Positions 1 through 64,000 of a stretch of DNA of 64,000 nucleotides are shown one piece after another. The stretch spans positions 974 to 64,973 of the forward strand of contig CAVQUI010000008.1 in assembly GCA_963716775.1 (NCBI GenBank), written 5' to 3'. Within the stretch, counting starts at the first letter, position 1, and each line of letters starts with the position of its first letter. A model generated the notes under the pieces. The model made no database searches. It had not been told where the DNA came from and worked only from the letters and a program-made list of their open reading frames with translations. The translations under genes and the position numbers were made by a program. Source of the DNA: an uncultured delta proteobacterium (GTDB lineage Bacteria; Myxococcota_A; Polyangia; Polyangiales; Houyiibacteriaceae).

Positions 1-2
1 AA

Positions 3-293
3 CGTGCCTCGACGCGTGACTACTTCGCGCTGATAGGCGACCTTGCAGACGTACCCGTGCCCAAATACAACCTCGGGGAGGCGCCACTCATCCCCATCGC
101 AATGCTGCTGGAGCTGTTGGCTCGTTGGACCGGAAAGCGCCCCGCCATCCCGGTCGACATCCTCAAGACAACGGCTGCCGGATCGCTCGTTTTCGACGGA
201 AGCCGCGCGATACGCGAGCTCGGCATGAAGTACACGCCACTTCGCGAGGCGCTTCGGGAATCGATAGACGAGATTCGATTCGAATCACGTTAG
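3..293 (+). CDS. C-terminal part of an NAD-dependent epimerase/dehydratase (extended SDR, dihydroflavonol-reductase/HpnA-like), truncated by the window start
   Basis: Frame is open from base 3. Ends 'VFDGSRAIRELGMKYTPLREALRESI', a typical extended-SDR C-terminus. Confidence 0.7.
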   Translation, partial: RASTRDYFALIGDLADVPVPKYNLGEAPLIPIAMLLELLARWTGKRPAIPVDILKTTAAGSLVFDGSRAIRELGMKYTPLREALRESIDEIRFESR

Positions 294-300
294 CCGCTGG

Positions 301-1367
301 TCATCCAGCCGATGCTGCGCCATCGGTCAGCGCAATCTTGGGGCCTGAGGCCACTTTGACGGAGAGACGAATTCCGTCGGCCTCGGCATGGATCTTGAAG
401 TCCTCGATGACCTCGCGAACGTCATGATCGAGGATTCGGGTGCCCGTCATGTCGATGGTGAGCGTACAGCCTGGAGGCATCTCCCGGAGAATGCGCTTGA
501 GGGCTGCCTTGTTGAGGAAGGTCATGTGCTCGGTCAGGCGAATCGAGAAGCAGCCGGGCTCCGTCTCCTCTCGATAGAAATCGAGCTGGCACTTGTAGAT
601 GAGGATCTTGTGATTTGAGAGAAATCTGGCCGGATGAAGTGGGATAGGAAGTCACCGAACGAGGATGACACCGGAACTGTCACGAGGTGTTCTGGAGAAA
701 TGGCGAGGCCAGGCGCAACCGTGCGAAAGATTGCATTGAGGCCGACGCCGAGCAGTACGACGAGGAGCGGTGCAGGCAAAGCTTTGGCGACCCGCGTTCG
801 TTTGAAGAGTTCGCTCTGCCAGACGATGAGAATCGTCAAGGAAACAATGGTGATGATGATCGCGCCAGGGCTCAGCGCCGAGAACGCGTATCCGATCTCG
901 GTGAATGTGTTGTGGCCATCGCGCTGGAAGAATTCGAGCTCGCCCTCCCAGGATTGATCGTACCCGAGCGCATGGGGGATCTGCTTGAGGATGAGAATGA
1001 TCCCAATGCCGGCGAGCATCCCCTTGATGACACTCGACGGGAAGTAGTGGGCAATGACGCCGGCTTTGAGAAAGCCAGCGGCGATCTGAACCACACCGCA
1101 CACGATGACCGCCAAGAGATAAGTTTCTAGCCCCAGGTTCTCAATGCCGGCAGCCACCATCACGGCAAGCCCCGCAGCCGGCCCGCTCACTCCATGCCGG
1201 GATCCACTGAACATGGTGACGACAATGCCGCCCGAAATCCCTGAAATTACGCCGCTGAAAAGAGGCGCACCCGAAGCCAACGCGATTCCGAGACAGAGCG
1301 GGAGTGCCACGAGGAACACCACCACTCCCGCGCGCAGGTCGTCGCCTAGATATCGCCGATCGAACAT
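301..1367 (-). pseudogene. SulP/SLC26 anion (sulfate/bicarbonate) permease with a large internal deletion
   Basis: N-terminal half has 'AGVVVFLVALPLCLGIALASGAP...VSGPAAGL' (534..1367). After 'PDFSQIT' the sequence jumps out of frame directly into the STAS-like tail 'IRLTEHMTFLNKA...ILDHDVREVIEDF' (301..~610). The second half of the membrane domain is absent. Confidence 0.75.
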
Positions 1368-1368
1368 A

Positions 1369-1980
1369 TCAGGACGCGCTGAGTCCGAAGAGTTCTGGCG
1401 AATGTGATTCCTCGACCGCGCGGCTCACCAGCTGAAGAACCCGCGGGTCGAAGCCCAGAGAAAGGTGGCTCGCATCGACCTCGATATGCTCGCAGTGCGC
1501 ATTGTAATCGTCGATGCAGGCTTCCCAGTTGACCACGGCGTCACGGCGACTGTAGATCGCGGTGAGCGGGACCGAGATGGGGATGCGGTTTCGTTCCTCG
1601 ACGGCCTGTTCGATTGCGTCGAGGTCTTCTCCAAGCACACGTTCGTAGAAGGCCGCCGCCCTCGTGTACTTAGGTCCGCCTATCACCGGCGAGCCCAACG
1701 TGACCACGTTCTTGACGAGCTCTGGGCGTTCGCGCGCGACCTCTCGGGCAAGGACGCCGCCGAGGCTCCAACCGACGAGCGAGACCGGTTGCCCATAGCG
1801 CTGATGAAGCAACTCGGTCCGCGAGACCACTTTCGGGATGAGCATGGGAACACGACCTCGGTTGACGCCCAGCCGCCACCGGTGAACCTGGTGCCCGGCG
1901 TTCTGCAGGTAGCGTCGAATGACGAACGTCGAAAGGTCGCCTGCGCTGAAACCTGGAAAAACCAGGACGGGAATGGCCAT
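1369..1980 (-). CDS. Alpha/beta-fold hydrolase (esterase/lipase-like), possibly N-terminally truncated
   Basis: 'PVLVFPGF' oxyanion region, GWSLGG nucleophile elbow, 'TLGSP', 'YSRRDAVV', 'SHLSLG' catalytic His. Confidence 0.85.
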   Translation of the reverse strand: MAIPVLVFPGFSAGDLSTFVIRRYLQNAGHQVHRWRLGVNRGRVPMLIPKVVSRTELLHQRYGQPVSLVGWSLGGVLAREVARERPELVKNVVTLGSPVIGGPKYTRAAAFYERVLGEDLDAIEQAVEERNRIPISVPLTAIYSRRDAVVNWEACIDDYNAHCEHIEVDASHLSLGFDPRVLQLVSRAVEESHSPELFGLSAS

Positions 1981-1999
1981 GGCCGATTCTTAAGGGTCT

Positions 2000-2048
2000 C
2001 GGCTACGAATGGCAAGCAACGGCTGCGAAGGCAAACAACGGCTGCGAG
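2000..2048 (+). repeat. About 2.5 imperfect tandem copies of a 19-20 bp unit (CGGCTRCGAA..GGCAARCAA)
   Basis: cggctacgaatggcaagcaa (2000-2019), cggctgcgaaggcaaacaa (2020-2038), cggctgcgag (2039-2048). Confidence 0.7.
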
Positions 2049-2114
2049 ATCCCCCTCCCCTCAGCAAGCTACGATCGACAAAGGGCCCTTGCTGCTGCTA
2101 TTCGCTTCGGAATC

Positions 2115-2987
2115 ATGGGACTCCAACGCAGCGCCATTTCATCGACCGTGATCGCGGGCGCCGTGATCATCGCCAGCTCCATCGCCTGGGCTGGCAGCCA
2201 GGGAGGCGCAGAGCTTGGCGGCATTCCGGTGATGGTCTTGTCCGCGGCGATCGCATTTGTGGTGCAGTGGCTCGCGTTCGTGCCCGCATATTGGAAACAG
2301 ACCGAGCACTTCTACGACCTAGTAGGAAGCCTAACGTACATGCTGGTTACGGGCTTTGCGCTCGTGGCTTCCCGACCGAACGACGCGCGCTCCGCCATCC
2401 TCGGGCTTCTGGTCTTCATCTGGGCGTCTCGGCTGGGTAGCTTTCTATTCCGACGCGTCCGGAGTGCAGGCTCCGATCCACGCTTCGACGAGATCAAGCC
2501 CAGCGCCTCACGCTTTCTCGTAGCCTGGACCCTTCAAGGGCTTTGGGTGTTCTTGACGCTCTGCGGGGCACTTGCCGCAATCACGACGACAGCGCCATCT
2601 CCGCTCGGACTTCTCGACGCTTTGGGGGTTGGAGTCTGGGCTATCGGTTTTGCGATCGAGGTCGCCGCCGACCGACAGAAGAGCCAGTGGCGAGCCGACA
2701 ATCCTGGCCAGTTCGTCCACAAGGGCCTTTGGGCCTGGTCGCGTCACCCGAACTATTTCGGTGAGATCGTCCTATGGCTGGGTGTGGCTTTGATGGCCGC
2801 GTCGACCCTTCGAGGCTGGCCATGGGTCACGATGGTTTCGCCGGTCTTCGTGTTCTTTCTTCTCACACGCGTGAGCGGAATCCCCCTTCTCGAGAAGCGT
2901 GCGGATCAAAGATGGGGTGATGACGAACGCTATCGTGCGTATAAAGCGCGGACACCTGTCTTGGTCCCGCGCAGGCCTCGACGCTGA
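2115..2987 (+). CDS. DUF1295 family membrane protein (steroid 5-alpha-reductase-like)
   Basis: 'DPRFDEIK', 'WTLQGLWV', 'ADRQK', 'GLWAWSRHPNYFGE', 'SGIPLLE'. Confidence 0.9.
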   Translation: MGLQRSAISSTVIAGAVIIASSIAWAGSQGGAELGGIPVMVLSAAIAFVVQWLAFVPAYWKQTEHFYDLVGSLTYMLVTGFALVASRPNDARSAILGLLVFIWASRLGSFLFRRVRSAGSDPRFDEIKPSASRFLVAWTLQGLWVFLTLCGALAAITTTAPSPLGLLDALGVGVWAIGFAIEVAADRQKSQWRADNPGQFVHKGLWAWSRHPNYFGEIVLWLGVALMAASTLRGWPWVTMVSPVFVFFLLTRVSGIPLLEKRADQRWGDDERYRAYKARTPVLVPRRPRR

Positions 2988-3046
2988 AGCCGCGCCGGGC
3001 GAACTCTAGCCGAACCCGGGCTCGAGCCCTAAGATAGCCCAGCACT

Positions 3047-4207
3047 ATGGCCGAGCTCTCTTTCCCGAGTCGCTATCAGAACAGAGCAGAAGCGAGACTG
3101 CGCTTCGGGTCCGATGCCGATCGCTACGCGGGGTACTATCTCGTCGGTGACCCAGTGGCCGATGACCTCGTCGAATGGATGGAGCGAAGCGGCGCGTTGG
3201 CAAGAACGCAGTTCGAGCGCGCGCTGGAACACGGCATCGCCGCCGTCCCCGATGCAGCGCCCGAGCTCGACCGCTTCTTCGCGCGTGCAGAGGGCTTGCC
3301 GAGCTGGGTCGACTTCGAGCAGCTCCAAACTGGCGCGCTAGCCTACCAGCGCTTTGGCATCCTCGGGATGATCGTCCTGAGCGCCTGGTCCCTCATCAAC
3401 GGATACCACTCGAGCGCGGCAGTGAAACCGCTCGCGTTCACCGGGCAGCTCCACCACAACACCCAGCGGCGCCTAGCTGAAACTGCACGGTTTGTGAGCG
3501 AGGTTTCCCAGGTCGACGGGCTTCGGGCCGGACGCCCAGGGCGCGATATCTCGCTGCGCGTAAGCATGATCCATGCGCACGTACGTCGCGCATGCCTGCA
3601 ATCGAACCAGTGGCGGAGCGAGGCCTGGGGGCTTCCGATCAACCAGGCCGACATGTTTGGGACGCTCCTGGAGTTTTCACTTCTGATGATGGATGGCGCC
3701 CAGCGCCTCGGTTTCTTCCTGACGCTGGAAGAGCGCGAAGCGATTCTCGCGATGTGGCGGTATTGCGGACATTTGAGTGGAGTCGACCCATGGCTGATCG
3801 AGCAGCTCGGGAGTGAAACCGAAACGCGGCGCCTCGCCGATCTCCTGCGGCTGGTTCAGCCCGGGCCCGACGAAGATTCATTGACGCTCACCGAGCAGCT
3901 CCTGAAAGTGCCGGGCCAGAACGCCAAGGGCAAAGCCCCCCCCGTGCTCGCGCTCGCGGTCAGCCGAATTCACAACGGGCTGGCCCGAGCCTTCAACGGC
4001 CCGGAGATCGCAGATGACCTCGGCATTCCCGATGACCTCTGGCAGTACGCGATCTACCCTATCCGCGCGGCCGTCACGCCAGTCGAATTGCTTCGCCGCA
4101 GCGTCCCAGGCGCGAGTCGTTTGGCAGCGCAGCTCGGGAACCAAGCGATCCGTTCGGATCTGACTCGCATCCTCCGTGGTGAAGAGCCGTCCTTCGAGAT
4201 TTCTTAG
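3047..4207 (+). CDS. Oxygenase MpaB/DUF2236 family (latex-clearing-protein-like heme oxygenase fold)
   Basis: 'PSWVDFEQL', 'RRLAETARF', 'LRVSMIHAHVRR', 'WGLPINQADM', 'WRYCGHLSGV'. Confidence 0.85.
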   Translation: MAELSFPSRYQNRAEARLRFGSDADRYAGYYLVGDPVADDLVEWMERSGALARTQFERALEHGIAAVPDAAPELDRFFARAEGLPSWVDFEQLQTGALAYQRFGILGMIVLSAWSLINGYHSSAAVKPLAFTGQLHHNTQRRLAETARFVSEVSQVDGLRAGRPGRDISLRVSMIHAHVRRACLQSNQWRSEAWGLPINQADMFGTLLEFSLLMMDGAQRLGFFLTLEEREAILAMWRYCGHLSGVDPWLIEQLGSETETRRLADLLRLVQPGPDEDSLTLTEQLLKVPGQNAKGKAPPVLALAVSRIHNGLARAFNGPEIADDLGIPDDLWQYAIYPIRAAVTPVELLRRSVPGASRLAAQLGNQAIRSDLTRILRGEEPSFEIS

Positions 4208-4256
4208 ATTTCGCGGTCGGACAGGTGATCTGCGAGTTTGGAGACCAGCGGGCGGC

Positions 4257-4883
4257 TCAGGCAACCGGATACATCACGAAGACCAAGATGTTCCAGACGA
4301 GATGCGCGATTAGGGGTGCCGCGAGCCCCCGGGTTCGCACACGAAGGCTGCCCCAGAGCAAACCACAGAGAAAGGCTACGATGATGAGCAGCGGAGACCG
4401 CAGAGCGAGCTGAGGAAGCACATAGAGTAGCGCCGAAAAGAGCATCGCGCGCCATGGACCGAACGACTTCGAGAAGAGATCGATCGCGACTCCACGCCAG
4501 ACAAGCTCCTCAGCCGCAACGACGAGGAACAGCAAGGGGAGTGCGCGAACCGGCCCTGGAGCTTGACGAAGCAACGCATAGAGTGTCTCCACCTCCGTTT
4601 GAATCGGGTCGAACACCGAGACGCTGACTGGATAGAGCCACCAAGTTGCCAAGGACATGACCAGCCCGACGGCGAGGCCGGCGATCAGACTCGCTGCTGT
4701 CGGCGGTTTTAGGTTGGATCGAACCACGGGGCGCGCGCCGAGCCACAGCACGAGGATGGAGGCCAGCGCCGCTGCGCCGGTTCCGATCCAAATGTTGAGG
4801 ACCTCGCGTAGGCCCATCGCCACGCAGAACGCAGCCACACAAGCTGCCAGTGCGACCGCCTCGATTCGAGAGACGCGCTGCAC
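4257..4883 (-). CDS. CPBP/Abi (CAAX-protease-like) intramembrane metalloprotease
   Basis: 'AEELVWRG' (EExxxR) and 'AHLVWN' motifs, multiple hydrophobic segments. Confidence 0.85.
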   Translation of the reverse strand: MQRVSRIEAVALAACVAAFCVAMGLREVLNIWIGTGAAALASILVLWLGARPVVRSNLKPPTAASLIAGLAVGLVMSLATWWLYPVSVSVFDPIQTEVETLYALLRQAPGPVRALPLLFLVVAAEELVWRGVAIDLFSKSFGPWRAMLFSALLYVLPQLALRSPLLIIVAFLCGLLWGSLRVRTRGLAAPLIAHLVWNILVFVMYPVA

Positions 4884-5852
4884 CTAGCTTTGGCCCTTTA
4901 GGCGGCCCCGCATACGGCGCACCAGCTTGGGCGTCGGGTTTCTGGGGGCCGTTTCGTCTTCTAAGGCCTGGTAGACCGCGCTCTGGAACTCGGTCGGATG
5001 CTCGTCCCCTAGCGTATCCCAGATCGACTCGCCACTTGGATCGAGGTCGCTTTGCAGACCCTCCACGAGCTCCTGCGCAAGCGCTAAGTCCGCCCGCGTC
5101 ACCAGGGCGATCCAATAGCTCGAAAGCCTCGGCGTGATGACGGGCACGCCTATGAGCCGCGGATCCTTGCCCATGCTCTTTGCAATGCGTGAGAGAAAAT
5201 TGGCATGCGTCATGCGTTCGTTTCCCGGCACATCGAACCAAACGCTGCCTTCAACGCGCATATCGAGCGCGCGGACAATCGCAAGCACGACGTCTTCGAT
5301 CCAAACCGGCCAAGATGAGTACTGAAGCCAGCGCGGCAGAAGCATGGCGGGAAGTCGCGCCGCCAGGTCACGAACCATCATCCAGGAGCTGCCTCCGGCG
5401 CCGATGATCAGCCCGCAGCGAAGCTCGATCGTCGAGACAGCCGAGCCCGAGCGGAGGATCTCGCCGGTACGAAGTCGGCTACCAAGATGTCGCGAGACTT
5501 TGCCCTGGGGTGCGACGCCGCCCAAGTAGACGATGCGGCGGACGCCCTCCCGCTCCGCGGCGTCGAGAAACGCTTCTGCTCCTCGTGCTTCGCGCGCGGG
5601 GTAGTCCTTCGAGTCGTCGATCGAGTGGATGAGGTAAACCGCGGCATCACAACCTGCCATCGCAGGGCCGATCGAGCTCGGATCGTTGACGTCGAGGTAG
5701 ACCCAGCCCGGCTGAGATGCCTTCTCCCGGTTTCTGGTCGCACGAACGACCTGCCAATCCGTTTCTACGAGAGCTGCGTCGAGATGACGTCCGACGAAAC
5801 CGGTTGCGCCGGTGAGTAGCAGTCTTCCGGTCTTGGCTTGTTCGTGTATCAT
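4884..5852 (-). CDS. NAD(P)-binding atypical SDR oxidoreductase (YbjT-like)
   Basis: 'LLTGATGFVG', 'VYLIHS', 'RIVYLGG', 'SRHLGSR', 'TPRLSSYWI'. Confidence 0.85.
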   Translation of the reverse strand: MIHEQAKTGRLLLTGATGFVGRHLDAALVETDWQVVRATRNREKASQPGWVYLDVNDPSSIGPAMAGCDAAVYLIHSIDDSKDYPAREARGAEAFLDAAEREGVRRIVYLGGVAPQGKVSRHLGSRLRTGEILRSGSAVSTIELRCGLIIGAGGSSWMMVRDLAARLPAMLLPRWLQYSSWPVWIEDVVLAIVRALDMRVEGSVWFDVPGNERMTHANFLSRIAKSMGKDPRLIGVPVITPRLSSYWIALVTRADLALAQELVEGLQSDLDPSGESIWDTLGDEHPTEFQSAVYQALEDETAPRNPTPKLVRRMRGRLKGQS

Positions 5853-5948
5853 CGTTTATCAACTAGGCCCGCGGCTTGGGTCGAATACACTGCAAACACC
5901 CAAGGGGCCACCCTCCCCGATCCGCCCAGTCTGATAGGCCGACAAGAG

Positions 5949-7388
5949 CTAGGGAGACGCCCTATCGCACTGCACGCTGGTGGTCGTCTCCCAACGAATA
6001 CGCTCGATCTCGGCTGCAGCGACAGCCTCGATGTAGCGCATGCGTGCCATGGCCGCTTGCTGCTCGCGGAGGTTGACAAAGACGAGATTGCTGGAGCCGA
6101 CCTCGAATCTGCGGCGTTCCCCCTCGGCAAGCTCTGCAGCTGTGTCGACGACCTCATCGGTCAGCGCGACTCTCTGCTGCGCGGCCTCGACCGCCGAAGC
6201 CGCATCGCGTGTTCTGGCGCGAAGCCGGTCGGAGACGAAGCTCAGCTGAGCCTCCTTCTCGGCCACCTGGGCGCGTGCGGCGCCCGCCTTGCCACGCTCC
6301 TTTCGAAGGATCAGTGGCATCGAGAGCTTCACGCCTGCTTCGAACACGTTTCCAGGGAGCGTGAAGTCGAGGTCGGTGTTGGTGAGATCCCCGAGGTCTC
6401 GGGAGTACTCGAAGATGGCCTTGAGCTCGGGGGCGACCTCGTTTCGGCGAAGACGCTGTTCAACCTCGACCGCTTCGAGCTCCGCACGCGCCTTGCCGAC
6501 CTCGGGGTGACACATGAGAACTTGCTCGACCGAGCGGTCCACGGCCAGCGCATCGATGGGTGCGGCCTCGACGCGCGCTGGCACACGCTGCGGGCCGACG
6601 ACGAGCGGCGCCCCGTTCGCATCACGGAAGAACAGCGAGAGCTCGAAGGTGGCCTTCTCGAAGGCCCGCTCCGCGGCGACCAGCCAAGCCCTGCGCTCGA
6701 GCAAGATCCGCTCGTTGTCGAGCACGTCGAACTCGGCGATCGAGCCCGCGCTAAAACGGCGTTTGAGCTGTGAATCTCGCTGCTCGGCGAGATCGAGCAA
6801 GGCTTTGGCGACCTCTCGGTTCTGCCCAGAGCCGACCCAATTCCAGTACGTCCGCGCCGCGGCGAGCTCGAGATTCAGTCTCGTGGCCGACAGGGCCTGA
6901 TCGGCCGCCTCTTCGATACGCATGGCGCGGGCTCGTTCGGCGCGCTCCGGGTCGGTGAGGCCACCGCGCCAGATCGGAACCTCGATTCCCGCTCGGACCT
7001 CCCCGCCTGACAGCGTTTGGTCGTCGCGGTAGGTCGGCCAGCGCTCGTTGACTCCGAGGCCGACCCGGTACCCCACGTAGATCTCCGAGCCCCAGAGTGT
7101 GGTCGGCTGCCGAAGCTCCACGTCCGCGCTTCGCAAGTCGTAGTAGGCACCCGTCACGAGCTTGCCTTCACCCTCGAGTCTTGGGTCAAATGCTCCTCGC
7201 GCGGCGAGCGTCTTCGACTCGGCTTTGCGAAGCTTCGCGACCGCCTCGCGTATGCGCGGGTCATGGGCGTTCACCGATTCCAAGACCTCGTCGAAATGAA
7301 GCGGCCGTCCTCTCTCCTCGCTTGCGAAGGCGAACATCGGCGTCATCGAGCCCAAGACGAATACGCCCAAGCGTGCAGCGAGGCTCAT
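5949..7388 (-). CDS. TolC-family outer-membrane efflux/secretion channel
   Basis: Start at ATG 7388 overlaps the HlyD stop (ATGA). Signal peptide; 'ARGAFDP', 'ERRRFEVGSSNLVFVNLRE'. Confidence 0.85.
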   Translation of the reverse strand: MSLAARLGVFVLGSMTPMFAFASEERGRPLHFDEVLESVNAHDPRIREAVAKLRKAESKTLAARGAFDPRLEGEGKLVTGAYYDLRSADVELRQPTTLWGSEIYVGYRVGLGVNERWPTYRDDQTLSGGEVRAGIEVPIWRGGLTDPERAERARAMRIEEAADQALSATRLNLELAAARTYWNWVGSGQNREVAKALLDLAEQRDSQLKRRFSAGSIAEFDVLDNERILLERRAWLVAAERAFEKATFELSLFFRDANGAPLVVGPQRVPARVEAAPIDALAVDRSVEQVLMCHPEVGKARAELEAVEVEQRLRRNEVAPELKAIFEYSRDLGDLTNTDLDFTLPGNVFEAGVKLSMPLILRKERGKAGAARAQVAEKEAQLSFVSDRLRARTRDAASAVEAAQQRVALTDEVVDTAAELAEGERRRFEVGSSNLVFVNLREQQAAMARMRYIEAVAAAEIERIRWETTTSVQCDRASP

Positions 7389-8722
7389 GGGGTCTCCTTT
7401 GCGGAGGGCGCCATGGGTGGTGGGCTGGTCGTCGGCGGAAAGCCGTTGAACTGCCGCCAGACCTCGAAGCCGAGAGACACTCGATTGAGCAAGACCCAAC
7501 CCTTCGCGAGAACGCCCTGTCGAAGGTAACTCGCGGCCGGCCAGGGATCCTCCTCCGGGTCGGGAATGACGACGATTCGGAAATCGCCCCCCCCGTCGTC
7601 CGTGGCGTCGACAAACGCAACACGACCGCCGAAGGTGCCGACGGCGACCGAGGGCCAACCGGAAAACTGCACGGCGGGCCAGCCTTCGAATTGCAAGCGC
7701 ACCGGGCTCCCTGGCTTGATCAGCGCGGCATCGTTGCCATCGATGTACAGCTCGACCGCGCGGTCCTCCGTCTTCGGAACCAGAACAGCAAGCACCTCGC
7801 CTTGTTTGACTTGCTCGCCGCCGAGTCGGCCGACGACTCGTAGAATCGTTCCGTCGATCGGCGCCCGAACCGTCTGTGCACGTTGTCGTGAAATGCCCAT
7901 GTCGAGGCGCGCGAGCGTTGCGTTCGTCGATGCCACGTCGGTCTCGGCGCTCCGCATACCGGCTTGTGCGTTTTCGATCTCTGCGTCGGTCGAGGCGATT
8001 ACCTGCCGCAGGGCCGCGCGGCTCTGCGAGAGCTTGTTCCGAGAGGCTTGTAGCTTCGCCTTTGCAGAAGCCACCTTGGCCCTGCTCTGCCGCATGGCGA
8101 GCTCGGCAAGCTCGAGCTCGCGTTGAGATGCAAGGCCATCGTCGAACAAGCCTCGCTGACGACGTAAGTTGAGCTCGTTGGTTTCGAGCTCCGCGGTCGC
8201 AGCCCCGAGGTCCTGCTCAGCAGCCTCGACGGATTGCTGTGCAATCTGGATGCTGGCCTGGGCCGATTCGGTCTCCGCCCGTTGCGAGCGGCGAACCGAT
8301 TCGACCCGGGCGCTGAGGGACTCGGCGCGCTGCGACTGCGCGATTCGTCGCAATTCGATCGCCGAGCGCTCGGCGCCGAGTCGGTCGAGCATCGACTCGT
8401 CGTTGTCCGTCAACTGCACGATGGGATCACCCTTCTTGACTTGCGTTCCTTCTTGGACGAACCACTTCTCGACTCGTCCGGAAATGGTCGCTTCAAGAGG
8501 CTGTTGACGCTGGTCCGGCGCATAGGCGAGCACGCGCCCGCGGCCACGAATGTTCTGGGTCCACGGGGCCAGCAGCGCCGCAATGAAGAACAAGACGAAG
8601 ACGGCAACGAGCACTTTGGCCACCAGAGTCGCGCGTTGTGGCGCCGGAACTCCGAGGGCTTCGGGGAGCGTGTCGCGCTCGAAGCCCGACCAGCTCGGGG
8701 CCTTGGTCGAATTCCGGCTCAT
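7385..8722 (-). CDS. HlyD-family periplasmic adaptor
   Basis: One N-terminal TM, 'PWTQNIRGRG', lipoyl halves ('V.EG..VKKGD', 'VRAPIDG'), long coiled coil, 'FEGWPAVQFSGWP'. Confidence 0.9.
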   Translation of the reverse strand: MSRNSTKAPSWSGFERDTLPEALGVPAPQRATLVAKVLVAVFVLFFIAALLAPWTQNIRGRGRVLAYAPDQRQQPLEATISGRVEKWFVQEGTQVKKGDPIVQLTDNDESMLDRLGAERSAIELRRIAQSQRAESLSARVESVRRSQRAETESAQASIQIAQQSVEAAEQDLGAATAELETNELNLRRQRGLFDDGLASQRELELAELAMRQSRAKVASAKAKLQASRNKLSQSRAALRQVIASTDAEIENAQAGMRSAETDVASTNATLARLDMGISRQRAQTVRAPIDGTILRVVGRLGGEQVKQGEVLAVLVPKTEDRAVELYIDGNDAALIKPGSPVRLQFEGWPAVQFSGWPSVAVGTFGGRVAFVDATDDGGGDFRIVVIPDPEEDPWPAASYLRQGVLAKGWVLLNRVSLGFEVWRQFNGFPPTTSPPPMAPSAKETP

Positions 8723-10389
8723 GCTGCTGCTCCTTCGTGCTCGATGGGTTTGGAAATCTCGATGTGCTCGTCCATTTGCGCCTGAATCGCGGAGTTCTCG
8801 GAAACGATCAGGAGCCCGCTCTCGGGATCTTCGGACAAGGATTCGGTGATGCGGGCGCCTGCTATGGGGTCAATTTGATCGAGGGTGCGGTCGAGGATCA
8901 AGAGCGAGGGCTTGCCGGCTAGCGCTCTTGCGATCGTCAGCGCGACCAACTCTGTTCGAGAGAGTGGTGCTCCGCCTCTCGAGAGAGGCGTCTGAAGGCC
9001 TTCCGGAAGGGACTTCACCGTCTCTGCAATACCGACCTGCGCCAGTGCTTCCCATGCATCTTCGGCGGACAGGCCCGACTTGGCAGCTCGAAGATTGTCC
9101 AAGATGCAGCCTGGGAAAACCTCGGCACCGCGCACTAGCGCGATGCGGTCACGGAGCGCTCCCAGAGAGAGGTCGCGAACGTCGTGACCTCCTAGCTCGA
9201 TCACCCCTGCTTTCGGAGCGCGCAGTCCAAAGATCGAATCGACCAGCGCAGTGGTCTCACGCTCGGTGCCGGCAATCGACACTCGCTTCCCGGGGTTGAC
9301 CCGAAGCGAGACGCGGGTCGGCCGGACTGCGAGGTCTGAGTCGATCTCCACGTCATCCAAGAGCAGTCCGCTCCCCGCACTGCCGTCCGGGGGCAGAATC
9401 TCACCATCGCTTCGTTCCAAGGGCAGATCCAGGATCTCGCCCAACTTGTCCACCGCCGCGACCAGGTCGTAGAACGTCTCGACCTTGCCGCCGAGCTTCG
9501 CGAGGGACGCCACCACGGCGGTCACGATGAGCTCCGCGGCGACGAGCTGACCGATCGAGAGCTGACGCTCGATCACCAGCAACCCGCCGACGGCAAGCAG
9601 CGCCACGCTGGCCACGACCTCGATGCTGAGCGCGCCGACGACTTGTCGATAGACGATCCGGAAGTGTCGATCGCGCTGGTCGAGGTACGATCTCGCGAGC
9701 GTCTCGACTTGAAGCCGCGCGAGGTCATCGCCGCCGGCGAGCTTGAACGAGAGGGGATGGCGCGCCATCTCCTCGAGCCAGCCAACCACCGCGTACTTGG
9801 CTTTGGACTCGGCGATGCTCGTCGCCGTGCCGCCACGCCCGAGCGGAATCAATACAAAGGCCGCGCCTAGGATGAGCACTAGATCGAACGCCAGCAGCGC
9901 CGGATGATAGAAGGCGAGAACGATCAAGCCCACCAGAGCGATCAAGACCGCATCGATACCGCCGAGCAGCAGGGACGCCACGCTCTTTTGCGTCGTGAAC
10001 ACGTCGAAGAATCGGTTGAGGAGCTCGGGACCGTTTGCGTCACGAAGCGCAGTCCCGCTCACTCGAGGCAGGCGAGCGCCTATTTCGGTCACCAACCTGA
10101 CGAACAACCTGCGTTGCAGCATCTCGGCGATGCGGATTTGGAGCGCGCGGAGAATTCCGGCCCCCGTCAACGCAAGCCCCAACAAGACCGTCAGCACGAC
10201 GAGCGGCTGAATTAACGATCCAAAGGCGACAGTATTGACGAGCGACTGCACCGCGACGGGCACCGCAAGCGACAAGAGCCCGAGCGCCACGCCATAGATG
10301 ACGATGACAGCGATGTCCTGCCCGTCGAGCGCAAGGAGCTGGCGGGCGCGGCGAAGCGGAGACGGACGTGCAGAAGCCCTGTGATTCAT
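8719..10389 (-). CDS. ABC exporter half-transporter (TMD plus degenerate NBD), type I secretion-like
   Basis: ABC type-1 TM domain ('ELLNRFFDV', 'GQLVAAELIV') followed by an NBD fold with eroded Walker A, signature, Walker B and H-loop. Confidence 0.85.
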   Translation of the reverse strand: MNHRASARPSPLRRARQLLALDGQDIAVIVIYGVALGLLSLAVPVAVQSLVNTVAFGSLIQPLVVLTVLLGLALTGAGILRALQIRIAEMLQRRLFVRLVTEIGARLPRVSGTALRDANGPELLNRFFDVFTTQKSVASLLLGGIDAVLIALVGLIVLAFYHPALLAFDLVLILGAAFVLIPLGRGGTATSIAESKAKYAVVGWLEEMARHPLSFKLAGGDDLARLQVETLARSYLDQRDRHFRIVYRQVVGALSIEVVASVALLAVGGLLVIERQLSIGQLVAAELIVTAVVASLAKLGGKVETFYDLVAAVDKLGEILDLPLERSDGEILPPDGSAGSGLLLDDVEIDSDLAVRPTRVSLRVNPGKRVSIAGTERETTALVDSIFGLRAPKAGVIELGGHDVRDLSLGALRDRIALVRGAEVFPGCILDNLRAAKSGLSAEDAWEALAQVGIAETVKSLPEGLQTPLSRGGAPLSRTELVALTIARALAGKPSLLILDRTLDQIDPIAGARITESLSEDPESGLLIVSENSAIQAQMDEHIEISKPIEHEGAAA

Positions 10390-10438
10390 GATATTTTAAA
10401 CATGATATATAATACAGGCTTGTCAATACCTGTATTAT
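10386..10438. promoter_or_regulatory. AT-rich divergent promoter/operator region between the ABC operon and the winged-helix regulator
   Basis: Perfect inverted repeat ATAATACAGG-N10-CCTGTATTAT (10409-10438) whose spacer contains TTGACA on the minus strand. CATGATAT occurs twice (10387, 10401). Confidence 0.65.
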
Positions 10439-10459
10439 GTTTTATGTAAAAGAAGTCAT

Positions 10460-10759
10460 ATGAATGCCAAGCCGATCATGGAAACCCCTCCGTCCTGGAC
10501 TTTCCTCAGTAATCACGGACACGTACTGGTGTGCATCGTACGCGACCCGAACGTTCGCGTCCGCGAAATTGCGCAGGCGGTGGGCCTCACCGAGCGTGCC
10601 GTACAGCGAATCTTGAGCGAGCTGGAGGAGGCAAGCGTGATCGTTCGAACCCGCCAGGGGCGCCGAACCCACTACGAAGTCAACGAGCATTTGCCCCTGC
10701 GCCACCCGATCGAGGCAGAGCACTCGGTCGGCGAGCTGGTGCGAGCGGTTCGGTCTTGA
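10460..10759 (+). CDS. Small winged-helix transcriptional regulator (MarR/ArsR-like 'WTFLxNH' group)
   Basis: 'WTFLSNHGHVL...REIAQAVGLTERAVQRILSELEE...GRRTHY...LRHPIE'; alternative start at 10478. Confidence 0.9.
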   Translation: MNAKPIMETPPSWTFLSNHGHVLVCIVRDPNVRVREIAQAVGLTERAVQRILSELEEASVIVRTRQGRRTHYEVNEHLPLRHPIEAEHSVGELVRAVRS

Positions 10760-10877
10760 CGCATTGACGTCCGCATCGTCCACCCCATCAAAAGGGGGTG
10801 CGCGTGCTCAACGCATTGCAGACGGAAGAGCTCACGGCCTGCGGCTGGAACCCAGGAGAGCCCACCTTGGACGCTGC

Positions 10878-11327
10878 GTGACGCTTCTCACACAAGTCGC
10901 GACCACCTGGGCAATGACGGGCATCATCTGGTTCGTCCAGCTAGTGCAGTACCCGTCGTTCGCTCAGGTGGACTCTGCGTCTTTCCCCGGTTTTCACGCC
11001 CATCATTCAAAAGCGATTTCAGTCATCGTCGCCCCCTTGATGGTCGCCGAAGCGATCTCGGCCATTGCATTTCTCTGGGAGCCACTGAGTGTCCAGACGG
11101 CTTGGCAAGTCTGGCTTGGAATCGGGTTGATTGTGTTGATCTGGGCGTCGACCTTTCTACTGCAGGTTCCTGCGCACAGCCGGCTCGGATCAGGTTTCGA
11201 GGAGGCGAGCTGGCGAATGCTGTTACGCTCGAACTGGCTGAGAACGATCGCCTGGTCGGCGAGGGCCGTCCTGGTGAGTTATTGGCTGTACGAGACGCTC
11301 GATGCTGGCAAACAAATGGGCGTCTAG
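10878..11327 (+). CDS. Conserved 4-TM hypothetical membrane protein
   Basis: 'GIIWFVQLVQYPSF', 'HHSKAISVIVAPLM', 'QVPAH', 'NWLRTIAW'. The AGGAG upstream of an out-of-frame TTG (10867) suggests a small indel at the start. Confidence 0.7.
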   Translation: MTLLTQVATTWAMTGIIWFVQLVQYPSFAQVDSASFPGFHAHHSKAISVIVAPLMVAEAISAIAFLWEPLSVQTAWQVWLGIGLIVLIWASTFLLQVPAHSRLGSGFEEASWRMLLRSNWLRTIAWSARAVLVSYWLYETLDAGKQMGV

Positions 11328-12259
11328 CGCGCTAGGGCGCGGAACTCGACGCCGAGGCTGGCGGTGATGAAGCTGAGCCAGTTCTTGGTGTAGCCGTCGC
11401 TCAGGGGAGCCGGGTCGCTCTCCGTTCCAACGGCGCCTCCGCCCAAGTAGCGCAGGTTGAAGAAGACCGCGACGCGGTCGGTGAAGTCGTAGCCGACACG
11501 GAGGCTCGCATCGAGCAACGCGCCTGTGATCTCGTTACTACTGCCGTTGATTCCGCTGATGGGCGCATAGATCCCGTCGATCTCGGTGCCCCACCAGACG
11601 CCGTTGTCAAAGCCCCAGCGACCCCGGAACTTGAGTGCTGGCACAGGCCCGATGTCACGGCGGTCAGCGCGCAAGCTACCGTCCGCCGAGGTGAAGACGA
11701 TGGTGGCGTTTCGGATCTGAAGCGAAAAGCCGATCGACACCTCATCGCCGGCGCGTCGTAAGAAGTCGTATAGGTAGCTGATTCTCCAAAACGGGAATCC
11801 GTAGGTCGAGTTGAGGGGCGTCCCTTGGGGGAAGAGAACGCCGTCGAAAGTGGTGTCCTGAGTCAGCACCGTTTCCCCGGTGAGCTTCAGCGGCTGATAG
11901 AGGAACACGATGGCGTGCCGCCCTTTGAACTTCAGTTCCGTGCTCAGCCGAAAGAACGGAAAGAGCACGTCTTGGCCGCCGTCGGCGCGGTAGTCGAAAC
12001 GGGTCCCGTCGTTGCCGAGCTGAACGATGTGGCTGGCCACGGCCAGGAACCCAAGCTCGGCTCCAAGAAACCACTCCACGTTGGGCGGCTTTGCGAGTGT
12101 CGCCTTGTACTTCGCGGCGATATTGCTCTCTCCGACGGCTGGGGCGTCGTAAAGGGTGTCATCGCGCTCAGCGTCCTGGGCACGGACCTGCACTGACAGG
12201 AGCAAACTCAAGCCGGCCAACGCAAACCCGAATTTCCAAAACAGTGGCTCCATAGTCAT
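11324..12259 (-). CDS. Hypothetical outer-membrane beta-barrel-like protein
   Basis: Signal peptide (VRA|QD), amphipathic beta-strand pattern, C-terminal 'SLGVEF'. Confidence 0.6.
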   Translation of the reverse strand: MTMEPLFWKFGFALAGLSLLLSVQVRAQDAERDDTLYDAPAVGESNIAAKYKATLAKPPNVEWFLGAELGFLAVASHIVQLGNDGTRFDYRADGGQDVLFPFFRLSTELKFKGRHAIVFLYQPLKLTGETVLTQDTTFDGVLFPQGTPLNSTYGFPFWRISYLYDFLRRAGDEVSIGFSLQIRNATIVFTSADGSLRADRRDIGPVPALKFRGRWGFDNGVWWGTEIDGIYAPISGINGSSNEITGALLDASLRVGYDFTDRVAVFFNLRYLGGGAVGTESDPAPLSDGYTKNWLSFITASLGVEFRALAR

Positions 12260-12342
12260 CCGATGCTGGGGCTAAGCTAGCACGTCGACGCAGGGGATCC
12301 ACAGCGCTCGGCGAGCGGCGCTCGAAGGGGTCCGCGAGCCCA

Positions 12343-12355
12343 TTGTCCAGGACAA
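12343..12355. promoter_or_regulatory. Palindromic candidate operator TTGTCC-A-GGACAA
   Basis: Lies in a divergent intergenic region; the identical 11-bp core recurs at 25824-25834. Confidence 0.4.
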
Positions 12356-12411
12356 AGAGGAATTCTGGAGGGCCACTTACGATTCCACCGCGCGTTGCTA
12401 TACGCAACACA

Positions 12412-12558
12412 ATGAGCAGGACATCGATCTTCACATCGTCGCTCGCCGTCGCACAGGCCCTCGGCGGCGAGGACGGGTTCCTGTGCGAGCCTCAGCCGAA
12501 CTGCGAGCTCCCGTGCTTCAACGACGTTTGGCGCTACGCTTTTCCGACGAACCAGTGA
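12412..12558 (+). CDS. Putative 48-aa small protein with three Cys
   Basis: ATG at 12412; its TGA overlaps the GTG start of the next gene (GTGA). Confidence 0.35.
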   Translation: MSRTSIFTSSLAVAQALGGEDGFLCEPQPNCELPCFNDVWRYAFPTNQ

Positions 12559-14075
12559 CCCGAGAGACTCACAAACCCGACGTCGTCGTGATAGGGGCTG
12601 GCTTCGGCGGATTGGCCTGCGCACTGCGACTCGCCGAGCTGGGTGCCGACGTCGTCTTATGCGAGACGCTGCGCTATCCGGGAGGCTGCGCCAGCACCTT
12701 CACTCGGAGTGGGTATCAATTCGAAGCCGGTGCAACTCTCTTTTCCGGGCTCGGTGACGGACAACTTTTCTCCAATTGGAACGACAACTGGGATCTCGGA
12801 GTTCGCTTCGATCCCATTGACCCGCTCGTCGAGCTACGCACAGGGCAATGGTCGCTCCCGATTCCACCGGACCGGGATTCGTTCTTTCTGCGATTCAGTG
12901 AGCTGCCGGGCGCGGATTCCGAAGCGCTGCGCGGCTTCTTCCGGACCCAGCATCGAATGGCGGACTCACTGTGGAAGCTGTTTGAAGACCCAAGCCTCCT
13001 GCCGCCGCTGAGCAGCCGCTCCGTACTACGTCATCTCGGGCGGTCGTTGTCCTACGGCCCTGTAGTTCGGTGGATGGGACGTTCTCTTGCCGATGTGGTG
13101 TCGCACCACGGCCTTGCGGGCTGCGAGCCATTGCGGGTCTACCTCGATGCGGTGAGTCAGATTACCGTCCAAGCCAGCTCCAACGAAGCCGAGGCGCCGT
13201 TCGCGATGGCAGCCATCGACTACTTCTTTCGGGGCACCGGCCATGTTCACGGGGGAATCGGAAGCCTGGCTTGGGCTTTGGTACGCGCCGTTGAGAAGGC
13301 AGGCGGTAGGGTTAGGCTTGCAAATCGCGTGCACGGAATTCGGCGCGAAGGAAATGAATGGCATGTGGACACTCGGCAAGGCGAGCTCCAAGCGCGGACC
13401 GTGGTGGCCAATGTCCTGCCCCAGTCCCTGTCCGCAATGACGGAGCCCCAGATGAACGGAGAGCTCAGTGATGTCGAAGCTGCGGTCGAGTCCGGATGGG
13501 GCGCGGCGATGCAGTATCTCGTCGTCGACGCGAAGGCGGTCGAAAGTGCTGGCGCCCACCACTTGCAGCTGGTCGATGAAGAGAGCGCGCCGTTCGTAGA
13601 GGGTAATCACGTGTTCTGCTCGATCAGCGCCGCCGATGAACACGAGCGGGCACCCGACGGACAACGCACGGTGACGGTTTCCACGCACGTGCCCATGCAC
13701 AAGCTCCGCGACCTCGACCCGAAAGATCAGGGAGCCTACGTGGGGTCGATTCAGGACCGAATGCGAGAGACCATAGGTCGGCGGGCACCCGAGCTCCTCG
13801 AGCACTCGGTCTTCGAAATGACAGCTAGCCCTCGAACCTTCGCAAGATTCACGGGGCGACATCAGGGCTACGTCGGAGGGGTGCCGCGGCGCGTGGGATT
13901 GAGGCACTATCGGCCACGCGCGCTTTGGCCGCGTCAGCCATCCCCTGGTCTTTATCTGGTGGGTGATTCGGTGCTGCTCGGGCAGAGCACCCTCGCAGTA
14001 GCGCTTGGTGGGGTGCGCACGGCCGAACGGATCGCTTCGCAACACGCCTTTCCCGATGGGGTCGCACCGTCATGA
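12555..14075 (+). CDS. crtD: FAD-dependent carotenoid desaturase of the CrtI superfamily, resembling cyanobacterial-type C-3',4' desaturase CrtD
   Basis: 'VVVIGAGFGGL', 'PGGCASTFTRSGYQFEAGAT', 'SPRTFARFTGRHQGYVGG', 'LYLVGDS'. The specific CrtD assignment is tentative. Confidence 0.6.
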   Translation: MTRETHKPDVVVIGAGFGGLACALRLAELGADVVLCETLRYPGGCASTFTRSGYQFEAGATLFSGLGDGQLFSNWNDNWDLGVRFDPIDPLVELRTGQWSLPIPPDRDSFFLRFSELPGADSEALRGFFRTQHRMADSLWKLFEDPSLLPPLSSRSVLRHLGRSLSYGPVVRWMGRSLADVVSHHGLAGCEPLRVYLDAVSQITVQASSNEAEAPFAMAAIDYFFRGTGHVHGGIGSLAWALVRAVEKAGGRVRLANRVHGIRREGNEWHVDTRQGELQARTVVANVLPQSLSAMTEPQMNGELSDVEAAVESGWGAAMQYLVVDAKAVESAGAHHLQLVDEESAPFVEGNHVFCSISAADEHERAPDGQRTVTVSTHVPMHKLRDLDPKDQGAYVGSIQDRMRETIGRRAPELLEHSVFEMTASPRTFARFTGRHQGYVGGVPRRVGLRHYRPRALWPRQPSPGLYLVGDSVLLGQSTLAVALGGVRTAERIASQHAFPDGVAPS

Positions 14076-15558
14076 TTTTCGCTCCCTCCGACCGCGTTCG
14101 CGCCCTCAACGACCTGCCCCTTCGAGCCGATGGTACTCATGTCGTCTATTGGATGGTTGGCTTTCGTCGCCCGAGGTGGAACTTCGCACTCCAGCACGCC
14201 GCTGCGCACGCAGCGCAGCTCGGTAAACCGCTCGTCATTCTCGAAGCGCTTCGCGTCGGTTACCCTTGGGCAAGCGACCGGCTCCATCGATTCATCCTCG
14301 ATGGGATGCGCGCAAATGCGAGGCACCTGAAGGGCAAGAACGTCGTCTACTTCCCCTACGTCGAGGCAAAGGGGGGGACGGACGTGGTCTGCTGGCGGCA
14401 ATCGCCAAAAACGCCTGTGTGCTGGTGAGCGATGACTATCCGACATTCTTCATTCCGAAGATGCAAGAGGCGGCGGCCTCCTCGATGGACTTCCGACTAG
14501 AGGTCGTGGACAGCAACGGCCTGCTTCCGATCCGGGCGGGCGATAAGAGCTTCAGCAGAGCGCATGACTTTCGCCGCCACCTACAACGCGAGCTCCCCAA
14601 GCACCTCGGCACCCTGCCCCTGGTGGATCCGCTCGACGGTCTTTCGAAGGTAACCAAGAAGACGAGTGAGATGCTCCTCAGAGCGACGAGCGGACGCTGG
14701 ATTGCCGCATCGGATGATGTGCTCAGCGGAACGACGATCCAATCGTTGCCGCTGGATCACTCCGTGCCTGCAGTCGACCTGGAAGGTGGCTTCGAGGCCG
14801 GCGAACGCCGGCTGGAAGAATTCCTGAGCAACGGCATCGATCGATACGCCGAAGACCGAAACCACCCCGACAAGGGCGGGACCAGCGGCTTTTCGCCGTG
14901 GCTGCATTTCGGCCAGCTCTCGTCACACCAGATCTTCGACGAGCTCAGCAAGAACGAAGGCTGGACTGTCCCCGAAGTCCCGCCGAAGGCGACAGGATCA
15001 CGCGAGGGCTGGTGGGGTATGAGCGTGAACGCGGAGGCGTTCATCGACCAGCTCGTGACCTGGCGGGAGCTCGGCTTCAACATGAGCGCTCATCGATCGG
15101 ACTACGATCGGTACGAGTCACTGCCCGCCTGGGCGCGTCAAACCCTCGAGGAGCACGAAACGGACCCGCGTCCTCATCTCTATTCGCTCGAGGATCTCGA
15201 GCTCGCGAGAACCCACGATCCCATCTGGAACGCTGCTCAAACGGAGCTGCGCGAAACGGGAAGGCTACAGAACTATCTGCGGATGTTGTGGGGAAAGAAG
15301 ATCCTCGAGTGGTCACCGACGCCGAGAGACGCACTCGCGGCGATGATCGAGCTCAACAACAAGTATGCGTTGGACGGTCGCGACCCGAACAGTTACTCCG
15401 GCATCTTCTGGATACTCGGTCGTTATGACCGAGCCTGGGGACCCGAGAGAGCCATCTTCGGAAAGATCCGATACATGAGCTCGGAGAACGCGAAGCGAAA
15501 GCTCCGAATGTCCGACTATCTCAAGCGCTTCGGACCGCCCGCGGATAGACATGAGTAA
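14072..15558 (+). CDS. phrB: Class II CPD photolyase (frameshift at the G-run near 14371-14380)
   Basis: N part 'VVYWM...WNFALQHA'; C part 'SPWLHFGQLS', 'THDPIWNAAQ', 'MLWGKKILEW', 'NNKYALDGRDPN', 'ERAIFGKIRYM'. Confidence 0.9.
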
Positions 15559-16574
15559 GAGTATGCTCGAGCGCGGATTGGTCCCCGACCCGCTTCTACG
15601 CTTTGGCATTCGCCGCATCTGCCAGCATCGGCTTTGGAAACTGCGCCACGCGAGGCCCGACGAGCTAGCGCGCCACGTGGAAGCACTTCGACAAAGCCCC
15701 GTTGCCGCTCAGCCGGAGGCGGCCAACGCACAGCACTATGAAGTGCCCTCCGGCTTCTTCGCGGCGGTCCTCGGGCCGCGCCTGAAGTACAGCTGCTGCA
15801 CCTGGAACGACCAAGCCCGGTCGCTCGCTGACGCGGAGATACGCTGCACTCGTGCAAGTGCAGAACAGAGCGGATCTCGACGATGGCCAGAGGATCCTCG
15901 AGCTCGGCTGCGGTTGGGGGTCGCTCACACTCTGGATGGCCGAGCGCCTTCCGAACGCACAGATCACCGCGATCAGCAACAGTCATGGCCAGCGCGAGTT
16001 CATCGAGCAGAGGGCGCGCGAGCGAGGTCTACACAACGTCCGCCTGATCACAGCCGATGCGAACACTCTCCGTCTCGAGGGTCCGTTCGACCGCGTCGTT
16101 TCGATCGAGATGTTCGAGCACATGCGCAACTGGGAGGCGCTACTGTCGCGCATCGCCGGCTGGCTCTCCGACGACGGCAAGCTCTTCGTTCATGTCTTCG
16201 CCCACGAACGCTACGCCTACCTCTACGAAGACCAAGGGCCTTCCGATTGGATGGCTCGCCACTTCTTTACGGGGGGACAGATGCCCTCCGATGACCTCTT
16301 GCTCGCATTCCACAATGACCTCGTCGTCACCGAACGGTGGCGTCTTGGCGGAGAGCACTACGCGAAGACCTCGAACGCTTGGCTCGCGAATTTGGATCTT
16401 CATCGAGACGAGGCCCTCGCGGCACTCGGGACGGTGACCGACCAGGACGAGGCTCACAGGGCCTACCATCGCTGGCGCATCTTCTTCATGGCCTGCGCTG
16501 AGCTCTTCGGGTATCGCGATGGACGCGAGTGGGGCGTGAGCCAGTACCTTCTGCGGAAGCGGAAGGCCGAGTGA
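15551..16574 (+). CDS. SAM-dependent methyltransferase of the cyclopropane-fatty-acid synthase/coclaurine N-methyltransferase family (frameshift near 15840)
   Basis: 'ANAQHYEVP...LGPRLKYSCC', then 'ILELGCGWGSL', 'VVSIEMFEHMRN', 'WRIFFMACAELF'. Confidence 0.88.
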
Positions 16575-16611
16575 AGGTGCGGACCGCTAGCAAGACCGCC
16601 AGCGCTGAGCG

Positions 16612-17556
16612 CTAGCAGCCGGCGTACGGCAGGCCGTCGAGGTGCTCTCGAAGTTGTTTTCGATAGGCTGCTCTCGGTGGCCTGACCGTCAGCCTGAGCC
16701 ACATCCCCGTTGCTCCGACTACGAGGGCCAGCTTCTTGGACCAGGGAACCACAACTCGCCCCCGCATCGGATTGCTCTTATAGCTGCGGCGAAGCCGTCG
16801 GCCGATGCCTTGATACAGGCGGCTCGCGACGAGGATCGCCCAGCGGGCGCGAGTCGGCAAAAAACGCATTCCCTCGTCCGCGCTCCGATAGTAGCCGTCC
16901 GCCATCACGAGCACTTCGTCCACTACCAAGCTCACTGCCTGTGGGTCGGCTTCTCCTTGGATGAGATCATCTGCGTCAACGCCGTATGCGTTGAGGCGCG
17001 CGGTCGGCAGGTATACCCTCGACGCCTGCGCATCTTCGAGCACGTCGCGTGAGATGTTTGTCAGCTGCATCGCAATCCCGAGGTCGATCGCGTGACGCCA
17101 TGCGCGCGGATCGCGGACCCCGAGCACGGAGCACATCATCAAGCCGACGGTGCCCGCCACACGGTAGCAGTACCGCAGCAGCTCCCTGTCGGACTGAAGT
17201 CGTACCAGGCCAAGATCCGAGGTCATTCCGTTCAGCAGCTCGCCAACGACGTTGAAATCGATGCCGCACTGGAGACAAAGCTCCCGAAACCAGAGGTAGC
17301 TCTCTGGCCAGAGCGACTCGCCGTCCGGCTCCGCTGCGAGCGCCGCACGCATTTTCTCGAGGTCTTGCCGCGCCTCAGGCGTTACCCACTCTGCGTCGGC
17401 GAGATCATCGACTGCTCGGCAGAACGCGTAAAGGGCGACGACCCTTTGGCGCTGCGCGCGGCTGAGGAAGGCAGCCGCCCAGCGGAAGGACCGCGCGCGG
17501 AATGCCAGAACCTGCCAATGTGCGATGTCGCGCGCCTGCTCTTCGTTCGTGCTCAT
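16612..17556 (-). CDS. crtB: Phytoene synthase
   Basis: 'LYAFCRAVDDLAD', 'YCYRVAGTVGLMM', 'LGIAMQLTNISRDVLED', 'RVYLP'. Confidence 0.95.
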   Translation of the reverse strand: MSTNEEQARDIAHWQVLAFRARSFRWAAAFLSRAQRQRVVALYAFCRAVDDLADAEWVTPEARQDLEKMRAALAAEPDGESLWPESYLWFRELCLQCGIDFNVVGELLNGMTSDLGLVRLQSDRELLRYCYRVAGTVGLMMCSVLGVRDPRAWRHAIDLGIAMQLTNISRDVLEDAQASRVYLPTARLNAYGVDADDLIQGEADPQAVSLVVDEVLVMADGYYRSADEGMRFLPTRARWAILVASRLYQGIGRRLRRSYKSNPMRGRVVVPWSKKLALVVGATGMWLRLTVRPPRAAYRKQLREHLDGLPYAGC

Positions 17557-19070
17557 GCCGTCACCGCCTCTCCTACCGAGGCCAAGCGGCTTCGGCTCTC
17601 GGGCTGAGGCACGACCCTCTCGAGCACTTTGGCAGAAGACAAGACGCCCGGAAGGCCAGCCCCAGGGTGGACGCCGGCACCGACGAAGTAGAGGCCCGCA
17701 ACGTCTTCGGATGCATTGTGAAAACGGAAGTAAGCCGATTGGCGCAAGGTGGGTTCCAGACCGAACGCCGCACCTTGGTATGAACGAAGCTCGTCCTCGA
17801 AGTAGGTCGGATCGACGTGGAACTGCGTGACGAGGTTGTCACGAAGCCCGGGAAGGTGATGCGCATCGAGGGCGTCCAGGATGCGGTCCATGTAGCGAGG
17901 GCCCTCGACTGCCCAGTCGAGACCGCTCTGTTGATTGGGAACGGGAGATAGAACGTAGAAACTCTCTCCACCCGGAGGCGCCAGGCTCGGATCGGTGCGC
18001 GTCGGGGCGTGAAGATAGAGAGAGAAGTCCTCGGCAAGCGTTTTGCGGTCGAAGACATCGGTCAAGAGCTCGCGGTACCTTGGGCCAAGGAGGATCGAGT
18101 GGTGCGCGAGGTCGGGATACGTTGTTTTCGTCCCGAAGTAACCGACGAAGAGGCTCATTGAATATCGTTTTCGAGCAACCGAAGCGTCGGAATGCTTTCG
18201 TCGCGCCGAGGCGTCGATCAGCTTCGTGTAGACCGTGGCCGGATCCGCATTCGAGACAATGATATCGGACTCGAGGAAGGTTCCGTCTTCCAGGAGGACG
18301 CCTTTGGCCCGACCGTTCAGGACCTCGATGCGCTCGACCGGTGCGTTGAGTCGAACGTCCACACCCACTTCGCCGAGCAGGCGGGTCAGCCCGCCAACGA
18401 TGGCCGTGGTTCCGCCCATTGCGAAGTGGATTCCCCACTTCCGCTCGAGCCAGTGGATCAGCAGGTAGATCGCAGGAGCTCGAAAAGGGTTTCCGCCGAT
18501 GAGCAATGGCTGGAACGTGAACACCTGCCGTAGAGCGTCGTCTTTGATGTAATGGGACACGAGGCCGTAGAGGCTCTTGTAGGCCCGCAGCCGCACCAGT
18601 TCCGGGACGATTCGCATCATATCCCCGAAGCGCGAGAAATCTGCGTCGACGAGCTGAGTGTATCCGACGTCGAAGATTCTCTTCGAGTGCTCGACGAGCT
18701 TCTTGTACCCCTCGACGTCGCTCGGGTTGAACTTGGCGATCTCCGCGAAGAGGCGCTCGTCGTCACCCACGTAGTCGAAATCCCGACCATCCGGGAACAC
18801 GACGCGGTAGAAGGGGTCGACAGGGACCAGGTCGAAGTAGTCTCGCCGGTCTTTGCCGAAGAGCTCGAACAGCTCGTCGAAAAGATGGGGGGCCGTGATC
18901 ACCGTCGGACCGGCATCGAAATGAAAGCCTTCGCTTTCGAATGCTCGAGCCCGGCCGCCAGCTTGGTTGCCAGCTTCAACCACGGTGACGCCATGGCCCA
19001 TGGCCCGCAGACGAGCCGCGGCAGCAAGACCTCCAAACCCTGCTCCAATCACGATTGCTTGCTTAGCCAT
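17553..19070 (-). CDS. crtI: Phytoene desaturase
   Basis: 'VIGAGFGGLA', 'FDAGPTVIT', 'LLIGGNPF', 'QSAYFRFHN', 'VGAGVHPGAGLPGVLSSA'. Confidence 0.95.
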   Translation of the reverse strand: MAKQAIVIGAGFGGLAAAARLRAMGHGVTVVEAGNQAGGRARAFESEGFHFDAGPTVITAPHLFDELFELFGKDRRDYFDLVPVDPFYRVVFPDGRDFDYVGDDERLFAEIAKFNPSDVEGYKKLVEHSKRIFDVGYTQLVDADFSRFGDMMRIVPELVRLRAYKSLYGLVSHYIKDDALRQVFTFQPLLIGGNPFRAPAIYLLIHWLERKWGIHFAMGGTTAIVGGLTRLLGEVGVDVRLNAPVERIEVLNGRAKGVLLEDGTFLESDIIVSNADPATVYTKLIDASARRKHSDASVARKRYSMSLFVGYFGTKTTYPDLAHHSILLGPRYRELLTDVFDRKTLAEDFSLYLHAPTRTDPSLAPPGGESFYVLSPVPNQQSGLDWAVEGPRYMDRILDALDAHHLPGLRDNLVTQFHVDPTYFEDELRSYQGAAFGLEPTLRQSAYFRFHNASEDVAGLYFVGAGVHPGAGLPGVLSSAKVLERVVPQPESRSRLASVGEAVTA

Positions 19071-20115
19071 GATATGCCCCTTTCACCTCGTCCAGCGGAG
19101 CGAGTACGCGCTCGATGAGCTCGCGCGCGACCGCTTCGAGACCGGCCGAGGTGCTCAGCGGCCCTGAGGCCGACAGCTCGGAAGCCAGCGCCTGAATCCG
19201 CTCGAGCAACTGCTGTGTAGCGCCACCTGCAATGAACCGCGCGATCAGTCGGTCCACCTCCTCGTGAGGGGTTCCCTCGCGCGGCCTGGCGAGGGTCTCG
19301 AAGACCTCTCCAGCGTCCTCTGGATGAAGATCGAGATGCGTCAAGACCACCGCAGTCAGCCGCCCCTGATAGATGTCGCTTCCGCGCGCACCGCGACCCT
19401 TGGCGTCAAACAGGTCGAGCAAGTCGTCCTGGAGCTGGTAAAGGACGCCGATCGAGTTGAAGGTCTGTGCCAAGTGGTTTGCCTGCTCGTTCTCGAGCCC
19501 GGCAATCTGCGCAGCGCCGCGGACCGGAAGCGCGAACAGCGTGCCGGTCTTGCCGGACACCGCGCCAAAATACTCGCCCCAGCCTTTGCTGGGCGATGCA
19601 GCCAACGCAAGCTCGCTAATCTGCCCGCGCGCGGTGCTCTCCGCATACTCTGCCAGAATCTGCACCAATGCGGCCTGCAACTCCGCTGGATAGGTGCGAA
19701 GCGCGCGGAACGGAAGCATCAGCAATAGGTCACCTGTATTGATTGCCTGGGCCGAGCCGTAGCGAGCCCATAATGCAGGCTTGCCGCGCCGCGTGCGATC
19801 TCCGTCCTGAATGTCGTCATGGACGAGCGACGCATTGTGGAGAAGCTCGACAGCGGCGGCCCAGTCGACGGCATCTTCGGCGCGACCTCCCAGAGCCTGA
19901 CAGGCCGCGATTGCGAGCCGAGCACGCAGTCGTTTGCCGCCAGAATCGAGATGCTCGTGGACCATCCGGGCCCCGGGGTCTCGAGCGCGGTCTCCAGCAA
20001 GGTCGACCATGCGGGACTCGACCAACGCGAGTAGATCCCCCTGGTCCAGGAGGGCGGACACCAAAGCTCTGGCGTGTTTGAATGCGGTCGTAGAAGTGGC
20101 AGTGGCTGCTTTCAT
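19063..20115 (-). CDS. crtE: Geranylgeranyl diphosphate synthase
   Basis: 'GGKRLR', FARM 'ELLHNASLVHDDIQD..RRG', 'GKTG', SARM 'YQLQDDLLD'. ATG 20115 overlaps the upstream stop. Confidence 0.92.
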   Translation of the reverse strand: MKAATATSTTAFKHARALVSALLDQGDLLALVESRMVDLAGDRARDPGARMVHEHLDSGGKRLRARLAIAACQALGGRAEDAVDWAAAVELLHNASLVHDDIQDGDRTRRGKPALWARYGSAQAINTGDLLLMLPFRALRTYPAELQAALVQILAEYAESTARGQISELALAASPSKGWGEYFGAVSGKTGTLFALPVRGAAQIAGLENEQANHLAQTFNSIGVLYQLQDDLLDLFDAKGRGARGSDIYQGRLTAVVLTHLDLHPEDAGEVFETLARPREGTPHEEVDRLIARFIAGGATQQLLERIQALASELSASGPLSTSAGLEAVARELIERVLAPLDEVKGAYHG

Positions 20116-21344
20116 GTCGTACCTGGTTGAAGAGCGGATCTCAGGAGTGGGGCTGCGCCGGCCGACAGTCCCGTTCGGAAGAGGTGCCAGCGAACAGACG
20201 CAGGCAAGCTGCGAAATATCTGCGTCATGGAGAAGCCGAGCGCGGAGGGGGACAGGTTGCCGGACAGAAAGCCGGACCACACGTCCCTTGGGAGTTGGAA
20301 GAACGCATCGAAGAACCGTGCGATCTCGGTCGCGCTCATACCGACGAGAGTCTCGAGACCAAAGCCGTAGAGCTCCCAGGCGGTTCGCTGTGGGCGCGGC
20401 CAGAGCGTGGCGTTCCCCGAGGCAATCGCGAGGGCGGCGTCACCCGATGCCAAACCGGCGAGAATCGACTCGGCGACGGGATCTGCCTGACGCAGAACAC
20501 GCGAAATCAAGTAGCCCGACGCGGGATGAACCATGGCTCCAGCCGCGCCGAAGGGCACCAGAGGCTGTCGAGGTTTCGGAAGGCCGAGGCCCATCGGGAT
20601 CGAACAGTGCTCTTCGCTCAGACGCTCACACTGTTCTAAGCCGAGCCGTCCTAAACGCGTGTCGAGGCGCGCACTGAGCACATCGAGACGCATGGCAGGG
20701 CGACGCGCGAGCGAGGTCTCCTCGATGAAGAGACGATCCTCGCCAAGTGGCAGCACGTAAAGAAAGGAAGGAGGGCCGGACGCGTGGCTCGACACCTCGC
20801 GGAAATCCATCAAGACCATTCGGTTTGGATCAAAGCCGTGATTCGGTGCGCGCAGCAGAAGTCCGAACGCCGTTTGAAAGGCGGGGGCGCGGCGATGCAC
20901 GCGTTGGATGAACCGGCTGCCTGCGCCGGACGCGTCGATGACGACTCGGACACGCTTCGTTGAGCCATCCTCGATATGAACTCGAGTCTCCCCCTGACGG
21001 TGATCCAACCTCGTCGCTCGATCCGAGGTGACATGCACGGACCCCGAGCGCAGCGTGTTCCAGAGGAAGCCTTGAAGTGCGCGCGTGTCGAGCTTGACGT
21101 AGGGCCGCTCGAGAACCTGACTCCGCCACGGCGTCACGACGCACGCTTCGGCCCAGACCTGCTCGATCAGGTCCTCCATCCCCTCGGGGAGCTCGTCAGC
21201 CCATAGGCAGTAGTTCGGCTTCCATGGCGACTCGGGCTCGGGGGCGATCAGCGCAACCGACGCGCCACGTCGGGCACAGGCGGCTGCTATGCACATTGCA
21301 GCCGGACCGCTTCCGAGAACTCCGATGTCGTGTAGATTGTCCAT
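20112..21344 (-). CDS. crtL: Lycopene cyclase, CrtL-type flavoprotein
   Basis: 'VLGSGPAA', 'NYCLWADE', 'VIDASG', 'FLYVLP...FIEETSLA', 'EEHCSIPMG', 'MVHPASGY'. Confidence 0.88.
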   Translation of the reverse strand: MDNLHDIGVLGSGPAAMCIAAACARRGASVALIAPEPESPWKPNYCLWADELPEGMEDLIEQVWAEACVVTPWRSQVLERPYVKLDTRALQGFLWNTLRSGSVHVTSDRATRLDHRQGETRVHIEDGSTKRVRVVIDASGAGSRFIQRVHRRAPAFQTAFGLLLRAPNHGFDPNRMVLMDFREVSSHASGPPSFLYVLPLGEDRLFIEETSLARRPAMRLDVLSARLDTRLGRLGLEQCERLSEEHCSIPMGLGLPKPRQPLVPFGAAGAMVHPASGYLISRVLRQADPVAESILAGLASGDAALAIASGNATLWPRPQRTAWELYGFGLETLVGMSATEIARFFDAFFQLPRDVWSGFLSGNLSPSALGFSMTQIFRSLPASVRWHLFRTGLSAGAAPLLRSALQPGTT

Positions 21345-21374
21345 GACGCGTTGACGAATGGAGCTTATGCGACC

Positions 21375-21413
21375 AAAACACAACCTTGACAAGACATGGA
21401 CAGTATTTAGACC
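21375..21413 (+). promoter_or_regulatory. CarA/CarH (LitR)-type operator: four hexamers at exact 11-bp spacing overlapping a TTGACA -35 box
   Basis: AAAACA (21375), TTGACA (21386), TGGACA (21397), TAGACC (21408), in the divergent crtL/crtU spacer. Confidence 0.7.
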
Positions 21414-21475
21414 AATGATTCACGAATGAAATTGAAAATTCTACGTATATCGAAGAGTGACGGGACCTTCACCAG

Positions 21476-23384
21476 ATGAATTGGTCCTGGTTGATTCTCG
21501 CGGCCATCTTGCTGGCGGCCTGGCTATTGGTGCGGCGGGGCAATTGGGCCCCGGCCCTCGGGGGGCTGATCGAGCGAAAGCTCGGAGGCTACCGGCAAGC
21601 GGCAAACGCGGTCGATCGCAGCTTGCCGCGCCTGCTCAGCGGTGAGGCCTCTCGCGTGGCCGTGCTCGGAGGCGGCCTGGCAGGAATCGGGGCCGCAGCG
21701 GCACTCGGCCAACGAGGGATTGCTGTCACGCTATTCGAACGCAATGCGTACCTCGGCGGGAAGATTGGCGCGTGGAAGGTCCCTGTGGGCGAGGGGGAAC
21801 AGACGATCGAGCACGGGTTTCATGCCTTCTTCCGGCAGTACTACAACCTCAACCGCTTTCTCGATCGTCTGGGCGTTCGCGACGGCTTCCGAGAGATCGA
21901 AGACTACCTAATACTCGATGGCGACCGGCGTCCGCTGAGCTTTGGAGATGTCGAGACAATCCCTGCGCTCAACATCATCGACCTCGGGAGGCGCGGATTT
22001 TTCCGGTGGCGCGATGTAATCAACAATCGCACGCGTAAGCCGGCTCGATGCCTTCGTTCGGTTCGACATGAAGCAAGTCTATGAGGCATTCGATGAGACC
22101 TCATTTGAACGCTTCTGCGACGAAGCCGCGCTGCCCGCTGAGCTTCGTGTCTCGTTTCGCACGTTTGCGCGTGCATTCTTCTCGGACGAAGCAGATCTCT
22201 CTACCGCAGACGTGCTCCGCGCGTTTCACTTCTACTACCTCAGCCACGACCTCGGCCTGATGTACGACTACCCGGCAGGCGACTATGAAACGACGCTTCT
22301 AAGGCCAATTCGCGCAGATTTGGAGGCTAACGGTGTCGACATCCGACTGAGTAGTCCCGTTGACGGCATCGACCCTGGCGACCGAAAGCGCTTTCGGATC
22401 GCAGGCGAGGAGTACGATTGGGTCGTGATCGCAGCGGACATTCCAGGCATGCAGCAGATCCTCAAGGGCTCGGATTGGCTCAGGGAGGCGCGCCCTGATT
22501 TCGTGGCGGACATGCAGGCGCTGCGGACCTCACATGGGTACGCGGTCTGGCGCATCTGGGTGGACCGCGACGTTCGTCCAGGCTTGCCTACTTTCGTCAA
22601 TGTGGATCGCCGGCGGGTGCTCGACTCAGTCACTCTCTATCACCGCATCACCGACGAGGCGCGGGAGTGGGCCGAGGCTCATGGCGGCGCCGTCCTCGAG
22701 CTCCACAGTTACGCGCTGTCACGTGACGTCGATGGCGAGGCGGAGGTAAGACGCCTCTTTCTCGAAGAGCTCGAGTACTACTTCCCGGAGCTTGCGGGAT
22801 TGTCGATCAGCGCGGATGTCTTGCAGGTTCGTCATGACTTCCCAGCGTTTGCCCCTGGACAGCGCGCCTTACGACCCGAGCCGAAATTGCCCATCGAGGG
22901 ATTGCTCATGGCCGGCGATTGGGTCCGCCTGCCATACCCGATGACTCACATGGAGGCCGCGTTCACTTCGGGATTGTTATGCGCCAACGCGATCTTCGAC
23001 GCGCTTGGCCTTCAAGAGGAACCGATTTTCACGGTTGCGCCGAAGGGACTGCTACGACCGAAACGAGCCGCGCCGCTAGCGACTGAGCTCCGCTTCCACC
23101 TGCGCGAGGTCCGATTGTATCTGCGCCCCAGTCTCGTTGCGCAGCTTGGCCGCTCGTTCCGGGGAGCGACCTCATCTCTTTGGCGTGCCTCGAACCGCTC
23201 AACCCTTCACGAAGAACGCAGGCCATACGAATGGATCGAGGAAGGCGGTCTGCAGAGCAAAAAGCAGGAGCGCCACGATGGTCACCACCCCGACCGGTCC
23301 AGTCGGACGCGGACTGAGATTGAAGATGGACACGATCAGACCGATCGCGCCGACGCCTACGACGATCAGATCCGTTCGGATTAG
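21476..23384 (+). CDS. crtU: CrtU-type carotene desaturase/methyl-migrating aromatase (isorenieratene synthase-like). Frameshift near 22040; the true stop is probably near 23090.
   Basis: 'VAVLGGGLAGIGAA', 'HGFHAFFRQYYNL', 'FARAFFSD', 'FHFYYL', 'GGAVLELHSYAL', 'AGDWVRLPYPMTHMEAAFTSGLLCAN'. Confidence 0.8.
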
Positions 23385-23741
23385 AAACCAGAGCGCGCTA
23401 GAGGGATCATCGAGATACGCGAAAGTCAGAGGCATCCAAATGGCCGATGCAACGACCACGGCCGCGCAACAAGCGTTGATGACACCCAATCCGAACCGCT
23501 TCCCAACCTGGACCTCGGCGGCCTCGACTCGAAACAGGACGTAGTACATGAACACGAGGTAGCCCGCCGTTGCGAGCCACATCGTCACCCCGTAGACGCC
23601 CTGTAACGGCTCCGGCATGTCGCCCCAGAGCAGACCGCGCGTTTGTGGGTGCGTGATCAATCCGTGCGCGTAGCTACCGAGCACTGCGATGCCGCCCAGC
23701 ACGTTGATCGCAAGCCATTGTTTCTTTTGTGGGTGCATCAT
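23199..23741 (-). CDS. Hypothetical 5-TM membrane protein
   Basis: ATG 23741 overlaps the upstream stop; 'INVLGGIAVLGSY', 'SAIWMPLTF', 'QTAFLDPFVW'. Confidence 0.75.
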   Translation of the reverse strand: MMHPQKKQWLAINVLGGIAVLGSYAHGLITHPQTRGLLWGDMPEPLQGVYGVTMWLATAGYLVFMYYVLFRVEAAEVQVGKRFGLGVINACCAAVVVASAIWMPLTFAYLDDPSSALWFLIRTDLIVVGVGAIGLIVSIFNLSPRPTGPVGVVTIVALLLFALQTAFLDPFVWPAFFVKG

Positions 23742-24727
23742 CCTGCCTCTGCGTCCTTCACGAACGCGTCTACCCGCGACCATTGCTCGTAGAGCCAGAG
23801 AATCCGCTCTTGGTTGGTCGTGGGAATCTCTGACCGTCGCACGCGCCAGACTCTGCCGCGAACCCTCGAGCCGACTACGGATCCACTCAGGACGTCTTTG
23901 ACGTTTTGGAGCCCCTCGAGGCCTCGGTGCGCGACAATCGCGCAATCCACGTCTGGCAGGGCGTCGAGGAGAGTCAGCACGCCACCTGTGTGGGGGGGCA
24001 GGACATGAGTCAATGCCTCCGCCGCCAGGGCGAGCTCCGGGGACTGCTTCCGAACTCGCTTGCGTGCGCGCACGAGCTTCTCGGCGGAAAACCGAGTTCC
24101 CTCTGGGTAGATCAAAACGCCCTCATCGCCTAGGTCTTCGACGAGCGCCCGGATGCCTTCGAGCTCGCGCCCACGATCTCCGCTTCGGTCCACGAAGTAG
24201 TTGGGAAGCGCGTTGCCAACGATGTCGAGGCAGGGGTCGAACAACAACTCTTGCTTCAGTATGTAGCGCACACGCCACTGCGTGGGACGCTGGACGTAGA
24301 CGCTGGGGAGAAGCGTGTCGAGGATGCTGGCATGGCGCATGAGCACGATGGTAGGCCCCGGCAACGCAGCTTCTGGATCATCAATTCGAACGTCGAGGTT
24401 CAATAGCTTGCCGACTATGCTCAAGATCGCGCTGCTCCACCACTGCTGCAAACTGAATAGGCGAGCTTGGAGATCGTCGGGGCTTCCTCGCAGAAAAGCG
24501 AATGCGAGAGCTAGCCTAACTAGCGCGACCATCGCGATGCCGAAGAAGACCCATGCGAAGATCAGAAGGCGCAACGCGACGAACGAACGACGCCGAATGA
24601 CTCCGATGATCGCGCCTGCCGCGAGCCACAGCGGTGCTAGCAGAGTCAGCAGGACCCAGCTGGTCAGGTACAGGGAGATTGTGATCGCCCTACGACGGAC
24701 TGGCCGTTCCTTCTTCGGTTTAACCAT
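23738..24727 (-). CDS. PlsC/LPLAT-family acyltransferase
   Basis: HX4D 'RHASILD', 'YILKQEL', 'IYPEGTRF', two N-terminal TMs. Confidence 0.9.
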   Translation of the reverse strand: MVKPKKERPVRRRAITISLYLTSWVLLTLLAPLWLAAGAIIGVIRRRSFVALRLLIFAWVFFGIAMVALVRLALAFAFLRGSPDDLQARLFSLQQWWSSAILSIVGKLLNLDVRIDDPEAALPGPTIVLMRHASILDTLLPSVYVQRPTQWRVRYILKQELLFDPCLDIVGNALPNYFVDRSGDRGRELEGIRALVEDLGDEGVLIYPEGTRFSAEKLVRARKRVRKQSPELALAAEALTHVLPPHTGGVLTLLDALPDVDCAIVAHRGLEGLQNVKDVLSGSVVGSRVRGRVWRVRRSEIPTTNQERILWLYEQWSRVDAFVKDAEAG

Positions 24728-24736
24728 CTCGCGCGC

Positions 24737-25735
24737 TCATTTGTTCTCTGCGAGCGATTCGAGGGTGCCGGACCATCCGCTGTAGCGGCATAGCTCGGAC
24801 CACAGAGCCTCGCGCTCCTCGGAGGTTTCGCGGGTTCTTGCGAATCGATGGGTCGGGCGGGGTCTTCGATCGTGCCAGAATTTCCCCGTACATCGTGCCG
24901 CGTCGTCAGCCGCGCAGAGCCAGACGATGGTATCTGCGCCTTGCGCAGGGCTCCGCAGAAGCGGCTTTGTGATCTTGTAGAACCGTGGGAGGGATGTCGA
25001 GACCCCGGGCGTGTCCGCCCACCCGGGATGCATGGCGTGCACGACGATACCGCGCGGGGCGAGCGCTTCAGCCCACATTTCGGTCAGGATGACCTGGCCC
25101 CGCTTCGTGCGGGCGTAGGCCTTCGCCCCGTCATACGTTCCGCGCTTATTCTGAAGATCCTTCACCAAGATGCGCTGAGCGTACATTCCACCCGAAGACA
25201 CGTTGACGATACGCGCGGGCGCCGACGCGGCAAGCTTGGGCACCAGCAGGTTCGTAAGCAAGAACTGTCCCAGAAGGTTAGTCGCAAACGTGGTTTCGAT
25301 GCCCTCAGTCGTCTCGCTGCGAGTCGGCAGCAGGACCCCCGCGTTGTTGACGAGAATATGAATCGGAGTTTGCAGTCGACCGGCGAGCGCTCGCACGTCG
25401 GACATCACACTGAGGTCTGCGACTTCCACATGAACTGCGTCGTTTCCAGTCTGTTCGGCGATGGCCTTCGCAGCCTGTTGGGTTCTGCCCCTATCTCGAC
25501 CGACGATCCAAACGCTCGCGCCAAGATGCGCCAATGCCGTCGCGGTGTACTTGCCCAGGCCGGACGTGGCTCCCGTGACCAGGGCCGCGGTGCCACTGAG
25601 GTCAGTGTCGATGGTCGAGTGAGGCCGCCAACGGTAGCCAAGCGACGTATATCCGAGCAATGACTTGTCTAGAAACCGATCGATCACCCAGGGTATTTGG
25701 AACCAGTGACATGGATCCGCAACCGAGGAATCCAT
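24737..25735 (-). CDS. Short-chain dehydrogenase/reductase (DHRS12/retinol-dehydrogenase-like); start may be GTG 25687
   Basis: 'TGATSGLG', 'LVNNAG', 'VSSGG', YxxxK 'YARTK', 'MHPGWADTPG'. Confidence 0.9.
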   Translation of the reverse strand: MDSSVADPCHWFQIPWVIDRFLDKSLLGYTSLGYRWRPHSTIDTDLSGTAALVTGATSGLGKYTATALAHLGASVWIVGRDRGRTQQAAKAIAEQTGNDAVHVEVADLSVMSDVRALAGRLQTPIHILVNNAGVLLPTRSETTEGIETTFATNLLGQFLLTNLLVPKLAASAPARIVNVSSGGMYAQRILVKDLQNKRGTYDGAKAYARTKRGQVILTEMWAEALAPRGIVVHAMHPGWADTPGVSTSLPRFYKITKPLLRSPAQGADTIVWLCAADDAARCTGKFWHDRRPRPTHRFARTRETSEEREALWSELCRYSGWSGTLESLAENK

Positions 25736-25822
25736 GGGTCGTCGCGGATTTCAGTCCGCAAACGTGCGGCGTCCCCCTGGTGGCCCGAGCATCCGCGGTG
25801 TGCTGACCCAGCGCGTCACACG

Positions 25823-25835
25823 GTGTCCAGGACAC
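25823..25835. promoter_or_regulatory. Palindromic candidate operator GTGTCC-A-GGACAC
   Basis: Lies in a divergent intergenic region; same core as 12344-12354. Confidence 0.4.
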
Positions 25836-25988
25836 GGCAGATTGGACGTGCTCTCATCGACTAGCGCGCCGCCGCATCCGGGCGATGTGCCTCGGCGACC
25901 GCGACCCTCCTGGCTCCGTCAATCCTGCGCAATTCGGCCGACTTTGACGATGCCTTTTCGATCCGTGAGCCTGTGGGGAGGGGGAACT

Positions 25989-26210
25989 ATGGTGAACTTG
26001 ATTCGAATTTCTGTACTTGGGCTATTCGTTCTGGTGGCCGCCTGTGGTGGCGAACCAGGCGTCGACGATGTGTGCGGGTCCTGCCCAGAGGGGCTCGTGT
26101 TCGACAGCTGCAAGGAGGTGTACAACGCGTGCACCAGGGTCCCGACGCGGACCGCGAGAAACCTTTGCTTCGATCAACTCGGCTCGCCCTGCGACGAGGT
26201 CACCGAATAG
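25989..26210 (+). CDS. Small Cys-rich lipoprotein (73 aa)
   Basis: Purine-rich RBS, lipobox 'LVAAC', six further Cys. Confidence 0.75.
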   Translation: MVNLIRISVLGLFVLVAACGGEPGVDDVCGSCPEGLVFDSCKEVYNACTRVPTRTARNLCFDQLGSPCDEVTE

Positions 26211-26270
26211 ACCAAACTAGAACGGGCTTCCGGTTGCGCTCACACTTGCGGTGACGCGTCTCAATTTCTT

Positions 26271-27491
26271 TCATGCGCCGACGGACGCGGTAGAGATGGT
26301 CGTGTGGTGGAAGCCGAGGCGAGGATCGTCGAGGACGCCGATGTGTTCGGGGAAGAAGCCCCGGATGGAGGGGAAGCGGATGCGCTTGTGCACCGTCATC
26401 TCCGGGTGACGGTAGACGATGACCTCGTTGAGGCCACGGTGGGCAGTCAGGATGAAGCGCCCGTCGGGGCTCACCTGCAGGCCGAGGCTTCCGTCGAGGA
26501 GGCTGAAGCGGGTCGCCCGCAGCGCCTTCAGGAGCAGATGCGTGTTGCCGAGCACGTCGACGCGGCTGAAGCTTTCTACGAGGTTCGAAAAGCCGCTGCG
26601 CAGATGGGGCAGCGATCGGAGGAAGCTCGGGCGTTCGTCGATGAACTGCACGCGCTTGAAGGTCTCGAGATCGACCCGCACGAGGGTGCCGCCGGCGCAT
26701 GCGTTGTAAAATACATCGTTGGAGGTGACCGCCACGTCGGAGGTGAACGCCGCGGGAAGCTCCTTGGCGATGGAGGCATGACGCGTGACGGTGGCCGTTT
26801 CAGCTTCGACCTCGTAGACGTAGTTCTTGAAGTGGGCGAGCGTGTACTCGCCAAACTCGCCACCCTGTGGGGCGACTTGCTGACTGGGGCCGTAGAAGAA
26901 GTCCTTGGTGGGGTGCGCCGCGAGATGCCAGCAGGTGGCCGGGAGCTCCACCACGCGCGCCTCGTTCGTACTGAGGTCGAAGATACCGATCTCACGAGCG
27001 TAGCCCTTGTGGTCGTGGTCCATGGAACCGTAGCCGATATAGCGTCGCGACGGCGAGAGCTTGAGCGCGTGAGGGAGCTTCACCAGGTGTTCGCCGAGGC
27101 GAACCGGGTGCTCCAAGTCGTCCATGTCGAAGCGCCAAAACGAGTCTCCAAGCACCGTGATGAAGGTCTTCTCGGACATCCACACCACGTGGGTCTGGCT
27201 GGAGTAGATGACATCGGGCGCACAGAAGCGCAGCGTCGAGAGGCGGTGCACCTCGCGCAGGGTGCGCGGGTCGTAGAAGAGGAGTGTCTGGGAGAGGTTG
27301 CCGAGGAACCCGAGCGTGCCCGTGGGGTTCACCTGAGTGGCGTGGCCGCCGGCGAGCCCATCGAAAAAGTGGACCTCCTTTTCCCAGCGATCGGCGTCGG
27401 GATCGCAGCGAAGGCGGGCAATGCCGCAGAGGCCCTCGAACCCGTTGAGGTTGTTGCCGTCGAGCGTGATGAAGAAGTCAAAGGCGGACAT
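26271..27491 (-). CDS. Hypothetical beta-propeller-like protein
   Basis: ATG 27491 with AGAGG RBS. Blade-like repeats 'VNPTGTLGF', 'LSPSRRYI', 'AHPTKDFFY', 'VSPDGRFILTA'. Confidence 0.75.
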   Translation of the reverse strand: MSAFDFFITLDGNNLNGFEGLCGIARLRCDPDADRWEKEVHFFDGLAGGHATQVNPTGTLGFLGNLSQTLLFYDPRTLREVHRLSTLRFCAPDVIYSSQTHVVWMSEKTFITVLGDSFWRFDMDDLEHPVRLGEHLVKLPHALKLSPSRRYIGYGSMDHDHKGYAREIGIFDLSTNEARVVELPATCWHLAAHPTKDFFYGPSQQVAPQGGEFGEYTLAHFKNYVYEVEAETATVTRHASIAKELPAAFTSDVAVTSNDVFYNACAGGTLVRVDLETFKRVQFIDERPSFLRSLPHLRSGFSNLVESFSRVDVLGNTHLLLKALRATRFSLLDGSLGLQVSPDGRFILTAHRGLNEVIVYRHPEMTVHKRIRFPSIRGFFPEHIGVLDDPRLGFHHTTISTASVGA

Positions 27492-27504
27492 GCGGTTCCT
27501 CTCT

Positions 27505-28320
27505 TCAGCGGAGCGAGTCGGGATCCGCGAGCAGGCCGTGAAGCTCCTGGCAGATCCTCGCGGCCTGGATGCCGTCGACAACGCGGTGGTCGAAGGTGGC
27601 GCAGATCTTGAGCGTGCGCCGGACGGTGAGCTCACCGTCCTCTCCCACCCAGGGGCGCTGGCGCACGCGGGTGAGAAGCACGTCGACCATGATGCGACCG
27701 ATTGGTGTCAGGGGCGCGTACGCTTCGTCGACACCGTGCATGCCGAGGCTGGTCACCATCCCGACGCCGAAGAGGTCGGCGGGCAAGCCGAGCTTGGACA
27801 GGTCGAGGTGGAGCTCGTTCATCGAGAGGCTCGCGAGGGTGAGGAACGATCGCATCATCCACCAGGGGAGCTTGTCCATGAGCTGCTTGGTTTGCTGGAA
27901 CTTTGGGTCCTGGTCGGCGCGGATGAGCTGGCTTGCTTCGATGACGTCGCTGGCGAGCTGCCGGAGGGGCAGCTCGTCGGCGGCGGTGACTCGGTGGGCC
28001 GAGAGGTCGCGACCGCCGGCGCCCGCAATCAGGACGGTGATGTCGACGGTCTTCCGTTGCTCGAGCTTTCCCCAATAGCGCACCTTGGCGTTGGTGCGCG
28101 GGTGGCGGCCGATAGCGATCGCGAGCGCCTTGGTGACCAAGTGCGTGACGGTGACGTTGACACCCCACTCCTCACGAACCTTTTCGATGAAGGCCAGCGC
28201 CGGCTCCATGTCGACTTCCGTCGCGCCGTAGATGGTGGGGTCCTTGGGTCGGCGCCATTGGGCGGCCGCCCATCGATGAAAAATCGACGGGTTCTCGTAG
28301 TTCTTGAAGTTGCTGGTCAT
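27505..28320 (-). CDS. Stand-alone 2-oxoacid dehydrogenase E2-type acyltransferase catalytic domain
   Basis: 'TVTHLVTKALA', 'VTSLG', catalytic 'TFDHRVVDG'; no lipoyl or E1/E3-binding domain. Confidence 0.88.
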   Translation of the reverse strand: MTSNFKNYENPSIFHRWAAAQWRRPKDPTIYGATEVDMEPALAFIEKVREEWGVNVTVTHLVTKALAIAIGRHPRTNAKVRYWGKLEQRKTVDITVLIAGAGGRDLSAHRVTAADELPLRQLASDVIEASQLIRADQDPKFQQTKQLMDKLPWWMMRSFLTLASLSMNELHLDLSKLGLPADLFGVGMVTSLGMHGVDEAYAPLTPIGRIMVDVLLTRVRQRPWVGEDGELTVRRTLKICATFDHRVVDGIQAARICQELHGLLADPDSLR

Positions 28321-28413
28321 CGCTTGGCTCCGCCGGCTGTTTTACCAAAGAATGCCCGAGGCGGGAGCTATTTGTGCCGCTCCATGCAGAGCGTGGCTCT
28401 GGGGGCGAGGCTA

Positions 28414-29970
28414 TCAGCGAGGCCGGTTTCGAATCAGGCTCAGGAGCCCGCTGGCCCGCTCGGCAATTCCGCGGCCGTTGAACACCTTGCCGACGCCTTT
28501 GAAGAAGCCCTCGGTCGTCGACGAGTACGGCATCCACAGAGTCTCGGCACTTTTGGGACTGCTCATCACGCTCTTTGTGGCGACGTAGTGATAGTACGCC
28601 TGCTCGCCCTGTGCGCGGCCGACACCCGAGTCGCCGTCACCGCCGAAAGGCAAAGTGACGCAGCCGCCAGATTGAAGTGCGTTGTTCACCATCACGGATC
28701 CGGTGCGCAACCGACGTGCGATCGCTTCACCGGCCTTGACGTCACGCGTCCAGACGCTGCCAGCCAAGCCGTACTGGGAATCGTTCGCGAGCCGGACCGC
28801 CTCGTCGTCGCTCCCAACGCCCATGATCGCGAGGAACGGTCCGAAGGTCTCTTCGCGCATCATCTTCATCTCGTGCGTCATTCCGGTGAGGACAGTCGGA
28901 GGCCAGTAGACGCCGCCGCCCTCCCGCCGAGCCTTCCCTCCGCAGACGAGCGTCGCGCCCTTCTCGATCGCGTCCGCGGTGTGGGCTTCGTAGATCTCGA
29001 GCTGCGGCTCCCAGATGATCGGACCGAGGTCGTAGTCGCCACCGCTGGTCTGCCAGCCCTGTCGGAGCTTCCCCAGCACCGACAGAATCTTCTCGACGAG
29101 CGGTTCGACCAGTTGGTGAGGCACGTAGATGCGCTCGATGCCGTTGCACACCTGGCCTGCGTTGTAGCAGGTGCCATTGACCAGACCGCGCGCCGTGAGA
29201 TCAAGATCGGCGTCCGGCCGAACGATGGCCGCATCGTTGCCGCCCAGCTCGAGGACGACCGGCGTCAACGTTTCGGCGGCCCGACGCATCACCTTCTTGC
29301 CGGTGGCCGTCGACCCTACGAAGCAGATCGAGTCGGCCGCGTCGATGAGCGCGATCCCGGTCTCCGCGTATCCATGCACCATCTGCACGACTCCGTCTGG
29401 AACCCCAGCGTCTCGGAACAGGCTCGCCATCATGTCGCCGATGAGCGGGTTGACTGGGGAGGGTTTCTGCACGACCGCGTTGCCCGCAGCCAGCGCGGGG
29501 ATCATGTGCTTCATGCCGAGCTCGAACGGGAAGTTCCAAGGCAGGATGAACCCAGCAACGCCGAGGGGCTCGTAGAAGATGCGCGCGCGCGACCCGATGA
29601 AGAACGTCGCGCTCACCTTCTGACCGCGTTCGAGCCGTTTCGCGAGCCCCGTGTGGAGCTTGATCGTTTCGCAAACGGGGGCGATCAGCCCGATCGGCTC
29701 CGCCGGTGGCTTGCCGTTCTCGGACGAGACGACGCTCGCGCAATCTCGTCCGCCCGATCGAGGAGCACGCCTCGCAAACGGTTGAGAATCTCGTTGCGGC
29801 GATCGACTCCCATCTCTGCCCAGCCCAGTTGGGCGCGCCTTGCTCGATCGAAGACCGCGTGCACCATCGCGGCGTCGGCGATGGGGACCTCTCCGAGCTT
29901 CGAGCCGTCTCGCGGATTGAACGACTCTAGTCGTTCGCGGGGCTTCGTTGACGGGAACTTCATGCAACAT
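28414..29970 (-). CDS. Aldehyde dehydrogenase (frameshift near 29730; start uncertain, 29963 or 29970)
   Basis: 'ESFNPRDG', 'PWNFPF', 'GNAVVQKPS', 'LELGGND', 'NAGQVC', 'EETFGP', 'PFGG..DSGVGR'. Confidence 0.9.
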   Translation of the reverse strand: MLHEVPVNEAPRTTRVVQSARRLEARRGPHRRRRDGARGLRSSKARPTGLGRDGSRSPQRDSQPFARRAPRSGGRDCASVVSSENGKPPAEPIGLIAPVCETIKLHTGLAKRLERGQKVSATFFIGSRARIFYEPLGVAGFILPWNFPFELGMKHMIPALAAGNAVVQKPSPVNPLIGDMMASLFRDAGVPDGVVQMVHGYAETGIALIDAADSICFVGSTATGKKVMRRAAETLTPVVLELGGNDAAIVRPDADLDLTARGLVNGTCYNAGQVCNGIERIYVPHQLVEPLVEKILSVLGKLRQGWQTSGGDYDLGPIIWEPQLEIYEAHTADAIEKGATLVCGGKARREGGGVYWPPTVLTGMTHEMKMMREETFGPFLAIMGVGSDDEAVRLANDSQYGLAGSVWTRDVKAGEAIARRLRTGSVMVNNALQSGGCVTLPFGGDGDSGVGRAQGEQAYYHYVATKSVMSSPKSAETLWMPYSSTTEGFFKGVGKVFNGRGIAERASGLLSLIRNRPR

Positions 29971-30035
29971 GGGAAACCTCTCGATGGGGCGCACATCCTA
30001 GTCGGAGGGGCCCTGAAGCACCAGAAACGTCGGCC

Positions 30036-31880
30036 CTACCCGCGGACGCGTTCCAACGCCAGGTCGTGCGCCTCGTCGTAGTGTCGCCCGAGGTTGTGCC
30101 AGTCGAAGTGTTCGCTGAAGGCTTCCACCGAGTTGCGGAGAATGACCCGCTCGCGCCGGCTCAGGGTTGTGAACCGGAACAGACGGTCGGTCAGCTCGTC
30201 GGCGGCGCGGTGGAAGTCGTTGTGTCGACGGGGCACCACGTACATGCCCTTGGACGCGTGGTCGGGCACCAGCTGGTGGAGGTACGAGCCGAAGCCCGAC
30301 AGGTCGCTGGTCACCGCGGGCACGCCCAGCGCGATCGATTCGAGCGGCGTGTAGCCCCAGGGCTCGTAGTAACTGGGGAACACGCCCAGGTGGCAGCCGC
30401 GCACGAACTGCTCGTACTCCATCCCGAACAGAGGGCTGGTGGCCTGCACGAAATCGGGATGGAAGACGACCTTGACCGGGTCGCCCTCCTGGTTGAACAG
30501 CCGGCAGTTGCGCAACTGGTTCAGCACGGGATCGTGGGCGTCGTCGACGAGGTCGTGGGTGACGATGCCCGGCGAGGGCCTCGCTCTTCCAGGCCTGGAT
30601 CGCGCGGCGGAGGCGTAGCCGCCAGTAGTCTTCCATCAAGCCATTGAGGTCGGGGATCTCGCCGGTCGCGGCGGCGCGGAAAAGCCCGTCGCCGACGGAC
30701 TCCTTTACCGCATTGGCGGCAGTGCGGAACTCGCGAAGCATCACGCGACTCTGCAGCGCGCGGACGTTGATCGAGCGGAACGGAGCCTTGGTGATGATGA
30801 AGAAGACGACCGTGACGGGGCTTCCCGTCTCCCGAAGCCGGTGGTTCAGCCGGGCCAGCGCCTCGATGGTCAGGTCCATACCCTTGTTGAGGTACTCGTA
30901 CCGGCCCGAGGTGAACATGTAGAGCGTGTTGTCGAGGTCGAAGTTGTAACTGGGGAAGAAGTGCCCCATCGAGAACCGGTGTAGCCGTTCTTTGTACTGC
31001 TGGTGAAGCGTCTGGAACTCGTGGGTCGCGGTGAACCGGCGGATGTTCAGTCCATTGGGCAGCAGCATGTCCGGCGTGCGCCCGAGCAGGTGGGTGCACT
31101 CCTCCGCGGTGACGTCGGACACCGTAGTGAAGACATGTGACGCATGTGCAGCGGCCTTCTCGATCTGGTGCTGAGCGTGAATGTTGAAGTTCTTGGCTTC
31201 CCGATCCCCGTCGAACCGGGGCAGGTCGTCGTAGAACGAAGCATTGCCGGTCGCTAAATAGCGGCCGACCAGGGTCGCGTGCGTGGTAAACACGAGCGAG
31301 CCCGGCCAGCCCTCCTTCCTCAGCATCGGGATCGCCATACCGGCCTGCCACTCGTGGAAGTGGGCCAACGATCTGGCGGCGCTGCGACTCCTCCTGCGCG
31401 AGGATCGACAGCAGCGCGCGACACATCTCCCCAAAAGCCACAGGCGTCATCGACGTTCGTCTCGTCGCTCCCAGGGATTCCGTGGTCGGCCCAGACCCGG
31501 TACTTGAGCTCGTTGAGCGACCCACGAACCGTACCGACGTCCAGCAGCACCACGTGCGGACGGCCGCTGACGAGCCAGCGACCGTAGTGGGCGCCGTAGC
31601 CCATCTCGCGCAGTCGCTGCACCGCCCGTCCGAACGGTCCGTCCAGCGGCGCCGGCGCGAACTCGACCTCCGCGGTCTGCGGGTTGTAGGGACCCACGAG
31701 GCAGTACCGTTCGCCCCAGCGGCTCATCATGCTCGGGACCTTCGATCGCAAAACGGTGTAGATCCCGCCTACCTGGTTGCAGACCTCCCAGGCGATTTCC
31801 ATCAGCAACGGCTCGACCTGGCCCACAGCGATGTTCTCTCGGGCCTTCTTACTTGTCGACGGAGGGGCGGATGGAGCCAT
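30036..31880 (-). CDS. Glycogen synthase, GT3 (yeast/animal-type) family; about 3 frameshifts (~31440, ~31370, ~30575)
   Basis: 'EIAWEVCNQVGGIYTV', 'HFHEWQAG', 'FTTHATLVGR', 'PNGLN', 'SGRYEYLNKG', 'FPSYYEPWGYTP.E'. Confidence 0.92.
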
Positions 31881-32043
31881 GCTGATTACGTACTTTCAGG
31901 GTGATGTGGGCCTCTTGAGTGTAGGGTCGCTCCCCGCGCTTTGCACCCTCATCTCGACCGGCCGATCGGAATTGAGCAACGCCGCTCGTGCGATGGTGGC
32001 TGCTCGCGAGCTCCTGTGGTCCGTCGTTAGCAGCTCTTCGGAG

Positions 32044-32895
32044 CTAGATGCCGCAGAGGAGCACGATCTGAACCTTCGTTGTTTGGCTCGGCGCAATGAT
32101 GAAGCCATCGGATGCCGTGCAAATGACTTCACCGTCCGGGTCTCGAGCCCGAAGCTGCATCGTGCACGGGCCGGGCGGTAGGTCGAAGAATGAGTTCCAT
32201 ACGCCCATGCCGCTCCCGTCCGGATCTTCGACGACTTCGAGATTGCCGTTGATGGTCACCTCCTCAGAGAACTCCGGTGTTGATTCGAAAAAGGCGGTTC
32301 CGCCCCCGTCGCAGTCGATCGTGAATTCGACGGTCTCCACATCGACGCCCGGAACCAGGCCGGGCAGTTCCACGGCCAGGGAGGCGTTCCCCGGCAAACT
32401 CGGATAGTCTTGACAGGTCATGACCGTATTCACGACTGTCGGCTGACCGTTCGTTGCCTCGAATGTTTCCGCACTGACGCAGATCGTTTGGTCCTGTTCG
32501 TCGCGTCCGATCAGGTTGAGCAAGCAAAGCCCGTCTAGAGGCTCTTCCGCCGCACGCCAGACATCAGAGATAGGCAATTGCGCGCCGGGCGAGCTCCCGG
32601 CCGACTCGATGCGCTCCATCGTTCCGCCCCGACGCATCGCGGGCACGAACACGCCCTCTGTGTCGAGCGTATTCCATTCGGCGTCGCACGCGATCTCGTA
32701 GTCCAAGCTCGCGATGGTCGTCCCGAGGCCGGAGACGGGCGCTTGGACTTCGAGCACGACCTGGGGTTCAGTGCTGGCCTCGTCGCCACCGCAGCCGACG
32801 ATGGCGACGAGCAACGACATCCCAACGATGGACCCCAAGGTCTTCCGACAGGTCTTCAGCGGACGGCTCCGCCTTCTTCGAGAGTCGCTTGGCAT
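32044..32895 (-). CDS. Hypothetical lipoprotein with two tandem homologous Cys-containing beta domains
   Basis: Lipobox 'IVGC'; repeat pattern Y/F.I.CD ... VW ... G.C.....RD.....IC ... C seen twice; start uncertain. Confidence 0.7.
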   Translation of the reverse strand: MPSDSRRRRSRPLKTCRKTLGSIVGMSLLVAIVGCGGDEASTEPQVVLEVQAPVSGLGTTIASLDYEIACDAEWNTLDTEGVFVPAMRRGGTMERIESAGSSPGAQLPISDVWRAAEEPLDGLCLLNLIGRDEQDQTICVSAETFEATNGQPTVVNTVMTCQDYPSLPGNASLAVELPGLVPGVDVETVEFTIDCDGGGTAFFESTPEFSEEVTINGNLEVVEDPDGSGMGVWNSFFDLPPGPCTMQLRARDPDGEVICTASDGFIIAPSQTTKVQIVLLCGI

Positions 32896-33186
32896 CTAGA
32901 GTCCCTTGTCGCAAGAGTGATGAAAACGGGCTTGGCCCTCGCGACATGGTCGATGCTACGTCCGCTGCGCAAGTTCAGTCAACGGCGGATTGTGGCGCGC
33001 AGGTCTTGGATCGCCAGCGCAGGACAAGGTCCGCGCATTGGTGAGCACGCTTACAAACGCAGTAGCCTGCTGCAAGGCACTACACGTCGTTAACGAAGAA
33101 GCTTTCGGTGCGCGACACTGAAGAACCGCGCAGTCGTGCAAACGGCCCCATCGTCTTGCTAGTTTGAGCGTTGGGGGTTCACGTTC

Positions 33187-33975
33187 ATGAAGAAGATACT
33201 GCTCGTAGTTTGCATGCTTTCGTTCGCCGCAGGGGCACAGGCCGACTTCGGCCGGAAGATGCTCAAGAAGGACAACGTCACCGCGGTCCAGAATGCAGCC
33301 AAGGCTGCAACGCTTTCCGACGAAGACATGGCAAAACTCTCTCTGCAATCCGTGGCAGAGATGGATGAGCAGAACCCGGTCGTGCCGGAGGGCGACCCGC
33401 TGGCAAAGCGATTCAACGCGATCGTGAAGGGGCTCGAATCAGAAGACGGGCTCAAGCTGAACTTCAAGCTCTACAACGTCTCGGACGTCAACGCCTTTGC
33501 GACGCCGGACGGCAGCATACGCGTCATGGCTGGCTTGATGTTCATCATGACCGACGACGAAGTGCGCAGCGTCATCGGTCACGAGATCGGTCACGTGAAG
33601 CTGCAGCATGCGAAAAAGCAGTACCAGAAGGCCTACAGCGTCGCGGCAGGCAAGGATGCTGTTGCGGCCAACACAGGAACGGGTGGCAAGGTCCTCACGG
33701 ACAGCCAGCTCGGCAAGTTCATCGAAGATGTTCTGAACGCGAAGTTCTCGCGAGGCGATGAGTCGGCTTCGGATGAGTACGGGTTCAACTTCATGGTCAA
33801 GCACGGCTATGACTACCACGCCATGGAGGGCGCGTTCAGCAAGCTCGCAGAGCTGAGCGACGACGATGGCAAGAAGTCACTGAAGGCATCGCATCCGGGT
33901 GCTGCCGAGCGCGCGAAGATCTCGAAAGAGCGTGCTGACGCGCAAGACGCGAAGATGAAGCAGGCGCGCCGATGA
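33187..33975 (+). CDS. M48-family zinc metalloprotease (LoiP/YggG-like)
   Basis: Signal peptide, 'VNAFATPDG', HExxH 'GHEIGH', 'FSRGDESASDEYG', 'SHPG...R'. Confidence 0.92.
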   Translation: MKKILLVVCMLSFAAGAQADFGRKMLKKDNVTAVQNAAKAATLSDEDMAKLSLQSVAEMDEQNPVVPEGDPLAKRFNAIVKGLESEDGLKLNFKLYNVSDVNAFATPDGSIRVMAGLMFIMTDDEVRSVIGHEIGHVKLQHAKKQYQKAYSVAAGKDAVAANTGTGGKVLTDSQLGKFIEDVLNAKFSRGDESASDEYGFNFMVKHGYDYHAMEGAFSKLAELSDDDGKKSLKASHPGAAERAKISKERADAQDAKMKQARR

Positions 33976-34556
33976 GAAGCCTTCTCGCTAGGCACCTCTT
34001 GGTGCTCGTTGCCGCGCTTGCGATCACAGCTTCGGGCTGCGCAACGACCTCGTCGAACACAGCCAACTCCGAACCGAATGCAAGCCTCCCAAGCGCGGTG
34101 GTTCCAGGCACCGCCAAGGCGTACGCACTGGCGCTGCCTCCTCGGGGCTCAGCAAGTGGTGGCAATACCGCTCTGGGATTCACTTCATCGAGCGCGATGC
34201 GCGCGAAGGGGCAGTTGCCTTCTTACACGGAGGCCATGCTCGAGCCGGCGGAGTTGGGTGACCTCGAAAACGACGAAGGTCAACAGCATCTGAGCTCAGG
34301 CGAAGTCTCCGAGATCATGAACGGACACGTCAACGAGATCTTTCAAGGCTGCGTGCTCAAGGAGATTAAGAAGACCCGTATGAGTCGCGTCTCGATTCAA
34401 ATGGTGATCTCCGGCAAGGGCGAGGTCACGGGCGCGACCACCAAGCCCGGGAGCAAGGCCTTTCAAGGCTGCGTCGCCAAGAAACTGATCGCGATCGACT
34501 TCCCGAAGTTCTCCGCGCCTCGAATGGGTGCGGAGTACACGTTCAGCTTCAACTAG
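33972..34556 (+). CDS. Lipoprotein with AgmX/PglI-type (TonB-C-like) C-terminal domain
   Basis: Lipobox 'TASGC'; 'LSSGEVSEIM...GC...ISGKGEV...FQGCV...IDFPKF...YTFSF'. Confidence 0.7.
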   Translation: MRSLLARHLLVLVAALAITASGCATTSSNTANSEPNASLPSAVVPGTAKAYALALPPRGSASGGNTALGFTSSSAMRAKGQLPSYTEAMLEPAELGDLENDEGQQHLSSGEVSEIMNGHVNEIFQGCVLKEIKKTRMSRVSIQMVISGKGEVTGATTKPGSKAFQGCVAKKLIAIDFPKFSAPRMGAEYTFSFN

Positions 34557-34761
34557 TCGTCAGCCGTCCAATTCCAACGCACGTTTGCTTGTGGGAACGA
34601 GCTCGGCGGATTGGTCCGAATTCCCGATGGATTCCCGAGCCCCGTTTCTCCGGGCTCCCTATACCCCCCGTTTTGTGACGTTCTGAGGGATCGCAGAGCG
34701 CTTCAGACAGTCCAGGCTAGGCTCCGACCACGTTCGCGCATGTAAAAGGGAGAACGAGAAC

Positions 34762-37194
34762 ATGAAGCAAAGCAGGACATTGCGGATCGCGAGCGCGCTC
34801 GGCGTCGCCCTGGCATTGGGTTGCCAAAGCAAAGAGGCGGCCCCCGAGCTCGAAAAAGCGGCGCCGGCCGAGACTCCGGCCGCGGTTGAGAAGCCCGAGC
34901 TGTCACGAGGCGACGGTGAAGTCGATCGCACGATCTTGCCGATCGTCCCGCCCAAGTACGAGCCGATCACCGAGCTCGATGCGAGGAAGGCGAAGGCTCC
35001 GCCACCCTTCGAGATCAAGCCTCCCGAGGGCGCGCCCAACGTCGTGATCGTGCTGATCGACGACATCGGCTTCGGTGCCACCGAGACGTTTGGAGGTGTC
35101 ATCGAGACCCCCACCTTGAGCCGTCTTGCCGAAGAGGGACTCCGCTTCAACCAGTTCCACACCACCGCACTCTGTTCACCGACGCGAGCTTCGCTGAAGT
35201 CCGGTCGCAATCACCACGCCACCAACGTCGGCTCGGTGATGGAAATCGCCACGGGCTTTCCGGGTAACCAGGGTCAGATCCCACCGGAGGTGATCCCTGT
35301 GGCAGAAATCCTGCGACAGAACGGCTACAGCACCGGAGCCTTCGGCAAGTGGCACGAAACGGCGCCCTGGGAGGTCTCAGCCTCGGGGCCCTACGATCGA
35401 TGGCCGACCCATCAAGGCTTTGACAAATTCTACGGCTTCATCGGTGGCGAGACGAATCAGTGGGACCCGGCGATCTTCGACGGAAACACCAGGGTTCCGA
35501 CGCCGAAGACCGAGGGCTATCACTTCACCACGGACATGACCGACCAGGCGATCAACTGGGTGAGGTCCCAGCAGGCGCTCACCCCGGAAAAGCCGTTCAT
35601 GGTGTACTTCGCGACGGGTGCCGTGCACGCGCCGCACCACGTCGGCAAGGAGTGGATCGAGAAGCACAAGGGCAAGTTCGACGAGCGGCTGGGACAAGCT
35701 ACGTGAAGCGACGCTCGAGCGACAGAAGGCCATGGGGCTGGTGCCCAAGGACACCAGGCTGACGCCTCTCCCGCCTGACATCCAGACCTGGGACGACCTC
35801 TCGGCAAAGGAAAAGAAGCTCTTTGCTCTTCAGATGGAGGTGTTTGCCGCGTTCACCGAGCAAACCGACCATGAAGTCGGCCGACTGGTCGACGCGATCG
35901 GCGAGATCGGGCAGCTCGACAACACCTTGTTCGTTTACATCATGGGCGACAACGGATCGAGCGCCGAGGGTGGCCTCACCGGGACCTTCAACGAGCTGGT
36001 ACACCTCAACGGCATCTTCGAAGCCGAGACGATCGACAGCATGCTAGCGCGGGCCGACGACTGGGGAGGTCCGAACTCGTTCCCGCACATGGCCGCTGGC
36101 TGGGCCGTCGCCACAGACTCGCCCTTCATGTACACGAAGCAGGTCGCCGGCGACTACGGCGGCACCCGCAACGGCATGGTCTTGCACTGGCCGAAGGGCT
36201 TCAAGTCCAAGGGCGAGATTCGCTCCCAATGGCATCACGTGAACGACGTGGCACCGACGATCCTCGAGGCGGCCAAGCTGCCGACGCCTAAGGTGATCAA
36301 CGGAGTCGAACAGCGGCCGATGGACGGGGTGAGCATGCTCTACTGTCTCGATGACGCGGACGCCGAAGACCGCCACAAGACCCAGTACTTCGAGATGTTC
36401 GGCAACCGCGGGATCTACCACGACGGCTGGCTCGCGCGGGTCAATCACAGGGCCCCTTGGCGGAACGAGCCCTTCCAACCGCTAGAGGACGATATTTGGG
36501 AGCTCTACGACACGCGCGCGGACTTCAGCCTCTTCAACGACTTGTCGAAGGAGCACCCCGAGAGGCTCAAGGAGATGCAGGCTCTCTTCGAGAAGGAAGC
36601 GATCGCGAACAGCGTCTACCCGATCGACGACCGAAGTTACGAACGCTTCAATGCGAAGCGTGCGGGCCGCCCCGACCTGATGGGCGACCGGACATCGCTC
36701 ACCCTTTTTGAAGGGATGGAAGGTCTCACGGAGAACGCGTTCCTGAACGTGAAGAACACGTCTCTGACGATCGAGGCCGACGTCGAGCTTTCGGGCAAAG
36801 ATCGAGGTGTCATCCTCGCCCAGGGCGGCAAGTTCGGCGGCTGGGTGCTCTACATGGACAAGGGCCGACCGACCTACACGTACAACTGGTTCGGGCTCGA
36901 CGCGTACACGGTCCAGGCCCCGAAGCCGGTGCAGGGAAAGAGCGCGACCATCAAGCTCGACTTCGAGTACGACGGCGACGGGTTCGGCAAGGGCGGCGTC
37001 GCGACGATCTTCGTCAACGACAAGAACGTCGCGGAAGGCCGATCGAGAAGACCGAGCCGAATGTCTTCTCTGCGGATGAGACCGCGGACGTGGGCAGGGA
37101 CGAGGGAACCGAGGTCGTGCCTCTATTCAAGAGCATCGAGGACTCGAAGTTCACCGGTCACGTGAAGTCGGTTACGGTGAGCATCCGGAAGTAG
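34762..37194 (+). CDS. Arylsulfatase (Cys-type formylglycine sulfatase) lipoprotein; frameshifts near 35690 and 37040
   Basis: 'PNVVIVLIDDIGFG', CxPxR 'CSPTR', 'GKWH', 'HAPHH', 'GDNG', 'QYFEMFGNR'; lipobox 'ALGC'. Confidence 0.93.
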
Positions 37195-37204
37195 ACGTCT
37201 CAAC

Positions 37205-37530
37205 GTGTGGTCGGAACGACCGAGCGTAGTCGCATGCTGCTGGCTCCTCATGCTCGCATGCTCGAGCGTTCCGGTAGCGCATGCTCAAGACTAAGAAGTC
37301 TTTGAGGCAGAAGGTGCTGAAGAAGAGTACCGAAACGCGCCTCAACTTCGGCTTCATCTACGTGCACTCCATTCTTAGGGAGGTGGAAACTCTGCCGAAG
37401 AAGAAGGGGCCCGCGGGGGGGCGAGACCTCTACGGCCTCGCTTACATCTACGTCGTCAACGCTGGAAGCATCTCGAAGCACGACCTGAACGCTTCACTCA
37501 ACGGGGTTTACTATTTTCAACGAGGCCAGC
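37205..37530 (+). pseudogene. Remnant of a secreted/outer-membrane protein gene
   Basis: Signal-peptide-like 'VWSERPSVVACCWLLMLACSSVPVAHA|QD' then TAA (37292). Beta-strand-like fragments 'RLNFGFIYVH' and 'SLNGVYYF' follow in another frame. Confidence 0.35.
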
Positions 37531-37659
37531 GAGCTGGGCGACCCTACGGAAGCCTCAGGGCACCCCACGACCGCGCTAGTCGGGCCGATCCGAGATCAGG
37601 CCCAGTTCAACGGTGTGGTAGGAGCCAGACAAGACGACGCTCTACGCCAGACCGCCACA

Positions 37660-38733
37660 CTAGAAGAACACGAACGACGCCGCGAACATGATCCCCGTCA
37701 GCCCGAAGTAGGTGATCGGAAAGATCCGTCGACACCGGCGATCCAGGAGATCCCCTGCCTCCACCCCGCCCTGCCGATCATGCGCCGCGACCACGAGGTT
37801 CATGACAGCGGATGCGCACATGATGATGAGGCTGAGGTTCAAGAACCCATTCATGAAGGTCAGATAGGAAATGTGAGGCAAGATCTCGCTCACCACGATT
37901 TGGTAGGCGACGGCGGTGAGAATGCCGATGAACGAGACGTTGATTCGATCACCCAACGACGAGCGATCCATCCAAAACACCGACCAGGAGAGCATCACGA
38001 TCAGCATCAATGGAACAATCACCAGCCGAACCATGAAGAACGACTCCCGTTCGACGTCCATGCTGACAACCAACGCCGAGGCGACCCCTACGCTGTCCTG
38101 CGTAGGGAGCTCGGCGATCCCGTGTCGACGTTCGGACGCCTTCGAAAGCCCACTGCGGCATCCGAATTGGCGATCGGCGTCTGATCGGCGAGACGACCTC
38201 ACTTTGGTCGAACCGAGCCTCCGCAGCCGCATCCAAGGGCCTCGACAAGTTCCGAGGGTCAGGGTGCCATCAGACCGCACCCGAAGCACGATCCCGTGCT
38301 TCTCGTGCAGCCCCGATTCGTTGACGAGAATCATTTGCGGGAACCATCCGTCGAAGACCTCGTTGAACTGGAACGCGCCCAGATAGACCTTTTCGGCAAC
38401 CCCCGCCTCAGCAGGGTCGAAGGCCTGACGCTCGTCGTGCCATGTCAGCTTGAGCACCCCGCCGAACTCGAAGGTCTCGGCTTCGTCGTCGATGTCGTTG
38501 ATGTCACGCAGATGGAAGCTGGCCCGAACCACGACGGGGCCGGCTTGCTCTGGAGGACCGGTCACAAAGGGCTCGCCGGCTGCGCTCGGATGCACCACTG
38601 GAGCGGGATTGTCGTCCGCCTCAGCCCGGGCGATCCCTGCGCAGCACATGGCGGTGCTCAGCAGGGTCAGGGCTATCGAAACGACCTTATGCATCTTTGG
38701 CGCGACCTCGGAACCGGGCGTCACGTGAGCCAA
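37660..38733 (-). pseudogene. Prokaryotic pentameric ligand-gated ion channel (GLIC/ELIC-like), frameshifted and lacking the Pro-loop
   Basis: 'INDIDDEAETF...LTWHDER', 'WFPQMILVN', 'VRSDGT', M1 'RLVIVPLMLIVMLSWSVFW', M2 'DRINVSFIGILTAVAY', 'LPHISYLTFM'; no [FY]PFD found in any frame. Confidence 0.8.
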
Positions 38734-39007
38734 GTGCTAGGGGAAGGACCGTCGAGGCTCAAGGAGGAGCCGGCGACGAACGTGTACCGATGCTACCCAC
38801 GAACAGGTTCACCTTCGAAATAGTCGCCGCCCAGATCGGCATCCGGCCCCCCGGTAGCGGCCGTCCCGCCGAATTGTCTGGGTTCTCGGCTCCGGCGTCG
38901 ACTTTCTCGACTTGAAACACGGCGTTTGCGCTTACTATCAGCACGCAAGCGGAATCGGGACCATTGCCGGTGATCCGAGAAACGCCTTAGAACGCCGAGT
39001 ACCTCTC

Positions 39008-40910
39008 ATGAGCCGTTCCCTGTCTCGTCCCTCTTTCGGAGCACACCGTCGAAATCGTCAGCGACGCTGGCGAAGGTGCGCAAAAAGCGGCCATTGCCTT
39101 CGCGCAACTCTGCGCCAAAGCAGGCAACGGGCTTTGGACGGTGGAGATCATCCCCTCCGAGATCCGCCCGCCGCCGCATACGATCGGGAGCGCGAGCGGC
39201 AACCGCATTCGCCTTGCCGAACGCAGCAAGGTCACCAATGCCGGTAACCGAGCGAACGTCGTCCTGGCCTTCAACGAAATGGCCCTGCTCTCGCGGCTCG
39301 AAGCGGGGAGTCTCGCCGACGACGTTCTCGTGCTGATCGACGATCACTGGGCGACTCACGACATGGAGCAGTACCGGCTCTCCTACCGTGAGGTGATCAA
39401 CAAGTTGCGTTCGCGCGGGGCGACCATCGTCGAGGTCCCATTGGAAAGGGAAACCAGCCGCCACGCCGAAGATGCACAACAGGGGAAGAACATGTTTGCG
39501 GTGGGCCTCTTGTGCGCCCTCTACAACAAAGACATGGATGTTGCTCGACGATGTGATTCGCGGCATCTTCGAGGGCAAAGCCCGCGAGGTGATCGAGCTG
39601 GCGGTGAGGCTCGCGGACGCCGGCTATCAATACGGAGTCGCAAACTTCGAAGAACGCTTCGAAATCCAGGCTCTCCCAACAGATGTCCCGAAAGTGGCGA
39701 TGAACGGGAACACCGCACTCGCGCTCGGCGCCGTCTCGGCTGGATTCGAGATGTGTTCCATGTATCCGATCACCCCGGCGACCTCTGCTTCGCATGAACT
39801 GTCGCAGATCTTCGAAGATTTCGGTGGCTTCGTCCATCAGGCCGAAGACGAGATCGCCGCAATCGGGGTGGCGCTCGGCGCCTCCTACGCCGGAAAGACC
39901 GCGCTGACCATCACCTCGGGGCCGGGCATGGCCTTGAAGACGGAGTTCCAGGGCTTGGCCGTGATGACCGAGACGCCGCTCGTCATCGTTGATGTTCAGC
40001 GAGGCGGACCCAGCACCGGCTTGCCGACGAAGATCGAGCAAGCGGATCTGCTTCATGCGCTCTACGGCGCTCCAGGGGACGCGCCCAAGGTGGTGATCGC
40101 GCCGAGTACGATCGAAGAGTGCTATTATATTCTTTCGGTCGCGCGGAAGATTGCGGAGGAATTCCGCATGCTCGTGATCGTCCTTTCCGACGCAAACCTG
40201 GCGACAGGTCAGCAGCTTTTCGATCGCCCCGATGTTTCCCAGACGCCGCGACGGCCTCCGCTCGACCTCAGCCCGGTGCCGCTCGGAACCCTGCCGTACG
40301 ATTGGGATCCAACGACGGGACTTTCGCAGCGCCTCATCCCTGGGCAGCCGGGCGGAATGGGGGTGACGACCTCGCTCAACCACGACCGCGACGGAAAGGC
40401 CTGTTACGACGCCGAGCGCAACCAGCGCGGGCACGACATGCGCAGCCGGAAACTCGCCGCTTTGCAGCAAAGCCTGCAGCCACCGAGCGTACATGGAGCG
40501 CTCGAGGGCGACCTCCTCCTCGTGGGTTGGGGAAGCACGCGAGGAGCGATCGAGGAAGCCGTCGACTTGGCGCGCGGCGAGGGCCTCGCGGTTTCCTCCG
40601 TCCACATTCAGTTCCTCAGTCCCCTGCCGCCCGGACTCCACGATATTTTCGCGGGTTTTCGCCGGATCATCACGGTCGAGCTCAACTACAGCGATGACTG
40701 GGACGACCCGTTGATTACAAAGGAAAACCGTCGGTACGGCCAGTTGGCGTGGATCCTCCGGGCCGCCACCCTGTTGGACATCGACTGCTATGCCAAGGTC
40801 CCTGGCCGGCCGTACATGCCGGTGGAGATCTCGACGAAATCAAACGCGTCCTCGGCGATCAATCGGGAATCGAACACCCGGTGAGACCCTTCGCGCAATC
40901 TCGGGAGTAA
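39008..40910 (+). CDS. korA: 2-oxoacid:ferredoxin oxidoreductase alpha subunit (fused gamma-alpha); frameshifts near 39030, 39545 and 40830
   Basis: 'EIVSDAGEG', 'GKNMFAVG', 'MNGN', 'YPITPAT', 'QAEDEIAA', 'TSGPGM.LK.E', 'VQRGGPSTGLPTK', 'GWGST.G'. Confidence 0.9.
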
Positions 40911-40917
40911 ATTGACG

Positions 40918-41873
40918 ATGTCTGTGCTTGCGGAACTATGCGTGATCGAGAGCAGCGCGGTCGAAGCTCACTCCCTCGGCGACTACGAATCTGAGACGCC
41001 CCGTTGGTGCAAGGGGTGCGGCGACCATGGAGTGTTCGCCGCGCTCCAGCGTGTGTTGCGCAAGAATAATCTCGAACCGGAGGACGTTGTCTCGGTGTCC
41101 GGCATCGGATGCTCGAGCCGTCTCCCCCACTATCTCAAGACCTACGGTTTTCACGGTATCCACGGCCGGGCTTTGCCGATCTCCACGGGCGTGCGGCTCT
41201 CGCGCCCCGAGCTTCCCGTCATCGTAGTCATGGGCGACGGTGATTGTTTCAGTATCGGCGGCAACCATTGGCTGCATGCGATCCGTTACAACATCAACGC
41301 GGTCGTGCTGGTGTTCGACAATGAGGTGTATGCGCTCACCAAGATGCAGGTCTCGCCGACCACGCCGGACGGATGGAAAACGAACACCACCCCGCATGGC
41401 ACCTACCTTCAACCCATGAACCCTCTCAGCGTGGTGATGGGAATGACCAACGTTTCGTTCGTCGCCCAAACCGCCACCTGGCTGCCCGCGCACCTCGACG
41501 AGACCATCGAAAAGGCCTGGGACCACAAGGGGCTGTCCTTTGTGCGCATCTTGCAGCGGTGCCCGGTGTTCATGCCCAAAGCTTTTGGCGAGGGCGGATT
41601 GAACTTCCCGGTTGTGTTCCTCGAGAATGAGGACGGATCCCCGTGCATCCCTTGCTTCTCAAGCGCGGCGCCACTCAGGCGCACGACCATCGCGACATCA
41701 ACGAGGCTCAGCGCGTCGCGGTCAATGTCGACCCTGCCCCCATGGGCTTGGTGTATCGCAATCCCGATCTCCCCACCTATGAAGAGATCCGATGGAACCG
41801 CCAAGATCGGCCAGATCACGAGACCTTCGTTCAGCGGCTCGAAGCCACAATGGACCGCTACACCGTCAGCTGA
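40918..41873 (+). CDS. korB: 2-oxoacid:ferredoxin oxidoreductase beta subunit (frameshift near 41640)
   Basis: 'WCKGCGD', 'SGIGCSSR', 'HGIHGRALP', TPP motif 'GDGD...DN..YALTK.Q.SPT'. The C-terminus continues in ORF 41643..41873. Confidence 0.9.
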
Positions 41874-41886
41874 CCGTGTGCACGTC

Positions 41887-43371
41887 ATGAAAGAACAGAT
41901 TCTCCAACGCGTCGAAGATGTTTGGCGCCACCACTGCGGCGCTCTCGAAGAGGCTCTTGGCGAGACCATCTCCGAACTGAACAACGTGCTTCGTCTCGAC
42001 GAGTACCATCGCCATGGGCATGATCCCGACCAGCTCGAGCGCGCTCTGGGTCCCTTTGCCGCGACCAGCCTCGACCTCGGCTCCTTGTCCCGCGTCCTCG
42101 GTAAAAGCACGCGCTCACGGGCGATGTCGCCGGAACGGCTCAAACGAGTGCAGGGGCTCATCCCCACGCTGTCGGAAATGAAGGAAGCTTGTTCGACGGC
42201 TCTACCCGACTCCGCCTCGGTCGATCTCGGGGCGGAAGAGAATGAAATCCGGGAACTTGCGGAGCAACACCTGACTCGCATCGCCAGGGTCTTTCGCACC
42301 CTGCGCATCGCGCAACTGGAGATTCGCTCCAAGTACGAAGCTGCGACCCATGACCCGGTCTTTGCGAATTTCAACTGGCGCCAGTTCGGACCCGGCGAGC
42401 TCCGCTTATGTCCTCCCTTTCTCGTCATGGCGCGTCTGGATGAAGACAGAGGCGCGCAACTGCGCAAGATGATGTCGCTTCTCGAGGTCGGCATGCCGAT
42501 CAAGATTGTGGCTCTGCGATCGAGTTTGCGCGAGGTCTACTCCTCGGCCCTCGACATCAGCGTGCCCGCCAGGATAACCATTGAAATGCTCCCGCTGGCG
42601 ATGCGGGGCGTCTACTTGCTCCAGACCTGTGTGGCGGCCCCGGATTTCCAAGATCGCCTCTTCGACGGTTTGACCGCCCCGCGGCCCGGCGTGATTTCGG
42701 TCCTCTGCCAGCGGAGCGATGAGGAGCAGGCTGCCTTTCAAAGGCGCGCCGAACGTGCCGTGCGCGCCAGGGCCTTTCCGATGTGCGTCTACGATCCTGA
42801 TGGCGCGAACGGTTTCGTCATGTGTATCGATCTCTCCTCGAATCCATCGCCGGATGCAGTTTGGACCAACGAAACGCTCTGCGGCCAGGACGCGCAAGGG
42901 CAAGCCATCGAAGTCGAAGAGGCCTTCACCTTTGCCCACTTCGCCGCCTCCGAGCCGGAGTTCGCTGCGGAGCTCGCCGACGCGCCCCTAATGGCCGATC
43001 AGCTGATCCCGATGAACGATTATCTGGGCTTCTCGCGACCGCAGCGGGTCGGGAAACTTCCCTTGATCTCGCTCGCCGACAAAGACGGAAGCATCCTTCG
43101 CAAAGTTGTCTCGCCAGCACTTGCCCTGCAGTGCTCGGATCGCCTCCACCTCTGGCGAACCCTTCAGGAGATCTCCGGAATCGACAACCCGTACGTCAAC
43201 ACCACCCGCACCACACTGAAGAACGAATTTATCGCCGAACAACAGGCGCAGCTCGAAAATCAGCGACAGGAAATGGAGAAGGAAGCAGCTCGCCGCGAGC
43301 AGGCCGTCGTCGCCTCCACCGTACGCAAGCTCGTTGCCCACCTCAGCGGCGTCGACCCTCCCGGCAGCTGA
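41887..43371 (+). CDS. Uncharacterised protein resembling the C-terminal region of large pyruvate:ferredoxin oxidoreductases
   Basis: ATG 41887; 'RAFPMCVYDPD', 'DLSSNP', 'FTFAHFA..E..F', 'WRTLQEISG', C-terminal coiled coil; no GDG motif or Fe-S motif seen. Confidence 0.65.
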   Translation: MKEQILQRVEDVWRHHCGALEEALGETISELNNVLRLDEYHRHGHDPDQLERALGPFAATSLDLGSLSRVLGKSTRSRAMSPERLKRVQGLIPTLSEMKEACSTALPDSASVDLGAEENEIRELAEQHLTRIARVFRTLRIAQLEIRSKYEAATHDPVFANFNWRQFGPGELRLCPPFLVMARLDEDRGAQLRKMMSLLEVGMPIKIVALRSSLREVYSSALDISVPARITIEMLPLAMRGVYLLQTCVAAPDFQDRLFDGLTAPRPGVISVLCQRSDEEQAAFQRRAERAVRARAFPMCVYDPDGANGFVMCIDLSSNPSPDAVWTNETLCGQDAQGQAIEVEEAFTFAHFAASEPEFAAELADAPLMADQLIPMNDYLGFSRPQRVGKLPLISLADKDGSILRKVVSPALALQCSDRLHLWRTLQEISGIDNPYVNTTRTTLKNEFIAEQQAQLENQRQEMEKEAARREQAVVASTVRKLVAHLSGVDPPGS

Positions 43372-43467
43372 GGAATCCAAGCTGTCCGAATGGGTCTTGC
43401 TCTACGGCGGCCATCTGCTTAGATGGACCATAGCTTTCCTACTCCTTCATACCTTCTGAGGTCATAG

Positions 43468-44811
43468 ATGCTCGACTCCCTCGTCCGACACACCAGCGTT
43501 CTGGAGATCATCGGCGATGTAATCCGGGTCCGGGCTACAGGCGTAGCTCTCGGGGATCTTGCGCGGGTGGAGAACCGGGATGGTGAGGTGTCGACGGCCA
43601 GCGTTGTCGAGTTGAAACGGGATATCGTGAGCCTTCAAGTGTTCGCGGGTGGCAAAGGCATCTCTACCGATGCCCGAGTTCGTTTCCTCGGACATCCCCA
43701 GCAGGTCACCTTCTCCAACCACATTCTCGGGCGGATCTTCCGGGGCTCGGGCGAGGTCATCGATGGCAAGCCGCCCCTCGACTCCGAGGACACAATCCCG
43801 GTGGCGGGCCCTACCGTGAACCCAATGATGCGGGTCGTACCGTCGAAGATGATCGAGACGGAAGTCCCCATGATCGATCTCTTCAACAGTCTGGTGGAGA
43901 GCCAGAAGATCCCGATCTTCTCGGTTGCCGGTGAGCCCTACAATGCTCTTCTGGCCCGCATCGGCTTCCAGGCAGACGCCGACATCGTGGTCTTCGCCGG
44001 ATTGGGACTGATCTTCGACGACTTCCACTTCTTCAAGACCGCCTTCGAGGAGAACGGGGTCGCCCATCGCACGGTCATGTATGTGAATCTGGCCTCCGAC
44101 CCGATCATCGAACGCTTGCTCGTACCGGACATGGCGGTGGCGGTCGCCGAGCGCTTCGCCATGGAGCACTCCAAGCGGGTCCTGGTGCTGATGACGGACA
44201 TGACCGCCTACGCCGATGCCATGAAAGAGATTGGCGTGTCGCAGTCCCGGATTCCGGCGACGAGGGGTTACCTGGGCGACCTCTATACGCAGCTCGCCCG
44301 GCGATACGAGAAAGCGTGCGACTTCAAAGGGGCCGGCTCGGTCACGATCCTTACCGTCACCACCATGCCTGGCAACGACGTGACCCACCCGGTTCCCGAC
44401 AACACCGGTTACATCACGGAGGGACAGTTCTACTTGCACGACGGGGTCATCGACCCCTTCGGCTCGCTTTCGCGGCTGAAGCAGCACGTCGTCGGGAAAG
44501 TCACCCGGGAGGATCACGGCCAGATCATGAACACCATGGTGCGCTTCTACGCCGCCGCCCGGGAAGCCGAGCAAAAGCAGGCCATGGCCTTCGAGCTTTC
44601 GGACCTCGACATGAAGCTCCTCAAATTCGGGAAGCTGTTTCGGAGGCGCTTCATGGATGTGGACGTCTCTTTGCCTCTGTTGAAGGCGCTCGATCTGAGC
44701 TGGCACACACTTGCCGAATGCTTCGAGCCACACGAGCTTCTCATGAAGCAGGACCTCGTTGACCGGTACTTCCCGGACTTGAGGAACGAAGACACGAAAG
44801 AGGTCAGCTGA
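43468..44811 (+). CDS. ntpB: V/A-type ATP synthase subunit B
   Basis: 'QKIPIFS', 'MTDMTAYADAMKE', 'RGYLGDLY', 'THPVPDNTGYITEGQ', 'SLSRLK'. Confidence 0.95.
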   Translation: MLDSLVRHTSVLEIIGDVIRVRATGVALGDLARVENRDGEVSTASVVELKRDIVSLQVFAGGKGISTDARVRFLGHPQQVTFSNHILGRIFRGSGEVIDGKPPLDSEDTIPVAGPTVNPMMRVVPSKMIETEVPMIDLFNSLVESQKIPIFSVAGEPYNALLARIGFQADADIVVFAGLGLIFDDFHFFKTAFEENGVAHRTVMYVNLASDPIIERLLVPDMAVAVAERFAMEHSKRVLVLMTDMTAYADAMKEIGVSQSRIPATRGYLGDLYTQLARRYEKACDFKGAGSVTILTVTTMPGNDVTHPVPDNTGYITEGQFYLHDGVIDPFGSLSRLKQHVVGKVTREDHGQIMNTMVRFYAAAREAEQKQAMAFELSDLDMKLLKFGKLFRRRFMDVDVSLPLLKALDLSWHTLAECFEPHELLMKQDLVDRYFPDLRNEDTKEVS

Positions 44812-44814
44812 GCA

Positions 44815-45456
44815 ATGGCCCGACTGAAGCTCAGCAAGGCGTCGCTACAGCAGGAGGTAGTCAAACTCAAGCTCTATGAGAAGCTCCTTCCTTCACTGGA
44901 GCTCAAGCGCAGGCAGCTGACCATCGAACTGGACAGGGCCCGTAAGGAGCACGCAGCGACGCAGGCCGAGGTCGACCGCGTGGAGGCGCGCGTGGGGGCG
45001 GAGCTGCCCATGCTGGCCAACACGGAGATCGAGCTCAAGGGTCTGGTCAAGATGACGGCTTTCGACTTGGAGCAAGAAAACCTGGTTGGTGTCCGGCTCC
45101 CCGTTCTGAAGGAAGTCGAGTGCCAGGTAGAAGAATATTCACCGCTTGCAAAGCCCCCTTGGGTTGATGCGCTGGTCGAACGCCTTCGGGATGCGGCCGA
45201 GGCGCGAACACGCATCCAGGTCGCCGCGGAGAGGGTCCGCATCTTGTCGCGTGCAGAGCGACGCATCACACAACGCGTGAACCTTTTCGAGAAGATTCTC
45301 ATTCCCAGGACCCGGAAGAACATCGAGCGCATCCAAATCTGGCTGGGTGACATAGGAAGAGCCGCCGTGGTTCAAGGGAAGCTGGCGAAGGCCCGGCAGG
45401 TGCATGACCTGGGGCCGGCGGAGGATGAGGAGACGGCGTGGCCATTGTCCCTTTGA
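44815..45456 (+). CDS. ntpD: V/A-type ATP synthase subunit D
   Basis: 'LPSLELKRRQL', 'TQRVNLFEKILIP'. Confidence 0.93.
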   Translation: MARLKLSKASLQQEVVKLKLYEKLLPSLELKRRQLTIELDRARKEHAATQAEVDRVEARVGAELPMLANTEIELKGLVKMTAFDLEQENLVGVRLPVLKEVECQVEEYSPLAKPPWVDALVERLRDAAEARTRIQVAAERVRILSRAERRITQRVNLFEKILIPRTRKNIERIQIWLGDIGRAAVVQGKLAKARQVHDLGPAEDEETAWPLSL

Positions 45457-47197
45457 GCAAACTCACCTTGGTGGGGCACCAGGCTGAAAAGGAAAGAGTC
45501 CTCGAAGACATGCAGGAGCTCGGCTGCCTCGAGGTCGTTTCGCTCGCGCAGGACGTGGCGCCGCTCGCAGACCCGTCGAAACGAAGTCGCGAAGCTTTGA
45601 GCTATCTCGAGCAGTGCCCCCAGAAACAGCGCCCTGTAACCCATCTCGCCGAGTTCGATGCCGTGGCCGTCGAGGAGGAGATCCTGGAGCTCAGGGATCA
45701 GACGCACGAGCTGGAGCTCGAGCGGGACGCGCTCATGCACCGCATCGAAGCACTTGCGCCGTGGGGCGACTTCGAGTTCCCGACCGAAGGAGACTTGGGG
45801 GAACAACGCTTGTGGTTCTACGTGGTGCCACAGAACCGCTTACGTGACCTCGAAGCGTTGGATCTGACTTGGCAGGAGATCAAGCGCGTGGGACGGAACG
45901 CTTATGTGGTCGTGATCGCCGAGCTGGAGCCCGAGGGCTTGCCGGTGCCACGAGTGCGAACCGGTGGCATCTCGCGGCACACGCTCGAGCGAAGGCTAGA
46001 GGACGTGGAGCTCGAGCTCGAGGACGCATCGCTCGGGAGAATCGACTCACCCGCTGGAGCAGCCTGCTCTCCCGCAGCCTGGCTGCTCTCGAGGACCGGG
46101 CTGCTCGCAGGCTTGCGGCCGATCAGTGTTACGATTCCGGTCCGGTTTTCGCGCTCCGGGCATGGGCACCAACCGAGGCCTTGGACGCGCTCGGATCGTA
46201 CGCGGCGAAGCATGGGGTCGCCATGGAGGTTTCCGATCCCGGCCCGGACGACGAACCCCCGACGCTCCTTCACAACTCGGATCGGATGGAAGGCGGCGAG
46301 GACCTCGTCAACTTCTACAAGACCCCCGGCTACCGCAGCTGGGACCCGTCGTCTGTAGTTCTGTATTCGTTCGCGATCTTCTTCGCGATGATCATCTCGG
46401 ACGGTGGCTACGGGCTGATCTTGGCACTCCTGCTGGCGTACTTCTGGAATAGACTGTCGAGCTTCGCCGCAGGACGCCGGTGGCGTTGGGTGTTGGCCAC
46501 CCTCACGGTGACCACGGTCGTCTACGGCGTTCTGGTGGGCTCGTTTTTCGGGGTCACGCCAGCTCCAGACATGTTTTTCTCGCGGCTGGCGATTCTAGAC
46601 GTCACGGACGCGAGCTCCATGATGGCGCTCTCGATCACGATCGGAACGATTCACGTGATGATCGGCAATCTCATGAACGCCAGACGGTACGGCTGGAGCC
46701 CCCGTGCTCTGCCCTCGCTCGGATGGGCCATATTCGTGCTCGCTGGGTACACGCTGCTAGTGGCCTCACAGCTAGGAGCCGACTGGCTGAATAGGCCGGC
46801 CATTGCCGTCGCTATCTTCGGCCTGGTCTTGGTCTTGTTGTTTTCGGGATACGGAGCGCGTCCTTTGGCCCGCCTGGGCAAAGGGCTGGTGGGATTGACT
46901 CGAATCACCGCAGCGTTTGGAGATGTCTTGAGCTACCTGAGGCTCTTCGCCTTGGGCCTCGCCTCCGCGTCACTGGCGATCGCGTTCAACGGAATGGCCG
47001 CTGATGCTCGGGATGGCATTCCCGGCGTCGGTCTCCTTGTGGCTCTAATCATCCTCGTCATCGGACACAGCCTGAACCTGCTATTGGCCGTTGCCAGTGG
47101 TTTCATCCACGGACTACGATTGAATGTTATCGAATTCCTCAACTGGGGACTTCCGGAAGAGGGTCCCTCTTCCGGCCGTTCAGAGAAAGGTGTGTGA
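45438..47197 (+). CDS. ntpI: V/A-type ATP synthase subunit I/a (frameshift near 46030)
   Basis: 'PWGDF', 'PPTLLHN', 'FFAMIISDGGYG', 'DVLSYLRLFALGLA', 'HGLRLNVIEF'. Confidence 0.93.
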
Positions 47198-47200
47198 ACC

Positions 47201-47647
47201 TTGGAACCGCTCGTCTTGATCATGGGATGGCTGGGCATCTTCTCCCCTCTGGCCTTAGGTGCCATCGGAAGCATGCTTGGCGTTGGCCGGGGCGGCCTGG
47301 CCGCGGCCGGCGCGATGCTCGAAGTGGAGAGCGGCTACGGCCGCTTCGTCGGGGTGGCGGCAATGCCTTCCTCGCAGACCATCTACGGCATCGTCGTGAT
47401 GCTGACCCTCAACCGCACAGTCTCGGTGGAAAACTCGCCCGGCCTATTCGTGCTGGGAGCTCTCACTGGCGTTGCCCTGCTCGTCAGCGCGATGGCACAG
47501 GGAAGCGCCTGTGCGGCCTCCATCAACACCTCGAAGTCGAAGCCTGAGGTGTTTGGGATCTCCGTCGCGCCCGCGGCTGTGATCGAGGGCTTCGCTGTAT
47601 TCGTTTTCGTATTCGCGCTGGTGCTTGCAGGCGCCATTCCGAAGTGA
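47201..47647 (+). CDS. ntpK: V/A-type ATP synthase rotor subunit K/c (4 TM)
   Basis: 'MPSSQTIYG', 'SAMAQG', 'VIEGFAV'. Confidence 0.93.
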   Translation: MEPLVLIMGWLGIFSPLALGAIGSMLGVGRGGLAAAGAMLEVESGYGRFVGVAAMPSSQTIYGIVVMLTLNRTVSVENSPGLFVLGALTGVALLVSAMAQGSACAASINTSKSKPEVFGISVAPAAVIEGFAVFVFVFALVLAGAIPK

Positions 47648-47655
47648 GGTGACGC

Positions 47656-48314
47656 ATGACCGAGCCAGACGGGAAATCCTCGGGCGTCAAGAAGCTCATC
47701 GACCGGATTCGTGATGAAGGAGTCCAGTCGGCGCGAGCGGAGGCCGACCGAATTCTCACGGAAGCCAGAGCGCAAGCGGCACGGACCGTGGCGGACGCCA
47801 AAGCGGAAGCTACAGCCATCAAGACGGAGGCACGGGCCGCAATGGAGCGGGAACAGACTGCGACCATCGAGGCGCTGCGGATCGCGGCACGGGACACCAG
47901 CCTGGAGCTTCGCTCGGCAATCATGGCCGCTTTCGAAGAACACGTGCGTCGCCTCGTGACCGACGTGACCACCGACGGCTCGGTGCTCCGCGACATGATC
48001 TTGGTCCTGGCCGGGAGGGCGGCGGAAGAGCTCATCCAAGACAAGGACGCGGTCATCCTGGTTCCCGATCAGCTGGGCGATGAAGTCTCGGCGAAGCTCG
48101 GGAATTTCTCCAGAAGTCGGCAGTGGCTTTCTCGGCCGACGTGTTGAGGAAGGGCATCGAGCTCATCCCGTCGAAGGAGTTCCAGGGCGGGGCGCGCGTT
48201 CGTTTGCTGGGCGAGGACCTGGAGATCGACTTGAGCGACGAGGCTCTATCCGCGATGATGCTGAAGCTGCTTCTGCCCCGCTATCGGAAGATCCTAGTCG
48301 AGGCAGGGCAGTGA
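47656..48314 (+). CDS. ntpE: V/A-type ATP synthase subunit E (frameshift near 48100)
   Basis: 'LIDRIRDEGV..A..EA..I..EA' coiled coil; C part 'EIDLSDEALS..MLKLLLPRY'. Confidence 0.88.
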
Positions 48315-48982
48315 GGCGACGCTACTATCAGCTCGTCGCCAGTCTTCCCGCCCTGCCCGACTTCCGGCGCGCAAGGCTGCTACCTTTGAGCCGTCTGCGA
48401 CTCGAGGAGCGACTCTCGCTCCTGCACGCGGATGACTGGAAGGACCTCACGAGGGCCCAGAGTCTGCTGAGCTGGCATCGCCAGCCGGTTAGTCGGACGA
48501 CTGGAGAGTTCCTCGCCATGTATGACGAGGTCGTGGCCCGCAACGTCAATCGGGAGCTCATGAGCATGGTGGAATTCCGGATGAACGCGCGGACGGTGAT
48601 GGTTGCCCTCCGCCAGCGGCGCCAGGGAAAAGCCGCCCCGTCCGGGCGATGGGGCACAGGCTCGTACACTCGTATCATCGGGTCTCGCTGGACCGAGCCG
48701 GAGTTCGGCCTGGGCGCCGTCTTTCCATGGATCCCCGAGGCGCAGTCGTTCCTCGAGCGGGGGGACGCCATGGAGCTCGAGAAACTGCTGATGGGTCAGA
48801 CTTGGAAGAAGCTGAGCCAGATCTCAGACGCACACCCGTTTGGGTTCGAGCAAGTCTTCGCCTTCGCGTACAAGTGGGACATTGTCCACCGATGGCTGTC
48901 CTACGACTCCGAGAAGGCCCGTGATCGCTTTGAGGAACTCATATCGGAGGTGACAAGTGACCACCAAAACCTCTTCGCCTGA
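48311..48982 (+). CDS. DUF2764 family protein (V-ATPase subunit C-like)
   Basis: GTG 48311 overlaps the E stop; 'YYQLVASLPAL', 'FGFEQVFAFAYKW.I..RW'; lies between E and A. Confidence 0.85.
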   Translation: MRRRYYQLVASLPALPDFRRARLLPLSRLRLEERLSLLHADDWKDLTRAQSLLSWHRQPVSRTTGEFLAMYDEVVARNVNRELMSMVEFRMNARTVMVALRQRRQGKAAPSGRWGTGSYTRIIGSRWTEPEFGLGAVFPWIPEAQSFLERGDAMELEKLLMGQTWKKLSQISDAHPFGFEQVFAFAYKWDIVHRWLSYDSEKARDRFEELISEVTSDHQNLFA

Positions 48983-50867
48983 TCGGGGCGAGTCGAACAG
49001 GGACGGAGTTCGACGCGCTCCCGTCGTAGCCGTACAGGAGAGCCTGGTCAGCATCAGCGTCCGCGACACTCGAGTCATGAAGAACGAGGTCGGCTACGTG
49101 CTTCTCGGGGAGGAGCGTCTCAAGTCCGAGGTGCTTCGTGTCCAGAATCAGGTCGCCGACTTGCAGGTCTTCGAAGACACCTCGGGGGTCCAGGTCGGGG
49201 ACGAGGTCGAGCTGAGCGGCGAAATGCTGTCTGTAACGCTCGCACCCGGTCTTCTTGGGAAGGTGTACGACGGGCTGCAAAACCCGTTGGCCCTGTTGGC
49301 AGAGGAACACGGCTTCCTGCTGCCCCGTGGTACTGATGTGGACCCCGTGGACACCGAGAAACGCTGGGACTTCACGCCGAAGGTTTCGACGGGAGAGACC
49401 CTGGTGGCGGGACAAGTCTTGGGGACGGTTCCCGAGGGAATTTTCGAACACAAGATCATGGTGCCCTTCGACGAACCCGCAGCGGTGAAGTTGACCTGGA
49501 TCAACCGGGGCAACCTCACGATCCAAGATCCGGTCGCCCGACTAGTCCGACCAAGCGGTGAAGAACGGACGCTTACGATGGCGCAACGATGGCCGGTGCG
49601 CCGCCCGCTTCCCGAACGGATGCTCCGCCAGCGCGTGGCCGAGCGCATCTACCCGACCGAACCGCTGACCACCACACAGCGCATCATCGACACGATGATC
49701 CCGGTTGCACGTGGAGGCACCGCGTGCATCCCGGGGCCTTTTGGTTCCGGCAAGACGGTGCTCCAAAGCCTCATCTCCCGACACTCGGCAGTGGACATCG
49801 TGATCATCATCGCCTGCGGCGAACGGGCGGGGGAAGTCGTGGAGACGATCACCGAGTACCCGGAGACCACGGACCCCCGGACCGGGGGCTCGCTGATGGA
49901 CCGCACGATCATCATCTGCAACACGTCCTCGATGCCGGTCGCCGCGCGAGAATCCTCCATCTACACGGGAATCACGTTGGGGGAGTACTACCGGCAGATG
50001 GGGTACGACGTCTTGTGCATCGCCGACTCTACCTCGCGCTGGGCCCAGGCCATGCGCGAGACCTCGGGGCGCATGGAGGAGATCCCGGGGGAGGAGGCGT
50101 TCCCGGCGTATCTGGACTCTTCGATCAAGAGCCTCTACGAGCGGGCGGGGCTCATCCGTGGTCCCGACGGACAGACTGGGAGCCTCACGTTCATCGGCAC
50201 CGTGTCGCCAGCCGGCGGAAATTTCGAAGAGCCCGTAACCCAAGCGACGCTGGCCACCGTGAAGACGTTCTTGGGTCTATCGGCCGACCGAGCGTACAAG
50301 CGATTCTATCCGGCGATCGATCCGCTCATCTCCTGGTCGCGTTACCTCGACCAGATGAGAGACTGGTACACCGAGAACCTGTCCCCGACCTGGGTGGAGG
50401 ACGTCAAAGCGGCTCACGCGCTTCTCCATCGGGGCGACGACATCTACCAGATGATGCAAGTGACAGGGGAAGAAGGGACCACCATGGCCGACTTCCTCGC
50501 CTGGCAAAAATCGGTCTTCTTGGACATGGTCTTCCTTCAGCAGGACGCTTTCGACTCGGTGGACTCCTCGATGCCTCTCGGGCGCCAGAAGAGCAGCTTC
50601 GAGCTCGTGAAGGAGATCGTAGAAGCCGACTTCGCGATGGACGATCGCGACACGGCGCGGGACTTCTTCACGCGCCTAATCAGCCTCTACAAGAACCTCA
50701 ACTACAGCCCGGATGATTCCGCGGAACACACTCGCTACTTGCGGGAAATCCGAGACCTGGTCGATTCGAAGCGGGTGAAGGTCGCAGACGGGGCCCCAGA
50801 CGTCACGATCGCCGATCTGCCCTCCCCTGGTACATCTAGCCAACGCGGAGAGACTTCGCGTTCTTGA
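48957..50867 (+). CDS. ntpA: V/A-type ATP synthase catalytic subunit A
   Basis: Walker A 'GPFGSGKT', 'CGERAGE', 'NTSSMPVAARE', 'DSTSRWAQAMRE', 'PGEEAFPAYL'. Confidence 0.96.
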   Translation: MTTKTSSPDRGESNRDGVRRAPVVAVQESLVSISVRDTRVMKNEVGYVLLGEERLKSEVLRVQNQVADLQVFEDTSGVQVGDEVELSGEMLSVTLAPGLLGKVYDGLQNPLALLAEEHGFLLPRGTDVDPVDTEKRWDFTPKVSTGETLVAGQVLGTVPEGIFEHKIMVPFDEPAAVKLTWINRGNLTIQDPVARLVRPSGEERTLTMAQRWPVRRPLPERMLRQRVAERIYPTEPLTTTQRIIDTMIPVARGGTACIPGPFGSGKTVLQSLISRHSAVDIVIIIACGERAGEVVETITEYPETTDPRTGGSLMDRTIIICNTSSMPVAARESSIYTGITLGEYYRQMGYDVLCIADSTSRWAQAMRETSGRMEEIPGEEAFPAYLDSSIKSLYERAGLIRGPDGQTGSLTFIGTVSPAGGNFEEPVTQATLATVKTFLGLSADRAYKRFYPAIDPLISWSRYLDQMRDWYTENLSPTWVEDVKAAHALLHRGDDIYQMMQVTGEEGTTMADFLAWQKSVFLDMVFLQQDAFDSVDSSMPLGRQKSSFELVKEIVEADFAMDDRDTARDFFTRLISLYKNLNYSPDDSAEHTRYLREIRDLVDSKRVKVADGAPDVTIADLPSPGTSSQRGETSRS

Positions 50868-52290
50868 CGACGATCTCATGGACAAGAGCGCGGAGCTCGC
50901 GCCGAGTATCCCTCGGGACGTCTCGATACTTCTTCTGAATCTTCGAGAAGGTCTTGCTGAGCCGACGTCGGGAGGATGTGTCGAGTTGATCTGAGGACTT
51001 TAGGGCCGTGCTCGGTCGGTTCCGGGAGTTCTTTTTTGGCGTGCGCCCAGGCCTGAATACGGTCGAAGTGGTCGAGCGCTCTTGCAAGAAGTACGAAAGG
51101 GAAATTGAGCGAAGGGTGCGGCCCGACGCGAACTCTGTAGCCGTCCTTGGGGTTTCGCATGGCCGACACGGCCTGCTCGGTCATGTTGGACGCGCTCGCA
51201 AATCGGCGTGTGAGCTCGTAGATCCCCACCCCGAGCCCGCCGAGCCCGCCGAGTACCGTCCCAGCAAACACGGACGCGAAACCCACGGCAGCGTCCACCG
51301 CACCACCCGCCGCAGCTCCGGTCAGCGTCGTCAGCGTCAGGAGCGTCTTTGGCGGGAGCCCCATGACGTCCCAGGTTTCCTTGGCGAAGAGGTCATCGTG
51401 CGACTCCAGTTCGATTTCCGTTTCGGGTGACCAGCCATCGAGACGGTGCAAATAGACCTCGGCGATCTTCCGGTGCGCTTTCCTTTCGATCAGGCGAAGC
51501 TTGTCGTGAAACTCTCGCTCGAGCCGGGATCTCTCGTGCGGCAAGGCGTGTTCATCGGGGAGCACGACACTCAAATGCAGCGTGAGTGCGTCCAGCATCA
51601 TGTCAGAAATGATGTTGGACACTTGGTAGCGCCGGTGCTCTTCCTGCACCCGCAAGGCATCGACGCCTTCGACGATGGGGCGCTCCCATGAAGGCTGCAA
51701 AGTGGCAAAGGCCTCGAGGAGCTTGCGTCGCTCTTCCCAGGTCACCGCGTGGGCGTCGAACAGCCTGACGAGCTTGAAGTACTGATTGAGCGCGCGCCTC
51801 CAGTCTTCGATGTACTCACCTGAGCCGCTTCGGTTGATGAGCGCCATCGCCGGCTGTCCGGTGTAGCGCAGAACCTCCATTTCCGTTTCGTAGTTCTTTC
51901 GGTAGGGCTCGTCACCATTGACTACGTAGAGGATCGCCGCGCCATCCAGAATGGGTCGAAGCAAGCGCCGCTCTTCCACGAAGTCCTCGCTGCCCTCAAA
52001 CGCGTCAACGAACTCGCGTACGCGTTGGACCCGATCAGCGGCGGTGACCTCCCGCTGCTTGATCCAGTGAAGCGCCCGCGGCGCATCTTCAAATCCAGGT
52101 GTATCGATGACGGAGAACAGGACTCGATCGTCGACCTCGACGTCATAGCGGACACATTCGGTCGTCGTACCGGGCCGGGGGAGATCTTGACCGCGTCGTT
52201 CTCGATCAGGCTCGCGATGACGCTCGACTTGCCCTTGTTGACTCGACCGACCACCGCAAAGCGCGGAATTTCGACGCTTCGCTTGGTCAT
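50836..52290 (-). CDS. TRAFAC-class GTPase with DUF3482 domain (frameshifts near 52180 and 50990)
   Basis: G1 'GRVNKGKSS', G2 'PGTT', G3 'DTPG', G4-like 'INR', glycine-rich hydrophobic hairpin. Confidence 0.85.
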
Positions 52291-53763
52291 AGCGCGTCCA
52301 ATGCAATGTACGGATCGGCCAGCTCGGCCAGGTACCCGGCCCAGACCTCACGCTGCTCATCGTTGCCACCACTGGTCAGCAGGACGTAGATCTTCCGGCT
52401 GGAGTGACCGTGAGCTCGCAGGGACTGAATCAAACGTTTGAATGCACGGTCGGGGGCGTTCCAGGGCTCGGCGAGTAGCAGCACCGGCTGCTTGCTGCCC
52501 TCGAGTCGCCTGAGCAGGGCTTCGTCCTCGCTATGGTCGTGGCCGCCAGCGCTTGCGATGGGCGGCTCGACCAGCGCGCCGAACCTCGCGCGCAAGCGCT
52601 TCAAGAACGCGTCGTCCGAAATCTCGGCGTCTCGCCAGCGAACCGCGATCGCCGGCTCGTCTTGGCTGAATTGCTGCGGTCGACCCAGGGGCTGATGCCC
52701 TTCGCCGAGCGGTGCGACATTGCCCGGGTCGTCCTCCTGTACTCGGCGCACCCGAGGATTGGTGAGACGCACGATGACTTCGGCTTCTTCGGGCGTGTCG
52801 AATGAGAGCTTGGCAAAGGCGCGATTCATTCCCACGCGACCCCAAAGAACGAGCACGAGCCTCGGAAACAGGCCGTACACCAGCAAGCACAGGAGGAGAA
52901 AAGGCCACCATCCACCCGCCAGGGCGGCGTCTTGAACGCGCGCGCCCGCCGGCGCGTTCACATACGCCGAGTCAATGCGGAAATACTGTGTCGCGTGGAC
53001 CAGATCGAAGCGATGGAACGGCGTCGGGCAACCAGCGTCGCCACGGCACAGCCAAGCCTTCGCAGAATCGCTGAAGCCCCTCCGCTCCGACCTGCAGCGT
53101 CGTGCTCCAAGCGAAGGCCAAATCAGTAAATGATACGGCCGCGATGAAAGTCGCAATCGCGCCGACGTTGAACGCGACGGCTCCGACCTGCATGGCCCGA
53201 AACAAAACCCAGCGCTCTACCCCGCCGTACAGGGAACGCCTTGCCAGAAGCCGTCCGGCATCATCGGCGCCGACCATCTTCGTGATCAGCTTTCGGACTA
53301 GTGCGCTCAGGGGGAAGTTCGCGAGAAACCCCGGGGAGGATCGCGACCAGACAAAGGCGACGATCGTTCCGAGCAAGTTGAGCCACTGAACGATCACAAA
53401 CACGCCGAGCACCACCAAGACGTTGATCGGGTGGTCACCGGTGAACTGCAAGACCGCAAGCGCGACCATGGCCCCGATCAATCCGAACAGCGCAAAGACG
53501 ACCCAGTTCGCGAGGAGCTGCGCGCGCTCGACCCGTTCACCGGTGGTCGGGTCCTCGCTTCGGCGCTGCAGCGACGCCAGCCAACGGGTCACGAGCTCCG
53601 GGGCCGTCCTCGGATCGTCCTGCCAGCGCAACGCGATCGCGCGATCCCTAGCGATGAGCTCCTCGCGTGGACGATCGCGGTCGGACGCGAGCTGCACCTC
53701 GAAATCGATCAGCTCCGCGAGGCCGAAACGACCCTGGTTTGAATGTCGCTCGGGCGCCGTCAC
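52287..53763 (-). CDS. DUF2868 family membrane protein (frameshifts at about 53000-53100)
   Basis: 'PINVL', 'DLAFAWSTTL', 'WWPFLLLCLLVYGLFPRL', C-terminal 'EPWNAP'; overlaps the GTPase start. Confidence 0.8.
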
Positions 53764-53956
53764 GGACCGAATTCGTACTATATGCCCGGGCCGACGCCAA
53801 CCGACCTCCGTGGGGCGGCAGCGGCAGCTTGAATACCGTGGCTGCTGCGTTCGAGCCTCGTTGGCGCCTACAGATCCTGAAGAAGAGTGAGCTAGCCCAC
53901 ACCGGCTCCCGGGGTTTGGGCTTGTGGGCGGAACCCTACACCGCGAGAATGAAGGA

Positions 53957-55859
53957 ATGGGGGGTAATCGTGTGATTTCGAGTTGGGCTCTGCTTTGCTT
54001 GACCACCCTGCTGGTAGCCACGGGCTGCCGTGGCGGCGGCACCGCAGATTTGGGACCGGATGGCGGTGCGGGCACCGACGCTGGCACGGCGGATTCGGGA
54101 ACGATGAACCCCGAGGACCTTCCCGACATGCTCGTCCAGATCACAGCACCCAAGCAGGGCGCGTTTCTCGAAACCGCATCGGTGCAAGTCGAAGGCACGA
54201 GTGAAAACGCCGAAACCTCTGCCATCTTCACCGTGAACGGAGTCACGGTCACACCTGACACGAACGGCGATTGGTCCGTGCGAGTCCCGCTGGACGCAGA
54301 AGCGGTGGCGAACCCGATTTTGGCGGAGCTGTCCCGCTCCGAGGACGGCGCGATGGCTCGAGATCGTGTGACCGTGATAGCAGGCCGTTCCGTCGCCGAC
54401 GGCGACTTCAGCGAGGAGGGCCTTGCGGTTCGCATCAATGACTCCGCACTCGATTCCATCGAAGGCTTCTTGGCCGGACTCAGTCATAAGTGAGCTCGAT
54501 TTGGCCACCTTGATCCCGGTTGGCACACGGGTCATCGACAACGACTGCTTCATCGATGGTGGGTTTCTCGGCTGTCTGGGCCGGGCCAGCGTCGATGTCG
54601 CGGCACCAGCGCCGAGCTTCGCCTCGCTCGGCCTTCAGCTCGATGCCCAGCAGGACGCCTTGACCATCGACACCACGGTCACGGAGATGGTGATCCATCT
54701 CGACATCCTTGGAAGCGGTCTAGTGCCCGACTGTGGGCTTACGATTACGGCAGGCGAGACCGGCATCGCCTCGAGCTTCGCTCTGCAGCCAGACCCGACA
54801 GACCCAAGCAAGATCGACGTGAACTCCCTCGGTGCGCCGGTTCTGTCCTTCAGTGGCTTCGTCCCTTCGTTCTCCGGTGCCTGCGATGCGCCGATTGTCG
54901 GCGACATCATCCAGGCAGCGCTTCCTGACTTGGAGCCGCTTGCCACCGACGCTCTGGCGGCGGTTCTACAAGACCCGGATGGCCCCGGTCCGGCGGACGA
55001 TCCTCTTTCTGACGCGGCCGAGCTCGCCTTGGCGGACCTCTCCATCGCCGGATCGCTCGGCGACGCATTCATGGCCAGCCTCGATGCCCCGTTTTTCGCC
55101 ATTCCCATCGACGAGGCGGGTATGACGCTCGGATCGAACGGTCGCGTCATGTCACTGATGGTCGCCGAAGGCGCTCCGGACCTCAGCGCCTCGTACGACG
55201 TGGACGCGACGTTTCCGGTGTTCGGCGGCAACACGCCGTCGGGTGCCCCCTTCGGCGTGGGAATCTGCCTTTCGCCTTCGTTCTTCAACCAGCTGCTGAA
55301 GTCGATCGTCGAAAGCGGTTCGCTGAGCTCGGAGATCACGGACCTCGATTCGCTCGCGCTCAATGCAGCGAGCCTGAGCCTTCTGCTGCCCGGGCTCGAG
55401 ATGCTACCGCCGACGACGCCGATGAAGCTCGTGCTCGCCCCCGAGCTCGCCCCGTTGATGACAGGCGCCCCCGGGCCGCAAGGAGAGCTCGGAGAGCTTC
55501 TCTTGCCGCACTTGAGAGTGGACGTGCGCGGAACCGACGACATGGTGTACGCCTCTTTGGTGGTCGACATTCGCGCAGGTCTCGACATGGAGGTCGACGA
55601 AGAAGGCAGCCTGACGATGCTGTTGGCACCGCCCTTGCGGGAAGACGTCATGGTCACGCTGCTTCACACGTCGGTGGGCGGGAACGAAGCCATCATTCAG
55701 TCGTTCGTACCCAACCTCGTCGCGGACGCGCTGCCCGACATAGCCGGCGCACTGGGCTCATTCCCGCTGCCGTCCGTGCTGGGACTGGAATTGAGCATCA
55801 TCGAAACAGCCCGTGAAGGGGCGTTCTTCTCAATCTACGCAGACCTTCTGGCGCCCTGA
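53957..55859 (+). CDS. Large acidic lipoprotein with an N-terminal Ig-like domain (frameshift near 54480)
   Basis: Lipobox 'VATGC'; 'VQITAPKQGA...VEGT...TVNG...NGDWSVRVPL'; continues in ORF 54423..55859. Confidence 0.7.
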
Positions 55860-55973
55860 CACCTCCTGCTCGGTGGCGACGAACAGGGGTGAGCTACGAC
55901 CCGGAGCTTCTGCTATTGCCCCAGCGCTCCTCCGTGGGGCAAATCTCGACAGTAGCGCTAGGGAGAACGATTC

Positions 55974-57119
55974 ATGCTGCAAATGGACAAGACCCCTGAG
56001 CACAAGGCGTTTCGCGAGACTGTTCGCGCCTTCGTGCGCAACGAGCTGGTGCCGCGGGCGCGCGAGTTCGACAAGTTGGGCCGGATCGACAAGTCGCTGT
56101 TCCCCAAGATGGGTGAGCTCGGCATGCTCGGTCTTCGCTATGACGAAGCCTATGGCGGCGCCGGGCTCGACTGGTCGTACACCGCCATCCTCTGCGAAGA
56201 GCTAGGCCGCGCCGACAATGTTGGCGTGATGACGGGCATCTCCGTCCACACGGACATGGCGACGCCGTCGCTTCATCGCTTCGGCAGCGAAGAGCTGAAG
56301 CAGAAGTACCTGGTGCCCGCCATTCGTGGCGAGATGGTGTCCGCAATTGCGGTGACCGAGCCGGACGCGGGCTCCGACGTTTCAGGCATCCGAACCCGGG
56401 CGGTCCGCGACGGCGACGATTGGGTCATCAACGGCTCCAAGATCTACATCACCAATGCCGCCACCGCGGACTGGCTCTGCCTGCTGGCGGTGACTGACCC
56501 CGACGCCGGTCATGCGGGCTTCTCACAAATTGTCGTGCCGACGAGTACCGCTGGTGTCTCATATGACTTGCTCGACAAGATCGGCTTCTGGGGCTCCGAT
56601 ACAGGGCTCTTTTTCTTCGAGGATGTCAGGGTTCCGGTTTCCAACACGATCGGTCAAGTCGGCGCAGGTTTTGCGCAACAGATGATGCAGTTCCAGGCCG
56701 AACGGCTCGTCGCAACCATCGGGCTCATCGCCTACTGCGAGGAGCTCTGGGAGACAACATGCGGCTGGGCCCGGGAGCGCAAGCTGTTCGGCAAGACTCT
56801 GATGTCGATGCAGAACACCCAGTTCAAGCTGGTTGAATGCAAAACGCTCCTGACCACAGGGAAGCTCATGAACGATGCCTGCGTCGAAACACTCATCCGG
56901 GGAGAAGACGCCACAGACCTCATCTCCATGGCAAAGCTCCACGTGGGCCGCGTTTGCCGGCAGGTTGCAGACGTATGCTTCCAGCTGCACGGTGGCGCTG
57001 CCTACATGAAGGAGAGTATGGCTGGGCGTGCATTTTGCGACACACGCATCGCTAGCGTCGGCGGCGGCAGCGACGAGACGATGATGTACTACCTCGCCAA
57101 ACGCTGGCGGCTCTCGTAG
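55974..57119 (+). CDS. Acyl-CoA dehydrogenase (long-chain/citronellyl-CoA dehydrogenase-like)
   Basis: 'AVTEPDAGSD', 'INGSKIYITN', 'FQAERL', 'R.LFGK', 'QLHGGAAY', 'GGGSDE'. Confidence 0.93.
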   Translation: MLQMDKTPEHKAFRETVRAFVRNELVPRAREFDKLGRIDKSLFPKMGELGMLGLRYDEAYGGAGLDWSYTAILCEELGRADNVGVMTGISVHTDMATPSLHRFGSEELKQKYLVPAIRGEMVSAIAVTEPDAGSDVSGIRTRAVRDGDDWVINGSKIYITNAATADWLCLLAVTDPDAGHAGFSQIVVPTSTAGVSYDLLDKIGFWGSDTGLFFFEDVRVPVSNTIGQVGAGFAQQMMQFQAERLVATIGLIAYCEELWETTCGWARERKLFGKTLMSMQNTQFKLVECKTLLTTGKLMNDACVETLIRGEDATDLISMAKLHVGRVCRQVADVCFQLHGGAAYMKESMAGRAFCDTRIASVGGGSDETMMYYLAKRWRLS

Positions 57120-57150
57120 GCTGCGGGTTTCGAGTCCAAGGAGCTGGATC

Positions 57151-57621
57151 ATGACCGAGGCACCCGATTTCGAGCTGAGAGAAGTCATCACGCCGACCCG
57201 TGTCGCACGCGTCGGCATGAAGGTAGCCGACGTGTTTGAAGAATGCGTGGCGCGCCGTGTTCCCGGCATCCCCTTCTGCAACGAGCGCAACGAGGTGGTG
57301 GGCAGAGTGTCCCTACGCCACACGCTCAAGATGACCTGTGTCCCCGAGCACATGGTCAAGGGTGCACACCTGCTCGGCGACATGATCCAGGCGGTACGGA
57401 TACCCGACTTGTGGGCCAAGGAAGTATTACAGATGCCCGCCGAGCACTTTGTGCTAGAGCCGCTGGCGATCGTGACATCCGCGGCCCCCGTGGTGAAGAC
57501 CCTCGCCATGATGGAGCAGTTCAACAGCAGCTATGCGTTTGTCATCGATGACGGTGTGTATAAGGGGATGGTTACCCGCATGTGGATTGCGTCGCTGATG
57601 CTGAAGGTCCGAGAACGCTGA
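57151..57621 (+). CDS. CBS-pair domain protein
   Basis: Two CBS-like repeats ('VPGIPFCNERNEVVGRVS', 'YAFVIDDGVYKGMVT'). Confidence 0.75.
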   Translation: MTEAPDFELREVITPTRVARVGMKVADVFEECVARRVPGIPFCNERNEVVGRVSLRHTLKMTCVPEHMVKGAHLLGDMIQAVRIPDLWAKEVLQMPAEHFVLEPLAIVTSAAPVVKTLAMMEQFNSSYAFVIDDGVYKGMVTRMWIASLMLKVRER

Positions 57622-57624
57622 GCC

Positions 57625-58944
57625 GTGGACGTAGCAGCTACTTCCCTCGATACGAACATGTACATCGCGGCAGGCATTCTGCTTGCAGCGTACGCCCTCA
57701 TCTTCAGTGAGGTTCTGCACCGTGCCAACGCCGCCATCATCGGCGCGGTCGTCATGATCGGGGTCGGCATGGCCCGGGGCTTCTATTCCCAGGAAGCCGC
57801 CCTTAGGTCCATCGACGCGAATACGATCCTCCTGCTCCTTGCGATGATGCTCGTGGTGGCCATGCTGCGCCCTACCGGCGCCTTTGAGTACGCGGCGATC
57901 CGATTGACCAAGCTAGCGGGCGGGCGACCCATGCTGCTGATGGTCTACCTGGGTCTGGCGGTGAGCGTGATCAGCATGTTCCTCGACAACGTGACCACGA
58001 TCATCATGTTCGCGCCGCTCACCGTGTTGATCACACGCATCCTGAAGCTCAACCCGATGCCCTATTTGGTCGCCGAGGCCATGCTCTCCAACATCGGCGG
58101 GGCTGCGACCCTAGTCGGCGACCCTCCCAACATCATGATTGGCAGCGCGGGCGGCCTCAGTTTCAACCAGTTTCTCGTGCACATGGGCTTGCCCATTGCC
58201 CTGGTCTGGGTCGGGACGACAGGACTCTTGCTACTGCTGTTTCGCAAGCAACTGGCGAGCGCTCCGGTCCTCGAGCCCATCGATCTGGACGAGGGCCGCG
58301 CCATCCGAGACATGCCCGCCCTGAAGCGAATTCTCGCCGCACTGGGCCTGATCATCGTGCTGTTCTTCACCCATCACCGCCTGCACATGTTCCCGGCTTT
58401 CGCCGCATTCGTCGGCTTGGCGCTCGCCCTGGTATTGCTGCGCCCCTCGCCGGACAAGCTCTTCGGCGAGGTCAACTGGTCGGTCTTGGTCTTCTTCGCC
58501 GGGCTCTTCGTCATCGTGGGTGGCGTCGAAGGATCCGGCTTGCTCGACCTGGTCGGCCACAAGCTGGCTGCTCTGGCCAAAGAGCCCGGCGAGCCCCTGA
58601 TGGCCGCCTTGATTCTCATGTGGATCTCCGCCGCGCTCAGTGCGGTGGTCGACAACATTCCATTCACCGTGGCAATGATACCGATCATCCTCGGCTTGGA
58701 GTCCCAGGGCGTCAATATCACTCCACTCTGGTGGGCCTTGGCGTTTGGCGTCGCCCTCGGCGGCAATGGAACGCACATCGCCGCGACGGCGAATATCATC
58801 GTGGTCACCGAGTCCGAGAATTGCGGTGTTCCAGGAGCCCGGATCACGCCCCGGATGTGGCTGCGATACGGCCTGCCAGTCACCTTCCTGAGCCTTCTGG
58901 TGGCCAGCCTTCTGTACGCCCTGTTCTTCGATTTCTTCCTGTGA
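57625..58944 (+). CDS. ArsB/NhaD (P-protein-like) ion transporter
   Basis: 'SMFLDNVTT', 'SNIGGAATLVGDPPNIMI', 'SAVVDNIPF', 'LGGNGT.IAA.AN'. Confidence 0.92.
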   Translation: MDVAATSLDTNMYIAAGILLAAYALIFSEVLHRANAAIIGAVVMIGVGMARGFYSQEAALRSIDANTILLLLAMMLVVAMLRPTGAFEYAAIRLTKLAGGRPMLLMVYLGLAVSVISMFLDNVTTIIMFAPLTVLITRILKLNPMPYLVAEAMLSNIGGAATLVGDPPNIMIGSAGGLSFNQFLVHMGLPIALVWVGTTGLLLLLFRKQLASAPVLEPIDLDEGRAIRDMPALKRILAALGLIIVLFFTHHRLHMFPAFAAFVGLALALVLLRPSPDKLFGEVNWSVLVFFAGLFVIVGGVEGSGLLDLVGHKLAALAKEPGEPLMAALILMWISAALSAVVDNIPFTVAMIPIILGLESQGVNITPLWWALAFGVALGGNGTHIAATANIIVVTESENCGVPGARITPRMWLRYGLPVTFLSLLVASLLYALFFDFFL

Positions 58945-59041
58945 GGGCGAAGCGCCGCTGCAATTCCGCCATGGGGAGCCAGTCGCGCTGAACAGGTGAG
59001 CGCCTGGTGCTCCGGGCACGCTGGTATGTTATTCAAATTAC

Positions 59042-60793
59042 ATGGGGGCACCTGCGGTAATTCCATTCCGCACCAAGCTTACGGTCCTCGGCGCACTTCT
59101 TACGATCGTGCCGCTGACGGCTCTGGGTTTCGCATTGATGAGCAAGGCAAGCGAGACCGTGCGCACGATGACACGCGAGTACCAGCTCTCCGTAGCTGGC
59201 GATTTGTCACGCACGATCGAATCAGAGCTCGGAGAAGCCGAGAACGGCCTCGAAGCGGTCGGACGCGTCCTGACGAACATCGATCTGCCGGAATCGGTCG
59301 CGATCCAGCTCGCGATCAACCTCGTCGCCGCCCATGAAGCGATCGATCACGTCGCTGTCTACGCCCGAGATGGCGAGCTGGTAGACGTGATTCGCGAAGC
59401 CGGCGCTCGGGAGATCAAGCCTCCAGAGCAACTCTCCGAGGAAATCCGCGTGGCTGCAAGCTCAGAAAACGTGGTCACCGGTGCTGCTGTCCCGGCTCCG
59501 GAGGGCCCACGAGTCCTGCTCGTGCTGCCCATTCGAAAGGCAGATCTAGTGACCGGCTTCGTCGGCAGCTTGGTTTCGCTCCGGCGCGTTCAGCAACGGG
59601 TCGAGCAGTTGTCGATCGAGCGCTTCGAGGGGCTGCCCGGATCGATCTTCGTCGTCGATGACGACATGCGCATCCTCGCACACTCCCGGATCGAGCAGTC
59701 ACGAGAGCTCGCCTCCGCACGCGGGGCAGGCGCACTCGAAGGCATCGAAACCAGCAAATTCGCCGGCGCAATGGTGAAGTCCGGGGAGTACGTCGAAAGC
59801 GACGGAACGGAGATGGTGGGCACTGTGAGCGGCCTTCAGACTCGCCCCTGGGCCATCGTGACGCAGATTCCGCGGGATTTCGCCTACGCCTCGGTCAACA
59901 CCATGCGACGTGTGGTTTTCGTGGTGAGCCTAATCGCGATCATCATCGCCTTGATGGTGGCGTTCGCGGTCGCGCGTCAGATCACTCGGCCCATCCAGCA
60001 ACTCTCGGTGTTTGCCGACGATCTCGCCAATCGCCGTTTCGACCGTCGGGTCACCGTGAACACCCGCGACGAGCTGGCGGTCCTCGGAGACGTGCTCAGC
60101 TCGGCCGCTGCTGATTTGCAAGCCAGCGAAGTGCGCATTCGCGAAGAAGAGGCAATACGGCGCGACCTCCGACGGTATCTCGACGCCGATCTGGTCGACA
60201 GGGTCGTTCGTCGCGAACAGGACATGGCGCTCGGCGGCGAGCGGCGCGAAATCTCGGTGCTCTTTGCCGATGTGGTCGCTTTCACTCCCATGGCGGACTC
60301 GCTGGCAGCCGAGGACACGGTCCGCCTCCTCAACGAGCTTTTCACGATCCTCACCGAGATCGTGTTTCGCTACGAGGGCACGGTCGACAAGTTCATCGGG
60401 GACTCGGTGATGGCGATATGGGGCGCACCTCAGCTGCAGCCGGACCACGCTGCGCGAGCCATCGCGGCCGCAGAAGACATGATGCGCTGGCTCGAGGCCG
60501 GCAATCAGGGTTGGCGGCAGAAGTTTGGCGTTACCGTCGAGTTGGCGATCGGCATCAACTCCGGACACGCGGTCGTAGGGAACGTGGGCTCCGAAACCCG
60601 CATGCAGTACACGGCCATCGGAGATGTGGTGAACGTCGCTGCGCGGCTCGAATCCATCGCACGGCCGCAACAGATTCTGGTGACACAGGCCACCAAGGGC
60701 TCCGCCGGAGCTGATTTCGAGTACACGTCACTGGGTCCGAGGCAGCTCGAGGGCCGCCGCGACCCGGTCAAGCTCTTCGAGGTGCGGGTATGA
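59042..60793 (+). CDS. Membrane class III adenylate cyclase with Cache-like sensor and HAMP domain
   Basis: Two TMs, HAMP 'ITRPIQQL...DELAVL', 'VLFADVVAFT', 'DKFIGDSVMA', 'YTAIGDVVNVAARLE'. Confidence 0.93.
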   Translation: MGAPAVIPFRTKLTVLGALLTIVPLTALGFALMSKASETVRTMTREYQLSVAGDLSRTIESELGEAENGLEAVGRVLTNIDLPESVAIQLAINLVAAHEAIDHVAVYARDGELVDVIREAGAREIKPPEQLSEEIRVAASSENVVTGAAVPAPEGPRVLLVLPIRKADLVTGFVGSLVSLRRVQQRVEQLSIERFEGLPGSIFVVDDDMRILAHSRIEQSRELASARGAGALEGIETSKFAGAMVKSGEYVESDGTEMVGTVSGLQTRPWAIVTQIPRDFAYASVNTMRRVVFVVSLIAIIIALMVAFAVARQITRPIQQLSVFADDLANRRFDRRVTVNTRDELAVLGDVLSSAAADLQASEVRIREEEAIRRDLRRYLDADLVDRVVRREQDMALGGERREISVLFADVVAFTPMADSLAAEDTVRLLNELFTILTEIVFRYEGTVDKFIGDSVMAIWGAPQLQPDHAARAIAAAEDMMRWLEAGNQGWRQKFGVTVELAIGINSGHAVVGNVGSETRMQYTAIGDVVNVAARLESIARPQQILVTQATKGSAGADFEYTSLGPRQLEGRRDPVKLFEVRV

Positions 60794-60806
60794 ATCGAGG
60801 CGCTCC

Positions 60807-62105
60807 ATGAGCCAAGGGGACCTGGCGCCGGGAACGGTCATCGCCGACCGTTTCGTGGTCGAGCATCAGGTGGGCGCGGGCGGCATGGGAACCGTCTATG
60901 CCGCCAAGCAACTCGGGCTCGAGCGTTCGGTCGCGATCAAAGTTATTTCGCCGGAAGACGCCGCGAAGCCCATGGCGCGGCGGCGTTTCGAACGGGAAGC
61001 GCGCGTGGCGTCTGCGCTCAGGCACCCAAATGCAGTCGAGATCTACGACTTCGGAACGCACGGCGACACGATGTACCTAGCGATGGAGCTTCTCGAGGGC
61101 ACGAGTCTTCGTTCCCTCGTCGACATCGACCTGCCCCCGCTCAGCCCACGCCGTGCATGTCAGATTGCCGCGGACGTGGCTGACGTCCTCGCTTCCGCTG
61201 CTTCCATCGGCCTGATTCACCGCGACCTCAAACCGGAGAACATCATTCTCGACCGCACCCGAGACGGGGAGCGAACCGTGGTGGTCGATTTCGGCCTAGC
61301 GTACATACTCGAAAGCGAGGAATCCGGGCGGCTGACGCGCGCCGGCGAGGGCCTCGGCACACCGGACTACTTGTCCCCGGAACAAGCTCGAGGCCTGAGC
61401 CTCTCTCCGGCCTGCGACATCTACTCGCTCGGCTGCGTGCTCTACGAGATGCTGACAGCGAACCCACCGTTCGATGGCAAGAACGCGGTCATCTTGTCGC
61501 AGCATCTCTTCGTCGCTCCAGTGTCGGTTCGGGAGCGTTTCCCGGAGGTCCAGATCCCCAGCTCCCTCGACGAGATGATCCTTCGGATGCTCGCCAAATC
61601 GCCCGCGGACCGTCCCTCGGCGCAGGCCGTCTTCGAGACCCTGCGCTTGCTCGACCCGAAGGCGCGTCAACGCAAGGGAGAAGCATCGGGAGAACGGCTG
61701 CTCGGCAGGCCGGCGCGCATGGTCTCGGCGCCTCCCTTAGAGCCCGAGGGCGCCACGATGGATGGCGACCTCTGGTTCGGGGCGGACATCAAGATAGCTG
61801 TGTGCGGCCCTGTCGATCAGAACATGGCGCTCGGTCTTGCCGCGAATGGCATCGAAGCAGTGGCGATTGACCCACACAAGGCCGATGTCCCCTTGGGTTT
61901 GTTGGCTGTATTTGCACCCGGCGCGACCGCAACTCAAGTTGCCGCCCTGGCGGACACCGGGCTTCCCGTTGTCAGTGACGCGGCCCCATCAGACATCGAT
62001 CGACTCGCCGAAATGCTCCGCGCAGGGGCCTCGGAAGTCGTCATTCAGCCATGTCCGCCCGAGGAGGTCGCTCGGAAGGTCTGGCGCGCGGTTCGAAAGG
62101 GCTGA
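60807..62105 (+). CDS. Hanks-type Ser/Thr protein kinase with a C-terminal receiver-like domain
   Basis: 'GAGGMGTV', 'VAIK', 'HRDLKPEN', 'DFGLA', 'GTPDYLSPEQ', 'DIYSLG'. Confidence 0.95.
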   Translation: MSQGDLAPGTVIADRFVVEHQVGAGGMGTVYAAKQLGLERSVAIKVISPEDAAKPMARRRFEREARVASALRHPNAVEIYDFGTHGDTMYLAMELLEGTSLRSLVDIDLPPLSPRRACQIAADVADVLASAASIGLIHRDLKPENIILDRTRDGERTVVVDFGLAYILESEESGRLTRAGEGLGTPDYLSPEQARGLSLSPACDIYSLGCVLYEMLTANPPFDGKNAVILSQHLFVAPVSVRERFPEVQIPSSLDEMILRMLAKSPADRPSAQAVFETLRLLDPKARQRKGEASGERLLGRPARMVSAPPLEPEGATMDGDLWFGADIKIAVCGPVDQNMALGLAANGIEAVAIDPHKADVPLGLLAVFAPGATATQVAALADTGLPVVSDAAPSDIDRLAEMLRAGASEVVIQPCPPEEVARKVWRAVRKG

Positions 62106-62114
62106 GAGTGAACC

Positions 62115-64000
62115 TTGACTAGATACATCGCAATCATCGCTGCGCTCTGTGTGTTCACCGGGATTGGGCCGGATGCGGCAGCGCAGGACGCTGGGGCTAG
62201 CGAGACCTACGAGTACGTGATCAAGCCTGGCGATACCTGCGCAGGCATTGCCGAGCGCCTGTTCGGAAACAAGCGCCGCTGGGATCTCATTCACGAGCAC
62301 AACCCGGGCATGGGCCCCACTCCGCACCACTTGATCCCGGGCGAGGTTCTGATCCTGCCGAAGCTCGAGCAGGGCCCCGACGCTCGGCTCACAGACGTGC
62401 AGCGCACCGTGCAGGCACGCGCGCCGAAAGATCCGCAATGGGAGCGCGCGAAACAGGGTAAGGAGCTCTACCGCGGCTGGCGCGTCAATACGCTGGAGCG
62501 GGCATCGGCAGACGTGACGTTTCAGGACGGGTCTTTGGTGCAGATGAGACAGAACACGCTCATCATCATCTACGGAGGCGTGTACCGCGACGCCCGACGC
62601 AAGACGACGGAAGCAAGCCTGGAGCGCGGCACGCTACGAAGCCGCTTGAGCGAGTTCCGTCTGGATGTGAAGACGCCAAGCGCCGAGGCCGGTCTGGACG
62701 GGGGAAGCTCGGTCCTCAGCGTCGACGAACAGGGCACCAGCCTGCTCTCGAACCACGAAGGCGGGGATGCCCACTTCAAGGTGAAGATGGGCGAGGCGGT
62801 GAGCGTGAAGCCCGGATTCGGCTCCAAAGCGAAAAAGGGCACCCGCCGGCCGAGCAAGCCCGCTCCCCTACCCGCCACCCCCAGCTGGAACAGCGACCTC
62901 GACTTGATCTTCTCGGGCATTCGCGCCGAAGGCGGCACCGTTCGCGGCGCCTGGTCTCCGGTTGAAGCCGCGGATTCGTATCGCATCGAGATCGCCAAGG
63001 ATCGCGAGGGTGGCGAAGTCGTCGTGGCGACCAAGGTGCATTCATCGGTCACGAGCTTCGAGATTCACCGATTGCCCGAAGGTGTCTACTTCGCGCGCGT
63101 CTCGACGATCGACAGCGACGGATTCGAGAGCCCTCAATCCGCAGCGCACGCCATGAATGTACACTTGGTGCACCTAGATTTGCCTGGCGAGGAACCGAGC
63201 CCCGGCGCGGCGCCGGGCAACCCCGAGGAGGCGCCCCTGCCCGCCCGCGTCCTTCCTGGGACCAGAGTCGTTTCGCCCAGCGGATTTCTCTGCAGAACCG
63301 TGGGCCACGAAAAGGCCGAGTCGTTCGTGCTGAGGGATGCGGGTGCGTACCAAGTCGATTGCGTGAGTGGCGACGGAACTGCCGCGGTCGAGGTGGCCGT
63401 CGTGGCGACCGCCTTGGAAGTCCTGAAACCAGAGATGAGCGCGCCACTCGTTCGCAACGCCGATCCCAGGCGCATGACCGTGTCCGCGAAAAGCGAGCTA
63501 CCTCTCCCGGAAGGAACTCGGCTTCGAGTTCCCGACGGCATCGTTCTTCATGAGGTTTCCAGTAGCGGCGACACGACCACGCTGGACCTAAGCGCGACGA
63601 GGGAAAGCCCGAACGAGATCGCCTTGGAGCTTGTCTCGGGGCCCGAGGGTGACGAAGCCGTAGTCGCCTCATTGGGATTCGAAGTGATCGACTCGGAGAG
63701 ACTCGACTTCGCGCCGAACGAAGCGCTCGGCCTGATGCTATCGCGAAGCGCCCTGGGACTGACCAACGACCGACGGGAAGGCTCAGGTCCCTTTGCCACG
63801 GTCGCGTACGTCGGTGATCCCAAAGCCAACAATGGCAAGTGGAGACTGAATCTCGGCGGCGAGGTCGCACCGATTCGACGTGTTCGCCTCGGCATCGCGG
63901 CGCCCGTGGACGTTCACCGAAGCGGGACCGCGCCGCCTAGCGATGACGCCATCCGGCTCTGGGGCGGGTACCGCATCCTCATGCGACGCGATGTATCACT
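62115..64000 (+). CDS. Secreted LysM + FecR + FN3-like multidomain protein, truncated by the window end (absent from the ORF track)
   Basis: Translated by hand from TTG 62115: signal peptide, LysM 'YVIKPGDTCAGIAERLFG...HN', FecR-like 'VNTLERASADVTFQDGSLVQMRQNT', FN3-like 'WSPVEAADSYRIEIA...LPEGVYFARVSTID..G.ES'. Confidence 0.85.
   Translation, partial: MTRYIAIIAALCVFTGIGPDAAAQDAGASETYEYVIKPGDTCAGIAERLFGNKRRWDLIHEHNPGMGPTPHHLIPGEVLILPKLEQGPDARLTDVQRTVQARAPKDPQWERAKQGKELYRGWRVNTLERASADVTFQDGSLVQMRQNTLIIIYGGVYRDARRKTTEASLERGTLRSRLSEFRLDVKTPSAEAGLDGGSSVLSVDEQGTSLLSNHEGGDAHFKVKMGEAVSVKPGFGSKAKKGTRRPSKPAPLPATPSWNSDLDLIFSGIRAEGGTVRGAWSPVEAADSYRIEIAKDREGGEVVVATKVHSSVTSFEIHRLPEGVYFARVSTIDSDGFESPQSAAHAMNVHLVHLDLPGEEPSPGAAPGNPEEAPLPARVLPGTRVVSPSGFLCRTVGHEKAESFVLRDAGAYQVDCVSGDGTAAVEVAVVATALEVLKPEMSAPLVRNADPRRMTVSAKSELPLPEGTRLRVPDGIVLHEVSSSGDTTTLDLSATRESPNEIALELVSGPEGDEAVVASLGFEVIDSERLDFAPNEALGLMLSRSALGLTNDRREGSGPFATVAYVGDPKANNGKWRLNLGGEVAPIRRVRLGIAAPVDVHRSGTAPPSDDAIRLWGGYRILMRRDVS

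What the first reader, a model, noticed from the sequence alone, without database searches (positions are those of the whole stretch)
12555..23100. Complete route to aromatic (aryl) carotenoids in a probable myxobacterium
Seen: crtE, crtB, crtI, a CrtL-type cyclase and a divergent flavoprotein with 'GFHAFFRQYYNL' and no Rieske insert. Established: that motif set matches actinobacterial CrtU, which aromatises beta-rings (beta-carotene to isorenieratene; gamma-carotene would give chlorobactene). Aryl carotenoids are mainly known from green and purple sulfur bacteria, actinobacteria and some cyanobacteria, and their fossils serve as photic-zone euxinia biomarkers. Inference: an apparently non-phototrophic Myxococcota lineage could make aryl carotenoids. 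The CrtD-like enzyme hints at a monocyclic aryl product with a modified psi end, although no hydratase (CrtC/CruF) is visible in the window.
Basis: partly seen in the sequence, partly recalled or inferred. Interest (0 to 1): 0.85.

Follow-up and report, generated by a model that had tools for sequence, protein, structure and literature searches.

The report
Carotenoid cluster with CrtU-like gene
A marine-sediment myxobacterial genome carries an ordinary carotenoid gene cluster plus a relative of the enzymes that make aromatic carotenoids, but this relative belongs to an untested branch of that family and similar predictions for myxobacteria are already in print.

Summary
The genes are real. 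The window holds crtB, crtI, crtE and a CrtL-type cyclase on the minus strand (16612-21392), and a divergent CrtU/CruE-family flavoprotein (21476-23086) without a Rieske insert. The contig is Myxococcota, not actinobacterial.

The flavoprotein has two frameshifts, at 22036 and 23074. Both are absent from a 93%-identical same-genus locus and from every Logan contig of four runs that covers them. The window differs from that relative by 54 frame-breaking indels, so these are probably long-read assembly errors.

In a rooted tree the protein sits in a well-supported 53-row clade in which I identified no characterised enzyme. That clade is sister to the insert-less actinobacterial-type CrtU clade, and the Rieske-type CruE/green-sulfur CrtU clade lies outside both. 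Some clade members are fused to a lycopene cyclase.

An aryl product is therefore plausible but inferred. Isorenieratene synthesis in Myxococcota was already predicted from annotation (PMC10576062). No reaction-centre gene was found in this genome, but 5 of 55 same-genus genomes have one.

Verdict: new member of a known kind, moderate interest.

The parts
12483..14075 (+). CrtD/CrtISO-like FAD oxidoreductase of unknown specificity
   Evidence: TIGR02733 scores 199.8 bits (cut-off 549.7) and carotenoid isomerase 129.2 bits. Relatives at 55-87% identity occur in Myxococcota MAGs and in Bradymonadales (Persicimonas, Lujinxingia). Sources name them only 'phytoene dehydrogenase-like' or 'FAD-dependent oxidoreductase'.
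14072..15558 (+). Class II photolyase, read in two frames (14072-14428 and 14266-15558); break at the G7 run 14363-14369
   Evidence: TIGR00591 scores 295.8 bits but covers only model positions 110-452. The G7 homopolymer is visible. Logan contigs carry one more base at 14370 or 14373. G021 shows no indel here, so it shares the short run.
15551..16574 (+). CMAS-family SAM-dependent methyltransferase, frameshifted by an extra base at 15841
   Evidence: The intact G021 orthologue (363 aa) scores PF02353 145.8 bits. The extra base at 15841 is seen against G021. It is absent from all covering contigs of 4 runs. It has no tblastn match to the Streptomyces anulatus crtY-MTase-crtU locus.
16612..17556 (-). 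crtB, phytoene synthase
   Evidence: PF00494 223.7 bits. NCBIfam CrtB and HpnD models both score below their cut-offs. The assignment rests on its position between crtI and the cluster. Synteny is kept in L025, L026, L031, L033 and L034.
17553..19070 (-). crtI, phytoene desaturase
   Evidence: TIGR02734 scores 607.6 bits against a cut-off of 238.1.
19063..20280 (-). crtE, polyprenyl (GGPP) synthase. This is the longest ORF; the true start probably lies downstream of the crtL stop at 20112
   Evidence: PF00348 scores 184.6 bits over residues 105-345. The ORF overlaps crtL by 169 bases.
20112..21392 (-). CrtL-type lycopene beta-cyclase; intact, and the only strong cyclase match in the genome
   Evidence: PF05834 268.1 bits; TIGR01790 306.3 bits (cut-off 209.5); NF045687 317.1 bits (cut-off 500). 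There is a single strong PF05834 match in G000. There is no indel against G021.
21393..21475 (.). Divergent intergenic region between crtL and the crtU-like gene
   Evidence: Sequence shown. The sigma-70 and terminator consensus scan found nothing. Thiodictyon has the same divergent cyclase/desaturase layout (crtY and the cruE-type gene).
21476..23086 (+). CrtU/CruE-family flavoprotein without a Rieske insert; N-terminal hydrophobic stretch; FAD-binding fold. It is broken in the assembly at 22036 (extra T) and 23074 (missing G)
   Evidence: P0003: 536 aa, 92% identical, intact; exactly two indels against G021 in 3.4 kb; all covering contigs restore the frame; tree; 15 of 16 family-specific columns.

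Best explanation
This is a carotenoid gene cluster of an uncultured marine-sediment member of the Myxococcota. Its closest named relatives are Polyangiales-type MAGs.

The inferred pathway is:
- CrtE makes GGPP.
- CrtB makes phytoene.
- CrtI desaturates it to lycopene.
- The single CrtL-type cyclase makes beta rings (gamma- and/or beta-carotene).
- The divergently transcribed CrtU/CruE-family flavoprotein then most likely desaturates the beta ring with a methyl shift, giving an aryl end group. The products would be isorenieratene, beta-isorenieratene or chlorobactene-type carotenoids.

Shown: the gene identities, the taxonomy, the family membership, the conserved cyclase-desaturase pairing, and that the two frameshifts are absent from relatives and from environmental contigs.

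Inferred: the catalytic outcome. The protein lies in a large clade in which I identified no characterised enzyme. That clade is sister to the insert-less actinobacterial-type CrtU clade. Also inferred: which rings and how many are aromatised, and whether the gene is intact in the living cell.
For: Gene identities.

Taxonomy: relatives at 63-92% identity are named Polyangiales, Sandaracinaceae, Polyangiaceae, Myxococcales or Myxococcota MAGs.

Family placement: IQ-TREE, 95 rows, rooted on green-sulfur CrtP/CrtQ-like proteins.
- The window protein is in a 53-row clade (SH-aLRT 100).
- That clade joins the actinobacterial-type clade (Streptomyces anulatus, Mycobacterium, Rhodococcus, Micromonospora and others) at SH-aLRT 99.
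- The Rieske-type clade (Thiodictyon CruE-type, Thiohalocapsa, Calothrix, three FMO-positive genomes) branches outside.
- Enzymes known to aromatise therefore lie in the sister clade and in the next clade out.

Signature residues: of 16 columns at least 90% conserved in those two clades and at most 30% in the outgroup, 12 are kept at 90% or more in the window's clade. The window has the family residue in 15.

Link to cyclisation:
- crtL and crtU are divergent neighbours here. In one search, 20 of 24 same-genus genomes matched the crtU part of the query (my count from its rows).
- All 11 close relatives L024-L034 have crtL upstream.
- Three of three clade members of 738-780 aa that I scanned (P0123, P0135, P0150) carry an N-terminal Lycopene_cyc domain (PF18916) fused to the desaturase.
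- 14 of 47 clade loci have a CrtL hit and 14 of 47 a CrtYcd-type hit.

Frameshifts as artefact:
- There are exactly two indels against G021 in 3.4 kb, and G021 is intact.
- There are 54 indels of length not divisible by three over the 64 kb. At least seven other window genes have shorter open frames than in G021.
- Every covering contig of runs X1, X2, X5 and X6 (3 studies) lacks one base at 22036 or 22039. Every one has either +G or -5 at 23068-23073, and both restore the frame.
Against: - I identified no biochemically characterised enzyme in the 53-row clade. Identity to Streptomyces CrtU is only 32-35% and to Thiodictyon CruE 33%. Function is extrapolated across a deep split.
- The tree is a 'quick' search with SH-aLRT support only. 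It has several long branches and many rows of odd composition.
- One family-specific column (P in 90% of the characterised-type clades) is never P in the window's clade.
- In the assembly as given, the gene is broken twice.
- The Logan contigs are assemblies, not reads. They mix strains at 90-99% likeness and may include the source sample, so they show that intact alleles exist, not that this cell's allele is intact.
- No expression data were obtained.
- 19 of 47 clade loci showed no cyclase with my two queries. Many of those loci are short, and CruA-type cyclases were not sought.
Confidence: 0.55

Rival explanations
1. The clade to which this protein belongs is a functionally diverged branch of the CrtU/CruE family. 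It acts on cyclic carotenoids but makes something other than the known phi or chi aryl rings, for example a partly desaturated ring or another methyl pattern.
For: It is a separate, strongly supported clade in which I identified no characterised enzyme. Identity to characterised types is only 32-38%. One family-specific column is changed throughout the clade, and two others are kept in only 55-57% of its rows. Members occur in lineages not known to me for aryl carotenoids, such as Ignavibacteriota, Flavobacteriales, Spirochaetota and Binatia (that knowledge is recalled). Unusual fusions to FA_hydroxylase, UbiA and glycosyltransferase domains occur among relatives.
Against: 12 of 16 family-specific columns are kept across the clade, and 15 of 16 in the window protein. 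Aromatising enzymes lie in the sister clade and in the next clade out. The tight link to beta-cyclases matches what is seen for CrtU and CruE.
Confidence: 0.25
2. The gene is a true pseudogene in this strain. The pathway then ends at beta- or gamma-carotene, and the intact copies seen elsewhere belong to other strains.
For: There are two frame-breaking indels in one 1.6 kb gene, and none in the adjacent 6 kb holding crtB, crtI, crtE and crtL. Neither site is a long homopolymer. The Logan contigs are not proven to come from the same cell line.
Against: The same assembly has 54 frame-breaking indels against G021 in 64 kb, spread over many unrelated genes. One lies in a G7 run of the photolyase gene. 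Contigs with 0-3 differences from the window flank the sites, and every contig that crosses them restores the frame. Apart from the two indels the reading frame carries no stop, and the protein is 92-96% identical to intact relatives.
Confidence: 0.1
3. The flavoprotein is not a carotenoid ring enzyme at all, but an HpnE-, CrtP- or CrtQ-like squalene or phytoene pathway desaturase.
For: The best NCBIfam hits are HpnE (108.9 bits for P0003), phytoene desaturase and zeta-carotene desaturase.
Against: All of these are far below their cut-offs (283, 569 and 622 bits). Named Thiohalocapsa CruE-type and actinobacterial-type representatives get the same weak hits. The tree separates the whole CrtU/CruE group from CrtP/CrtQ with SH-aLRT 100. 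CrtI already supplies phytoene desaturation in the cluster.
Confidence: 0.03

Closest known systems
Actinobacterial CrtU (beta-carotene desaturase/methyltransferase giving phi rings; first cloned from Streptomyces griseus, as cited in PMC10604819, passages read)
   Same: Same family and the same insert-less architecture of about 500-540 aa. It has the shared HGFHAFFRQYYN-type motif, lies beside a lycopene cyclase, and occurs in a non-phototroph.
   Different: It is only 32-35% identical and belongs to a different, sister clade. The Streptomyces anulatus locus has cyclase, a class I methyltransferase and crtU in one direction, with a DUF5914 gene beside crtB. The window has neither of those two genes: its CMAS-family methyltransferase has no match to that locus.
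CruE of purple sulfur bacteria and cyanobacteria, and CrtU of green sulfur bacteria (chi- or phi-ring synthases)
   Same: Same family. The layout is the same divergent cyclase/desaturase pair as crtY and the cruE-type gene on the Thiodictyon syntrophicum plasmid. Identity is 33%.
   Different: These proteins are about 620-710 aa. A Rieske [2Fe-2S] domain was shown by Pfam for the Thiohalocapsa representative (PF00355 in P0177). The Calothrix copy is annotated as a Rieske component. The Thiodictyon, Calothrix and three FMO-positive-genome copies match P0003 in two pieces around an insert. The window protein has no insert and lies outside that clade.
CrtU/CruE (K09879) homologues already reported from annotation in Myxococcota with photosynthesis gene clusters (PMC10576062) and in Binatota (PMC8262859); 'lycopene cyclase fused to CrtU' in cultured myxobacteria (PMC9304148)
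   Same: Same phylum, and very probably the same protein clade. Binatia MAGs, Enhygromyxa salina and Nannocystaceae fall in the window's clade. The prediction is the same: beta-carotene converted to isorenieratene.
   Different: From the passages I read, those papers rest on KEGG or BLAST annotation. They do not place the proteins against characterised enzymes and offer no pigment data for this step. No reaction-centre gene was found in the window's genome.

Membership tests
CrtU/CruE family (carotenoid beta-ring desaturase/methyltransferase) | FAD-binding Rossmann fold plus amine-oxidase-type domain | tested here: met
   PF13450 and PF01593 are found in both pieces. The full-length match is seen in the intact relative P0003.
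CrtU/CruE family (carotenoid beta-ring desaturase/methyltransferase) | Family-wide sequence signature | tested here: met
   The pattern HA[FYV]Fx[QH]Y[YH]N, derived from alignment A1, found 587 confirmed relatives. The window encodes HGFHAFFRQYYNL. It has the family residue in 15 of 16 family-specific columns. The groups for that count were taken from my own tree.
CrtU/CruE family (carotenoid beta-ring desaturase/methyltransferase) | Groups with characterised CrtU and CruE to the exclusion of CrtP, CrtQ and HpnE-like proteins | tested here: met
   Rooted tree. The window's clade and the actinobacterial-type clade join at SH-aLRT 99, and the Rieske-type clade is the next group out. CrtP/CrtQ are separated at 100. 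This was a quick search without bootstrap. The named anchors are orthologues inferred from organism and context, not the published sequences themselves.
CrtU/CruE family (carotenoid beta-ring desaturase/methyltransferase) | Genomic association with a lycopene beta-cyclase | tested here: met
   It is a divergent neighbour of crtL. The pairing is kept in L024-L034 and in 20 of 24 same-genus genomes (my count from the rows). Fusions to PF18916 occur in P0123, P0135 and P0150.
CrtU/CruE family (carotenoid beta-ring desaturase/methyltransferase) | Catalyses ring aromatisation with a methyl shift | not testable with these tools
   I identified no characterised member in the window's clade. This needs heterologous expression and HPLC-MS.
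CrtU/CruE family (carotenoid beta-ring desaturase/methyltransferase) | Uninterrupted reading frame | tested here: inconclusive
   The frame is broken at 22036 and 23074 in the assembly. It is intact in G021, in more than 100 relatives and in all covering Logan contigs. Raw reads of the source were not available.
Actinobacterial CrtU orthologue group (Streptomyces griseus type) | Falls inside the actinobacterial-type clade | tested here: not met
   It is in the sister clade, at 32-38% identity.
Actinobacterial CrtU orthologue group (Streptomyces griseus type) | Cluster partners as in the Streptomyces crtY-MTase-crtU locus (class I methyltransferase and a DUF5914 gene) | tested here: not met
   The layout of the S. 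anulatus locus is given. The window's methyltransferase is CMAS family and has no tblastn match to that locus. No DUF5914 was seen among the window ORFs scanned.
CruE / green-sulfur CrtU type | Rieske [2Fe-2S] insert in the middle of the protein | tested here: not met
   No PF00355 was found. P0177 has it. The green-sulfur-type, Thiodictyon and Calothrix copies match in two pieces around an insert.
CrtL-type lycopene cyclase | Scores above the curated cut-off of the lycopene cyclase family model | tested here: met
   TIGR01790 scores 306.3 against 209.5. The narrower equivalog NF045687 scores 317.1, below its cut-off of 500. Whether it forms one ring or two cannot be told.
CrtD (C-3',4' desaturase) | Scores above the equivalog cut-off and co-occurs with a 1,2-hydratase | tested here: not met
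   It scores 199.8 against 549.7 bits. No CrtC (PF07143) or CruF (PF04240) was found in the genome (genome 91.8% complete).

The most novel reading that the evidence does not exclude
The insert-less clade holding this protein may be a third working branch of the aryl-carotenoid synthases. It is carried by mostly non-phototrophic sediment and soil bacteria of several phyla: Myxococcota, Binatota, Spirochaetota, Ignavibacteriota, Bacteroidota and Thermodesulfobacteriota. If so, benthic heterotrophs such as this marine-sediment myxobacterium could make isorenieratene- or chlorobactene-type pigments in place. Their fossil products would then add to the known doubts about reading aryl isoprenoids as markers of photic-zone euxinia.
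Probability: 0.35. Interest if true: 0.7.

Novelty: new member of a known kind. Interest (0 to 1): 0.4.

Why it matters
Aryl carotenoids and their fossil forms are used to infer sulfidic, sunlit ancient waters. Each further group of producers weakens that inference. Cyanobacteria and Streptomyces are already discussed in this light (PMC7395447, PMC9342728, passages read).

The useful result here is not that a myxobacterium has a 'crtU' hit, which is already in print from annotation. It is that these hits, together with those of Binatia, Ignavibacteriota, Spirochaetota and Flavobacteriales MAGs, form one coherent clade in which I identified no characterised enzyme. That clade is sister to actinobacterial-type CrtU and is tightly tied to lycopene cyclases. 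One expression experiment on any member would decide the function for the whole clade.

It also shows that this assembly's frameshifts should not be read as gene decay.

Tried and rejected
- The listing of cluster members on ten clade representatives gave names for only three clusters: Polyangiales, Thiohalocapsa, and the JGI name 'isorenieratene synthase'. It could not anchor the tree. The anchors came instead from plasmid records, from named genome contigs, and from FMO-positive genomes.
- Of five FMO-positive genomes searched, two (G059, G229) had no match at E <= 1e-20.
- The first FastTree was only midpoint-rooted and was used to choose rows.
- I considered the CMAS-type methyltransferase as a counterpart of the Streptomyces cluster methyltransferase. 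I rejected this because it has no match to that locus. Its role in the pathway is unknown.
- I considered the acyltransferase (23738-24727) and SDR (24737-25735) downstream as cluster members. I rejected this because they are kept only in G021 and in none of 19 other related loci.
- I looked for a CarH-type B12 photoreceptor beside the cluster. The B12-binding_2 matches lie on contigs C12, C9 and C4, not on the window's contig.
- The promoter and terminator scan of the crtL/crtU spacer found nothing.
- Expression: two metatranscriptome runs (X19, X20) hold 6-8% of the sampled words. This is no evidence either way.
- Habitat labels of runs with small shares were not used.
- Supplementary files were not opened. 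In particular these include the gene tables of PMC10576062 and the CrtU tree S2 Fig of PMC9342728. They may already show this clade or this genus.
- Papers: for all seven cited papers I saw only the passages returned by 'find'. Krugel et al. 1999 was seen only as a reference-list entry and as cited by others. The Streptomyces griseus gene order is recalled.
- Claim of 'no pigment evidence in print': searches found only annotation-based predictions for Myxococcota. Subscription journals are not covered.

Full report
WHAT IS THERE

The stretch 12.5-23.1 kb of the window holds, on the minus strand:
- crtB (16612-17556; PF00494, 223.7 bits);
- crtI (17553-19070; TIGR02734, 607.6 bits, cut-off 238.1);
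- crtE (19063-20280; PF00348, 184.6 bits);
- a CrtL-type lycopene cyclase (20112-21392; PF05834 268.1 bits; TIGR01790 306.3 bits, cut-off 209.5).

After an 83-base spacer, an amine-oxidase-family flavoprotein runs the other way. It is read as two ORFs, 21476-22084 and 22068-23384. It has no Rieske domain.

Upstream of crtB lie three more genes:
- a CMAS-family methyltransferase (15551-16574);
- a class II photolyase (14072-15558);
- a CrtD/CrtISO-like oxidoreductase (12483-14075), which scores far below the CrtD cut-off at 199.8 against 549.7 bits.

crtL needs no frame correction.

THE FRAMESHIFTS

A same-genus genome, G021, carries the same locus at 93% DNA identity. Over 3.4 kb the window differs from it by exactly two indels, and both are in the flavoprotein gene:
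- an extra T at 22036;
- a missing G at 23074.

The second indel removes the natural stop (23084-23086) and adds about 100 spurious residues.

G021's gene is open over its full length. More than 100 database relatives of 528-557 aa are also intact; the closest, P0003, is 92% identical.

Over the whole 64 kb the window and G021 differ by 54 indels whose length is not a multiple of three. At many of them the open frame is much longer in G021 than in the window. Examples are 1611 against 888 bases at 607, 1092 against 813 at 15841, 1854 against 1446 at 30575-31441, 2505 against 1599 at 35686-37042, and 1923 against 783-1485 at 39021-40831. A few go the other way, for example 2484 in the window against 1767 in G021 at 41638.

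The photolyase break lies in a run of seven G (14363-14369) and is shared by both assemblies.

I laid Logan contigs of four runs from three studies on 12400-23500. Every contig that covers 22036-22039 lacks one base there. The depths with the change were 11.8 of 11.8, 8.9 of 8.9, 12.5 of 12.5 and 53.7 of 53.7. Every contig that covers 23068-23073 has either one more G or five fewer bases, and both restore the frame. The same holds at 15840-15841. At 14370-14373, all covering contigs of X2 and X6 carry an added base. In X1 the added base accounts for 6.32 of 10.1 depth, and X5 has no cover there.

These are contigs, not reads. They mix strains and may include the source sample. They show that intact alleles dominate in the environment, not that this cell's copy is intact. 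Taken with the indel load of the assembly (20 contigs for 4.18 Mb), assembly error is the likeliest cause. A true pseudogene keeps about one chance in ten.

WHOSE GENOME

Relatives of the flavoprotein at 63-92% identity are named Polyangiales, Sandaracinaceae, Polyangiaceae, Myxococcales, Deltaproteobacteria or Myxococcota MAGs. Relatives of the CrtD-like protein are named likewise. The contig is not actinobacterial.

The runs that hold the stretch are labelled sediment, marine sediment or marine metagenomes (shares 0.21-0.74; four of them were laid).

The following were not found in the 91.8%-complete genome:
- reaction-centre L/M (PF00124);
- bacterial rhodopsin, although the control for that model was silent;
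- CrtC;
- CruF.

However, 5 of 55 genomes of the same genus carry pufL and pufM, and all five also carry the flavoprotein gene. So the genus mixes species with and without these genes, and the gene is not tied to them. By my count from the rows, 20 of 24 same-genus genomes match the crtU part of the query. One search gives 16 of 18 same-genus genomes. Across a sample of 401 Myxococcota genomes, 49 (28 of 255 genera) have a family match at E <= 1e-60.

WHICH FAMILY

An exhaustive profile-free search found 163 cluster representatives at E <= 1e-30. They fall into three length classes:
- plain forms of about 500-550 aa;
- forms of about 620-655 aa that match in two pieces;
- fusions of about 720-850 aa.

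A Pfam scan showed a Rieske domain in the Thiohalocapsa representative of the two-piece class. It also showed an N-terminal Lycopene_cyc domain (PF18916) in three of three fusions of 738-780 aa that I scanned. Other fusions carried glycosyltransferase, FA_hydroxylase or UbiA domains.

Named anchors came from three sources:
- Plasmid records. These were the Thiodictyon syntrophicum pTs485 gene next to crtY, a Streptomyces anulatus locus with lycopene cyclase, methyltransferase and desaturase beside crtE/I/B, and a Calothrix 'Rieske' protein.
- 80 named genome contigs.
- Three genomes that carry the FMO protein and are therefore taken as green sulfur bacteria.

P0003 is 32-35% identical to the Streptomyces copies and 33% to the Thiodictyon copy.

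The tree had 95 rows and was rooted on CrtP/CrtQ-like proteins of two FMO-positive genomes. It used IQ-TREE LG+C20 in a quick search with SH-aLRT support. It gives three groups:
(i) A Rieske-type clade with Thiodictyon, Thiohalocapsa, Calothrix and the three green-sulfur-type proteins.
(ii) An insert-less clade of 21 rows (support 99). It holds Streptomyces, Mycobacterium, Rhodococcus, Micromonospora and Amycolatopsis, plus Gemmatimonadota, Acidobacteriota and gammaproteobacterial MAGs.
(iii) A 53-row clade (support 100). It holds the window's protein together with other Myxococcota (Enhygromyxa salina, Nannocystaceae, Archangiaceae, Myxococcaceae MAGs) and Binatia, Spirochaetota, Thermodesulfobacteriota, Ignavibacteriota and Flavobacteriales MAGs.

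Groups (ii) and (iii), with one small extra pair, join at support 99. Group (i) lies outside.

Per the papers read, enzymes known to aromatise beta rings are Streptomyces CrtU, green-sulfur CrtU, and purple-sulfur and cyanobacterial CruE (PMC10604819, PMC7395447, passages). These therefore sit in the sister clade and in the next clade out. I identified no characterised enzyme inside clade (iii).

Of 16 alignment columns that mark groups (i) and (ii) against the outgroup, 12 are kept at 90% or more in clade (iii). The window protein has the family residue in 15.

WHAT IT PROBABLY DOES

The gene order, the single cyclase in the genome and the recurrent pairing or fusion of clade (iii) proteins with lycopene cyclases all point the same way. 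In one search, all 11 close loci have crtL upstream, 14 of 47 clade loci have a CrtL hit, and 14 of 47 have a CrtYcd-type hit. The substrate is therefore probably a beta-ring carotenoid made by the neighbouring cyclase.

By position in the family and by retained signature residues, the most likely reaction is desaturation with methyl migration to an aryl ring. I give this 0.55. It could not be decided whether the product would be diaryl, monoaryl-bicyclic or monocyclic, because the cyclase's ring number cannot be read from sequence.

The CrtD-like protein offers no support for a modified psi end. It is far from the CrtD models, no hydratase was found, and its relatives are unnamed oxidoreductases of Myxococcota and Bradymonadales.

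The methyltransferase is not the counterpart of the Streptomyces cluster methyltransferase. The genes downstream of the flavoprotein are not conserved neighbours.

WHAT IS ALREADY KNOWN

- PMC10576062 (2023; passages read) states that all but one of the Myxococcota families with photosynthesis gene clusters encode a beta-cyclase and CrtU/CruE (K09879). It lists isorenieratene among their predicted carotenoids.
- PMC9304148 (2022; passage read) lists a 'lycopene cyclase fused to CrtU' and CrtL-type cyclases among cultured myxobacteria.
- PMC8262859 (2021; passage read) predicts isorenieratene in Binatota.
- PMC9342728 (2022; passages read) points to close CrtU homologues in non-phototrophs and warns about biomarker use.

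In the passages I saw, none of these tests the product or places the proteins against characterised enzymes. Their supplements, which I could not open, may do the latter. Searches found no pigment evidence for aryl carotenoids in myxobacteria.

VERDICT

This is a real and otherwise ordinary carotenoid cluster in a myxobacterial MAG. It carries a CrtU/CruE-family gene whose breaks are most likely assembly errors. I rate it a new member of a known kind. The aryl-carotenoid reading is plausible but rests on a clade in which I identified no characterised enzyme, and the idea itself is already published as an annotation-level prediction. Interest is moderate (0.4). Most of that interest lies in the fact that one expression experiment could assign a function to a clade that spans at least six phyla.

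Noticed in passing
window 1-64000 against G021 contig 11 (L012-L015): The window and its 96-97%-identical relative differ by 54 indels whose length is not a multiple of three. At least seven further window genes look split, for example around 607, 30575-31441, 35686-37042, 39021-40831 and 46042-47183. A few G021 genes look split instead. Any 'pseudogene' call in this assembly should be treated with suspicion.
   Followed up: partly
window 14363-14369: A run of seven G breaks the photolyase frame. The same short run is present in G021, while Logan contigs carry one more base. This looks like a shared homopolymer under-call in two long-read-style assemblies.
   Followed up: partly
same-genus genomes G003, G010, G012, G015, G018: Five of 55 genomes of the window's genus carry adjacent pufL and pufM genes. 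No such gene was found in the window's genome or in its nearest relative G021. Type II reaction-centre genes are patchy within one genus.
   Followed up: no
proteins P0164, P0174, P0127: CrtU/CruE-family proteins occur fused to a C-terminal fatty-acid-hydroxylase domain (P0164), a UbiA prenyltransferase domain (P0174) or an N-terminal glycosyltransferase (P0127). This is in addition to the lycopene-cyclase fusions.
   Followed up: no
G011:C16:25851-27287 and G464:C2:24834-26264: Two same-genus genomes carry a second family member, only 35% identical to P0003, beside their clade-type copy. Two branches of the family can therefore coexist in one genome.
   Followed up: no
G000:C6:427369-428691: The genome has one strong carotenoid cleavage oxygenase (RPE65 family, 415 bits) on another contig. 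In Calothrix a 'carotenoid oxygenase' gene lies directly after the Rieske-type desaturase gene (L106).
   Followed up: no
L063 (contig named Synechococcus sp. UW140 MAG): A contig binned as a picocyanobacterium carries a member of the window's insert-less clade rather than a Rieske-type CruE. This is either an unusual cyanobacterial gene or a binning error.
   Followed up: no
window 2029-2047: The window has a 19-base insertion relative to G021 that repeats the flanking bases, so it looks like a tandem duplication.
   Followed up: no
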